Shown: in pieces, positions 1 to 64,000 of the stretch
How positions within the stretch are numbered: position 1 is the stretch's first letter
How the letters are laid out: each line of letters opens with the position of its first letter
NCBI GenBank assembly: GCA_050302075.1
Contig: JBNLAH010000003.1
Span: 128,001-192,000, forward strand
Direction of reading: 5' to 3'
Source: Parachlamydiales bacterium
Lineage (GTDB): Bacteria; Chlamydiota; Chlamydiia; Chlamydiales; SM23-39
Length of the DNA stretch: 64,000 nucleotides
Translations under genes and position numbers: made by a program
The notes under the pieces: generated by a model
Database searches by the model: none
The model's input: only the letters and a program-made list of their open reading frames with translations
What the model was told of the DNA's origin: nothing

Positions 1-1236
1 GCTTTTTCATACTCAGGACAAAAAATGTCATCCGTCTCTTTAGCAATTATCGAAAAAGATCTATATGATGATGCCGATTTCATAAAGAAGCTAAAAGACG
101 CAGCTCAAAGTTTAACTGTAGGTCCTGCCACAAATTTCTCAACTTACATTGTTCCATTGATTAACACTCCAAATGAAGAGCTAAAAAAGGTTCTTACGAC
201 TTTAGAAAAAAAAGAGACTTGGTTACTAGAGCCTGCTCAAGACTCACAAAACCCCAACCTTTGGAGCCCTGGAATAAAACTCAACGTTGAGCCAAACAAC
301 ATTACATGTTCAAGTGGGCTCTTTGGCCCAATACTCAATCTAGTTAGAGTAAAGAACCTTTCCTCAGCAATTGAAGTAGCAAATTCAACCGAGGGTCTAA
401 TATCAGTACTGCATAGCTTAGACGAAAGAGAACAGTTAGCATGGAGGAATAACATTAAATCCAGCAACTGTTACATCAACCGATCAACTAAAGATATTAT
501 TGTTCAAAGACAGCCACTCGGTGGCATCCCAAAACACTCTTTTGGACCCGGATACAAAGCAGGTGGCCCAAACTATCTATATAACTATGTCAACTTTCAT
601 CAAAACAATTTACCAAAAGAAAAGCATCCAATCAACTCAGCTGTAAACGACCTATCTTCATTTATAGAAAAGTTAGATCTTAATGCAGAAGAACTTGGCA
701 TATGGTATGTGAGCATATCCAATTATGCTTACTGGTGGAAGCGAATGAAACCCGACAAGGATTCAAGTAAATTATTTGGGCAGGACAACTATTTAAAATA
801 CGTTCCTTTGGAGGGCATTGTATTTAGAATAACGCCTGGTATAAATGAATTTGACTTAATGCGAGTACTTGCGGCGGCTCTTACTTGTGAGAGCAAGCTA
901 GAAATTAGTTTTGACAAAGAAGACACACAATTAAAGCATATTAATTTATCAGAACTTAGCTCTGTATTTAAAACAATAAATGAAAAAGAAAATGATTTAG
1001 TAAATCGCATCAAAAGTGAACAAATATTGAGATTAAGAATTTTAGAGAAACCCTCTAAATTAATATGTGAGACAACAGCCAACTCTGGATGTTATATAGC
1101 ACATCAACCAGTTGTCGCAAATGGAAATGTCGAACTTCTGCACTATACAAAAGAGATTACCACCAGCATAAACTATCATAGAAGATATGGCAATCTAGGA
1201 ATTAGAAGCGGAGAGCTCAGAAAGCAGATTCTTTAA
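1..1236 (+). CDS. putA: C-terminal part of a PutA-like protein (P5C/aldehyde dehydrogenase domain), truncated by the window edge; catalytic motifs degenerate
   Basis: Frame is open from base 1 (AFSYSGQKMSS). LWSPGIK, LFGP, YINR, QPLGG, GPGYKAGGPNY and terminal YHRRYGNLG match PutA C-termini. Confidence 0.8.
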   Translation, partial: AFSYSGQKMSSVSLAIIEKDLYDDADFIKKLKDAAQSLTVGPATNFSTYIVPLINTPNEELKKVLTTLEKKETWLLEPAQDSQNPNLWSPGIKLNVEPNNITCSSGLFGPILNLVRVKNLSSAIEVANSTEGLISVLHSLDEREQLAWRNNIKSSNCYINRSTKDIIVQRQPLGGIPKHSFGPGYKAGGPNYLYNYVNFHQNNLPKEKHPINSAVNDLSSFIEKLDLNAEELGIWYVSISNYAYWWKRMKPDKDSSKLFGQDNYLKYVPLEGIVFRITPGINEFDLMRVLAAALTCESKLEISFDKEDTQLKHINLSELSSVFKTINEKENDLVNRIKSEQILRLRILEKPSKLICETTANSGCYIAHQPVVANGNVELLHYTKEITTSINYHRRYGNLGIRSGELRKQIL

Positions 1237-1362
1237 ATCTCTGTTCCAGAATAATCTTATTTTTAGAATCTAGCTATTTTCAGATTATTGATTACTCTGC
1301 TTTATTTTTGTTAGCAGCTTTTGATATAGTTGGCACTTAACTGTTAAATTTTCAAAAAATAT

Positions 1363-3474
1363 ATGAAGAATAATGAAAAGCAACTTGAAGCAATTAAACA
1401 TGTTGAAGGCCCACTTTTAGTTCTAGCTGGAGCAGGATCTGGAAAAACTAGAGTCGTCACACATAGAATCTGCAATTTAATTGACCTTGGAATACTCCCT
1501 TCTGACATCATAGCTGTCACATTTACTAATAAAGCCGCAGATGAAATGCGCTTTCGCATAAAAAAAATGAAAGACGTCTCGGTTCTTGCATGTACTTTTC
1601 ATAGTCTAGGAGCACGGATCTTAAGAGAGTCTATCTCAGCTTTAGGATATACAAGAGAGTTTACTATATACGACGAAGATGACAGCAATAAAGTTCTAAA
1701 AAACTGCCTACAGAGATTGGGCATTAAAGAAGAAAAAGGACTGATCAAAGCTATAAAATCAAGAATCTCAGCTGCTAAAAATGACCTAGTTGGTTTTGAA
1801 TCAATTAAGCCAGTGCATAATGGATCAAAGGCCGATACAATATTCCCAAAAATATTCCCTATATATCAATCGCAATTGAAAGAAAGTAATGCACTTGATT
1901 TTGACGATCTTCTCTACTTAACTGTTAAATTATTACAAGAATACCCAGATGTAAGAAAACTGTACCAAAGCCGGTGGCTATTTATTTTAATCGATGAGTA
2001 TCAAGACACTAACTATGCTCAGTATATGCTCTCTAAAATCCTAGCAGAAAAACATGGAAACATCTTTGCAGTTGGAGATCCAGACCAGTCAATTTACTCT
2101 TGGAGAGGAGCCAGATATCAAAATATCTTGCGTTTTGACAAAGACTTTCCAGGCAGCAAAGTTATCAAACTAGAGGAAAATTATCGTAGCACCCAAAACA
2201 TTTTAAACGCCTCTAATGCACTTATCCAAAACAATAAAGAACGCTATGACAAAAAGTTGTGGAGTAACCTCAGCGAAGGAGAGAAAATAAAAGTCTACTT
2301 TGCTCAAAATGATAGAATGGAAGCTGAATTTGTCTCAAAAAAGATTATCGATTTAAGCGCTGAAAACCAAATATCTTTAAATGATGTTGTGATATTTTAC
2401 CGGACAAACTCCCAATCAAGAGCAATTGAAGATAATCTCTTGTCCAAACAGATCCCATATAAAATTATAGGAGCACTATCTTTCTACCAAAGGAAAGAAA
2501 TTAAAGACATTCTATCTATTCTCAAAATGATCGTTTCTAGCTCTGATATTATAGCATTCTCTAGATCACTTTTACTTACTCCCAAAGGAATTGGACAAGC
2601 AACTATTTCTAAAATCATATTTGAAGCGCAAAAAACTCAGACACCCATTTTACAAATATGTGAAACCATTCTTTCAGATCCAAATATCATCAAACTAAAT
2701 GCCCGACAGAAAAAAGGGCTGGCAGAATACTTAGATTCCATCAAAAAACTTAGATCACACGAAATGACCATCACTGACCTTATTAAAGAGTCTATTGATG
2801 AGTTTGACTATCTTAAAGTTCTGCAAGATGACCCAGATACATTTCAAGACAGAAAACAAAACGTAGAAGAATTAATCTCAAAAGCTGCAGAGTGGGAAGC
2901 TGAAAATGATCAATCTTCTTTACATATTTTTTTAGAAGATCTGACTCTTTTCAGCAGCAAAGAAGGTCCAGAAGAAAATGAATCAGTAAAGCTAATGACC
3001 GTTCATAACGGAAAAGGCCTAGAGTTTGATGTTGTTTTCATTGTTGGGCTAGAAGAAGATCTTTTTCCACATGCCAATTCAAGGGATTTCCCAGAAGCCC
3101 TTGAAGAAGAAAGAAGACTTGCATATGTTGCAATGACAAGAGCAAAAAAAGTGCTATTTCTTTGCGGCGCTCTCTATCGCTATATATGGGGATCTCCACG
3201 TGCCATGCACCCTTCAAGGTTTTTAAAAGAAATCCCAACCAAATACCTAGAAAACTTAACTCCGGTTTCTTTTGAAGAACCTCAAGTATTTCATGAATCA
3301 ACAAAAAGTGAATTTTCTAGAGGCGATTTGGTTTTTCATAAGGAATTCGGGAGAGGTCAAGTTCAAAAAATTTATGAGACATCATATGGAGTTACCTATG
3401 ATATCTTCTTTGAAGAAATCCACGGGACTAGGTCAATGGTCGCAAAATTTGCGAAACTCCAAAGATCGAGCTAG
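1363..3474 (+). CDS. uvrD: ATP-dependent DNA helicase UvrD/PcrA
   Basis: AGAGSGKT, TFTNKAA, DEYQD, VGDPDQSIYSWRGA, NYRS and EEERRLAYVAMTRA motifs. Confidence 0.96.
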   Translation: MKNNEKQLEAIKHVEGPLLVLAGAGSGKTRVVTHRICNLIDLGILPSDIIAVTFTNKAADEMRFRIKKMKDVSVLACTFHSLGARILRESISALGYTREFTIYDEDDSNKVLKNCLQRLGIKEEKGLIKAIKSRISAAKNDLVGFESIKPVHNGSKADTIFPKIFPIYQSQLKESNALDFDDLLYLTVKLLQEYPDVRKLYQSRWLFILIDEYQDTNYAQYMLSKILAEKHGNIFAVGDPDQSIYSWRGARYQNILRFDKDFPGSKVIKLEENYRSTQNILNASNALIQNNKERYDKKLWSNLSEGEKIKVYFAQNDRMEAEFVSKKIIDLSAENQISLNDVVIFYRTNSQSRAIEDNLLSKQIPYKIIGALSFYQRKEIKDILSILKMIVSSSDIIAFSRSLLLTPKGIGQATISKIIFEAQKTQTPILQICETILSDPNIIKLNARQKKGLAEYLDSIKKLRSHEMTITDLIKESIDEFDYLKVLQDDPDTFQDRKQNVEELISKAAEWEAENDQSSLHIFLEDLTLFSSKEGPEENESVKLMTVHNGKGLEFDVVFIVGLEEDLFPHANSRDFPEALEEERRLAYVAMTRAKKVLFLCGALYRYIWGSPRAMHPSRFLKEIPTKYLENLTPVSFEEPQVFHESTKSEFSRGDLVFHKEFGRGQVQKIYETSYGVTYDIFFEEIHGTRSMVAKFAKLQRSS

Positions 3475-4430
3475 TTTGTCTTTTTACAAATACTTTTAAA
3501 GGCCCTAAGCACTCTTTTCACAGTTATAAATGACTTCCATTTTCTATCCCTTAGCCGAAAACCTCTAATGTTGGGAATTAAAGAATAAGGTGAAACTGTC
3601 TTGCTCTCAGCCCAGAAGGGCATCCAGAATCTTGCAACAGATTTTCGCCTAGAAATAATCACCGTAGGCAAGTTCAAAGATGAAGCTAGATGTCCTATGC
3701 CTGAATCATTGCCTATCATATAGCCAGATTCATAAATATAACTAGCTAGAGCATCAAGTGAGTTGAAAGTAGGCATTTCTAAATTATATGGGGCAATGTA
3801 CTCTCGCCAGTCTCCTTCATCCTTTGGGCCGCCTGCAACTATTATCGGATCAAACCCAAGTTTCTTCAAATGTAAAGCGAGCTTTACATATTTATCCCTT
3901 GGCCAATTCTTGCCCTCTCTAGAACTTTTCACATGCAAAACAACTCTTTTAGAATACTTTCTATTCTCCAGTTTTTTGGGAGGATAAAACCCATTTTTCT
4001 TCGATACATTTTCAAGCTTCAAAATGTCCTTACAAAACCTGTCTAGGTTTCTTCCCATTGGTATATTAACATCAAATAGCGAATCAGAATAATAAGGTTC
4101 TTTTACTAAATTTTTAGAGGGGTATGGGTATATGACCTTTATTTTTTGGGGGGATTCCTTTTTACCATAACTAATTAAATCTAAGACAAAATCACTAGAG
4201 AGACTGTGAAAGACCACAATCATATCGTATTTTCCAACAAAGTCTTGAACTTTGTCTGGACTCGGGTACCCGATAACCTGTAGATGAGGAAACCAATTCT
4301 GCAATACTCTAATTCCATCATGATAAGTGTCACACTCCCATCCATTTAAATGAAAATTGTTTGATATCATCAGTGATATGACAGCATCGCCCAGTCCTGA
4401 GTTGCATATTACAGCCGCTTTTTTTCTCAT
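3471..4430 (-). CDS. Glycosyltransferase family 9 (heptosyltransferase-like)
   Basis: N-terminal GLGD, KNWP and IGNDSGIGHLA motifs typical of GT9. Confidence 0.85.
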   Translation of the reverse strand: MRKKAAVICNSGLGDAVISLMISNNFHLNGWECDTYHDGIRVLQNWFPHLQVIGYPSPDKVQDFVGKYDMIVVFHSLSSDFVLDLISYGKKESPQKIKVIYPYPSKNLVKEPYYSDSLFDVNIPMGRNLDRFCKDILKLENVSKKNGFYPPKKLENRKYSKRVVLHVKSSREGKNWPRDKYVKLALHLKKLGFDPIIVAGGPKDEGDWREYIAPYNLEMPTFNSLDALASYIYESGYMIGNDSGIGHLASSLNLPTVIISRRKSVARFWMPFWAESKTVSPYSLIPNIRGFRLRDRKWKSFITVKRVLRAFKSICKKTN

Positions 4431-4501
4431 GATTGATACTAGTTATTTTAGTTGATCTTACAGCATATCAAATTAATAACACACATGCTATATCGAAATA
4501 A

Positions 4502-5695
4502 ATGGGAGAAACTATGAACCGTATGGATCTAGTGCAGGCGCCTGCACATAAATTTTACTTATCACAGTCACTTAAGCAAAATATTCAGATCCTGCAAATG
4601 TCTCAAGAAGAATTAATAGAGCACATTGAAAACGAAGTCGACTTAAATCCATTGCTATTAAAAAAAATGCCCACACTCCAAGGATCTGAATATACCTTTT
4701 CTAAGCCTGTAAGCTTATATGCAGACCTAACCCAACAAGCAAAATGCATACTAAATAAAGAAGAACAAGAAATTGCAGATTACCTCTTTAAAAATCTTTC
4801 AAAAGAGGGCTTTTTGCATAATATAAAAATTACAAATGAAATATTGCCCGTGCTAAAAAAAGTTCAAGAGCTAGATCCACCTGGCATTTGCGCTATGAAC
4901 CTAAAGGATTCACTTTTAATTCAGCTCAGAAGAAGCAACAAAGCTAATAGCTTAGCCTATAATATAATTATGCAGTTCTTCGATGAGTTTATTCAAAAAA
5001 AATGGAAAAAGATTGAAAATTACTTCCAAATTACAGCATCTGAAATATCTGAGATCGTTAAGACAGATTTGTCCAAATTATCTTTAAGGCCAGCGGAATT
5101 ATACTCTCATGAAAGAGCCTTTTACCCATCTCCTGATATGTGTATATACAAAAAAGGAGATACCCTAAAGATAAGATTAAATCAAAGCTCATTCCCAATA
5201 GTTTCTATAAATAAAAATCAGAACTTTAATTCAAACTCTCTAAAAAAGTTCTATGAAAAAAAGGCCCAAATATTTTTTGAAAACCTGTACAAAAGAGATC
5301 AACTTTTAATTAACATCGGTAAATATCTTTTAAAAAAAGAAAAAAAATTCTTCCTTTATAACTCAGAAATAAAATCTCTATCAGTCTCAGATCTTGCAAA
5401 ATTCTGTAATGTGCATGAATCAACAATTCATAGGTGTATTAAAAGTAAATATATCCTTTGTTTTAATAGCATTTTACCACTGAAAATTTTTTTCAAAGGG
5501 AAAAAAGTCTCTGAGACGCACCTACTAACTAGCCTTAAGAAAGTTATCGAAAAAGAAGACAAACATAAGCCTTTTTCAGACATCCAGATTATGCAGGAAT
5601 TAAAAAAGACTAGCATTAACATCTCTAGAAGGACCGTAACAAAATATCGCCAAAAACTTAAAATTCCCCCAGCGAACTTTAGAAAAGAATTCTAG
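4502..5695 (+). CDS. rpoN: RNA polymerase sigma-54 factor
   Basis: Leu/Gln-rich region I, DPPGICA..LKDSLLIQL, HTH HESTIHR and RpoN box SRRTVTKYR. Confidence 0.93.
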   Translation: MGETMNRMDLVQAPAHKFYLSQSLKQNIQILQMSQEELIEHIENEVDLNPLLLKKMPTLQGSEYTFSKPVSLYADLTQQAKCILNKEEQEIADYLFKNLSKEGFLHNIKITNEILPVLKKVQELDPPGICAMNLKDSLLIQLRRSNKANSLAYNIIMQFFDEFIQKKWKKIENYFQITASEISEIVKTDLSKLSLRPAELYSHERAFYPSPDMCIYKKGDTLKIRLNQSSFPIVSINKNQNFNSNSLKKFYEKKAQIFFENLYKRDQLLINIGKYLLKKEKKFFLYNSEIKSLSVSDLAKFCNVHESTIHRCIKSKYILCFNSILPLKIFFKGKKVSETHLLTSLKKVIEKEDKHKPFSDIQIMQELKKTSINISRRTVTKYRQKLKIPPANFRKEF

Positions 5696-5728
5696 AAAAA
5701 CCAGCCTTACTAAAAAAGGGTAATTATC

Positions 5729-6547
5729 TTAGTAGTAAAGACCTTTGTCAAAAAAATTTTTCCGATCTAACTCATTATAGTTATCAATAACATACCTTGG
5801 GAAACTATCATCTATTTCCACAAACTCTAACTTTGATATATGACTGTAGACTTCGTTATTTGAAAAAGACAAAGTGCCAACTGACTCTTTATAATGGGAA
5901 TAAGCTTTCAACTTATCAAAATAGCAATTCATGCCTCCCATATTACTGAAGTGCCAGGCAGAACCTTTTACAGTTATATATTTTGTCCTTTGATCTCTCA
6001 CATTTTGAGGAGACCTTTTAATAAGGTTTTTATACCTTGTAATAGCAGGTCCCACCCAAAAAATACTATCCCTTCTATTTAAAAACCATCTATAGAAGTC
6101 ACACTCAAGTCCTATAATTTGCCTTTCCTTGCTGTCTAACATCACGCTAATTTGCTTCAACATACTTGACCTTGGAATCTCATCTACATCAGATATAATA
6201 ATTATATCTTCTTTTGAGCATTTACTCAGTCCTCGCATAATCTGATTTCTTTGAAAGTATTCCCTCGACCAAGCATCATCTTTGAACTTTGGAGTCTTAT
6301 CAACTACTACATGGATAATTTTATCTAGAAATTTCTGATAAAGATGTTTGTTCTCTTCAAAGAATAACTTTTTTTCTAACCCACTGAAAGTGTCTTTTGC
6401 TTCAACAATTACAAAATAATCAACATGATCATTTAACTCCTCAAGCCGAATCTTTAAAAGATCTAGCTCATTATAAAAGGTGAAACAATCATATGTTTTT
6501 GAAAAAAGGCTACATTGAAAAAAGATAAAAATAGCTAAAATGCGCAT
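5729..6547 (-). CDS. Glycosyltransferase family 17 (MGAT3-like beta-1,4-GlcNAc transferase) with apparent signal peptide
   Basis: YDCFTFYNELDLLKIRLEEL, REYFQRN, ISDVDEIP and WHFS motifs. ATG at 6547 preferred over upstream TTG at 6583. Confidence 0.85.
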   Translation of the reverse strand: MRILAIFIFFQCSLFSKTYDCFTFYNELDLLKIRLEELNDHVDYFVIVEAKDTFSGLEKKLFFEENKHLYQKFLDKIIHVVVDKTPKFKDDAWSREYFQRNQIMRGLSKCSKEDIIIISDVDEIPRSSMLKQISVMLDSKERQIIGLECDFYRWFLNRRDSIFWVGPAITRYKNLIKRSPQNVRDQRTKYITVKGSAWHFSNMGGMNCYFDKLKAYSHYKESVGTLSFSNNEVYSHISKLEFVEIDDSFPRYVIDNYNELDRKNFFDKGLYY

Positions 6548-6609
6548 AAGGTTTCTTTTTTTTGAAAAGAACCTTATGGACAATGAAAATAATTTTCAAA
6601 TTTTTTGTT

Positions 6610-7464
6610 TTAAAAATATGCAGAACCGATCACTTGCCATCTAAGCTCTTCCTGATTTTGTATATACTTCATGATCTCAGTAATCGATGATTTTGCAAAA
6701 AAATATATCTCTTTGTCTGTCAGACGAAACAAAACCGATCTAGCTTTTTGCTTTGAGTCTAAAATTAAAGTTAATTTTTTTAAGGTCTGATTTAACTTAA
6801 GCCTAGTTCTATATAGCCTAAAAAGACAAAACGTCAGCATTGATAAAGAAAGGATATTTGAAAGCTGGATCAATGAAAATAAAAGAGGTGAGCTAAAAAA
6901 AGGTAAAAAAAACTGAAGTGATATGCCAGAACATAAAATTCCCATAAATATGGTTGACTCTAGCTGACTTCTAAATATAGGACCAAAAAGCTTCCTAAAG
7001 TGGCTAGTTGATGTCCAGTAAGCAAATAATTCTTCAGTCTTAGGTTCATTAAACGCCATTCTAGCCGCATGTATTATTTCATGACTTAGAATTTCATCCT
7101 TGTCATATAAAAATAGATACTTACCATTTTTTAAATTTTTTCTGATTTGAATCACAGCCGGCGAATGACCATCATATTCTGCATAAGTGACAGCGCCTTG
7201 CCAAAATTTTAATCCCTTGTTGCTGTAGTAAGCTACTACCCAATCCGGGGCAATGTCAAATAGCTGAGACGCAGTTGATCTGGCCCAATCAAAATCAGAC
7301 CAGCTAAGAATTTTCCCTTCCTTTATCGAAGTTCTATTTTTCTCAATTGACTCAACTCTTTTTTTGAAATCAACTATTGACTCATAAGGTCCGGGTATTA
7401 TTCCTCTTTCATTTAGACTCAAAAGCTCTTCTTTAAAGATCACAATACTATTTTTTTTGAACAT
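6610..7464 (-). CDS. Conserved chlamydial-type membrane protein with HExxH motif
   Basis: LNERGIIPGP, HEIIHAAR and EELFAY motifs, two C-terminal hydrophobic helices, divergent from topA. Confidence 0.7.
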   Translation of the reverse strand: MFKKNSIVIFKEELLSLNERGIIPGPYESIVDFKKRVESIEKNRTSIKEGKILSWSDFDWARSTASQLFDIAPDWVVAYYSNKGLKFWQGAVTYAEYDGHSPAVIQIRKNLKNGKYLFLYDKDEILSHEIIHAARMAFNEPKTEELFAYWTSTSHFRKLFGPIFRSQLESTIFMGILCSGISLQFFLPFFSSPLLFSLIQLSNILSLSMLTFCLFRLYRTRLKLNQTLKKLTLILDSKQKARSVLFRLTDKEIYFFAKSSITEIMKYIQNQEELRWQVIGSAYF

Positions 7465-7644
7465 TAAGAATACTAATTTGAAAGAAAATTATTAAATTTT
7501 TATCTATTTTTTTGTAATCAAAATTGACTAATTTTTCAGTTCTTCTTTACATTGTAAAACTCATTTACTAGTATAAGACCCTTTTAAAAGTAAATTGACT
7601 AAACTAAACAAACCTGATACTTAACAGATAAATACAAAATTATT

Positions 7645-10146
7645 ATGACGAAATCACTGGTAATTGTCGAGTCACCAACTAAAATAAAGACCTTAAAAAA
7701 ATTTTTAGGGAAGGATTTTTCTTTTGAGTCTTCACTAGGTCATATCCGTGACCTTCCTGCAAAAGATTTTGGAATCGACTTAGAACATGACTTTGAACCT
7801 ACTTATGTCACATTATCTGACAAAAAAGAAGTTATCAAAAAATTAAAAACAGCGGCAAAGAAGGTAGATGTTGTTTATCTATCTCCTGACCCCGACCGAG
7901 AGGGAGAAGCAATTGCCTGGCATATCGCCTCTATCCTCCCCAAAGGGACCAACATAAAAAGAATGACTTTCAACTCCATTACAAAAAAAGAAGTGATGGA
8001 AGCTTTAAAAAAAACAAAAGAAATCGATCTTGCATTAGTTAATGCTCAGCAAGCTAGAAGACTTTTAGATAGAATGGTTGGATATAAGATATCTCCAATC
8101 TTAACAAGAAGAGTTAAAAGAGGTAAAAATGGAACCTCAGCTGGAAGAGTCCAATCAGTTGCCCTAAAATTAGTAGTTGACAGAGAGAAAGAGATTGAGG
8201 CCTTTAAACCCATTGAGTACTGGAATATCATTGCAACTTTGACCTTAAATCATAATGGCACCTCATTTGATGCTACTGTAGTGACTGTTGATGGAAAAAA
8301 AGTCGAGAAAGAAGACACAGGCCAAAAAAATATCTTCCTAATCTCCAATGAAAAAATAGCCAACCAAATTTCTAAAAGATTAGAGAACGGCGATTTTGAA
8401 ATTGAAAAAATAGACCGCAAAGAGAAAAAAAGAAACCCCGTACCACCTTTTATCACTTCCACTCTTCAACAAGAAGCTTCTAGACACCACGGATTTGCTG
8501 TTTCAAGAACTATGGGCATAGCACAAAGCCTATATGAAGGTATTGACATGGGAAAAGAAGGGACTGAAGGTTTGATTACATATATGAGAACCGACTCTGT
8601 TCAAGTTGCCATGGAGGCAGTTTACGAAGCTAGAGATTTTGTCGAAAAAACTTATGGAAAAGAATTCTTACCTGAAAAACCAAAGCAATACAGTAGCAAA
8701 AAATCTGCTCAAGAAGCTCATGAAGCCATAAGACCTACAAATATGCAACACCCACCTGAGCTTATTAAAAAGTTTTTAACTGACGATCAGTTCAAACTAT
8801 ACTCTTTAATTTGGAAACGCTTTGTAGCGTCGCAGATGAACCCTGCTGTATATGATACTGTATCTGTTAATATTACATGTGACCACCTAGAGTTAAGAGC
8901 TACCGGGTCAATTTTAAAATTCCAAGGCTTTTTAGCAGCTTACACTGAGAAATTTGATAAAGGCGACTCTGAAAAGCTATTTGATGAAACTCCTCTTCCA
9001 AACATTAAAGAAGGAGATAAACTCTCGCTTGAAGAGATTAAGAAAATTCAATCATTCACAAAACCACCTCCAAGATTTACTGAAGCATCCCTTGTAAAAG
9101 AACTTGAAAAATCAGGGATAGGCAGGCCTTCTACTTATGCGACAATTATGAATAAAATCCAAAGTAGAGAGTATACAACTAAAGAAAATCAAGCGCTTAG
9201 ACCTACTGAATTGGGAAGAGTTATCGAACAAATGCTTGAAGATAACTTTCCAACTATTATGGATGTCGGGTTTACCGCCTCAATGGAAGATGAACTTGAG
9301 AAAATCGCTGAAAATAAAAGTGACTGGAAAGAGCTCTTAAGAAAGTTTTGGGCTGATTTCTATCCAATGGTTGAAAAGGCAGAAAAAGAAGCTGTCGTTC
9401 CAAAAGTGATGACTGATCTTGATTGCCCTAAATGTGGACATAAGCTTCAAAAAATATGGTCTAGAAATAAATATTTTTATGGCTGTAGCAATTATCCCGA
9501 CTGCGATTACACAGCTCCTGTCGAGTCGCTATCCTTCAATAAAGAAGATTATGCAGAAGATTTTGACTGGGATCAAAAATGCCCTATCTGTTCATCTGAA
9601 ATGCAACTTAGACATGGAAAATTTGGCCCATTTTTAGGCTGTACCAAGTACCCAGATTGCTCAGGAATAGTTAATATTCCTAAAAAAGGAGAAAAAGTAG
9701 AAAGCCCAAAAGATATGCCCAGCTGTCCTGCTATAGGATGCGATGGCAAAATAATTTCCAGGAAATCAAGATTTGGGAAAACCTTTTATTCCTGCTCAAA
9801 TTTCCCTGATTGTGACGTTATTGTAAACGACTTGAACGACCTGCCAAAAAAATATAAGGACCACCCTAAAACTGCTTATCAAAAGCCTAAAAAAGGTGCT
9901 AAAAGAGGTGGCATCAATCGAAAACTAACTTTAAGCAAAGAACTATCCGCTGTAGTAAATGAAAAGGAACTGACAAGAGGTGAAGTAATCAAAAAACTTT
10001 GGGTGTACATCAAAGAAAAAAATCTACAAGACCCAGCTAATAAAAGATTGATAGTTCCAGATGAAAAATTAGCTAAGGTATTTGGTTCAAAAGAACCAAT
10101 TGATATGATGAAACTTTCAGGAATCATTAAAAATCACTTAAAATAA
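7645..10146 (+). CDS. topA: DNA topoisomerase I with zinc ribbons and C-terminal SWIB domain
   Basis: IVESPTK, DPDREGEAI, SAGRVQS and ITYMRTDS motifs, three Cys4 ribbons, then SWIB-like LWVYIKEKNLQDPANKRLI. Confidence 0.97.
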   Translation: MTKSLVIVESPTKIKTLKKFLGKDFSFESSLGHIRDLPAKDFGIDLEHDFEPTYVTLSDKKEVIKKLKTAAKKVDVVYLSPDPDREGEAIAWHIASILPKGTNIKRMTFNSITKKEVMEALKKTKEIDLALVNAQQARRLLDRMVGYKISPILTRRVKRGKNGTSAGRVQSVALKLVVDREKEIEAFKPIEYWNIIATLTLNHNGTSFDATVVTVDGKKVEKEDTGQKNIFLISNEKIANQISKRLENGDFEIEKIDRKEKKRNPVPPFITSTLQQEASRHHGFAVSRTMGIAQSLYEGIDMGKEGTEGLITYMRTDSVQVAMEAVYEARDFVEKTYGKEFLPEKPKQYSSKKSAQEAHEAIRPTNMQHPPELIKKFLTDDQFKLYSLIWKRFVASQMNPAVYDTVSVNITCDHLELRATGSILKFQGFLAAYTEKFDKGDSEKLFDETPLPNIKEGDKLSLEEIKKIQSFTKPPPRFTEASLVKELEKSGIGRPSTYATIMNKIQSREYTTKENQALRPTELGRVIEQMLEDNFPTIMDVGFTASMEDELEKIAENKSDWKELLRKFWADFYPMVEKAEKEAVVPKVMTDLDCPKCGHKLQKIWSRNKYFYGCSNYPDCDYTAPVESLSFNKEDYAEDFDWDQKCPICSSEMQLRHGKFGPFLGCTKYPDCSGIVNIPKKGEKVESPKDMPSCPAIGCDGKIISRKSRFGKTFYSCSNFPDCDVIVNDLNDLPKKYKDHPKTAYQKPKKGAKRGGINRKLTLSKELSAVVNEKELTRGEVIKKLWVYIKEKNLQDPANKRLIVPDEKLAKVFGSKEPIDMMKLSGIIKNHLK

Positions 10147-10147
10147 A

Positions 10148-11359
10148 TTGGCTTACTTTAGAATAAAAAAATATTTTTACACTTCAGAGCTGATCAGATT
10201 TTTTTTCATATCACTTTCTTTTTTTTTGCTAATATTTCCAAAGGGCGGCATTAAAGTAGCTTCTATCCCAATAACATGGGGATATCTTTTACTTGGTACA
10301 ACTGCTTTTTTCTTGACCTTTAGAAGAACCATAAAAGTCCAAAAAAATCATTTATTTGTACTGATGGCACTCATTCCATTTCAAATAATCAGTGTACTTC
10401 ACTTTATAATCAACGGAATCGAGAGCATTGGATTTACAATCTCTTTTATAATCAGTTTTTACTTGTTACCAGTAATCTTTTTCATGATTTTCTCTGAATA
10501 CATCAAAAGGATCCCCACAGATTTAATATTAAAGATCATTAGAAACGGAGTTCTTTTCTTAGCGATGTATGGGATATTTTTATTTTCCTTTAAAGCCATT
10601 ACAGGGAAGTTTATTGGAATACCATTATTAACAACTAATCTTGGTGACTCATTTAGTATGTCGGACAAATGTATAGATAGAGGCGGCATTTTTAAACTAA
10701 TCTCAACTTATAATAATGGAAATATCTTTGGAGTTTGCATGTTGATGATCCTGCCTTTTTATCAGTATGCAGAAAGAAGTGGTATAAGAAGATTGATTGT
10801 AAAGCTCGCTTTACTTTTGACTTTATCTAGAACAGTCTGGATAGGAATGATTATCCATGAAGTCTTTGATGCTTTAATGTTTTCTAATAATCGTACCACT
10901 AAAAATATAAAGCTATTGGCTTTCTTTCTGGTATTTGGTTTTTTATCAGTTTTTATCGCAAAGAAAATCAATTTAAACTCCTCATTTTTTTTAGATCTTT
11001 CATTAGGGAATAGGGTCAAGCAGTTTAATGCCATTACCGAATCTGGGCTATTTGGAAATACAGCTTTTAGAAGTATTACTGAGATTACCTATATGAGTGT
11101 TCTTAAAAACTTTGGCTATATCGGTTTATTTGCTTTCTGCATTGCAATGTTCAGTCCATTTATAGCTAGGTTAAGGGTTGTAAATAAAATAAGCTCAACA
11201 ATAGCTGCAGGGCTTATAAATTACTTGGTTATAAGCCTTTCAGATGGAACAATCCTATTCATACCAACTTTGGCTTTATATTGGTTTTTTACCTCTTTAA
11301 TGGTTACAAAACAGGACTTTACAGAGGAATTTAGCTTTGAAGAGTTAAAGGCTGCTTAA
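10148..11359 (+). CDS. Polytopic membrane protein, O-antigen polymerase/ligase (Wzy/WaaL)-like
   Basis: About 10 hydrophobic segments, STYNNGN loop, LTLSRTVW motif, glycan-cluster context; TTG start. Confidence 0.6.
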   Translation: MAYFRIKKYFYTSELIRFFFISLSFFLLIFPKGGIKVASIPITWGYLLLGTTAFFLTFRRTIKVQKNHLFVLMALIPFQIISVLHFIINGIESIGFTISFIISFYLLPVIFFMIFSEYIKRIPTDLILKIIRNGVLFLAMYGIFLFSFKAITGKFIGIPLLTTNLGDSFSMSDKCIDRGGIFKLISTYNNGNIFGVCMLMILPFYQYAERSGIRRLIVKLALLLTLSRTVWIGMIIHEVFDALMFSNNRTTKNIKLLAFFLVFGFLSVFIAKKINLNSSFFLDLSLGNRVKQFNAITESGLFGNTAFRSITEITYMSVLKNFGYIGLFAFCIAMFSPFIARLRVVNKISSTIAAGLINYLVISLSDGTILFIPTLALYWFFTSLMVTKQDFTEEFSFEELKAA

Positions 11360-11554
11360 AAAGCCTGATTTATCTGCATGTTATCTGCACAATTCTTATA
11401 TAAACTTTGCAGATAAAAATCCGAGAAACTAATTACATAACAAAGCTTGCATAAGATAATCATTAAAGATCTTTGATAGTTCTCATAACTTTCTTTACAT
11501 TTTTTGTTGCCTTTCATAGTCTCTATAAAAAAATTAATATATAGTAGGTACAAC

Positions 11555-11710
11555 GTGGGATACATTGATCCTGGTAGTGGGGCGCTCATATGGCAATTTT
11601 TAACTGCAGCTTTTTTGGGCTCGTTATTTTTTATTAAAAAGTTTTTCGCTTTCTTAACACTCCGCAAGCTAAGAAAAAAAGATGAACAAAAACCAGACTC
11701 CTCAAAATAG
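11555..11710 (+). CDS. Small single-TM protein of the YIDPG(S/T)G family
   Basis: YIDPGSGALIWQ, a hydrophobic helix and a basic tail. GTG at 11555 follows AGG. Overlaps the next gene. Confidence 0.7.
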   Translation: MGYIDPGSGALIWQFLTAAFLGSLFFIKKFFAFLTLRKLRKKDEQKPDSSK

Positions 11711-13073
11711 GTCCTTTCGTGATCCCAGTGGATACGTTGTTGTCGAAAAAGAAAATGTCACTCGTTTCTTACAGAAAAATGAGGGTGCAGCTCTTTTAAA
11801 CACTTGCTCTAACAGCTCAGTAGTAAAAAAATGGATTGAAAATGATAAACTTATATCATATTCAATTACTGAAGATAATCAATCAGATATTGTTTTAAGC
11901 CATCCAAAAATTGACTTTCCAAGTTACCCCTTTGAATGGTCAGCTTCAATGCTATATAGTGCTGGAGAACTTACGATAGATTTAGCACTGGAGCTTTTAG
12001 AAGAGAAAAAAGGACTAAAGGATGCAAGTGCCTACAATATTTTATATAAAGGTCATAATCCAGTTTTTATTGACCTTGCCTCAGTTGAAGAAAGAGATGA
12101 AAATAACCCCTACTGGCTCCCATACTCTCAATTTATTAGAATGTTTATTCTACCGCTTTACTTAAACAGATTTTACAATATAAGCATTAATTCGATGCTT
12201 TTCAATAGCCATGATGGACTGAGCTATAATGACTGCAAAAAAATTGTGAGGAGATACTCTCTTTTTGAAATTTCGCTAATTCACTTACCTAACTTCTTAT
12301 CCAAATACAAATCTAGTAAAATATACAAAAATCACGCCTTAAAAAATTCTGAACTAGCCCAGTTTATTGTTAGGCGCCTTTTAAATAAGGCAAAAAAACA
12401 GCTCAAAAAGGTAAGACCTAAGCATACAAGAAAATCTAACTGGTCTGCTTACCTTCATCAGCTAAACCATTATTCAACCAATGAGTTTGAAAAAAAATGC
12501 TCCTGGGTAAAAGAGCACGTGGCAAAAATAAAACCTGAAAAGGTGCTAGATGTAGGATGCAATACTGGACATTTTTCAGTGATTGCTGCTAAAGAAAATG
12601 CTCAAGTTATTTCAATTGACTATGATGAAACAGTAATTGACATGCTCTTTAGTTATGCAAAGGCTGAAAAACTCAATATATTGCCTCTAGTTGTAAATAT
12701 TGCAAGACCAACCCCATCTGTTGGCTGGAAAAACTCAGAATATTTCTCATTTCTACAAAGAGCATACAATCATTTTGATCTTGTTATGATGCTTGCAGTT
12801 ATTCACCATTTGCTTATTACTGATCGGATACCAATGGAAGAAATTGCGGATCTTGCCGCCAAATTAACCAACAATTATCTGATAATAGAGTTCATTGAGC
12901 AAAAAGACCCAATGTTTTCGGTTCTTACAAGAGGAAGGGATAATCTTTATAATCATATTACTTTAGATTTTTTCAAAAAAACATTCTCTAAAGACTTTGA
13001 ATTCGTAGATGAAACAAATAATTCATATCACCCAACAAGAAAGCTTTTACTCCTAAAGAAAAAAAGCTCATGA
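11682..13073 (+). CDS. NoeA-like protein (kinase-like N-domain plus class I SAM methyltransferase)
   Basis: SFRDPSG, SYPFEWS, LKDASAYNI, FIDLAS, VLDVGCNTG and LAVIHHL motifs. Confidence 0.8.
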   Translation: MNKNQTPQNRSFRDPSGYVVVEKENVTRFLQKNEGAALLNTCSNSSVVKKWIENDKLISYSITEDNQSDIVLSHPKIDFPSYPFEWSASMLYSAGELTIDLALELLEEKKGLKDASAYNILYKGHNPVFIDLASVEERDENNPYWLPYSQFIRMFILPLYLNRFYNISINSMLFNSHDGLSYNDCKKIVRRYSLFEISLIHLPNFLSKYKSSKIYKNHALKNSELAQFIVRRLLNKAKKQLKKVRPKHTRKSNWSAYLHQLNHYSTNEFEKKCSWVKEHVAKIKPEKVLDVGCNTGHFSVIAAKENAQVISIDYDETVIDMLFSYAKAEKLNILPLVVNIARPTPSVGWKNSEYFSFLQRAYNHFDLVMMLAVIHHLLITDRIPMEEIADLAAKLTNNYLIIEFIEQKDPMFSVLTRGRDNLYNHITLDFFKKTFSKDFEFVDETNNSYHPTRKLLLLKKKSS

Positions 13074-14602
13074 ACTTTAAAAACCTCGCTATAGCATTTT
13101 CATTTTCACATTTAATGCTCTGCTTTTTTTTTATATTGCCGAACGGGAACGGGTATATGTTTCCAACCGCCGAATGTAGCGAACAGATAGTATCTTTTTT
13201 ACTTTTTCTTACAATTTTAACAGCCCTATTTTATAAATTACTATTCTCTACTAGTAACGCTTTATACGCAGTTTATATCCTTTTTACCTATATCATCTTT
13301 AGAGGTGTCAAAGCGATGTTCCGCTTTCAGTTCGGCGCCAACTTAAAGTCTATTACCTTTTTAATTAGCATCAGCATTTTATCAATTCTGTTTTCCTATT
13401 TTTACTTGAAAGATCGAAGAAAAATATCACAAATAACCAAAAACATTATCTTATTTTTTGCACCTTTTGGCCTCTTAACAGTCTTTAAATTGTCAACTGA
13501 CTTAATCGAGCTTAAAAAAAATGTTTCTCTAAAACAATACCAGGCAAATAACGAAAATAATAAGATATTTTGGATAATTTTTGATGAACTAGACCAATAT
13601 CTTATATTCGAAAACCCAAATAGACCGTTTTTTAGCGAACTTGAAAAATTAAAAAATGAGTCAATCTATGCTAGCAAAGCTATACAGCCAGGAAGCTGCA
13701 CAAACATATCTCTACCAGCTTTTACAACTGGGCTCACCATAAACGATGTTGTCCTTAACGGGGCCTCCCACTTAAAACTATTATTAAAAAATGGCTCTAC
13801 GACCGACTGGAGAAAAACCCCGAATATTTTTCAAAAAGCATCAGCTTTAGGATATAACTCTTCACTAATAGGTTGGTACCATCCATATGATCGAATTTTT
13901 TCATCTGATGTTGCTTATATAGCTCTAGAAGATTCTTTTTTTGAGAAGAAAAAACTAAATAAATTTAGATCAGTCTCTATAACTTTCATCAACCAAATCT
14001 TTTCTTTTTTTCACTACAACTTTGATAAATTATTCCAAATTTCCTTAAAGAAATCTCTCATTCCCAAAGAGGCTATCAAGATAAAAAGTGATATAAGAAA
14101 TGAACAGTGGTATGGCTCTTTACTAACAAAAATGGAAGAAGTTATTGATAATGACAAACTCAACTTCAATTTCTTTCATCTACCAATACCTCATTATCCA
14201 ACTTGCTATAACTCCAAAACAAATAAAATAGCAAACGCTAGCCCAAATTATTATGAGAACGTTTATTTGGTTGATAAAACCCTCTCTTGGCTTCGAGAAA
14301 AGCTCTCTCAAAAAAACCTATGGGAAAGCTCTATAATTATTGTCACTTCTGATCACTGGCTTAGAACAGAAAAAGGCTTCGTAGATCAATATGTAAAAGA
14401 AGAATCTGAAGAATTTAAAGCATCAATGGATAAAAGAAAGGCCCCCTATGTGCCTATACTAATCAAAATGCCCAACCAAAGTTCTAACAAAGAAATAAAC
14501 AAAGAAATAAACAGCTTGATTATCCACGATTTGGTGTTAGATATTATGAAAAAGAAAATCAAAACATCAGACGATGTCCTAAAAACAATCAATGATTCTT
14601 AA
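13070..14602 (+). CDS. Membrane-anchored sulfatase/alkaline-phosphatase-superfamily protein (NoeB/LTA-synthase-like)
   Basis: About five N-terminal TM helices, then WIIFDE, T-x-x-S, HLPIPH and IVTSDH metal-site motifs. Confidence 0.75.
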   Translation: MNFKNLAIAFSFSHLMLCFFFILPNGNGYMFPTAECSEQIVSFLLFLTILTALFYKLLFSTSNALYAVYILFTYIIFRGVKAMFRFQFGANLKSITFLISISILSILFSYFYLKDRRKISQITKNIILFFAPFGLLTVFKLSTDLIELKKNVSLKQYQANNENNKIFWIIFDELDQYLIFENPNRPFFSELEKLKNESIYASKAIQPGSCTNISLPAFTTGLTINDVVLNGASHLKLLLKNGSTTDWRKTPNIFQKASALGYNSSLIGWYHPYDRIFSSDVAYIALEDSFFEKKKLNKFRSVSITFINQIFSFFHYNFDKLFQISLKKSLIPKEAIKIKSDIRNEQWYGSLLTKMEEVIDNDKLNFNFFHLPIPHYPTCYNSKTNKIANASPNYYENVYLVDKTLSWLREKLSQKNLWESSIIIVTSDHWLRTEKGFVDQYVKEESEEFKASMDKRKAPYVPILIKMPNQSSNKEINKEINSLIIHDLVLDIMKKKIKTSDDVLKTINDS

Positions 14603-15608
14603 TGCGAATGAGATCAAGTAGACGCTTTAGATCTTGAGACTTCCCTTTTTTTGCTAAAAAGATAGTATCATCTGTTTCTATGCATATAATGTTATCTATT
14701 CCCATTGTCGACACTAGCTTCTTTTGTCCTATTATCAGGCTATTTTTAGTATCTAAATCAACTATATTGCCAACTTTAACATTCTGGTTGTTATCCTTGT
14801 CTAAAATATCATACAAACTGTCCCAAGACCCAATGTCTGACCAGGCAACATCCAGTGATACGCAAAATGAGTTATTAACTTTTTCCATGATTGCGTGATC
14901 AAATGATATACTTTCAGCGTTTGAAAAATTTCTCAAACAGTTTTCATAACTTTGATCGAATATCTCATAAAGATCTTTGTTATACTCTCTTACAGCATCT
15001 TTTAATATTTTGCTGTTGAATAAGAACATTCCTGAGTTCCAAAAATAATCCTCTTTATTATAAATGGTCTTAGCCACTTTCTTAGGAGGTTTCTCAATAA
15101 ATTGAACAATCGGTTTGACTAAGCCACTTGTGTTTTTAACTTGTATATAGCCATATCCAGTCTCAGCCCTTTTTGGTCTAATACCAAATGTTGTGATTCC
15201 ATCTAATTCCTTAGAAACGGCTTTTAAGACTTCAAAAAACTCCTCAATGGGTTCTATAACATGATCTGAGGGAAGAATTAAAATAGGCTCGTCAGGGCTT
15301 GTTCTGAGGACTTCTTCAAGATATTTGGCAGAAAGCATAATCGCTGGACCAGTATTTCTTGGAGTAGGCTCATACAAAAACGATAAGGGCTTTTTGCTAA
15401 CCGGCTTCTTTTCTTCTAAAAGCTCTTTATAATGAATACTTGTAGAAATTAAAATATGGTCGACAATATCTAGGTAATCAAACCTTTCAATTGTCTTTTG
15501 GAGTAATGATTTTTGATCAAGTAAGTTCAAAAATTGCTTAGGACAATCTTGGTTTGAAATAGGCCAGAGTCTTTTTCCTACACCACCTGCTAAAATAACT
15601 GCTTTCAT
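14589..15608 (-). CDS. manC: Mannose-1-phosphate guanylyltransferase
   Basis: ILAGGVGKRLWP, PKQF, RNTGPA, PSDH, ETGYGYI, FIEKP, WNSGMF and WSDIGSW motifs; no cupin tail. Confidence 0.92.
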   Translation of the reverse strand: MKAVILAGGVGKRLWPISNQDCPKQFLNLLDQKSLLQKTIERFDYLDIVDHILISTSIHYKELLEEKKPVSKKPLSFLYEPTPRNTGPAIMLSAKYLEEVLRTSPDEPILILPSDHVIEPIEEFFEVLKAVSKELDGITTFGIRPKRAETGYGYIQVKNTSGLVKPIVQFIEKPPKKVAKTIYNKEDYFWNSGMFLFNSKILKDAVREYNKDLYEIFDQSYENCLRNFSNAESISFDHAIMEKVNNSFCVSLDVAWSDIGSWDSLYDILDKDNNQNVKVGNIVDLDTKNSLIIGQKKLVSTMGIDNIICIETDDTIFLAKKGKSQDLKRLLDLIRIKNH

Positions 15609-16723
15609 TGCGCCCTTTGGAATTCAAAATATTTTTCGTAAACGAATTGTTCCATTTCTTTTTTAAAATAATCAATATCAAACTTCTCTGCATGCCCTCT
15701 TATTTTTTCTAAATTGAAATTACTATACTTTCTTTCGAAATCCTCTATGGCGTTTAATAAAGACTCAGGTGTTTGTTCATCAAAAAAAATTCCGGTCTTT
15801 TGATCTACGACAGTTTCTAAAGCTCCTCCTTTACGATAAGCTATAACAGGAGTTCCGCAACTTTGAGCTTCGACCGGCAATATTCCAAAATCCTCATAAG
15901 ATGCAAAAATGAAGGCCTTAGCTCTTTGAAGATAATTTCTTACTTCAAAGTCAGAAACAGCCCCCAATATTTCCACATTTTTGGTTGCCATTTTTTCAAT
16001 TAACTTTCTTTGAGGGCCATCTCCAATCACTATCAATCTGAGATCTTGCCGTCTTGAAAAAGCTTCAACTATCATGTCGATTTTTTTATACGGGACAAGC
16101 CTTGAAGCTGCTACATAATAATTTTCTTTCTTTGAATGGAATCCAAAATACTTGGTATCCACAGGAGGATAAATAACTTTTGAGCTTCTTCCATATGCTT
16201 TTTTAATCCTTCTAGCAATGCACTTTGAATTTGCAATGAACTCATCAACTCTGTTTACACTCGATACATCCCAAAGACGGATATAGTGTAAAAATAACTT
16301 CGCTAATTTTCCCTTAATTCCTTTTTGCAATTTTGAATCTGAAAGATATTGATGATATAAATCCCAAGCATATCTGATAGGCGTATTACAATAACATATA
16401 TGAAGCTGATCAGGATGCGTCATAATACCTTTTGCAACAGAGTGTGAAGAAGATAGAACAAGATCGTAATTTGATGTATCTAACTGTTCTATTGCAAGTG
16501 GAAAAAGAGGCAAGTAGTTCCTGTACTTTTTTTTAGAAAATGGAAGCTTTTGAATAAATGAACTTGTGATCTTGTAATTACTAAAAGCTGTCCCTTGAAG
16601 CATTTTTTCATCTTTCACTAAAGTAAAAATATCAGGATTGAAGATCTCACAAATGCTCTGGTTTAATTTCTCTGCTCCACCAATAGCGGAGACCATCCAA
16701 TCAATAACCAAAGCTGTTTTCAT
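15605..16723 (-). CDS. GT4 glycosyltransferase (WbaZ-like mannosyltransferase)
   Basis: GGAEK, TPIRYAWD, SRLVPYK and EDFGILPVEAQSCG motifs. Confidence 0.9.
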   Translation of the reverse strand: MKTALVIDWMVSAIGGAEKLNQSICEIFNPDIFTLVKDEKMLQGTAFSNYKITSSFIQKLPFSKKKYRNYLPLFPLAIEQLDTSNYDLVLSSSHSVAKGIMTHPDQLHICYCNTPIRYAWDLYHQYLSDSKLQKGIKGKLAKLFLHYIRLWDVSSVNRVDEFIANSKCIARRIKKAYGRSSKVIYPPVDTKYFGFHSKKENYYVAASRLVPYKKIDMIVEAFSRRQDLRLIVIGDGPQRKLIEKMATKNVEILGAVSDFEVRNYLQRAKAFIFASYEDFGILPVEAQSCGTPVIAYRKGGALETVVDQKTGIFFDEQTPESLLNAIEDFERKYSNFNLEKIRGHAEKFDIDYFKKEMEQFVYEKYFEFQRAQ

Positions 16724-17795
16724 CTAAGTAATGCCTCAAATAGTTCAATGTGACTTCTGGCTGCTGTTTCCCAAGAAAATTTCTTAACTTGCTTAAACCC
16801 TTGATCAATTATTTTTTCTCTTAAATTTTGATCAAAAGCTATTCTACGCATTTGGGCTGCAAGTTCAAAGTAATTTTTTGAATCAAAATAAATAATTGCA
16901 TCCTCTCCCACTTCTGGGATACTTGCAGAAGTAGAACCAATAACAGGACAACCCATTGCCATACTCTCCAAAATTGGCAATCCAAAACCTTCATAAAGGG
17001 AAGGAAAAATAAAGGACCTTGCATTTTTGTAGAATAAAGGGAGTTCTTCATTCGTTATGTCACCTAAAAAGTGAATGTTTTTTCTAGACTTTACACTAGA
17101 TATTATTGAGTCAGAATTTATCAACCCCTTTGATTTCCCAATAATTACTAAATCAAAGTTGTCTTTAAGTAAGTCATAGGCATCTATCAATACCTTAAGG
17201 TTTTTATGAGGCTTTAAATTACCTACAAACAAAAAAAAAGGCTTTTTAATGTTATATTTCTGAAAAATATCTACATCTTCTGGCTTGCTCAGCTGAAAAC
17301 AATTGAAATTCACTGCGCAGTTTATAACATGGATCTTATCCGAAGAGACTCTTAAGTATCTTATAATTTCACTTTTCGAGAACTCAGAATCTGTAATAAT
17401 AACTTCAGATTTTTTAACTGCCTGCTTGTAAACAAGCTTTGCATAGGCTTTTTCCTTCCACTTTAAAGTATCAAAGAAAGCTAGATGAAAAACATCATGT
17501 ATTGTAACAATCCTTTTTTTTGCTCTTACTGGAAAGAGCGGAACATTAAAATGCGGTGACCAAAAAATGTCGTGCTTTATGACTTTCGAAAAAAAAACTG
17601 TTCTTTTATTGAGTAAATTGAATGATTTGATTCTATTAATGACTCTTGGGGTATCCAGGAAAAGCTTGAACTGTCTTCTGGAGCTATAATAATTTCAGGA
17701 GCATATTTTTCAACAATGAAGGGAAGGATGTTGCTTAAGTAAGTTCCTATCCCAGAACTTCTTATCATTCTTGCATCAATACAGATTTTTTTCAT
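16720..17795 (-). pseudogene. GT4 glycosyltransferase frameshifted at a T9 tract (17589-17597)
   Basis: N-terminus [16 protein letters not shown] stops at 17577. Adding one T gives DIFWSPHFNVP..VTIHDVFH in an open frame continuous with the C-terminal EGFGLPILE domain. Confidence 0.85.
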
Positions 17796-18829
17796 CAAAC
17801 TAAACAAGTTTTAGAATTTGAAAATAGCTTCAAATCTTGACCCATCATGATCTTAACTAGCTCTTCCATCGAAGTCTGCGCTTTCCATCCAAGTAAATCA
17901 TAAGCCTTACTAGCATCACCAATAAGATAATCAACTTCAGTTGGCCTGAAAAATTCCGAAGAAACAACTACTAGTTCCTTACCTGTCTTGCTATCAATTC
18001 CTTTTTCATCAAGTCCTTTGCCTTCCCAAAATATTTCGATTCCAACTTCTTTAAAGGCAAGCTCTACAAACTTTCTAACTGTATGAGTCTTTCCTGTGGC
18101 CAAAACAAAATCTTCTGGTTTGTCATGCTGCAAAATCCTCCACATGCCTTCAACAAAGTCTTTGGCATATCCCCAGTCCCTTTTAGCATCTAAGTTACCA
18201 AGCTCCAATTTACTTTGTAGACCATTCGCTATTTTAGCAGCAGAAAGGGTGATTTTTCTCGTTACAAAATTTTCGCCTCTACGCGGGCTTTCATGATTAA
18301 ACAAAATTCCGTTACATGCAAAAAGACCATATGCCTCCCGGTAATTTTTTACTGACCAAAAAGCATACAACTTACTGACAGCATAGGGTGATCTCGGATA
18401 AAATGGGGTTGTCTCTTTTTGAACTTTTTCTTGAACTTTGCCATAAAGCTCTGATGTCGATGCCTGATAAAACTTGATATTCTTATTGCAAGACATAATA
18501 GCTTCTAACAAACGAATAATAGCAATTCCATTTACATCACCACAATATTCCGGCATCTGAAACGAAGATTTTACATGACTCATGGCTGCTAAGTTATAAA
18601 TCTCATCTGGGACAACTTCATGTACCACTTTTTTTATACTAGAAAAATCAGATAGATCACCTTCATGTAAAATTAATTTATTATTTTCTAAAAGGTGCTG
18701 AATCCTACTAAAATTCAATGTTGAAGTTCTTCTAATAAATCCATGAACTTCATAGTTTTTCTCTAATAGCAAATCAGCTAAATATGATCCGTCTTGACCT
18801 GTTATCCCTGTAATTAACGCTTTTTTCAT
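17795..18829 (-). CDS. gmd: GDP-mannose 4,6-dehydratase
   Basis: [39 protein letters not shown] and RDWGYA motifs. Confidence 0.97.
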
Positions 18830-18859
18830 GTTTTTTTCTTTGTTTTTGTGAGAAAAGAA

Positions 18860-18880
18860 CTCCCGGTAAGATACCGGGAG
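18860..18880 (-). terminator. Intrinsic terminator after the small acidic protein gene
   Basis: Perfect 9-bp stem CTCCCGGTA/TACCGGGAG, followed by TTCTTTTCT on the minus strand. Confidence 0.8.
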
Positions 18881-18894
18881 GTTGGAGGAGACAT

Positions 18895-19095
18895 TTATTC
18901 TTTGTCTTGATCTGCTCCGCAGTCACTGCATTCTTGATCTGTGTTATCTGCTACTTCAACTTCTGCTGCTGCAGGCTCAGCGTCGTTTGCAGAAACTTCT
19001 ACTTCAGAGTTGTCTGCAATCTCGTCATTTGCATAAACATTAAAGGCAGTTAAGAAAGATAAACCGAACAAGAAATACATTGCTTTTTTTAACAT
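18895..19095 (-). CDS. Small secreted acidic protein (66 aa)
   Basis: Signal peptide ending VYA, GAGG RBS, own promoter-like motif and terminator. Confidence 0.75.
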
Positions 19096-19137
19096 CTAAA
19101 ACCTCATTTTAAAAAAATTTATTAAAGTCGCAGCCTC

Positions 19138-19167
19138 ACTTTAAAACTTGATGTGGCATGAAGTCAA
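19138..19167 (-). promoter_or_regulatory. Putative sigma66/70-type promoter
   Basis: TTGACT-N18-TAAAGT, ending about 40 bp upstream of the ATG at 19095. Confidence 0.45.
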
Positions 19168-19175
19168 TACTTTTT

Positions 19176-19841
19176 CTAGCAATAATTTTTAATGGTTCTT
19201 AGCAGCTTTCTGAAATCCTTTTGATCTAACTTTCCAGTGTTAGTGTTTTGAGGGCTAGGATGATAAGAACAAAATAATGTCGGCATATTTTCAAACTCAT
19301 AATGCTTACCATGAATAAATTTTACGCCTTTTACATTAATATTTTTTTCTCTTAAAAATCTTAAATATGCTCCGTGTGCCAACTTGCCTAAAACCAGAAC
19401 TCTGTTAACATTTTTCAAAATAGAAAATTCAGAAACAAGATATGGAAAGCAGTTTGTTTCTTCATTTTTATTTGGCATATTTTTAGGGGGAACGCATTTT
19501 ACCGCAGCACTCATATAAATGTTATATAGCTTAAGTCCATCATCTAAATAGTCAGAGTTTGGCTGGTTGCACATCTCTTCTAAATAAAGTGATCCCATTA
19601 AGAAATCACCAGACAAATCACCTGTAAAAATCCGGCCAGTCCTATTACCACCATGAGCTGATGGTGCTAGACCAATTAAAAATATCTCAGCATCCGGATT
19701 TCCATATCCTGGAACCGGCTTCTTCCAATACTGTTCTTGGCTATAGGCTTTCTTAGGCTCAATGTTTTCTCGGAAATCTACCAGCCTAGGACATTTCCGA
19801 CATTTGCAAACAATATCATTTAATGTTTTTAAATTTTTCAA
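19176..19841 (-). CDS. Uracil-DNA glycosylase family 5 (UdgB-like, Fe-S)
   Basis: CRKCPRL, GLAPSAHGGNRTGRIFTGD, VKCVPP and SYHPSPQN motifs. Confidence 0.9.
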   Translation of the reverse strand: MKNLKTLNDIVCKCRKCPRLVDFRENIEPKKAYSQEQYWKKPVPGYGNPDAEIFLIGLAPSAHGGNRTGRIFTGDLSGDFLMGSLYLEEMCNQPNSDYLDDGLKLYNIYMSAAVKCVPPKNMPNKNEETNCFPYLVSEFSILKNVNRVLVLGKLAHGAYLRFLREKNINVKGVKFIHGKHYEFENMPTLFCSYHPSPQNTNTGKLDQKDFRKLLRTIKNYC

Positions 19842-21019
19842 TTCTCAAATGCCTTTTTAGCTATAGTCCTGCCAATCGAAAATGCAGCTGTTGCTGCTGG
19901 CGACGGAGCATTTACAACATGCAAAACATTATCGTCTTTTTCGAAAATAAAATCATCTGGAAGAGTCCCATCATTTAAAACTACCTGAGCTCTAATACCA
20001 CTTGAAGCTTTTTTCAAATCTGCTTTTTGAATTATCGGAACCAATTTCTGAAGGTCTTTTAAAAATACGTGCTTAAAATGTGATCGATAAAGCTCATATA
20101 AGCCAACCTTCCAATATCTTTTAGCCATTTTCCAAAAACCCGGATGTGTAAGCGTATCTTTTAGGTCTTTGAATGAAACATCTTTTTTATTATAGCCTTC
20201 TCTAGCGTATGCTAAAACCGCATTCGGCCCAGCTTCTAACCTTCCATCAATCATCTTTGTTAAGTGAACCCCTAAAAAAGGAAATCTGGGATCTTTGACA
20301 GGATAGACCAAACCATTTATCAATTCCTGTTTGTTTGCCACTTCAAAATATTCACCTCTAAAAGGAACTATCCGAAATCCCTTCTTTTTAGATTTTATCA
20401 ATCTATCTGAAAACAAACCCGCACAATTAATAACTTTATCAGCTTTAAGAGACCCATTTTCAGTTTCAACTAGTACTCCTTTTTTAGATGAACTAATCTT
20501 GACTACCTTTTGGTTGTAAGTTATTTCAGATTGGCCGCTATCTAGTATTTCGGCTATTTTTTCTGCGACATCCTTAAAACTTATAACCATAACATCTGGT
20601 AACCAAATTGCCTTAACACCAATAACATTTGGCTCAATTTCCTTTAATCTAGCAGAGTCAATTAGTTCAATTTTACCAATTTTATTTTCTTTTCCTCTTC
20701 TAAATAGCTCTTCGAGCAAAGTAACCTGAGCTGATCTACTTGCCACAATTACTTTACCAAGCCTCTTGGTTGCAATTTTATGCTCATGAGCAAAATCCAC
20801 TAATTCTTCTCTCCCTTGAATACAATTGATAGCTTTTAAACTATTTGGCTTATAGTAGATTCCAGAATGTATAACCCCACTATTGCGAGAAGTTTGATGT
20901 AAAGCGGCTTTACATTCCTTTTCCAAAATCCTAATTCTATAGTCTGGATTGAGATTGAGTAATTGATATGCAGTAGCAAGGCCGACTATTCCAGCCCCAA
21001 CAATGATTATATCAGTCAT
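19838..21019 (-). CDS. lhgO: L-2-hydroxyglutarate oxidase family FAD oxidoreductase
   Basis: GAGIVG, HQTSRNSGVIHSGIYY, PFRGEY, PFLGVH, GIRAQ and NAPSPAATA motifs. Confidence 0.88.
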   Translation of the reverse strand: MTDIIIVGAGIVGLATAYQLLNLNPDYRIRILEKECKAALHQTSRNSGVIHSGIYYKPNSLKAINCIQGREELVDFAHEHKIATKRLGKVIVASRSAQVTLLEELFRRGKENKIGKIELIDSARLKEIEPNVIGVKAIWLPDVMVISFKDVAEKIAEILDSGQSEITYNQKVVKISSSKKGVLVETENGSLKADKVINCAGLFSDRLIKSKKKGFRIVPFRGEYFEVANKQELINGLVYPVKDPRFPFLGVHLTKMIDGRLEAGPNAVLAYAREGYNKKDVSFKDLKDTLTHPGFWKMAKRYWKVGLYELYRSHFKHVFLKDLQKLVPIIQKADLKKASSGIRAQVVLNDGTLPDDFIFEKDDNVLHVVNAPSPAATAAFSIGRTIAKKAFEN

Positions 21020-21939
21020 TTCCTTAACAATATCTCTTGATTTTCTAAAAACCAGTTAACTGTCTCTTTTAGACCAGTTATCAAAGGTTTCAACTCATAG
21101 CTTTTTAAAAGATCTTTTATTCTACCAATTGATAAAACTTTAGACTTGGCACCAACATATTTGGTCTCATCAAAAATGATCTTATTAAAGTCATAGCCAA
21201 CAACGTCGCAAATTACTGATGCAAATTCTCTTATCGAATGCTCTTTTCCAGAGCCCAAATTCACTTCAATATTGCTGGCTTTTTTGCTAAGTTCAATAAG
21301 GTTATGAACGAAATCTTCAACATGGATCAATTCTCTTTTTTGATATCCATCACCCCACAAAACTACTGGCTCTTTATATAAATGACCTCTCAGGATTTTT
21401 CGGATCAAGTCAAAAATAAAATGCATCTGCCTTCCATCTAAATGATAAGAGGGGCCATAGAGGGTAGATGGAATCACATAAAGATAGTTCAGTTTATATT
21501 GCTTATTTATTGCTTTAAGACCTGCTAAAAGCATCCTTTTCGTCATCGCATAAGTATATAATGAACTAATTGGAGTACCTTGCATGTAGTTATCTTCTGT
21601 AAGCGGAAAGCTTGGATCATATGAGCAACTAGTTCCCATGCACATACACTTTGCTTGCGGTTGCTTTTCTCTCCAATAAGATAAGACATTAGTGTTGATC
21701 TTCTGATTAATAATCCATTGATCTGCCGGATGCCAAAGACAAAAATCTCCGGCTTGGGTCCATGCTGCTAAATGATATATTTGGTCAAACAAAAGACCAT
21801 TAAAGATGTCTAATGAAGATGCAACAGTCAAATCAGCATCTTTAGATGAAATTCCAATAACTGAATGACCCTCATCTTTTAAAGCTTTTCCTAAAAATTT
21901 ACCTAAAAACCCGCTAGCACCCGTAATAAGTATCTTCAT
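21016..21939 (-). CDS. GDP-L-fucose-synthase-like epimerase/reductase (SDR)
   Basis: TGASGFLG, GTSCSY, YAMTK and WGDGYQKRE motifs. Confidence 0.75.
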   Translation of the reverse strand: MKILITGASGFLGKFLGKALKDEGHSVIGISSKDADLTVASSLDIFNGLLFDQIYHLAAWTQAGDFCLWHPADQWIINQKINTNVLSYWREKQPQAKCMCMGTSCSYDPSFPLTEDNYMQGTPISSLYTYAMTKRMLLAGLKAINKQYKLNYLYVIPSTLYGPSYHLDGRQMHFIFDLIRKILRGHLYKEPVVLWGDGYQKRELIHVEDFVHNLIELSKKASNIEVNLGSGKEHSIREFASVICDVVGYDFNKIIFDETKYVGAKSKVLSIGRIKDLLKSYELKPLITGLKETVNWFLENQEILLRK

Positions 21940-23141
21940 AAAAGAGCCCTCGGATTAATTGGAAAGTAAAATTCAACACCCTTATCAATCAATTGAGCAT
22001 TGTTCTTCAAAATCTCTTCTTTGAAGTTCCAAGCTAACACAAAATAAACATCAGGTAGCTCTGTCAGTTCCTTTTCAATTAAAATGGGTAAATGCATCCC
22101 CGGAGAAAAAAGATCCCTTCTAAGTTCATTTTTCTCGACTAAGCACTCGATATAATTTTTGTTAATATTCAAATAATTTAAAAGTGTATTTCCCTTTACA
22201 GGAGCGCCCATTCCAAATACTTTTTTGTTTTCTTTCCTGCATCGCTCAAGAAAATCTAAGTTTCTCTGTTTAACTATTTCCACGTTTTTAGCAAACTCAT
22301 AATAGGTCTCAAGTTCATTTGCGCGAGAATTTCTTTCTTCTTTCATAAGCTGATTCAAATTATCGCTTTTTTGCCTTCTACCAATATGAGATACATATGC
22401 AATTATTGAGCCTCCATGAATAGGCGATAGTTTTGCATCAAAGACTTCCATACCATGAATGTTAAGGAGATAGTTAAGGGTTTCTATGTTATAGTATAAA
22501 AGATGTTCATGATATATTTGGTCAAAGGCAACATTGTCCATAATCTTTCGCATATAAAGAAACTGAACTACAAATACTCCATCAGATTTTAAATATTTTT
22601 TAATTGCAGCAGTTACAGAATGCAACTCCTCCAAATGGAAAAAAACTCCTGAAGCATTTATCACATCAAAACTTTGATTAATTTTTTTTGCTGTATCAAG
22701 ATTATAAAAAGCATTAAGGGTATTAACGTTATTTTCATTTGCAATTTTAGCAATATTTGAGGATGGCTCGACGCCTAGAACTTCATATCCTAGTTTCTGA
22801 TAACACTTCAACTGAGTTCCATCATTTGAACCAATATCGAGAACATTTTTCACAGATTTGTCTGAGAAAAACTTTTGATCTACTTCTTGAGCTGTCTTAT
22901 AAAAATGATCATATAATGATTTAGTGATACCGGATAGGTAGGTATGCTTGCTATAAACTACTTCTTTTTTAATTGTATAGTCTAGCTGAGCTGTTTTGCA
23001 CCTCAAACAAACAATAACCCTTAAGGGGTAAAAAGACTCTTTCCCAACTTCTTCCTTAGTTAAAAAATTTAAGGCCAATGGCTGGTCTTTTAAATCTACA
23101 ACAAGCTCAAAATCTGAACCGTCACACACTCTACATTTCAT
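21936..23141 (-). CDS. NDP-sugar C-methyltransferase
   Basis: N-terminal Zn ribbon (CRVC..CLRC), DIGSNDG, FDQIYHEH, IHGGS, GAPVKGNT and LAWNF motifs. Confidence 0.88.
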   Translation of the reverse strand: MKCRVCDGSDFELVVDLKDQPLALNFLTKEEVGKESFYPLRVIVCLRCKTAQLDYTIKKEVVYSKHTYLSGITKSLYDHFYKTAQEVDQKFFSDKSVKNVLDIGSNDGTQLKCYQKLGYEVLGVEPSSNIAKIANENNVNTLNAFYNLDTAKKINQSFDVINASGVFFHLEELHSVTAAIKKYLKSDGVFVVQFLYMRKIMDNVAFDQIYHEHLLYYNIETLNYLLNIHGMEVFDAKLSPIHGGSIIAYVSHIGRRQKSDNLNQLMKEERNSRANELETYYEFAKNVEIVKQRNLDFLERCRKENKKVFGMGAPVKGNTLLNYLNINKNYIECLVEKNELRRDLFSPGMHLPILIEKELTELPDVYFVLAWNFKEEILKNNAQLIDKGVEFYFPINPRALL

Positions 23142-23250
23142 GATCTACCCCATACTTTTTTTGTGAGTGCATTCTACAAAAAAAATTTTAAAAAGTGTTT
23201 TTTCTTTTTTAAAAAAAATTATAGTCTAGGTCAAAAAATTGCGTTGACTA

Positions 23251-24258
23251 ATGATAATAATCTCCAGAACTCCTGTAAGAATCAGTTTTTTTGGTGGCGG
23301 AACCGACTATCCAGATTACTTTTCTCGAAAAAAAGGTGCCGTGCTTGGTACTGCCATAAAAAAGTTCATTTATATTAGTGTCAACCAAATGCTCCAAATG
23401 GGAAGCTTTTTCGATCATAAAATTAGAGTGGGCTATTCGAAAACAGAGCTAGTACAAGAAGCATCAGAAATTGCTCACCCAAGCGTAAGAGAGTGTCTAA
23501 AACATCATAATTTCAATTCAAACTTGGATATTCATATATTTTCTGACCTGCCTGCAAAAACCGGGTTAGGTTCATCTTCTTCTTTTACAGTAGGTTTTTT
23601 AAATGCCTTATATGCAGTAAGAGGAAAGAGAGCATCCAAGCAAAAGCTTGCAGAAGAAGCATGCTTTATCGAACAAAAAAAAATAAAAGAACACGTAGGA
23701 TCACAAGATCAGTTTCATGCCGCATACGGAGGGCTGAATATAATCGAGTTTACTCAAGATGAGATAAAAGCCAGACCAGTTTTAATCTCTAAAGAAAAAA
23801 AAGAGATTTTTCAAAATAGTATAATGGTCTTTTATACAGGGCTAACCAGGTTTGCAAGCGAAATTGCAAAAGAACAAATAGATAAAACTAAAACACTCTC
23901 CAATGATGTTTATTTAGCAAAAATGTATGACATGGTCTTTGAGGCTGAAAAGATATTTGCAACGTGTAAAGCAGAAGAATTAATCCAGCAAATAGGTTCT
24001 CTTTTACATGCTAGCTGGCTCTTGAAAAAAAAACTCTCGCAAAAAATTACAACTTCATTAATTGACAAATACTATGAAATTGCAATTGGAGCAGGTGCCA
24101 TCGGGGGAAAACTTTGCGGAGCAGGTAGTGGTGGTTTTCTTGCTTTGGTAGTTCCTCCAGAATGCCAACCTAAAGTAAGAAATGCCTTAAAAGATTTACT
24201 AGAAGTCCCTTTTCAAATTGAATCAGACGGTAGCACAATTATTTACATGAAAGATTAA
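23251..24258 (+). CDS. hddA: D-glycero-D-manno-heptose-7-phosphate kinase (GHMP family)
   Basis: TPVRISFFGGGTD, GLGSSSS, VGSQDQ and GGKLCGAGSGGF motifs. Confidence 0.85.
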   Translation: MIIISRTPVRISFFGGGTDYPDYFSRKKGAVLGTAIKKFIYISVNQMLQMGSFFDHKIRVGYSKTELVQEASEIAHPSVRECLKHHNFNSNLDIHIFSDLPAKTGLGSSSSFTVGFLNALYAVRGKRASKQKLAEEACFIEQKKIKEHVGSQDQFHAAYGGLNIIEFTQDEIKARPVLISKEKKEIFQNSIMVFYTGLTRFASEIAKEQIDKTKTLSNDVYLAKMYDMVFEAEKIFATCKAEELIQQIGSLLHASWLLKKKLSQKITTSLIDKYYEIAIGAGAIGGKLCGAGSGGFLALVVPPECQPKVRNALKDLLEVPFQIESDGSTIIYMKD

Positions 24259-24260
24259 TT

Positions 24261-26985
<2,725 letters not shown>

Positions 26986-26986
26986 C

Positions 26987-27856
26987 TTATCTCACTCTCT
27001 TTGTAAGTTTGAATCTTGTGGCATTTTTTAAAACTTGTGATAAGAAGCCCCATCTTTTTGGATGAGAAAGCAAATATTTAAAAAGAGATCTTCCTTGTTG
27101 GTACAAAACACCTGATTTTTTGAAGAAATCTTGAAACTCTTCAGGCTGCTTTTTCAACAAGTCGAACAAACTATCGTAAGCAGATTCTTCATTTTTTCTA
27201 GAATTGCTATAAGAGCCCGATGTAACCCTAAATCCTGCCAAAGGCATAGGAAGGTAGGCAACTGGATATTTAGAGGCAATTTGGTAGTTTAAAAACCAAT
27301 CTGACATCCATTTTAATCCTCCATTCAATATCCCAAACTCTTTTAGATGCTTTTTTCGATAAAGACTTGTATTAGTCGGAATCCAAAATAAATGTTTTTT
27401 TATAAAATAAATCAATTCATTTGGATAAATAATTCTTTGCTTTTGCTCTTTTAATAGAGGCTTCACTTGGAGATTGTCAACATCTTCATCAAATGTACAA
27501 AAGTCAGATGTGCAAATAGCCACATTTGGATTATTTTCTAAAGATTCAATCATAATTTCTAAAAAATTTGGCCTAATGTAATCATCTGCAGAACAAAAAG
27601 CTAAATAATCTCCGCATGCCATTTCTATTCCGCGATTAACCGACTGAATCGGTCCTAAGTTTTTTTCATTTTTGAGAACTTTAAGATTACTATGAATGTT
27701 TGAATAATTTGATAACACTTCATGGCTGTTATCATCCGAAGCATCGTCAATTACAATTATCTCACTTGGGGACAGGCTCTGAGAAAAAATAGCAGGTAGC
27801 GAGGTTTGCAAATAGTTAGCATGGTTGTAGCTTGGCAAAATAATTGATACTGTCAA
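26987..27856 (-). CDS. GT2 glycosyltransferase
   Basis: SIILPSYN, IDDASDD, NRG and SADD motifs; TTG start. Confidence 0.9.
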   Translation of the reverse strand: MTVSIILPSYNHANYLQTSLPAIFSQSLSPSEIIVIDDASDDNSHEVLSNYSNIHSNLKVLKNEKNLGPIQSVNRGIEMACGDYLAFCSADDYIRPNFLEIMIESLENNPNVAICTSDFCTFDEDVDNLQVKPLLKEQKQRIIYPNELIYFIKKHLFWIPTNTSLYRKKHLKEFGILNGGLKWMSDWFLNYQIASKYPVAYLPMPLAGFRVTSGSYSNSRKNEESAYDSLFDLLKKQPEEFQDFFKKSGVLYQQGRSLFKYLLSHPKRWGFLSQVLKNATRFKLTKRVR

Positions 27857-27860
27857 AATT

Positions 27861-28706
27861 TTAGACTTTCATTACTTTTTTAGGTTTTCTCTGAAAAATA
27901 AATTTAGGAAGAATCCTTTTAAGTTTTTTCTTAAGAGGATCAGGTAAGTGCTTAGAAATTCTTTGCTTAAAAGAGCTCTTTTTCTGCTCTTTTTTATTCC
28001 AAGTATTTTGGTAGTAAAACTGTTGAGGAGTCTTTATTAAATTATAATGCACCTTTTTTTGAGCCACAAAGAAAATACCCAGCAATCTTTTGCCAAACCC
28101 TCCAAAAGATAAAGACTGCAATGACCCTGATCCATATTCGTAAACATCCCAAAGTCTTTTTGGACTGCTAAAAGAATACTCAAAAATGTAGGGAGTCTTA
28201 ATATCAAAATCATTTGCCTTATAGAAATCCATAAAGACAGTGGGAGAAAACATATAAAACCCATGATCCACATGATTATGAGATGGTGATAAATGAATAA
28301 TTGATCCACCAGATTTTAGCATCAAACTAATATTTTCTAACACTCTAGGAAAATTGAAGATATGCTCAGAAGTGCCTCCATCAAAAATATAATCGTATTT
28401 TTGATGATATTCTTCTGGAATAGGTAAATTCATGTCCCAAATAATATCTGCATTTTCATAATCTGAATAATCAATGCTGTGAACTTCATCAAATCCAAGT
28501 AACTTAAAAAACTCAACATCACTAACTTGTTTCTTATCAGAAATATTTGGCGCTTTTATGAGAACTTTTTCTTTTTCGGCATACTTGTAAATCTCTTTCC
28601 AGGATAGAAAAATATCTTGCTTTCCGAGCTGTAGTATACTTCCAGAGAATTTTTTCTTTTTGCTCTCTTTTAGCAGTAAACGATACGTGCCTCTAGCTAT
28701 ACCCAA
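27861..28706 (-). CDS. Class I SAM methyltransferase-like protein
   Basis: LQLGKQ, IDYSDYE, DMNLP, DGGTSEHIFN and HGFYMFSP motifs. Confidence 0.65.
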   Translation of the reverse strand: MGIARGTYRLLLKESKKKKFSGSILQLGKQDIFLSWKEIYKYAEKEKVLIKAPNISDKKQVSDVEFFKLLGFDEVHSIDYSDYENADIIWDMNLPIPEEYHQKYDYIFDGGTSEHIFNFPRVLENISLMLKSGGSIIHLSPSHNHVDHGFYMFSPTVFMDFYKANDFDIKTPYIFEYSFSSPKRLWDVYEYGSGSLQSLSFGGFGKRLLGIFFVAQKKVHYNLIKTPQQFYYQNTWNKKEQKKSSFKQRISKHLPDPLKKKLKRILPKFIFQRKPKKVMKV

Positions 28707-28735
28707 AGATTTGCCTATTATAAAAATATTTAATA

Positions 28736-30043
28736 CTAAACATTGTCTTTATTGAAGAATAGCTTATTTTTTTTGATGGCTGACTGAATAATATCATCGA
28801 TCTTTTCAGCCCTATGAGTAGCTGTATGAGACTTCAATGTTCTTTGTTGACCTTTTTCTGCTATCGCTTTTAAAAGTGATTCATTTTTTAATAAGTAATT
28901 AACTTTCTCGATGCACTCAGCTGTTGATGAATACGTTACAACTTCTGAGTCCTCCTCAAACAATTGATTTAAATTTTCACTTTTTTCTGTAATCAAGCAA
29001 CTTCCAACTCCCGTTGCTTGAAACATCCGAATATTATCTGAAAAGTTTCCAGCAGCTAAGCTATGTCTATTTAATGTAATCTTTGAGCTAGCCATTGTTT
29101 GATACATTTCCAAACCAAAAACCGGTTTAAAGCATCGGTCTTTGTATTTCTTACTAAGAGGCTTCAATGGATAGAAAATATCTATCCCTTTTAAACATTC
29201 TTTTTCTTTTTTTATTTCTTCTACTAAGTTTGCAAACTGTCTTGGTATTTGAAAACTTTCAAAATATTTAAAAATTTTATCGTTTTTACAGAGTAGTCTT
29301 TTAAGAAAATTGCGAAAATCTTGCTTTGCTTTACTGCTTAATTTATGCCCAACTTCATCAACCCAAAGCTTAATCTCTGTTCTTTTCAAAAGCTCCGTCA
29401 GCATGATGTATCTTGGCAAATGAGCACTGCCATATCCATAACCTGAAGTCCCAATGAAAGTTAACTCATGAAACTTCTGATTTTCTGAAAGCTTTTGTAA
29501 AATTCTTTCATCAAAAAAATGATAAACCAAATGTGGTTTAATACTATAACCTTCCAATTTAGCTTTCAAAACAGGTGAGCCGACTAAAACAATGTCTGCA
29601 ACTGATATCTTTTTAAGGCTTTCATCGTCAAGTCCAGGATATCCACGGAAAACAACTATCTTTTTCACAAAAGAAAAATGCTTTTTTATATTGCAAAAAT
29701 CATCGAATGCTAAAGCATGGACATCCTGAAAATATAAAATATCTGGCTTACTTTTTCTTATTTGAGCAAATAATACATCTCTTCTCCAAGTGTCCTTTGA
29801 GAATTTAATACTATTTTCCTCAGCCCATTTTTTTTGCAGCAATTTATAATCATATATAATTTCATCAGCTTCTTGCCCAATGTTGTTCATGCCATAAGAA
29901 AAACTATCCGAATAGACATGGAAATTGCTAAAGATCTCTTTTTTTAACTCTTCATAAGAACTGCCTAATAGTGTTTTATCTAAATGCCTCATTAATGAGA
30001 CATAGTGAAGGCCTACCACTCTTAATATTTTATAAGATTTCAT
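28736..30043 (-). CDS. CgeB-like (Glyco_trans_1_2) glycosyltransferase
   Basis: VFGLEMY, SKITLNRH, NIRMFQATGVG and GQQRTLKSHT motifs. Confidence 0.8.
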   Translation of the reverse strand: MKSYKILRVVGLHYVSLMRHLDKTLLGSSYEELKKEIFSNFHVYSDSFSYGMNNIGQEADEIIYDYKLLQKKWAEENSIKFSKDTWRRDVLFAQIRKSKPDILYFQDVHALAFDDFCNIKKHFSFVKKIVVFRGYPGLDDESLKKISVADIVLVGSPVLKAKLEGYSIKPHLVYHFFDERILQKLSENQKFHELTFIGTSGYGYGSAHLPRYIMLTELLKRTEIKLWVDEVGHKLSSKAKQDFRNFLKRLLCKNDKIFKYFESFQIPRQFANLVEEIKKEKECLKGIDIFYPLKPLSKKYKDRCFKPVFGLEMYQTMASSKITLNRHSLAAGNFSDNIRMFQATGVGSCLITEKSENLNQLFEEDSEVVTYSSTAECIEKVNYLLKNESLLKAIAEKGQQRTLKSHTATHRAEKIDDIIQSAIKKNKLFFNKDNV

Positions 30044-30078
30044 TATTATTGATAATAAACCTGCTTAACATACCAACA

Positions 30079-31017
30079 TTATAACTTTGTTATTGGTACA
30101 TTATCTGGTCCTTTTAAACCAGATCTTTTAGCTGCAATCAATCCATCACATGAGCAGCTTTGAGCTGGAGTATGTTCAGCTATTATATGAAAACCATGAT
30201 CCTTTAAGAATTTTAAACATTTTCTATGAAGAAGGTCAGTGTGTGTCGAAATGAAGAAAAAATCGATTTTTGACTCTGAAATCGATTTTTTGCAGGTCTG
30301 AAGCATATCAAATTCTGCACTCTGTATATCGGCATGCAAGATATGAACATGATTAATATTGTTTGATGCTAAAAACTGGTCAATATGAATCCGAGGAATA
30401 TTAACTTCATGTTTAATATCAGAGTCATATTTATTACCAATATAACCATGGACAAAAGTTCCTTCTTTATTATTCAATTCAAAGTTCCTCATACCAGTCA
30501 ATAGATACTCATACTTAGGCTCAATCATGTAATTTTTTGCATTTTTAACGCTGTTAGCAAACCATAGCGAGTAATATGCCCAATAACTACCAAGTTCAAT
30601 CATTGTGCTTCCAGGGGAAATATATTTAAGTACCTCATAAAATACTTTTTCTTCTTGCGGTTCATGATGCCCTCGCAGTGCATAAATTATATCCGTCATC
30701 CAGTTGGTCGCCGAACAATAGTAACAATCCTTATAAATTTTAATTCCGTTATGCATGACTTGGTATTCTCCATTTTCATCGGAAATAATTTCTCCTGCAT
30801 TAACAACCTTTGGGATGTAATCAGCATCAGGACATTCTATGGTTGATATAACCCTGGGATATTGGTAATAAGCATTTGTAATTTTAAATGAATCCTGACT
30901 TATAGATTTAATAAACCTTTCTTTATGAGATTTAATATCTTCGTTAATTGGATCCGAATAAATATAATTTACACACAATAAATTAATGATAAAAAATATA
31001 CTTTTAAATGTTTTCAT
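30079..31017 (-). CDS. FkbM-like methyltransferase with signal peptide
   Basis: GHHEPQEE, ELGSYWAYYS, HADIQSAE and FISTH motifs; N-terminal K-hydrophobic-IYS. Confidence 0.75.
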   Translation of the reverse strand: MKTFKSIFFIINLLCVNYIYSDPINEDIKSHKERFIKSISQDSFKITNAYYQYPRVISTIECPDADYIPKVVNAGEIISDENGEYQVMHNGIKIYKDCYYCSATNWMTDIIYALRGHHEPQEEKVFYEVLKYISPGSTMIELGSYWAYYSLWFANSVKNAKNYMIEPKYEYLLTGMRNFELNNKEGTFVHGYIGNKYDSDIKHEVNIPRIHIDQFLASNNINHVHILHADIQSAEFDMLQTCKKSISESKIDFFFISTHTDLLHRKCLKFLKDHGFHIIAEHTPAQSCSCDGLIAAKRSGLKGPDNVPITKL

Positions 31018-31037
31018 AAGAATAAACCTGTGCTTGA

Positions 31038-31835
31038 TTAATCAACTTTTATATAATTTGGTCCGGGAATACCTAAACGCTTCGCCAAAATTAATCCATC
31101 TTTAATTTCTTTCGACGGGAGGTATTCGACAAGGATCTGAAAATTTTTATCTGTAAAAAAATTTAAGCAATTTTCATGCTTTTTAAAACTATGAGTAGCA
31201 ATAAAAAAATAATCTATTTTGTTTTGCTCAATCGCCTCTACGCTTGAAGTTAATACGTCAAGCTCACTTCCTTGTGAATCTATAAATAAAACATCAATGT
31301 GATCAATGTCGTTTTGCACAATAAACCAATCCATTTGCATATGGATAGACCCATGTGAATGAGAGATCTTTTTTTCATAATCAAATCCAAAATAGAAGCG
31401 GTAGAAATATCCTTTTTTTTGATTCAGTTCAAAGTTTTTTATTCCACATCTTAGATGATCAGGATGCGGTTCTAAAATAAAATTACTCGGATTATCAACT
31501 ACATGGGAAAACAAAAGTGAATAATATGACCAATATGCGCCCACTTCAAGCATTGTAGCTTTAGAAGGAATATATTTTAAAACTTCGTAAAAAATATCAT
31601 CAACTCGTTGCTGCCATTTTCCTGTAAGAATAATTTGATTAATTTTTTCCTTAGATAAAGCTCCATAAGAACAGTAGGTACTTAACTTAATTCCATTTGG
31701 CAAAATTAAGTATTTATCAGTTTCATTTAGAATTACTTGTTCTGGCTCAGGTGTGCTATTTGCTTTTGCATAATTAGGATCCATAAAACTTACAACTAAG
31801 TAAATAAAAAAAGGTATTTTTATCAACAAATTCAT
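31038..31835 (-). CDS. FkbM-like methyltransferase with signal peptide (paralog of 30079-31017)
   Basis: EVGAYWSYYS, IDSQGSE and FIATH motifs; signal ends AKA. ATG at 31835 preferred over 31850. Confidence 0.7.
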   Translation of the reverse strand: MNLLIKIPFFIYLVVSFMDPNYAKANSTPEPEQVILNETDKYLILPNGIKLSTYCSYGALSKEKINQIILTGKWQQRVDDIFYEVLKYIPSKATMLEVGAYWSYYSLLFSHVVDNPSNFILEPHPDHLRCGIKNFELNQKKGYFYRFYFGFDYEKKISHSHGSIHMQMDWFIVQNDIDHIDVLFIDSQGSELDVLTSSVEAIEQNKIDYFFIATHSFKKHENCLNFFTDKNFQILVEYLPSKEIKDGLILAKRLGIPGPNYIKVD

Positions 31836-31836
31836 G

Positions 31837-32829
31837 TTAATCTCTCTCATAAACTATATTATCCATAAATAAATATCCTCTCCCTAATTCATCATATTCC
31901 CAATGATATTTAGTAGGATAAATCTTCAAATCAAAATCACAGATTAAATTGATAATTGAAGTAAAAGTACTTTTTCCTGTGAAAACCACATTTTTAAAAT
32001 TTTGAAATGAGAAAAAATCATCTAAAGCATATTTATGAAAACCGGTTCCATCTTTTCGATAGTCAAATATGATATTGCTTAAATTTACTTGTTCCTTGAT
32101 GCGCTTTACTAAGTTCTCTATCAAAGGTTCATCAGTAAAAATGAAAACATATATTGGCTGATGATCATGAAGCCTTGAAAATTCAATAATTTGATCAATA
32201 TAATATTGTTCAGGAGGATGAGTTAAAGGAAAAATGGTATCTACATAAACAATCTCTTTTGGCCTGAGATATCTATCACGATTATATTGCAGATTAAATA
32301 CTTGAACTGATCCCAATGATGCATCCCATCCACCTCCCTTTCTTATATGAACCGCCAAAGACAATACGTCTTTAGGCGGATGAATAAGTTTTAAAGGTGT
32401 CCTTGGAGCTATTCTCTTTCGGATATGCTTTAAAAAGCCTGGATTCGATTTTACCTGCTGTACAAAAGCATCTGAAAAATACGTTAAAAAAACAAATTCA
32501 AGTAATCTATGCTTTTTTCGATTCATTTTCTCAGAACAAATAGGAACTTTTCTGACGTCTCTTAAAACTGTTTTCTGCCAGATGCGATTATTATTAATAT
32601 TTGGGAGGTGTTCATCCATTACTGAACACATTAAATAATCTGACTTATCAAAAGGCTGGTAATAAAATTTTAAATTATTTTCATAGGCAACCCATTGAGC
32701 ATGAATATATGCGATAAGGTCATTTCCCATTCTTCCATTTCCCAAAGGTCTACTTGTTACAAAAACATTTGATAAAAGATTATTGTTTATAGAAACGACG
32801 AACAAAACGAGCAAAAAGCATTTTTTCAT
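31837..32829 (-). CDS. GT11-like (alpha-1,2-fucosyltransferase-like) protein with signal peptide
   Basis: GRMGN, AVHIRKG, YY, IFTD and STF motifs occur in GT11 order. Confidence 0.65.
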   Translation of the reverse strand: MKKCFLLVLFVVSINNNLLSNVFVTSRPLGNGRMGNDLIAYIHAQWVAYENNLKFYYQPFDKSDYLMCSVMDEHLPNINNNRIWQKTVLRDVRKVPICSEKMNRKKHRLLEFVFLTYFSDAFVQQVKSNPGFLKHIRKRIAPRTPLKLIHPPKDVLSLAVHIRKGGGWDASLGSVQVFNLQYNRDRYLRPKEIVYVDTIFPLTHPPEQYYIDQIIEFSRLHDHQPIYVFIFTDEPLIENLVKRIKEQVNLSNIIFDYRKDGTGFHKYALDDFFSFQNFKNVVFTGKSTFTSIINLICDFDLKIYPTKYHWEYDELGRGYLFMDNIVYERD

Positions 32830-33515
32830 AATGCTCTCCTAGAAACATAAATTTCATCGCATGCAAGTGATGCAACTTTTAAATAATTTTTAGATTTTAA
32901 AAAAAGCTCGATGTCTTTTGTTTGATAATTATTCTCCACTGTAATGACATCTATTTCATATTTATCAAAATCAATGCTCTTCAGTATTTCAAACTCTCCG
33001 CCCTCAGTATCTATACTTAAAAAATCGATGTGATAAATACCGTTTTCTTGGAGTACTTCATTTAATGGAAGGCAAGTAACTAAAATTTCATGAGATGAGC
33101 ATCCGTATTTCTTTAATTCATAATTAATACGTTCAACGTGGCGAGGATCATATTTACCAATGATCCCACTTAGTCCTTCTATGACTCCATCTATGCAAAG
33201 AAAAGGGACATTTTCTTCATAATCAGGAGCTATGCAAGCATTTAAACAGATACAATTACGATTGCTTTGAAGAAGCTTAAATGTATTAGGTAACGGCTCT
33301 ATGCACAAACCTTTCCAACCTAATTCTTTTTCGAAGAAATAAGAATTACTTCCTAAAACTCCATCATTTGCCCCAATATCAACAAATACTCCGTTTCGTT
33401 TATTATTAAAAAAATGGTCATTCACATAACGATCTTGTCCAAATTGGGAATAATACTTTGCACTTATAGAAAAGCAAAAAACACAAAAAATAATTAAAAA
33501 AAAATTAATTCTCAT
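32826..33515 (-). CDS. FkbM family methyltransferase with signal peptide
   Basis: YSQFGQD, DIGANDG..SNS, IEP, SIDTEGGE and TVENN motifs; signal ends ISA. Confidence 0.88.
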   Translation of the reverse strand: MRINFFLIIFCVFCFSISAKYYSQFGQDRYVNDHFFNNKRNGVFVDIGANDGVLGSNSYFFEKELGWKGLCIEPLPNTFKLLQSNRNCICLNACIAPDYEENVPFLCIDGVIEGLSGIIGKYDPRHVERINYELKKYGCSSHEILVTCLPLNEVLQENGIYHIDFLSIDTEGGEFEILKSIDFDKYEIDVITVENNYQTKDIELFLKSKNYLKVASLACDEIYVSRRAL

Positions 33516-34569
33516 AACTACCTATCTGTTCTTGGATCCATGGATATAGCTTTCTAAGACCTTCTTCAAGGCTGCTTGATGGTTTCCAACCAAGTTCTTT
33601 AAAAATTAAGCTGTTGTCCGAATTCCTGCCTTGAACTCCCTCTGGTCCCTCCACATTTATTATTTCAATTTTCTTTTCAGCAATTTCTGAAATTAGTCTG
33701 GTTAAATTATTAATTGAAATCATTTCTTCAGAGCCTAAATTAAGTATTGGCAATTTTTTTTCTGAGCTCATAATTTGCCTTATTCCTTCAACACACTCAT
33801 CAATGTATAAGAATGAACGAGTTTGATTGCCGCTTCCCCAAATTTCTATTTCTGAACTTTGAACTGATTTGGCTACTTTTCGACATATTGCAGCAGGTGC
33901 TTTTTCTCTGCCTCCTTCCCAAGTTCCTAGTGGACCAAAAATATTGTGAAATCTAGCTATTCGAATGTCCATTCCATAATCATTTGCATAAGCTTCGTAT
34001 AGACGCTCACTAAAAAGTTTTTCCCAGCCATATTCGGTGTCTGGTTCAGCTGGGTATGCTGAATCTTCTACACAGAGAGGGTTATTAGGATCTAATTGAT
34101 TTCGTTCCGGGTAAACACAAGCAGAAGAAGAAAAAAACACTTTTCCTACTTTAGCTTTTCTGCATTCTTCCAAAACATGTAAGTTAATCAGTGCAGAATC
34201 ATGCATAATTTCCGCATCATGAAATGATATAAATCCCATTCCTCCCATGTTTGCCGCAAGCTGCAACACTTCATCAAATGGGAAAAGTTCTCCATTAATA
34301 CTAAGCGATTTTTTTGCATCATTAGCTAACCTGAGATCCGCTATTACAAACTCATCAGCTTCAGTTTGCTCAAATTCAGGATATTTTAAATCTACTCCTC
34401 GAACCCAATAACCTTCTTTTTTATAGCGCTTTACTAAATGATGCCCTATAAATCCTCCGGCCCCACATATAACAGCTGTTTTCTTACCAGAAAGTTCTTC
34501 TTTTGTAGGTGACGCAAATAAGTTAATTTGCACAAAGAAAATGAAATACATAAATAAACTTTTATACAT
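33505..34569 (-). CDS. GDP-mannose 3,5-epimerase-like SDR with signal peptide
   Basis: GAGGFIG, LAANMGGMGFI, SSSACVYP, YGWEKL, RFHNIFGP and GREKAPAA motifs. ATG at 34569 has a GGAG RBS. Confidence 0.87.
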   Translation of the reverse strand: MYKSLFMYFIFFVQINLFASPTKEELSGKKTAVICGAGGFIGHHLVKRYKKEGYWVRGVDLKYPEFEQTEADEFVIADLRLANDAKKSLSINGELFPFDEVLQLAANMGGMGFISFHDAEIMHDSALINLHVLEECRKAKVGKVFFSSSACVYPERNQLDPNNPLCVEDSAYPAEPDTEYGWEKLFSERLYEAYANDYGMDIRIARFHNIFGPLGTWEGGREKAPAAICRKVAKSVQSSEIEIWGSGNQTRSFLYIDECVEGIRQIMSSEKKLPILNLGSEEMISINNLTRLISEIAEKKIEIINVEGPEGVQGRNSDNSLIFKELGWKPSSSLEEGLRKLYPWIQEQIGSYEN

Positions 34570-34582
34570 AAAAAAAATTCTC

Positions 34583-35752
34583 CTAATACTTGGTTTCATA
34601 GTTAAAAATATCACCAAATTTTTCTCGAACACGTTCAATTATTGGTTCAAAATCCCTAATAGTTACGCTCTTACCCCTCTCTACAAGCTTTTTAGCAACA
34701 ACTAGTTTTTGAGAGGCATCGATCATTGGAACTGGACAGTTTTCTTTATAAGCGACATTTTCAAATACATAGTCAGAAAGATCTTTATTGGTTAATTCTT
34801 GAGCCATATATTCAGCATGCTGGTTATTGACTAAATCAGTTGTTTCAAAAAATATTGGGTCAATTTCTTTTAATGCAGAATATTCGCCTAAAGCCTTGTT
34901 ATCCCTAGGAAAACATGGTCCGCCAAACCCAAACCCTGGTAAAATACACTTTTCCCCAATTCTTCTGTCTTTTCCAATTGCATGCAAAATATCAAATTTA
35001 TTTGCCCCCAATGTCTTATCGGCAATATCTCCTATTAAATTTGCAAAAGAAATCTTCGCTGTTATAAAGCAATTAAGAGCTAATTTTGTAATTTCAGCAC
35101 TTTCCACTGACATACGGGCTATATAAGGGGAATTCTTGCAAAGCTGTTTATATATTTTTTCTAACAATGCTCCTGACTCATTTGATCCTTCTCCAATTAG
35201 AACCATATCAGGATTGCAAAGACCGTTTACAATCTCTCCTTGTGCTATAAAAGGAGGGTTATAGCAGATTGTAGTTGAAGGACAGTCTGCCAGCAAATAA
35301 CGCGCATATTCTTTTATGTATCCAGGCTTTATTGTTGAGCAAATAACAATCTTTTTATTTGCTGGAGAATATAAATTTATCTTTGAAAGCAATTCGCTTA
35401 GAAGAGAAAAATCATATCCATCTGTTCCATGTGTAGTAGTGATAGTAATAAAACATATGTCTGAAAAATCTAGACCTTCTTTTAGTGACGTCGTAGCCTT
35501 AAATCTTTGAGAAGATTCGAGAAGGCCATTTATGAAAGGCTCAGTTGAATCAAAAGATTTATCATTAAGTTGGTCTACATATTCTGGCAAAACATCTACA
35601 CCTAAAACATCATATCCTGCTTTTTCCAAGCAAAGTGCAAATGATAAACCAAGTCTTCCAACACCAATTACAGTGATATTTTCACTAAAGCATTTATTCG
35701 GACAAAAGCCCAGAATGAAAAGTACTATTAATTTTCCTAAATAATTTTTCAT
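34583..35752 (-). CDS. UDP-glucose/GDP-mannose dehydrogenase family protein with signal peptide
   Basis: GVGRLG, EITKLALN and GFGGPCFPRD motifs. ATG at 35752 follows a GAGGGG RBS. Confidence 0.85.
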   Translation of the reverse strand: MKNYLGKLIVLFILGFCPNKCFSENITVIGVGRLGLSFALCLEKAGYDVLGVDVLPEYVDQLNDKSFDSTEPFINGLLESSQRFKATTSLKEGLDFSDICFITITTTHGTDGYDFSLLSELLSKINLYSPANKKIVICSTIKPGYIKEYARYLLADCPSTTICYNPPFIAQGEIVNGLCNPDMVLIGEGSNESGALLEKIYKQLCKNSPYIARMSVESAEITKLALNCFITAKISFANLIGDIADKTLGANKFDILHAIGKDRRIGEKCILPGFGFGGPCFPRDNKALGEYSALKEIDPIFFETTDLVNNQHAEYMAQELTNKDLSDYVFENVAYKENCPVPMIDASQKLVVAKKLVERGKSVTIRDFEPIIERVREKFGDIFNYETKY

Positions 35753-35995
35753 AAAAACCCCTCTCAAAAAATGGAAAAGTGATCCTAATCGACACTTTCT
35801 AAAATGTAAATAAAATTTTTTAATCTTTTATGAATATATTTTTTAAAAAATCTTTATATGAGAGCTTGTAGATTTATATTTCACTATGAAGAATTCATCT
35901 ATAGGTTTTGAATTTTTCCAAATAGCTTTTTTTAAGTTATTGAGAAAAAATTTGAATACTAGATACCTTGTTAAAAAAATTATTGGAGAAAACAG

Positions 35996-36856
35996 ATGAA
36001 ATCTTTGATTAAAAAGGTTCTACCCCAAAGTGTCATTAAAAAATTAATAACATTAAAAGAAAAAAATCTCTCACCAGAACTAAGAAGAGCCAGAACAATT
36101 GGATTAAACAGCAAACAATATAAGGAATTCATCTTAGATGAAAATGCAGCATCAAATACCCATGAGCTATTCATATTTGGAGCTATGAAAAAGACAAAAT
36201 TTTTAAAAGAATCAAAAGCTTTCCTAATGGAATCGATTTTTGATGATGCATATCAATTAGAAAAAATTAACATCCCAAGAGATCAGCATTGCAAAATCAT
36301 CGATATTGGGGCTAACGTTGGCGCATTTGCAATAGCTGCAAGAACACATTTCCCTAGAGCTACAATTCATTGTTATGAACCACACCCTAGTTTAGAAGAA
36401 TTTCTAAAACTACAGGCATACGCAGTTGGAGCAAAATATTATATGGAAGGAGTTGGCTTTGAAGAGGGGTTTTTTGCCTCAGACGAAATGCAAAATGAAA
36501 TTCTTCAAAGCGAATCTGTAAAAATAATGGACTTCACTAAAAAGGGAGACATCAAAATTTCTTCCTTAAAAACAGTTATTGAAAGAATTGGTGGTTATGT
36601 TGACATCCTTAAACTTGACTGTGAAGGATCAGAATGGAATATTCTTAAAGATAAAGATGCTCTTCAAAAAGTTAATTATTTAACAGTTGAATTTCACCGA
36701 ATATCTCCTGATAAGTCTTTTGATATTTATGACAGATCAATAGATATTCACAAAAAGGCTAAAGAGACTATCTCTTCGTTGGGTTTTACAATTCTTGTTG
36801 AAAGATATCATAGCGTAGATGCTGGCATTATACTAGCTCAGAGGAACATTAATTAA
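35996..36856 (+). CDS. FkbM family methyltransferase (no signal peptide)
   Basis: DIGANVG, YEP, KLDCEGSE and VEFH motifs; GGAG RBS. Confidence 0.88.
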   Translation: MKSLIKKVLPQSVIKKLITLKEKNLSPELRRARTIGLNSKQYKEFILDENAASNTHELFIFGAMKKTKFLKESKAFLMESIFDDAYQLEKINIPRDQHCKIIDIGANVGAFAIAARTHFPRATIHCYEPHPSLEEFLKLQAYAVGAKYYMEGVGFEEGFFASDEMQNEILQSESVKIMDFTKKGDIKISSLKTVIERIGGYVDILKLDCEGSEWNILKDKDALQKVNYLTVEFHRISPDKSFDIYDRSIDIHKKAKETISSLGFTILVERYHSVDAGIILAQRNIN

Positions 36857-36858
36857 CT

Positions 36859-38070
36859 TCAAAGCAAAAGCTTATGTTTTAGTAGAAAAAATTGACTACA
36901 TTTACTCAAACCATATTCAAGAGGGCTATCAGGAGATAAAGCACTATATTGCATTTGCAAGTCAGATGGATTTCCTGGCATTGCTAACAATTCATTTAAA
37001 GCTTCTAAAATCTCCTCGTCATTGGCATTTATTGCTTCATAATGATCTTCTGGAAATATCTCCTCGCCTATATCTTTTCTAGACTCGTAAAGATTAATCT
37101 GTTCAGAAAATTTAAGCAGTTTATTGTTGTTTTTATTTGCTACTAAAGCTGGAACCATGATTGCTTTTTTAGATGGCATACTCATTTGCAGCTGCCAAGA
37201 ATTCAAATATAAGTAAGGAATATCAAAACGGTCTGCAAGAAAGGATATTCCAGAACCAGAGGTAATAACTAGCGATGCCTTCGAAAAAAGTAAGATGTCA
37301 TTAGTATAGCTTGCCCAGTTTGATTCAGAATAATTGAACATTTTCAGATCAATAAAAACATCTGGCATTTTTTCTCTTCCTACAAAAATTAGCTGATATC
37401 CAAGCTTTTGAAGCAACTTCAAAGCTGGCAATAATGTCTTAGGATCAGTTGGCTTTGCAGTAGCATTGACAATCTTTGTCTTAATCTGGACTAATGCCAT
37501 TTTTTCATCTAAAAAAGAAAGATTCTCATAAACATTTGAATCAATTTCACAAAGTGGAAAGTACGAGCTACTCTTAGAACATAGCCTATAATAATATGAA
37601 AGTCTTTCTATTCCTTCTTTCTTAGTCACTTGATATAGATAATTGTTAGGATAAATAACGCTAACTCTACCTTTATCTATCTGCCATTTCAACCTAGATA
37701 ATCCGCAATCCTCTGTAATTGATTTATATCTAACAGTAAGAGGAAGAAATAAAAAATACCAAAAATAACCAACAAAAATTTTATAAAAGTGCCTCTTATA
37801 CAAAAGGTCAATAGCATTAGAGTAAGGATCTGGCTTTCGTACAATTACAAATTTTTTATCTTTGTTTATTTCTTTTAAAAACTTTTTCCTTAAGAAGAAA
37901 TCTAGTTCAGCAGTTGTATGACCAACACCACTTGCTATGTTCACAACAAAGCAAATTTTTTTTGACTTGAAAAACTTATATAAAGGCCAATAAATCACTC
38001 CTATTTTGGAGGGAGCTACTTTGGTTTCATAATAGTGAATTAAGCGACGTAATGGCCCTTTAAGAAACAT
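36859..38070 (-). CDS. Putative glycosyltransferase (TIGR04372-like)
   Basis: GVGH..ELDFFLR, ITSGSG and N..EEILEA motifs. Start uncertain (38070 or 38097). Confidence 0.55.
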   Translation of the reverse strand: MFLKGPLRRLIHYYETKVAPSKIGVIYWPLYKFFKSKKICFVVNIASGVGHTTAELDFFLRKKFLKEINKDKKFVIVRKPDPYSNAIDLLYKRHFYKIFVGYFWYFLFLPLTVRYKSITEDCGLSRLKWQIDKGRVSVIYPNNYLYQVTKKEGIERLSYYYRLCSKSSSYFPLCEIDSNVYENLSFLDEKMALVQIKTKIVNATAKPTDPKTLLPALKLLQKLGYQLIFVGREKMPDVFIDLKMFNYSESNWASYTNDILLFSKASLVITSGSGISFLADRFDIPYLYLNSWQLQMSMPSKKAIMVPALVANKNNNKLLKFSEQINLYESRKDIGEEIFPEDHYEAINANDEEILEALNELLAMPGNPSDLQMQYSALSPDSPLEYGLSKCSQFFLLKHKLLL

Positions 38071-39985
38071 TTGAAGGCCTTTTAGTAAATAACTCAATTA
38101 ACCTGTGAGCTTGGATGAACTCCCAGCTCTTTCTGGCATTTATGGGATCGTTATTAGCGTAGCACTTTAGTACAAAATCGCGGATCACTCTTCCATCCCA
38201 AATATTAGACTGTAGAAAACTCTGGCTGTTTAATATATCTAAAATGAAGGTCTTTAAGTCACTTTTGTACCACTCAATAATGGGGCTTGCAAATCCTACT
38301 TTAGATTTTCGGAGTCGAATATCTTCTGGCAAAAAACCACACATAGCTTCTCTAAGAATCCTCTTTGTAAATCCACTTCCTATTAAAGAACTTTTAGGAA
38401 GAGACAAAGCGTAAGTCACAAGCCTCCAATCTAAAAAAGGCGATCTAACTTCAACACCATGAGCCATTGAGACACAATCAAAATTTTTCAAAATCACAGG
38501 AAGTGTAGTTTGATGAAAGTCTCTATATAAGACCTCTTTTATGCTGCTAGCTGATAAAGCGCTACATCCCTTTGGCTTTGTTAAAAACCAGTCTAAAAAT
38601 CCTTGATGTTTTAATTTAGAGAAAAAGAAATTCAATACTCTGTAAAGAAAAGGATTATTTTTTATTCTTAATTTCATCGCTTGCGATAAACAACTTCCTA
38701 TTGAGTATGTAAATGGAGAATCTTTTGGTAGAATCTCACTTATTTGCTTTTTGACAGTTATAAACTCTTTAATTCTGGGAATTGGAAATATTGAGTTAAG
38801 AAGCATTGTTTCAACATGATGATGATATCCACCTAAAATTTCATCCGCTCCATGCCCATCAATAGAAACTTGAAACCCATTTTCTCGAAAATTTCTGTAA
38901 ACCAACCAAGGTCCAATAGGTAAATCAAAAATCCCTTCTATAGAAAAAAGAACATTATCAAAATGGGTTATTAAATCACTAGGAGCAACTTCGTAAATAT
39001 GACTAATGGATTTAGTGTTTGCTATCATCTCCTTTGCAAACTCTAACTCATCTTGTGATGAATTAGGATAACTAATTACAAATGCTGAACTTTCATTAGA
39101 GGGATGTCTATTTTTGTTAATGTTTTTTGAATTCTTGATATGGGATATCATCGATAAAACAGAGCTTGAGTCAAGACCTCCGCTTAAAGATGTCCCAAAT
39201 GCGACATCACTTCTCATGCGAATTTTGCAAGCATCCTTGAACAAATGGCGAAAATATGCTGTCTGTTCATCAAATGTCTCATTGATATTTATCAGGTGGT
39301 TTTTTGTATCCCACCATTTAGCTAACTGAAATCCTTTTCTAAGTGAGAATGTTCCATAATGTCCAGGCAATAACCTATGTACATTTTTAAATAATGTCCT
39401 TTCAGATGACTCTACAATGCTTGGGTTATAAATTGCATTTGAAACTTCCTGAGAATTAAAGCTTAGATCAAAAGACAAAAACGAAAAGGCTTTCATTTCA
39501 GAAGCAAAAGCAAAAAACTCATTATTAAAAAAATAATAAAAAGGCTTTACTCCAAACCTGTCTCTTGAAAAAAAGAGTTTTTTCTCAAGCGTATCCCAAA
39601 CCGCAAATGCCCACATCCCATTAAATTTATCTAGGCATTTTTCTTTCCATTCAATGTAGCTAGCTAAAATTACTTCTGCATCTGACTCAGAATTAAACTG
39701 ATATCCTTTTGATTTAAGTTCTTCTTTAACCTCTATAAAATTATAAATTTCGCCATTATAGGTAAGCCAATATCTTCCCTTAGCATATGACATCGGTTGG
39801 GATCCTGATTCAGAAAGATCCAATATTTTTAATCTTCGATGGCCTAAATGCAATCTAGAGCTAAAATCATGATAAACTCCTCTACCATCAGGACCACGAT
39901 GAGCTAAGGAATCAACAAAGTTATCAAACTCATGAACTGAAATATCTCTGGAATTATAAGCATACAATCCTACGATTCCACACAT
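38060..39985 (-). CDS. asnB: Asparagine synthase-type glutamine amidotransferase (glycan amidation, WbpS-like)
   Basis: MCGI, HRGPD, NGEIYN, RDRFGVKP, SLSGGLDSS, DGHGADE and EVRSPFLD motifs. Confidence 0.92.
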   Translation of the reverse strand: MCGIVGLYAYNSRDISVHEFDNFVDSLAHRGPDGRGVYHDFSSRLHLGHRRLKILDLSESGSQPMSYAKGRYWLTYNGEIYNFIEVKEELKSKGYQFNSESDAEVILASYIEWKEKCLDKFNGMWAFAVWDTLEKKLFFSRDRFGVKPFYYFFNNEFFAFASEMKAFSFLSFDLSFNSQEVSNAIYNPSIVESSERTLFKNVHRLLPGHYGTFSLRKGFQLAKWWDTKNHLININETFDEQTAYFRHLFKDACKIRMRSDVAFGTSLSGGLDSSSVLSMISHIKNSKNINKNRHPSNESSAFVISYPNSSQDELEFAKEMIANTKSISHIYEVAPSDLITHFDNVLFSIEGIFDLPIGPWLVYRNFRENGFQVSIDGHGADEILGGYHHHVETMLLNSIFPIPRIKEFITVKKQISEILPKDSPFTYSIGSCLSQAMKLRIKNNPFLYRVLNFFFSKLKHQGFLDWFLTKPKGCSALSASSIKEVLYRDFHQTTLPVILKNFDCVSMAHGVEVRSPFLDWRLVTYALSLPKSSLIGSGFTKRILREAMCGFLPEDIRLRKSKVGFASPIIEWYKSDLKTFILDILNSQSFLQSNIWDGRVIRDFVLKCYANNDPINARKSWEFIQAHRLIELFTKRPSNVS

Positions 39986-41799
39986 AACTTTCCTTTAGAT
40001 TGTATTTCCCAAAAACTATTGTATTTACCTTTTGAAGCTATTAATTCTTCATGTGTACCAACTTCTGCTATTTCTCCATTATCAATTAAGAATATTTGAT
40101 CAGACTTTGTAATAGTAGATAACCTATGAGCAACTATAATTATTGTTATCTTATGCTGGAGCCTTTCTAGTGCTTTTTGAATAAAATACTCTGAATGACT
40201 ATCTAAATTGCTTGTAGCTTCGTCGAGAATTAGAATTTGAGGCTTCCTAACTAAAGCTCTCGCTAATGCGATCCTTTGCTTTTCCCCACCTGAAAGCCTA
40301 TAACCTTTTTCACCAACGATAGTTTTGAAACCACCAGGTAAATTTAAAATAAATTCAAAAGCTCCTGCTATTTTTGATGCTTTAATAATTTCCTCATCAC
40401 TTGCATCTAACTTTCCGAATCTAATGTTTTCTTCAATAGTTCCATGTAGCATTAGAGATTCTTGACTTACTAAACCCAAAGAATCTCGCCAAGATTTAAT
40501 ACTAAACTTATCTAACTTTTCTCCATCTACTAGTATTTCTCCACTAAGTGGCTCGTAAAGCCTAGTTAGAAGATCCAGTAATGTAGATTTTCCAGCTCCT
40601 GATGAGCCAACAAAAGCTGCTGTTTGGCCTTTACTAATTTCAAAAGTAACATTTTTTACTACGCTTGCTAAGTTAGGGGCATATCTAAAATTTATGGAGT
40701 TAAATTGGATTTTGTTTTTAAAACATGAGAATTCTTCACCTGATTCATCAATGAACTCTTTATCATCATTTCTCAAAACTTCATTCATCCTCTGTACAAA
40801 CCCTGAATATCTTGCTATTGTGCCTATACTTGACATTAATATTTGTGATTTGGTGCTTAGTCTATAAGTGACCGTTAAAAAAGTTAATAAGGTAGGAACT
40901 GTATTTGTTGTAAAAAAGAAAGATCCAGCGACTAAACAAATTCCAACTAGAAAAATTGACATAATTTCATTAAAAGGAATTAAAACTCCGGTGAGAGATA
41001 ATAGTTTTTTAGTTATGTCCTTTATATTCGTAATATTGGTTTTCGCATTTTCTAAAGATTCTTTCTCCCTTCCATATAAGTGAATTAATTTTAATACCTG
41101 TAAGTACTGAGCAGTCTTTTTACTAAGATCAATTTGGAGTTTGGTTAGACGCTTTGAGGTTTGTGAAATTTTTTTAATGACTTTTTTTTGGGCAAAGAAA
41201 AGAGTTAAACTAGACAAAATGACAATCAAGGCCATCTTAATGCTTATTGAAAAAAGAAATGCTGATAGTACACTACATGTAAAAAAAGAAATTAAACTTT
41301 GGTTAATTGATTCAGTTAGCCCAGGAATAGCAGTAGTTGGAGAAGATGAATATTCAATTAAATCTCCCTGTTTATAGTTACTTACACAGCTATAACTAAA
41401 TTTAAAAACTTTATTATAAATTTTTTTCTGCAATTCTGATTGAATAGATGTACTAAATTTAATAGCGCAAATGTGGCCAATATAGCTCAGCACACTTTTC
41501 AACATTTGAGTAAAAACAGCAATAATAACAAAAAAAGAAAACCATTTTATATTATCCCAGCTCTGAAAGTTAAAAACTTTAAAGAGGAATGAAGGTAATT
41601 TTGATACATTAATCTTACCTTCTAGCGCTGAAATAGCAATGATAATTAATGTAAAAAAGACTCCTTCAAGCAAAGCCGCTATGATATAGAAAAAAATAGT
41701 CTCAAACAATAAATAGATTCTTTTTTTATTTTTACCCTTAAAAATTAATTTAAAAAGTGAACTAGTTAAAAATCCTTTAAACACTTTAATAAAAACCAA
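39970..41799 (-). CDS. ABC exporter, TMD+NBD (MsbA/PglK-like glycan flippase)
   Basis: N-terminal TM domain, then GSSGAGKST, LSGGEKQR, ILDEATS and AHR motifs. Confidence 0.9.
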   Translation of the reverse strand: MVFIKVFKGFLTSSLFKLIFKGKNKKRIYLLFETIFFYIIAALLEGVFFTLIIIAISALEGKINVSKLPSFLFKVFNFQSWDNIKWFSFFVIIAVFTQMLKSVLSYIGHICAIKFSTSIQSELQKKIYNKVFKFSYSCVSNYKQGDLIEYSSSPTTAIPGLTESINQSLISFFTCSVLSAFLFSISIKMALIVILSSLTLFFAQKKVIKKISQTSKRLTKLQIDLSKKTAQYLQVLKLIHLYGREKESLENAKTNITNIKDITKKLLSLTGVLIPFNEIMSIFLVGICLVAGSFFFTTNTVPTLLTFLTVTYRLSTKSQILMSSIGTIARYSGFVQRMNEVLRNDDKEFIDESGEEFSCFKNKIQFNSINFRYAPNLASVVKNVTFEISKGQTAAFVGSSGAGKSTLLDLLTRLYEPLSGEILVDGEKLDKFSIKSWRDSLGLVSQESLMLHGTIEENIRFGKLDASDEEIIKASKIAGAFEFILNLPGGFKTIVGEKGYRLSGGEKQRIALARALVRKPQILILDEATSNLDSHSEYFIQKALERLQHKITIIIVAHRLSTITKSDQIFLIDNGEIAEVGTHEELIASKGKYNSFWEIQSKGKLCVES

Positions 41800-41804
41800 A
41801 AATA

Positions 41805-42566
41805 TTATTGTTTAATGAAAAAAGCCTGGCCGGTAGGGATAGGTATTAAAACTTCTTGCTTGTCTCTCATGAAATTATCAATCGCCTTTCTAGCTCCTAT
41901 GCACATTGGGAAACCATAATCATCAAAAAGAACTACAGCTCCTTTTACTAGTCTAGGATAGACAAACTCTAAAGAATCATAGGTTGCTTGAAACAAGTCA
42001 ACGTCGATATGCACAAATGAAAATCTTTTTTCCTCCAGATCTTGTAACACGTTCGGAATCCAGCCTTTTACTAAGTGAATTTTGCATTTATGCTTTGACA
42101 AGTAGTCGTAAATTGTATTTTTACTAAATCCTTTTAGTCCACCTTTCTTAAAAAATGGACTATTTGTTCTTACATCAATATCATCTTCATTAGGTTCAGC
42201 TAAACCTTCAAAGCTATCTACACCATAAATTTCTTTATTTGAACAGTCATATAGATCTAGAACAGAAGCAAATATATCAATGCTTTTGCCTTTAAATACT
42301 CCAAGCTCAATAAAATCTCCCTCAGGGATTTTAGCTGCTAGCTTAGATAGTTTATATTGTAAGTATCTACCTTCTTTAAATAAAAGATTCTGGTTTTCTA
42401 CAGGGAAGCTATTATCAATTCTTAAAAATTCTTCATCACAAGTCCATGGACAAAACAAAGGATTAGCATAACTTTGAAATTTTCTATAAGACTTATCTTT
42501 CGATATTGCTTGATTGTTAGATAGAAAAAACAAACATAAGATAAAAACTAATATTTTTTTCATCAT
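41805..42566 (-). CDS. TylF/MycF/NovP-family sugar O-methyltransferase with signal peptide
   Basis: GDFIELGVFKG, DSFEGL, KGW, HIDVDL and FDDYG motifs. Confidence 0.87.
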   Translation of the reverse strand: MMKKILVFILCLFFLSNNQAISKDKSYRKFQSYANPLFCPWTCDEEFLRIDNSFPVENQNLLFKEGRYLQYKLSKLAAKIPEGDFIELGVFKGKSIDIFASVLDLYDCSNKEIYGVDSFEGLAEPNEDDIDVRTNSPFFKKGGLKGFSKNTIYDYLSKHKCKIHLVKGWIPNVLQDLEEKRFSFVHIDVDLFQATYDSLEFVYPRLVKGAVVLFDDYGFPMCIGARKAIDNFMRDKQEVLIPIPTGQAFFIKQ

Positions 42567-42657
42567 ATTCTCTTTTTTTTTGAAAAAACTCTATGACAAA
42601 AAAAGTTCTTTTTCAATAAATAATTTACATTAAATCTAGCACTACTAAAAAGTAAAA

Positions 42658-42676
42658 ATGTAAAGCTGCTTTACAT
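42658..42676. promoter_or_regulatory. 19-bp palindrome ATGTAAAGC-T-GCTTTACAT, putative operator
   Basis: Perfect 9-bp inverted repeat, recurring at 42929-42947. Confidence 0.6.
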
Positions 42677-42928
42677 AAAAAAAACATAACTTTGATAAGT
42701 TGCTTGATGACTATTGTTTGGATTTAACTGAAAGTTTTAAAAATTTTTGATATTTAAAAACTGTTTTGCTCATTAGTTGTAAAGCCACAATCTCCAATTT
42801 TTTATAGAGAAAAATGGATTCATGGTTATTTCTCAAGATGGAAATCTTTATAAAAGATCTATAAAATAACTCCATAGAATTAAATCATAAAGAGTTCTGC
42901 TTACAGGCATTTTTTCTCCCATTAGTCT

Positions 42929-42947
42929 ATGTAAAGCCGCTTTACAT
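42929..42947. promoter_or_regulatory. 19-bp palindrome ATGTAAAGC-C-GCTTTACAT, putative operator
   Basis: Second copy, about 63 bp upstream of the ATG at 43011. Confidence 0.6.
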
Positions 42948-43010
42948 TATCAATTTCTTGAAAGTTAGTCAAAAAATCATAGAATATATTTTCTAAACAG
43001 AGGAGTTGAA

Positions 43011-43220
43011 ATGCTAGAATCTATACGCCAAAAATTAGCTTCATATATACCTTCAGAAAGGCAAACGAAAATATTTGCTAGTGGATTAGCCTTTGGAATT
43101 GCATCCGCTGTTGCTTTAAATGCTATAGGAAAAGTTGCAAAATCAATAATTAGTGCAGCTGATTCGAATCGGGGGAACAACGCTAGTCATGAGATACCAA
43201 CTGATTCTCAAAAAGTATAG
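43011..43220 (+). CDS. Small hypothetical protein with one hydrophobic segment
   Basis: AGGAG RBS. N-terminal IPS-x-R..K..A..LAFG is shared with the 580-aa protein. Confidence 0.6.
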   Translation: MLESIRQKLASYIPSERQTKIFASGLAFGIASAVALNAIGKVAKSIISAADSNRGNNASHEIPTDSQKV

Positions 43221-43272
43221 GATTTGAGAAAAAAGCTCATATGGTATTTCAAAAAAGAATAAATTTTCTAAC

Positions 43273-53073: not shown

Positions 53074-53727
53074 TTATCCTTTTTTATGAAATGCAACACA
53101 GATTATAAAGTGGGCCATAGAAGCGAATCCTGTATGGACAGTCTCATCATTCATTCCAAACGGGAATACTTGATGAAAATATTTTTTAAGGCTGTTTTTA
53201 AGACGCTCTTGTGAATAAAGATTGATATGACCTAGTTTGCTAGCCTCTGATGCATATTTGTCGGCTGTAATGTTAGGAGTTCCGATTACACAAATGCCAT
53301 TCTCACTTAAATTTTTTAAAATTGTCTCAAAAAACTGTTCTTCGAACTTGGGATCGATATGCTCAATCACATCCATGTTTACAATTGCCTCAAATGAGCC
53401 ATATTGTTTCCCCATGAAATCGTCATAGATAAAGTTTAAATTAGGTAAATTTTGCTTTGCGGTTTCTATTGCCGAATTATCAAGATCAACTCCTGTATAG
53501 CTCTTGGCTGTTTCAGCTAAAATAGTAGCTCCTATGCCTTCACTGCAACCTAGCTCTAATATATTGGCATCTTTACAGGCCATCTTGGCGGCAAACTTAT
53601 ATCTCGATAGGACAAAGCCTAAGCGTTTTGGGTCATTTCGGAAGTTATAACTCCAATGTCTTCCAAATGCTACTTTTTCATTTCCAAGTAAACTGGTGGT
53701 CTCATCCCACAGGTTTTTTTCTTTCAT
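53074..53727 (-). CDS. Class I SAM methyltransferase
   Basis: RYKFAAK, LELGCSEG, DVIEHI, GTPN and GHIN motifs. Confidence 0.86.
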   Translation of the reverse strand: MKEKNLWDETTSLLGNEKVAFGRHWSYNFRNDPKRLGFVLSRYKFAAKMACKDANILELGCSEGIGATILAETAKSYTGVDLDNSAIETAKQNLPNLNFIYDDFMGKQYGSFEAIVNMDVIEHIDPKFEEQFFETILKNLSENGICVIGTPNITADKYASEASKLGHINLYSQERLKNSLKKYFHQVFPFGMNDETVHTGFASMAHFIICVAFHKKG

Positions 53728-54577
53728 AATTTTTTAATAGTTTTTCAATGTTATCCTTAAGAGAGGAAAATTTTTTTAAATTGAGTCTAACTGACTCCAT
53801 AGTGGTATTAAAAGGTCTTTGAAAATTTTCTCCAAGGTTTTTTAAAGAAATTTTATGAATTAATGATTTGTTAAAGTTGAACTTACTTGCAATAAGATCT
53901 GCTATGGTATCTCTTGGAAATGCTTCTGGTCCACATAGATTGAACAATCCAGTTAGTCTTTCTTTTTGAATATGAACAATCGCCTTGAAAACATCCTTTA
54001 GATGAATAGGGCAAAAAATCTGATCTGTGGCTACCTTTACTGATTTGTTTAGCATAAATAAATCAATTATTTCAGATATAAAACTTCCTTTGTCCCCATA
54101 AACCTTGCTTAATCTTAAGATGATGCATTTGTCAGAAAAGTCTCTTAAAATCTTTTCTTCCAAGAGCTGTTTTTGTTTTCCATATTCATTTACAGCTTTT
54201 GTCTTTGATAGTTCGGTATAGTTTCCCTCCACACCATCAAAAACATAGTCTGATGAAAAGACAATTGGAATTATTTCCAATTTAACTAAATGCTCTACCA
54301 ATTTGTAAGTTTGTTGAACATTTACAAACTCAGTACCCACCGGATCGCTTTCACATTTAGATATTTTGGTTATACCAACACAAACTATTCCGTATTTAGC
54401 TCTTAAATCAAACTCCCATGAAGTCGAGTCGATAAGGTCAAAAGTAGGCGACGAATGTCTATTAAATCCAATAGTTGACTCATCTATCAGCTTATAGCAA
54501 TCTAAAAGATAAGAGCCGATATAGCCATTTGAGCCAAAGATTATTGTCTTTGGAATTTCATCATTCTTTATGTACAT
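53702..54577 (-). CDS. RmlD-like NDP-4-keto-sugar reductase
   Basis: GSNGYIG, SSDYVFDG, YGKQK and DQIFCP motifs. Confidence 0.8.
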   Translation of the reverse strand: MYIKNDEIPKTIIFGSNGYIGSYLLDCYKLIDESTIGFNRHSSPTFDLIDSTSWEFDLRAKYGIVCVGITKISKCESDPVGTEFVNVQQTYKLVEHLVKLEIIPIVFSSDYVFDGVEGNYTELSKTKAVNEYGKQKQLLEEKILRDFSDKCIILRLSKVYGDKGSFISEIIDLFMLNKSVKVATDQIFCPIHLKDVFKAIVHIQKERLTGLFNLCGPEAFPRDTIADLIASKFNFNKSLIHKISLKNLGENFQRPFNTTMESVRLNLKKFSSLKDNIEKLLKNYERKKPVG

Positions 54578-55550
54578 ATTCTAACGGCTCATTTTGGATC
54601 TTTTGGAAGTTCTCTTCTATCCATGTGATTACACTTTGAACTCCGTCTTTGAAAGATATTTGAGCTTTCCAATTGAGTTCATTTCTAATTTTTGAAGAGT
54701 CAATTACATAAGCCTTATCTTGACCTAGTCTTTCCTCTACGATATTTACAGCATTTCTAAAAGGAATATTCAACCTGTCACAGATGTTCGTAACGACCTC
54801 TTTGACGGATATCCCGCTATCTGGAGATATGTGATAAATATCTCCAATTGTACCTTTCTCCATTACTAATAGCTCACCGTTTGAGACATCTCTTATATGA
54901 ATGTATGACTTGACTGCATTCCCTCCACCATGAAGAGGAATCAATCTATTTTGCTTAATGTATATGACTGACCTTGGGATTATTTTAAATAGCTGTTGAT
55001 GCGCCCCATATACATTAGTGGCTCTTATCATTACCATTGGGAAATTAAAGTTTTTATAAAAGGTAAATAGAGAAAGATCACCGGCTGCTTTTGATGCTGC
55101 ATATGGTGTTGTTGGGTTTACAGGATGATTTTCCTTTACTGTTCCAATGCATGTACCATAAACCTCTGGTGAAGAGATGTGCACATATTTTTTTAGATAC
55201 TTTTTATCTTTAAGCATATTTACCAATTTTGTCAGTGCGACAACATTAGTCTGGTACCAATGATGTGGATTATCCCATGAAGGAGCAACTTCACTCTGGG
55301 CAGCAAAATTAACAATATAATCCGGTTTAAATTCATCTAGCCTACCTTCAAGTTTTTCTATCGAATTGTTTAAATCACATTGGAAAAAGGAATAGTTTCT
55401 TAAATCTTTTTTCTTATATGGAAGAAAAAGTTCTTCTTTTTCTTTTGATCTGCTCACACCTAAGACTTCATAATTTTCAAGACTTAGTAATAAATCAATG
55501 AAATCGCTACCTGAAAATGAATTACTACCTATTACTACTACTTTTTTCAT
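54561..55550 (-). CDS. RmlB-like NDP-sugar 4,6-dehydratase
   Basis: GSNSFSG, NFAAQSEV, SSPEVYG, PYAASK, NVYG and RLGQD motifs. ATG at 55550 has a GAGGA RBS. Confidence 0.82.
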   Translation of the reverse strand: MKKVVVIGSNSFSGSDFIDLLLSLENYEVLGVSRSKEKEELFLPYKKKDLRNYSFFQCDLNNSIEKLEGRLDEFKPDYIVNFAAQSEVAPSWDNPHHWYQTNVVALTKLVNMLKDKKYLKKYVHISSPEVYGTCIGTVKENHPVNPTTPYAASKAAGDLSLFTFYKNFNFPMVMIRATNVYGAHQQLFKIIPRSVIYIKQNRLIPLHGGGNAVKSYIHIRDVSNGELLVMEKGTIGDIYHISPDSGISVKEVVTNICDRLNIPFRNAVNIVEERLGQDKAYVIDSSKIRNELNWKAQISFKDGVQSVITWIEENFQKIQNEPLEYVHKE

Positions 55551-55583
55551 AAATATCCTCATAAATGTAAAGCGAGGTTTACA

Positions 55584-57110
55584 TTACTTCATTAATCTGA
55601 TTAAAAATTTCAACAATGCAGTTTTCTTTACAGGCTCTCTATTCCCGACTATTTGAATATCTAATGCTGCGGCAATTGAGCCTAAAAATGCTGATAAAGT
55701 TAAATCTTTTGTTTTTGCCAAAGATAACGCTGAGATAGCCAAAAAACTATCTCCTGCTCCTACTCGATCAATAGAGCTAGAATTCAAAGCTGGAATAGTA
55801 CTTGAAGTACCTTCCTTATCTAGGCATAAGACTCCTTCAACTCCTCTTGTAATTGAGATTGAATTTGAGCCAAGTTTTTGTTTTAGATTTTCGGCAATTA
55901 TTTTTATATCGCTTTTTCTGTCCTGGGCTGCAAGTCTTGCTTCAGGCTCATTTAAAGAAATATAATCTGCTTTTTTATAGTGAGTTACTACATTAAACCC
56001 TCTATTGCCACTATTGCTTTGAGTATTTAAAGCTAAAAAAGTTGGCTGATTTGAAATTACTTCAGTTAAATTAGGATTTATAAATCCATTCCCAAAATCG
56101 CATACAACTATAAGGTCATATTCATCTGACCTTTTATTTAAAAAATCAGTCACTTTTTCTGACTCGCTATCATCTAAAATATTTTCATTTGAAGAATAGG
56201 TCTCGAATAACTTTGAAATTGAATTTCCGTCTTTCAAAACATAGCGCTTTTTGGTAAGTGTTGTATCTTTATTTGATAAGAAGAAATTCTTTTTGATACT
56301 AGAATTTAAAGTAGAGTTAATGAAGTCTCGTCTTGAGCAATTATTTCCGATGGCAGTAAGTATAGTTACATTATCAGAAAACTCTGCCAAATGATTGGCA
56401 ACAATCAAAGACCCTCCCAAAAAAACTTCGCAGTCAATGTTTTTTGCTACCATATGAAGGCCTTTTCCAGATTGTCCTAAAGGTTCAACATATTGGTATT
56501 CATCGATAATAGCATCACCAATTACTAAGACCTTTAACTTTGAAAAGTCTTCTATTTTTTGAATGATTTCATCACAGCTGTATTTTTCTTTAATCTTTTT
56601 AATAACTTGTTGAAGTCCAATTGGCAACGGGTCGAAAAACTTATTAATGAGGGTAGACGAGCTGAATACAATGTCATTTGTATAATAAACCTTACCATTA
56701 AATTTCTCTACTTCTCTTGTTTCATCTGAAATCTTTCCTGTCACATCTTTTTCATGCTTAGCATATTCTTTTCCCTTAACATAAACATCTGGGCGAACTT
56801 TAGATATGCAGCTGACAGCATCTGGGCTATCATTTAAAACCACGTAATCTACTAGATCCAAAGATGCTAGACATTCTAGCCTTAGTTGCTCATTAAAAAT
56901 AGGCCTTCCGGGGCCTTTATTCACATACTTATCAGGTGTAATTGAAACTACGAGAAGATTTCCTTGTTTTTTTGCTTCTTGGAAGTGTCTTATATGTCCT
57001 GGGTGAAGGAGATCAAAAACACCGTGACATTGAACTATCTTTTTTCCTGATTTTTTTTCTTCTTCAATTACTTCATATATTTCATTTAAGCTGATTACTT
57101 TCTGTAGCAA
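55584..57110 (-). CDS. HldE-like bifunctional nucleotidyltransferase plus PfkB kinase (domain order reversed relative to E. coli HldE)
   Basis: HGVFDLLHPGH and KGPGRP at the N-terminus; IGDAIIDEY, DFGNG, NEPE and DRVGAGDSF at the C-terminus. Confidence 0.85.
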   Translation of the reverse strand: MLQKVISLNEIYEVIEEEKKSGKKIVQCHGVFDLLHPGHIRHFQEAKKQGNLLVVSITPDKYVNKGPGRPIFNEQLRLECLASLDLVDYVVLNDSPDAVSCISKVRPDVYVKGKEYAKHEKDVTGKISDETREVEKFNGKVYYTNDIVFSSSTLINKFFDPLPIGLQQVIKKIKEKYSCDEIIQKIEDFSKLKVLVIGDAIIDEYQYVEPLGQSGKGLHMVAKNIDCEVFLGGSLIVANHLAEFSDNVTILTAIGNNCSRRDFINSTLNSSIKKNFFLSNKDTTLTKKRYVLKDGNSISKLFETYSSNENILDDSESEKVTDFLNKRSDEYDLIVVCDFGNGFINPNLTEVISNQPTFLALNTQSNSGNRGFNVVTHYKKADYISLNEPEARLAAQDRKSDIKIIAENLKQKLGSNSISITRGVEGVLCLDKEGTSSTIPALNSSSIDRVGAGDSFLAISALSLAKTKDLTLSAFLGSIAAALDIQIVGNREPVKKTALLKFLIRLMK

Positions 57111-57699
57111 TGTTATCCCTTTTTAAATTATTAAATAAAAATTTATTACTTTTCCAAACGTCTACAATTGTATGTAATAAAAAAAAATGACCTGTTTCAA
57201 CCAAACCATAGTCAGAAACATTTAACCAAAAGTTCAAATCACCCATCTTTTTCAAGGGGTTAGTCGGAAGAAAGCCACTCAAGGTAATTATTTTACTGGA
57301 TTTACTTTTAGCAACCTCTACTGCATTAATAATGTTGGACGAATTGCCAGAACTACTGATTGCAATTAAAAGATCTCTTGATGTGATTAATGTTTTAAGG
57401 GGAGTTGAAAAAACATGTTCATAACCGTAGTCATTACTAATACAGGTCATGATATTCGAATCAAACAATGTATTAGAGGGAACTTGACAAGCATTTAAAA
57501 AGTCTATCGAAAAATGAGAAGCAATGCCTGCACTTCCTCCATTTCCAATTAGATATGCAATTCCTTGATTTTTTTTTACATTGAGCAACAAAGAATGAAA
57601 AATACGAATTGCTTGTGAATCGGAAATTATCTCATCTGAAGTACTATATTCACAGCATTCAATAAACTTCTGAAGCTCATTTATTCTTTCTAAAAACAT
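57082..57699 (-). CDS. gmhA: SIS-domain phosphoheptose isomerase (GmhA-like)
   Basis: GNGGS, SNDYGY, ISSSGNS and VETGH motifs. Confidence 0.8.
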   Translation of the reverse strand: MFLERINELQKFIECCEYSTSDEIISDSQAIRIFHSLLLNVKKNQGIAYLIGNGGSAGIASHFSIDFLNACQVPSNTLFDSNIMTCISNDYGYEHVFSTPLKTLITSRDLLIAISSSGNSSNIINAVEVAKSKSSKIITLSGFLPTNPLKKMGDLNFWLNVSDYGLVETGHFFLLHTIVDVWKSNKFLFNNLKRDNIATESNQLK

Positions 57700-57700
57700 A

Positions 57701-58684
57701 TTACTTTAAGTATTTGAACCAGTTTTTTGTAGCAATGTTAATACTTTCAGGATCCCATACCGGAGCATCTTTAAAATCATCTATTTTATTAATCAGTTTA
57801 TTTACTCCTTCTTTCAAGGAGACTTTAGCTGACCAGCTAAGCTTTTTTTGGATTTTGTTTATATCTGCGAAAGTACAGTCCGGTTCACCTGGTCTTTTAG
57901 GTATAAAAACTTTATCACCTTGCAGTAGGTCAATAATTTCATTTACGCTGTAGTGACCTCCACTGCCAACATTCATGATCTGTTGATTTATATCAGACAT
58001 CGCTGCTACATAGAATGCATCTGCTACATCGGTCACAAATGTGAAGTCCCTAGTTTGGTTACCATCACCCACAACAGTAAATGGTCTTTTGTTTAATTTC
58101 TGGGCTAAAAAAACTCCGAATACGGCCCCATATGCTCCAGTCGTTCGAGCCCTTGGTCCATAAACATTAAAAAGCCTCAAAGATATAACAGGCATCTTAT
58201 AAACTTGTCCCCAATGCATTACTAACTCTTCACCTAAAAGTTTAGTTAAGGCGTATGGATATTGAGGTGAAGTAGCTGTAGTTTCTGGAGTTGGATAAAC
58301 ATTTGGAACCCCATAGCATGATGATGACGCTGCATAAACCAGCTTTTTGATTGAATACTTTTTTGTAGCCTCTAAAACGTTGTATGTTCCATTAACATTT
58401 GTTTCGAAGTAGCTTTTTGGGTTCTCAATTGATGGTACAATATCAGCCAAAGCTGCTAAATGAAAAACATAATCAGCACCTTTAAAGTGAGACTCAATTT
58501 CAGAAAAAAACCTTACATCTGCTTTAACAAAGGTAAAATTTGGGTTATCTGTAATACTTTTTAAATTAGCCAGTTTACTTCCATACAAGTTATCAATTGC
58601 AAGTACTTGATGGCCTTCTTGAATTAGCTTCTCACAAAGATGACTTCCTATAAAACCTGAACCACCAGTTACAATAGATTTCAT
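57701..58684 (-). CDS. NAD-dependent NDP-sugar epimerase/dehydratase
   Basis: TGGSGFIGS, HLAALADIVPS, PYALTK and FNVYGPR motifs. Confidence 0.9.
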   Translation of the reverse strand: MKSIVTGGSGFIGSHLCEKLIQEGHQVLAIDNLYGSKLANLKSITDNPNFTFVKADVRFFSEIESHFKGADYVFHLAALADIVPSIENPKSYFETNVNGTYNVLEATKKYSIKKLVYAASSSCYGVPNVYPTPETTATSPQYPYALTKLLGEELVMHWGQVYKMPVISLRLFNVYGPRARTTGAYGAVFGVFLAQKLNKRPFTVVGDGNQTRDFTFVTDVADAFYVAAMSDINQQIMNVGSGGHYSVNEIIDLLQGDKVFIPKRPGEPDCTFADINKIQKKLSWSAKVSLKEGVNKLINKIDDFKDAPVWDPESINIATKNWFKYLK

Positions 58685-59673
58685 TTTAGATTTACCTTTT
58701 GCATCGTTTTAATATTGAAGTAGGTTTCATCACTCAAAGAGTTTGGTAGCATATCTTTTTCAAATGCCTCAACTAAGCTGATAACAGCATCCTCAATTGA
58801 GTATTTAGGGTAGAAATCTATTTTTTTGCCGATCTTCTCGGAAGATATATGATATGACCTTGGATCGTTGGTAGGTACGAATTCAACCGATACCTCCTTT
58901 GTTTTTGAAACAACTTTTCGTACAATTTCAGCTATCTCTTTAACTGTGTGATTGTGATAGCCGACATTAAAAGTTTCTCCTTGAATAGTTTCTTTTGGTG
59001 ATTTTAAAACATATAAATACGAGCGCACCATATCATCAATATGGATATTAGGCCTCATTTGGTCTCCGCCCATTACTTTTATTTTACCAGTATTATAAGC
59101 TAAGTTAGTCAGAATATTTACTACAACATCTAGTCTTTGTCTTGGGGCATACCCACAAACGGTTGCAGGTCTTATTACTGTGCAAATAAAGTTATCATCC
59201 AAATATGAGAATAATATTCTTTCACATTCTGCTTTGAATTTTGAATAATCTGTCAGTGGTCTTAACTCCATACCCTCATGAACACTTGGTTCATCTTTTA
59301 CACCATAAACAGATGATGATGATGCATAGATAAAACGTTTTACCTTTGCCGCCTTTGCCGCCTTTACAAATGGTTCAAATGAATCTAGGTTGATTGACTT
59401 GCCAAGGCTTGGGTCTAATTCAAAGCTTGGATCATTTGAAATACATGCTAGATGAATTACAGCATCACAAAAATGTAAAGCTCGCTTTACAGTTTGAATA
59501 TCTCGAATATCACCTTTAATCTCTGTTAATTTAGGATTACATCTATGACTTTTAAATACTGAATCACCATAAAGGTATAGATCCAAAACGACTACCTCAT
59601 GTCCTTCATCTAAAAGAGCAGGAACTAGTTTTGAGCCGACATATCCAGCACCGCCAGCTACTAAAATTCTCAT
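58681..59673 (-). CDS. NAD-dependent NDP-sugar epimerase/dehydratase
   Basis: GGAGYVG, HLACISNDP, YSKFK and RPATVCG..RQRLD motifs. ATG at 59673 preferred. Confidence 0.88.
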   Translation of the reverse strand: MRILVAGGAGYVGSKLVPALLDEGHEVVVLDLYLYGDSVFKSHRCNPKLTEIKGDIRDIQTVKRALHFCDAVIHLACISNDPSFELDPSLGKSINLDSFEPFVKAAKAAKVKRFIYASSSSVYGVKDEPSVHEGMELRPLTDYSKFKAECERILFSYLDDNFICTVIRPATVCGYAPRQRLDVVVNILTNLAYNTGKIKVMGGDQMRPNIHIDDMVRSYLYVLKSPKETIQGETFNVGYHNHTVKEIAEIVRKVVSKTKEVSVEFVPTNDPRSYHISSEKIGKKIDFYPKYSIEDAVISLVEAFEKDMLPNSLSDETYFNIKTMQKVNLK

Positions 59674-59832
59674 ATATATACCTATTTTTTGAAGTCCTAT
59701 AAAAAAACTTTTTTGAATTATCCGCAAGATAATTGTTTTTAAAACCTAGAGGTCAGTTTCAAGCTCTAAAAAATGGATTTTTATTGGACGAACAGAAGAA
59801 AAAGTACTTGATGACAAATGAGGATAAAAATT

Positions 59833-59860
59833 TATGCAGGCGTAATTTTGCGCCTGCATA
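59833..59860. terminator. Intrinsic terminator, possibly bidirectional
   Basis: 10-bp stem TATGCAGGCG/CGCCTGCATA just after the stop at 59872, with T-rich tails on both strands. Confidence 0.75.
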
Positions 59861-59871
59861 TTCTTTTAAAT

Positions 59872-60843
59872 TTAGGCCTTAAGCCAAGGTTCAACTTCAG
59901 GACAATTTTCTAGTCTAGCCAATAACGATTCGTTGCTATCTTGTAAGTGTTGATTTCTTACAGCAGCAAATGTAATGCGAGGGGGGCGTTCTTTTGGAAA
60001 AGGCTGCAGTCCTAATTGCTCTCTGATTTCTGACTTAAAATCAACAAAAACTGAACCAACTAATGAATATCTATTGTCTCCTCTAGCTGGAACAATGTAC
60101 GGATCTTTAAATGACAATCCGATTTCGGTATTCAAAAATCCTTCTGGTAACTTCTCAGAATCATACTCCCAACGAAAAGCTAATACTACATGTCCATAAA
60201 TATCAGGTAGTTGCAAATGCCTAGCTCCTTCAGCTGAAAGATGTTTTTCTATCTCAGGTCTATAAGCCTCTAATAATTCTTTTGAGAATCCTTCATCAAT
60301 TTCAGCAATTAAATGGCCTGAGCTTTCATGAATTTTAACTTTACATTTCAGTGAACCATTTGGAAGAATTTTATGAGCCTGTTCACTAGGTAACTTTGTT
60401 ACTACATATGAAGCTGGGAAATGATCGATTTCAGCAATTTTGCTTCCTGTCATTTTCATAGTTTCTCTATCATTTGATTTAACAGCACCAAGTAACTCAT
60501 TTGAGATTTCGTTGATTTTTTCAACAAAAGTTCTAAAACCTGGACTGTTAAAATCCTTATTTTCGTGCAAAGTGACCAAATAGCTAAAAAGTGTTACTAG
60601 CGCTCTAGCGTTGCCTCCAAATTTTTCCTTAGAAAAATGTGAACTTATTTTTTCTTCAGACCTTAATGGAAGGTCTCTTCCATTTGCTTGATCAAATATC
60701 GATAAAGCAAATAATGCCATTTTGTCTTTAGTTGCCTCAACTTCTTCATTATATTCTGCTCCGTCACGCCTGGATTGCACTACAAAGGCATGATTTAACA
60801 TTGGATTGGATATTACTGATTGATTAACACTAGCTGCCGCCAT
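59872..60843 (-). CDS. Hypothetical effector-like protein with a degenerate 2H-phosphoesterase-like C-domain
   Basis: Paralog of the next gene; GHVVL...IREQLGL...RITF pattern; AAGG RBS. Confidence 0.55.
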   Translation of the reverse strand: MAAASVNQSVISNPMLNHAFVVQSRRDGAEYNEEVEATKDKMALFALSIFDQANGRDLPLRSEEKISSHFSKEKFGGNARALVTLFSYLVTLHENKDFNSPGFRTFVEKINEISNELLGAVKSNDRETMKMTGSKIAEIDHFPASYVVTKLPSEQAHKILPNGSLKCKVKIHESSGHLIAEIDEGFSKELLEAYRPEIEKHLSAEGARHLQLPDIYGHVVLAFRWEYDSEKLPEGFLNTEIGLSFKDPYIVPARGDNRYSLVGSVFVDFKSEIREQLGLQPFPKERPPRITFAAVRNQHLQDSNESLLARLENCPEVEPWLKA

Positions 60844-60970
60844 AGATATACCTTTTGTTTAAAAATTTATTGGGATTTTGGCGGCGGATAATGTTAAATT
60901 TAGAATTTTTAATCAATTATTTTTTTAAGGACTAACTTATTAAGAAAAAGCAGTTATAAATTTAAAAAAA

Positions 60971-61933
60971 TTAAAGTTGAAGCAAGCTTTGGATTTTTGG
61001 ACATTTTTCAAACTCACTTAATAAAAAATTATCACCATCTGGCAGATGTCTATTTCTCACAACTCCAAATATAAAACGATATGCATTGTCTGAGAGAGGC
61101 TTTAATCCTATATTTTTTCGAATTGAATTAATATCTTGAGACTCAATAAAAATTGAGGCCATTGCAGCATATCTATTATCTGTTCTTGAAGGTGAAAAAA
61201 AAGGCTCTTTAAACAACAACTCAACTTCTTCATGCATAAAAACTTCAGAAGAAGATGAATTGATTAACTCATTTTTTCTAGCAATAATGACTAAATATTC
61301 TTCATCTGGTATTTGTAAGCAATTAGCCCCTTCATCTGAAAGATATTGACTAATTTCAGGTCTATATACCTCTAGAAATTTTTCCAAAAAGTCATTTTTA
61401 ATAACAGCAATTAAATGACCTGAACCTTTATGAATTCTTACATCGCATTTCAAGGTATTGTCATGTAGGATTTTACTAATTAGATCCCCATTCAACTTAG
61501 TTAGGCTATATTTGGCAAAAAAATTATTAATTGGCCTAAATTCCTGTCTTATCCAAATTAACTTGTTAATAGCGTCTATGTTTTTAATTCTTAATAATTT
61601 ATTTGCAACTCTAGTGACTTTCTCTGCAAATTTTTTAACTTTAGGATCATCACTGCTTTCATTTAGGCAGATAAGATAAGCAAAAATAGTTGATAATTCT
61701 TTTACAAAACCAACCCCATAAGATCCTTTGCCAAAATAAAAACTGAAGGTTTTACCAGGTGCTATATGGATATCTTTTTTACCTAAATCAAAAATTGTTA
61801 ATGCTAGTAATGTTGCTCGATCTTTTATGGATTCTAGCTGTGTAGAAATGTTAGTTTTGTCTAATGTAGATTTGAATACAAAGTCATGTTTTAACATCCC
61901 ATTGAATGTTCTAGCTTCAATAGCGCTCGCCAT
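60971..61933 (-). CDS. Paralog of 59872-60843
   Basis: Shared LKC.V.IH..SGHLIA, YRPEI..LS.EGA..LQ.PD and DNRY blocks, and similar upstream DNA. ATG at 61933 preferred. Confidence 0.55.
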   Translation of the reverse strand: MASAIEARTFNGMLKHDFVFKSTLDKTNISTQLESIKDRATLLALTIFDLGKKDIHIAPGKTFSFYFGKGSYGVGFVKELSTIFAYLICLNESSDDPKVKKFAEKVTRVANKLLRIKNIDAINKLIWIRQEFRPINNFFAKYSLTKLNGDLISKILHDNTLKCDVRIHKGSGHLIAVIKNDFLEKFLEVYRPEISQYLSDEGANCLQIPDEEYLVIIARKNELINSSSSEVFMHEEVELLFKEPFFSPSRTDNRYAAMASIFIESQDINSIRKNIGLKPLSDNAYRFIFGVVRNRHLPDGDNFLLSEFEKCPKIQSLLQL

Positions 61934-62077
61934 TATATACACCTTATATTAGAAATTTATTAAAATTTAGCTAGCGCATTTTGTTAGAAATTAAGATTTT
62001 TAATCAATTTTTTTAAATATAGAGCCTACTAAAAATGTAAGAATTAGCTATTTTTTAGAGTTAAGAATGAGGGAATG

Positions 62078-64000: not shown

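What the first reader, a model, noticed from the sequence alone, without database searches (positions are those of the whole stretch)
30079..35752. Six-gene module of normally cytoplasmic glycan enzymes, all with signal peptides: a candidate exported glycosylation system
Seen: six consecutive, tightly packed minus-strand genes each begin with a 19-25 aa basic/hydrophobic/small-residue leader. They are the NDP-sugar dehydrogenase (MKNYLGKLIVLFILGFCPNKCFS|ENITVIG), the GDP-mannose 3,5-epimerase-like enzyme (MYKSLFMYFIFFVQINLFA|), an FkbM (MRINFFLIIFCVFCFSISA|), a GT11-like protein (MKKCFLLVLFVVSINNNLLS|) and two FkbM-like paralogs (...NYAKA|, ...NYIYS|). Neighbouring enzymes of the same classes (gmd, manC, other SDRs, the FkbM at 35996) have no such leader. 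Known: these families need NAD+, SAM and NDP-sugars, which are normally absent from the periplasm; C. trachomatis does run secreted glycogen enzymes on host UDP-glucose in the inclusion lumen. Inference: a complete activate-transfer-methylate pathway (for example GDP-L-galactose to an O-methylated glycan) is exported to work in the inclusion, host compartments or periplasm.
Basis: partly seen in the sequence, partly recalled or inferred. Interest (0 to 1): 0.85.

Follow-up and report, generated by a model that had tools for sequence, protein, structure and literature searches.

The report
Exported sugar-nucleotide pathway in intracellular bacteria
An environmental chlamydia, and relatives in two phyla of bacteria that live inside other cells, put export signals on a whole set of sugar-activating, sugar-transferring and methylating enzymes that normally stay in the cytoplasm, which suggests they build a glycan outside their own cytoplasm using the host's cofactors.

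Summary
Confirmed, and wider than the window. In this chlamydial genome six tightly packed genes (a GDP-sugar dehydrogenase, a GDP-mannose 3,5-epimerase with its catalytic residues intact, a fucosyltransferase-fold transferase, three FkbM methyltransferases) begin with Sec-type leaders. Homologs keep the leader's shape, not its sequence: 81/120, 92/120, 129/150, 24/27 and 105/120. Dehydrogenase and epimerase gain or lack it together (28/32 pairs), and one genome fuses both behind one leader. The dehydrogenase carries it in Chlamydiota and Babelota, in 0/62 loci of mostly free-living bacteria, and its nearest outside relatives are leaderless giant-virus enzymes. Related arrays also export Gmd, Fcl and Ugd. 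The genome shows no SAM synthetase, has Sec/T2SS parts, and keeps exported-plus-cytoplasmic pairs of adenylate kinase and thioredoxin reductase. Best reading: a Leloir pathway working outside the bacterial cytoplasm on host-derived GDP-mannose, NAD and SAM. Compartment, acceptor and product are inferred; no SignalP or experiment was run. The dehydrogenase has Pro at the usual catalytic Glu. This scan noted similar leader-bearing transferases before on other DNA. Nine paper searches found no description.

The parts
34583..35752 (-). NDP-sugar dehydrogenase (UDP-Glc/GDP-Man DH family, 389 aa); Sec-type leader 35684-35752; keeps GxGxxG, Lys223, Cys280, Asp284; Pro167 where the family has the catalytic Glu
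   Evidence: Pfam/NCBIfam; best PDB match GDP-mannose 6-dehydrogenase 1mfz E 2.6e-52; alignment
33505..34569 (-). GDP-mannose 3,5-epimerase (354 aa); leader 34513-34569; S149, C151, Y180, K184, N209, K223, R251, R315 match the eight residues named for the Arabidopsis enzyme
   Evidence: PDB 2c59 E 2.8e-91; residues; a 1-nt deletion at 34570 in two related assemblies falls just upstream of this ATG and breaks only the longer upstream-start frame
32826..33515 (-). FkbM-family SAM methyltransferase 1 (229 aa); leader 33459-33515
   Evidence: PF05050 E 3.8e-23; leader in 24 of 27 scored Chlamydiota loci
31837..32829 (-). Fucosyltransferase-fold (GT-B, GDP-sugar donor inferred) glycosyltransferase of an unnamed family (330 aa); leader 32770-32829; motifs GRMGND, HIRKGG, FTDE
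   Evidence: no Pfam/NCBIfam hit; 1042 cluster representatives; model pLDDT 91.6; Foldseek FUT8, POFUT1, plant FUT1, E 2e-5 to 9e-4, TM 0.43-0.52
31038..31835 (-). FkbM-like methyltransferase 2 (265 aa from Met6 of the listed ORF); leader 31761-31835
   Evidence: PF05050 E 2.3e-5; 38% identical to FkbM3; start choice inferred
30079..31017 (-). FkbM-like methyltransferase 3 (312 aa); leader 30955-31017
   Evidence: PF05050 E 1.4e-9; hydrophobic N-terminus in 105 of 120 homologs, named hits from Dependentiae/Babeliales and Chlamydiota
41805..42566 (-). TylF-family O-methyltransferase with the same kind of leader; probably the same exported toolkit; a leaderless paralog lies elsewhere in the genome
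5729..6547 (-). GT17 glycosyltransferase with the same kind of leader; probably the same exported toolkit
14589..30043 (.). Context: leaderless cytoplasmic glycan cluster (manC, GT4s, gmd, C-methyltransferase, GHMP kinase and nucleotidyltransferase, SDRs, GT2); its first gene follows the module on the same strand after 35 nt

Best explanation
The six proteins are made with cleavable Sec/SPI signal peptides and fold outside the bacterial cytoplasm (strongly supported). There, in the periplasm or the inclusion lumen, they form a short Leloir pathway (inferred): the epimerase turns GDP-D-mannose into GDP-L-galactose/L-gulose; the dehydrogenase oxidises C6 of a GDP-hexose with NAD+, perhaps slowly or to a different end point because it has Pro at the thioester-hydrolysing Glu; the fucosyltransferase-fold enzyme moves the L-sugar onto an acceptor; the FkbM enzymes O-methylate it with SAM. 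GDP-mannose, NAD and SAM come from the host and reach that space on their way in, so the bacterium need not import donors and flip the product out (inferred). The most likely acceptor is the bacterium's own surface glycan or surface proteins (inferred from the gene neighbourhood).
For: Leader shape kept with divergent sequence in homologs of five of the six proteins: DH 81/120, GME 92/120, GT 129/150, FkbM1 24/27, FkbM3 105/120. In the 81 DH leaders the last residue is A, S or G in 60, median length 21, no Tat motif, 2 lipobox-like. Cores of 18 or more residues are rare (GME 1/93, GT 3/129, FkbM3 2/104) and positive charge lies before the core, which fits N-in export, not a reverse anchor. L020 has GME and DH fused behind one leader. 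Controls: 0 of 62 scored loci of mostly free-living bacteria and 2 of 78 viral loci, both apparent upstream mis-starts, against 12 of 12 loci in the Chlamydiota/Babelota clade. Tree of 172 rows: the label needs 3 changes, shuffled mean 57. Related arrays also put leaders on Gmd, Fcl, Ugd, GT2, GT6, GT10, GT11, NodZ-like and GT32 enzymes. Genome (96% complete): no MetK found, so SAM must come from outside; LepB, T2SS secretin and GspF, four full TLC nucleotide transporters, many porin-like proteins; leader-bearing plus leaderless pairs of adenylate kinase, thioredoxin reductase and thioredoxin. Own-surface acceptor: the module sits in a cytoplasmic surface-glycan cluster, and the leaderless chlamydial versions sit beside the same kinds of genes (L165, L167).
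Against: No validated predictor, proteomics or assay. Nothing here separates periplasm, inclusion lumen and host cytosol. Signal-peptide proteins of Waddlia, including a leader-bearing Ndk paralog, were detected in host cytosol (PMC7143554, PMC13318545, passages), which favours the host-directed rival. The genome makes its own GDP-mannose (manC, PGM/PMM) and NAD (NadE) and has two EamA carriers, so host supply is required only for SAM. The window dehydrogenase has Pro at human Glu161, whose change to Gln cut kcat 610-fold (PMC3265891, passages), so its activity is uncertain. No acceptor or priming enzyme was identified. Babelota isolates may lack LPS (PMC6561590, passages). The module is patchy: 13 of 400 Chlamydiota and 12 of 201 Babelota genomes sampled. 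One of five Babelota genomes tested has MetK.
Confidence: 0.55

Rival explanations
1. The enzymes go on through T2SS or outer-membrane vesicles into the host cytosol. There they draw on host GDP-mannose, NAD(P) and SAM as giant-virus enzymes do, and glycosylate and methylate host or inclusion-membrane targets, or the outside of the bacterium.
For: Nearest outside relatives of the dehydrogenase are leaderless giant-virus enzymes (45-51% identity for the top hits; joint clade 97*, AU p 0.045). T2SS present. 13 of 19 Waddlia proteins found in host cytosol carry signal peptides (PMC7143554); Ndk2 leaves the inclusion only with its leader (PMC13318545). Babela is predicted to use T2SS for signal-peptide ankyrin proteins (PMC4378268). 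An exported Fcl needs NADPH (L023).
Against: The genes sit in a surface-glycan cluster and a 31-row chlamydial subclade does the same chemistry without leaders, which is easier if the product belongs to the bacterium. No host-targeting domains were seen on the six proteins.
Confidence: 0.27
2. A self-supplied 'bacterial Golgi': the bacterium makes GDP-mannose and NAD in its cytoplasm and exports them to the periplasm through its own carriers (EamA/DMT or TLC paralogs); only SAM comes from the host.
For: manC, gmd, PGM/PMM and NadE are present without leaders or were found by family search. One EamA protein scores weakly against nucleotide-sugar transporter profiles (E 4.3e-4 and 1.3e-4). A TLC gene lies inside the array in L016, beside a GME-NUDIX fusion.
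Against: Both transporter scores are below the curated cut-off and expected for any EamA protein. No transporter lies in the window's module. If donors could be exported, free-living bacteria might use the design too, yet 0 of 62 do.
Confidence: 0.11
3. The leaders are membrane tethers that leave the catalytic domains in the cytoplasm, or the exported copies are decaying or non-catalytic.
For: No predictor or experiment was run. The dehydrogenase lost its catalytic Glu, and a few homologs have degenerate GxGxxG motifs (L178, P0097).
Against: Cores are too short for anchors and charges point to N-in export; small residues dominate at -1. The epimerase keeps 8 of 8 key residues. The Pro/Ala state marks a conserved 54-row clade (97*) with Cys280 and Lys223 invariant in 64 aligned rows, which is not decay.
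Confidence: 0.07

Closest known systems
Chlamydia trachomatis inclusion-lumen glycogen synthesis (GlgA/B/X/P, MalQ; host SLC35D2)
   Same: Bacterial Leloir enzymes work outside the bacterium on a host nucleotide sugar (PMC4829429, abstract and passages).
   Different: Those enzymes have no signal peptide and use type III secretion; the product is a storage glucan; no NAD- or SAM-dependent step. Here: Sec leaders, NDP-sugar interconversion, L-sugar transfer, methylation.
Giant-virus (NCLDV) encoded glycosylation
   Same: A parasite's NDP-sugar enzymes, transferases and methyltransferases use host pools (recalled, not read). The dehydrogenase's sister group is giant-virus MAG sequence; the transferase's fold matches giant-virus fucosyltransferases.
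   Different: Viral enzymes are made in the host cytosol and have no leaders (76 of 78 scored); these are bacterial and must cross an inner membrane.
Waddlia chondrophila Ndk2
   Same: A signal-peptide paralog of a cytoplasmic nucleotide enzyme beside a leaderless copy, detected outside the bacterium (PMC13318545, PMC7143554; passages).
   Different: One kinase, not a glycan pathway; this genome has a single leaderless Ndk by motif search.
Cytoplasmic DH + GME pair of Bacteroidota and other bacteria; Arabidopsis and Methylacidiphilum GM35E; AlgD
   Same: Same enzyme families and gene pairing (PMC8787198 passages and one section).
   Different: No leaders; the catalytic Glu kept in most.
Eukaryotic ER/Golgi lumenal glycosylation; periplasmic lipid-donor (GT-C) glycosylation
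   Same: Glycan building in an extracytoplasmic space (recalled).
   Different: Golgi enzymes are anchored type II proteins fed by SLC35 carriers; bacterial periplasmic transferases use lipid-linked donors, not nucleotide sugars (recalled). Here soluble Leloir enzymes with short cleavable-type leaders.

Membership tests
Sec/SPI signal peptides | Basic n-region, 7-15 residue apolar core, small residue at -1, 15-30 aa | tested here: met
   (own heuristic; FkbM3 has an atypical -3 residue and scored zero)
Sec/SPI signal peptides | Called by a validated predictor and shown cleaved in vivo | not testable with these tools
   no SignalP, no proteomics
Tat substrates | Twin-arginine motif and a Tat translocase | tested here: not met
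   0 of 81 DH leaders, none of the six; no TatC found in the 96% complete genome
Lipoproteins (SPII) | Conserved lipobox Cys | tested here: not met
   2 of 81 DH leaders
GDP-mannose 3,5-epimerase (GM35E) | Ser-Tyr-Lys triad, Cys/Lys acid-base pair, acidifying Arg, Arg243 and Asn203 equivalents | tested here: met
   8 of 8
GDP-mannose 3,5-epimerase (GM35E) | Activity on GDP-mannose | not testable with these tools
   inferred from sequence
UDP-glucose/GDP-mannose dehydrogenase family | Rossmann GxGxxG, catalytic Cys, Lys, Asp | tested here: met
   TIGR03026 214 bits over cut-off 189.8; C280, K223, D284 invariant
UDP-glucose/GDP-mannose dehydrogenase family | Glu of NPEF (human Glu161), base for thioester hydrolysis | tested here: not met
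   Pro167 in the window protein; Pro or Ala in 45 of 75 leader-bearing and 3 of 37 leaderless homologs with the motif read
GT11 (alpha-1,2-fucosyltransferases) | PF01531 match | tested here: not met
   no Pfam hit at E<=1e-4; no PDB sequence match with a 96-row profile
Fucosyltransferase GT-B superfamily (GT11/23/37/65) | GT-B variant fold with an HxR GDP-binding motif | tested here: met
   Foldseek top hits all FUT8, POFUT1, plant FUT1; Arg of HIRKGG invariant in 96 rows; motif role recalled
FkbM methyltransferases | PF05050 over cut-off and SAM-binding motif I | tested here: met
   all three over Pfam cut-off; only FkbM1 passes TIGR01444; motifs
C. trachomatis lumenal glycogen system | Glycogen enzymes, type III secreted, no signal peptide | tested here: not met
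   different families, Sec leaders
Giant-virus glycosylation systems | Encoded by a virus, leaderless | tested here: not met
   chlamydial chromosome contig of 271 kb with topA-SWIB, uvrB; leaders present

The most novel reading that the evidence does not exclude
Environmental Chlamydiota and Babelota treat their periplasm (or vacuole) as a second metabolic compartment in equilibrium with host nucleotides, like the mitochondrial intermembrane space crossed with a Golgi lumen. They stock it with signal-peptide copies of adenylate kinase, thioredoxin reductase, NDP-sugar enzymes, glycosyl- and methyltransferases, some shared with giant viruses of the same protist hosts. Within it one dehydrogenase clade traded its hydrolytic Glu for Pro and may pass the thioester to an acceptor other than water.
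Probability: 0.35. Interest if true: 0.92.

Novelty: categorically new. Interest (0 to 1): 0.8.

Why it matters
The textbook split is that bacteria use nucleotide sugars, NAD(P) and SAM inside the cytoplasm and lipid-linked donors outside it (recalled). A Sec-exported pathway that interconverts, transfers and methylates nucleotide sugars breaks that split. It implies that the space around these intracellular bacteria holds host cofactors at working levels, gives a reason for many unexplained signal-peptide proteins of Chlamydiota and Babelota (44% of Chromulinavorax genes, PMC6561590), points to a large unnamed transferase family (1042 clusters), and links bacterial parasites and giant viruses of protists through shared glycan genes. 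It can be tested with simple reporters, enzyme assays and proteomics. The label 'categorically new' is a close call against 'new variant' of the C. trachomatis lumenal glycogen logic.

Tried and rejected
Wrong start codons: rejected for DH, GME, FkbM1 and GT; not excluded for FkbM2. The longer TTG-start GME frame: rejected (RBS-like AGGAG before 34569; 1-nt deletion at 34570 in two related assemblies). Tat and lipoprotein routes: rejected. Run-of-six statistics: uninformative (0.25 expected). The DH row (112/120) is inflated by the Rossmann strand of leaderless proteins and was not used; the heuristic also mis-scored leaderless DHs, which I read by eye. Promoter/terminator scan: 32 promoter-like sites against 32.3 expected, nothing. 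Sequence search of the PDB with the GT profile: no match. First AU test (p 3.8e-6) is confounded by phage rows that group with Bacteroidota; the cleaner test gave p 0.045 on a group named after seeing the tree, so the virus link is moderate and its direction untested. Nucleotide-sugar transporter profiles: below cut-off. Expression: no RNA holder listed. Rows left out: 7 doubtful or truncated DH calls and about half the control loci above L060 from the first tree; 5 control loci without a readable ORF or motif and partial L038; 2 viral loci; L189; 2 ADK and 3 FkbM1 loci not parsed; G045 not scored. The genome census scanned 229 of the leader-positive ORFs (those up to 720 aa, outside the window). 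Literature: nine searches ran plus one on UGDH mechanism; none listed a paper on signal-peptide NDP-sugar enzymes in these phyla. The library lacks most subscription papers, and I read no supplements, where such annotations may lie. No complex prediction was run.


Full report
SETTING. The window is G000:C3:128001-192000 of a 1.84 Mb genome, 96.2% complete. Topoisomerase I with a SWIB domain, YscJ, chlamydial OMP families and homologs named Chlamydiota mark it as an environmental chlamydia. Near-identical DNA occurs in groundwater metagenomes, where contigs cover the module at roughly 96-99% identity.

OBSERVATION. The six ORFs are present, co-directional and tightly packed. Each starts with 19-25 residues made of a basic tip, a 10-15 residue apolar core and a small residue at the proposed cut, like 24 proteins of this genome that Pfam marks as exported. 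For the dehydrogenase, epimerase, FkbM1 and the transferase no later start codon could give an intact enzyme; FkbM2 has an internal Met23 that remains possible. 17 of 19 other glycan genes in the window lack a leader; TylF and a GT17 have one. I had no validated predictor. My heuristic missed FkbM3, and a run of six is not improbable by itself (0.25 expected).

CONSERVATION. Among the 120 best homologs listed, 81 dehydrogenases and 92 epimerases have a leader of this shape with unrelated sequences; so do 129 of 150 transferase homologs, 105 of 120 FkbM3 homologs and 24 of 27 parsed FkbM1 loci. A close strain changes the transferase leader only conservatively (P0241). In 32 dehydrogenase/epimerase pairs matched by identical longest-contig length, 19 both have a leader, 9 both lack it and 4 disagree, each with a doubtful start call. 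Locus L020 fuses the two enzymes behind one leader. The leader is therefore a property of the module.

DISTRIBUTION AND HISTORY. The subfamily is in 13 of 400 sampled Chlamydiota genomes (10 of 14 copies with leader) and 12 of 201 Babelota genomes (11 of 11 parsed with leader). On a 172-row tree the label needs three changes against 57 for shuffles; a leaderless clade of 31 rows (95*) is nested among leader-bearing chlamydial forms. The simplest reading is one gain and a later return to the cytoplasm; order of events was not tested formally. Viral contigs hold closer relatives than Bacteroidota do; 76 of 78 are leaderless. With an outgroup, giant-virus MAG sequences and the intracellular clade join at 97*, and the alternative is only marginally rejected (AU p 0.045).

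THE ENZYMES. The epimerase matches plant GM35E structures (E 2.8e-91) and keeps all eight residues named in PMC8787198 (passages and one section). The dehydrogenase is closest to AlgD among solved structures and keeps Cys280, Lys223 and Asp284, but has Pro at the Glu of NPEF, which aligns to human Glu161. PMC3265891 (passages) shows that residue hydrolyses the thioester and that E161Q loses 610-fold in kcat. Pro or Ala stands there in 45 of 75 leader-bearing and 3 of 37 leaderless homologs with a readable motif. The transferase has no Pfam or NCBIfam family; its model (pLDDT 91.6) matches FUT8, POFUT1 and plant FUT1, all GDP-fucose users, so a GDP-L-sugar donor is a fair inference. The three methyltransferases are FkbM family; sugar O-methylation is inferred from family knowledge (recalled).

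THE WIDER TOOLKIT. Of the ORFs in nine related loci, 103 were scanned. Leader-bearing neighbours include GT2, GT6, GT10, GT11, NodZ-like and GT32 transferases, many methyltransferases, and in L023 Gmd, Fcl and Ugd. In G000, a scan of 229 leader-positive ORFs found adenylate kinase, thioredoxin reductase, thioredoxin, an SDR, class I methyltransferases, a NUDIX protein, GT2 and GT11; the first three have leaderless paralogs. The kinase leader is common across the phylum (22 of 28 parsed loci). The genome has LepB, a T2SS, four TLC transporters, two EamA carriers, NadE and PGM/PMM, and no MetK or TatC was found.

MECHANISM. Shown by sequence: export-type leaders on an intact epimerase, a dehydrogenase, a fucosyltransferase-fold enzyme and three methyltransferases, as a unit. 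Inferred: cleavage, activity outside the cytoplasm, and the route GDP-Man to GDP-L-Gal/L-Gul (and a uronic acid or altered product) to transfer to methylation. Because Sec moves unfolded chains (established knowledge), NAD must be picked up outside; SAM cannot be made by this genome as assembled. I put export at about 0.93. I split the site as periplasm or lumen with the bacterium's own surface as acceptor and host supply 0.55, host cytosol 0.27, self-supplied periplasm 0.11, no real export 0.07. The own-surface reading rests on the neighbourhood: the module runs straight into a leaderless surface-glycan cluster, and leaderless chlamydial versions sit beside the same kinase, nucleotidyltransferase and gmd genes. 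The host reading rests on Waddlia data (PMC7143554, PMC13318545; passages), on T2SS in Babela (PMC4378268, passages) and on the giant-virus link.

COMPARISON AND NOVELTY. It works like the C. trachomatis lumenal glycogen system and like giant-virus glycosylation but is a member of neither: the first uses type III secretion without signal peptides (PMC4829429, passages), the second is viral and leaderless. PMC11046441 (passages) reviews the glycogen case only. Nine topic searches listed nothing on Sec-exported NDP-sugar enzymes in these phyla; the library omits most subscription papers and I read no supplements. Two earlier unchecked notes of this scan describe leader-bearing transferases and methyltransferases in another chlamydia and in a Rickettsiales-like bacterium; they are not independent evidence. 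What this locus adds is export of the NAD-dependent donor-making step, co-variation and fusion, the tree, and the paired nucleotide enzymes.

VERDICT. A real, conserved feature of two phyla of intracellular bacteria; undescribed as far as my searches reach; site and product open. Interest 0.8.

Noticed in passing
G000:C4:40444-41208 (L132:96-812) and L191-L220: Adenylate kinase paralog with a signal-peptide-like leader; a second, leaderless ADK is at C4:150321. 22 of 28 parsed loci among the 30 best hits across Chlamydiota have a hydrophobic leader, three more just under threshold; 80 of 150 genomes match at E<=1e-55, leader state read only for those 28. Recalls AK2 of the mitochondrial intermembrane space (recalled).
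   Followed up: partly
G000:C6:167596-168573, C2:116090-116452, C1:244123, C1:340418, C3:37427, C4:217578, C5:195023, C2:116495: Further leader-bearing cofactor enzymes: thioredoxin reductase (CAVC) and thioredoxin (WCPPC), each with a leaderless paralog; an SDR, two class I methyltransferases, a NUDIX protein, a GT2 and a true GT11.
   Followed up: partly
window 34583-35752, residue 167: Catalytic Glu replaced by Pro (or Ala) in a 54-row clade that is almost wholly leader-bearing.
   Followed up: partly
L020:8927-11107; L016:11134-12861 and 5225-6778; L023:15069-20386: GME-DH fusion behind one leader; leader-GME-NUDIX fusion with a TLC transporter and an ERG4/ERG24 gene in the array; leader-bearing Gmd, Fcl and Ugd in one Babelota genome.
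   Followed up: partly
L251-L330: The same dehydrogenase subfamily is common in viral contigs (561 confirmed stretches), with a GME in the same locus in 29 of 78 scored.
   Followed up: partly
window 43273-45281 and 59872-61942: Four short paralogous ORFs with near-identical N-termini, and two 323-aa paralogs, none with a Pfam hit.
   Followed up: no
window 47425-59727: A second leaderless sugar cluster: split transketolase, Zn dehydrogenase, APH-like kinase, three methyltransferases, SDRs, HldE-like and SIS proteins.
   Followed up: no
   Followed up: no
G000, contigs C1, C3, C6, C7: About a dozen Legionella_OMP-family porin-like genes, candidates for passing nucleotides across the outer membrane.
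   Followed up: no
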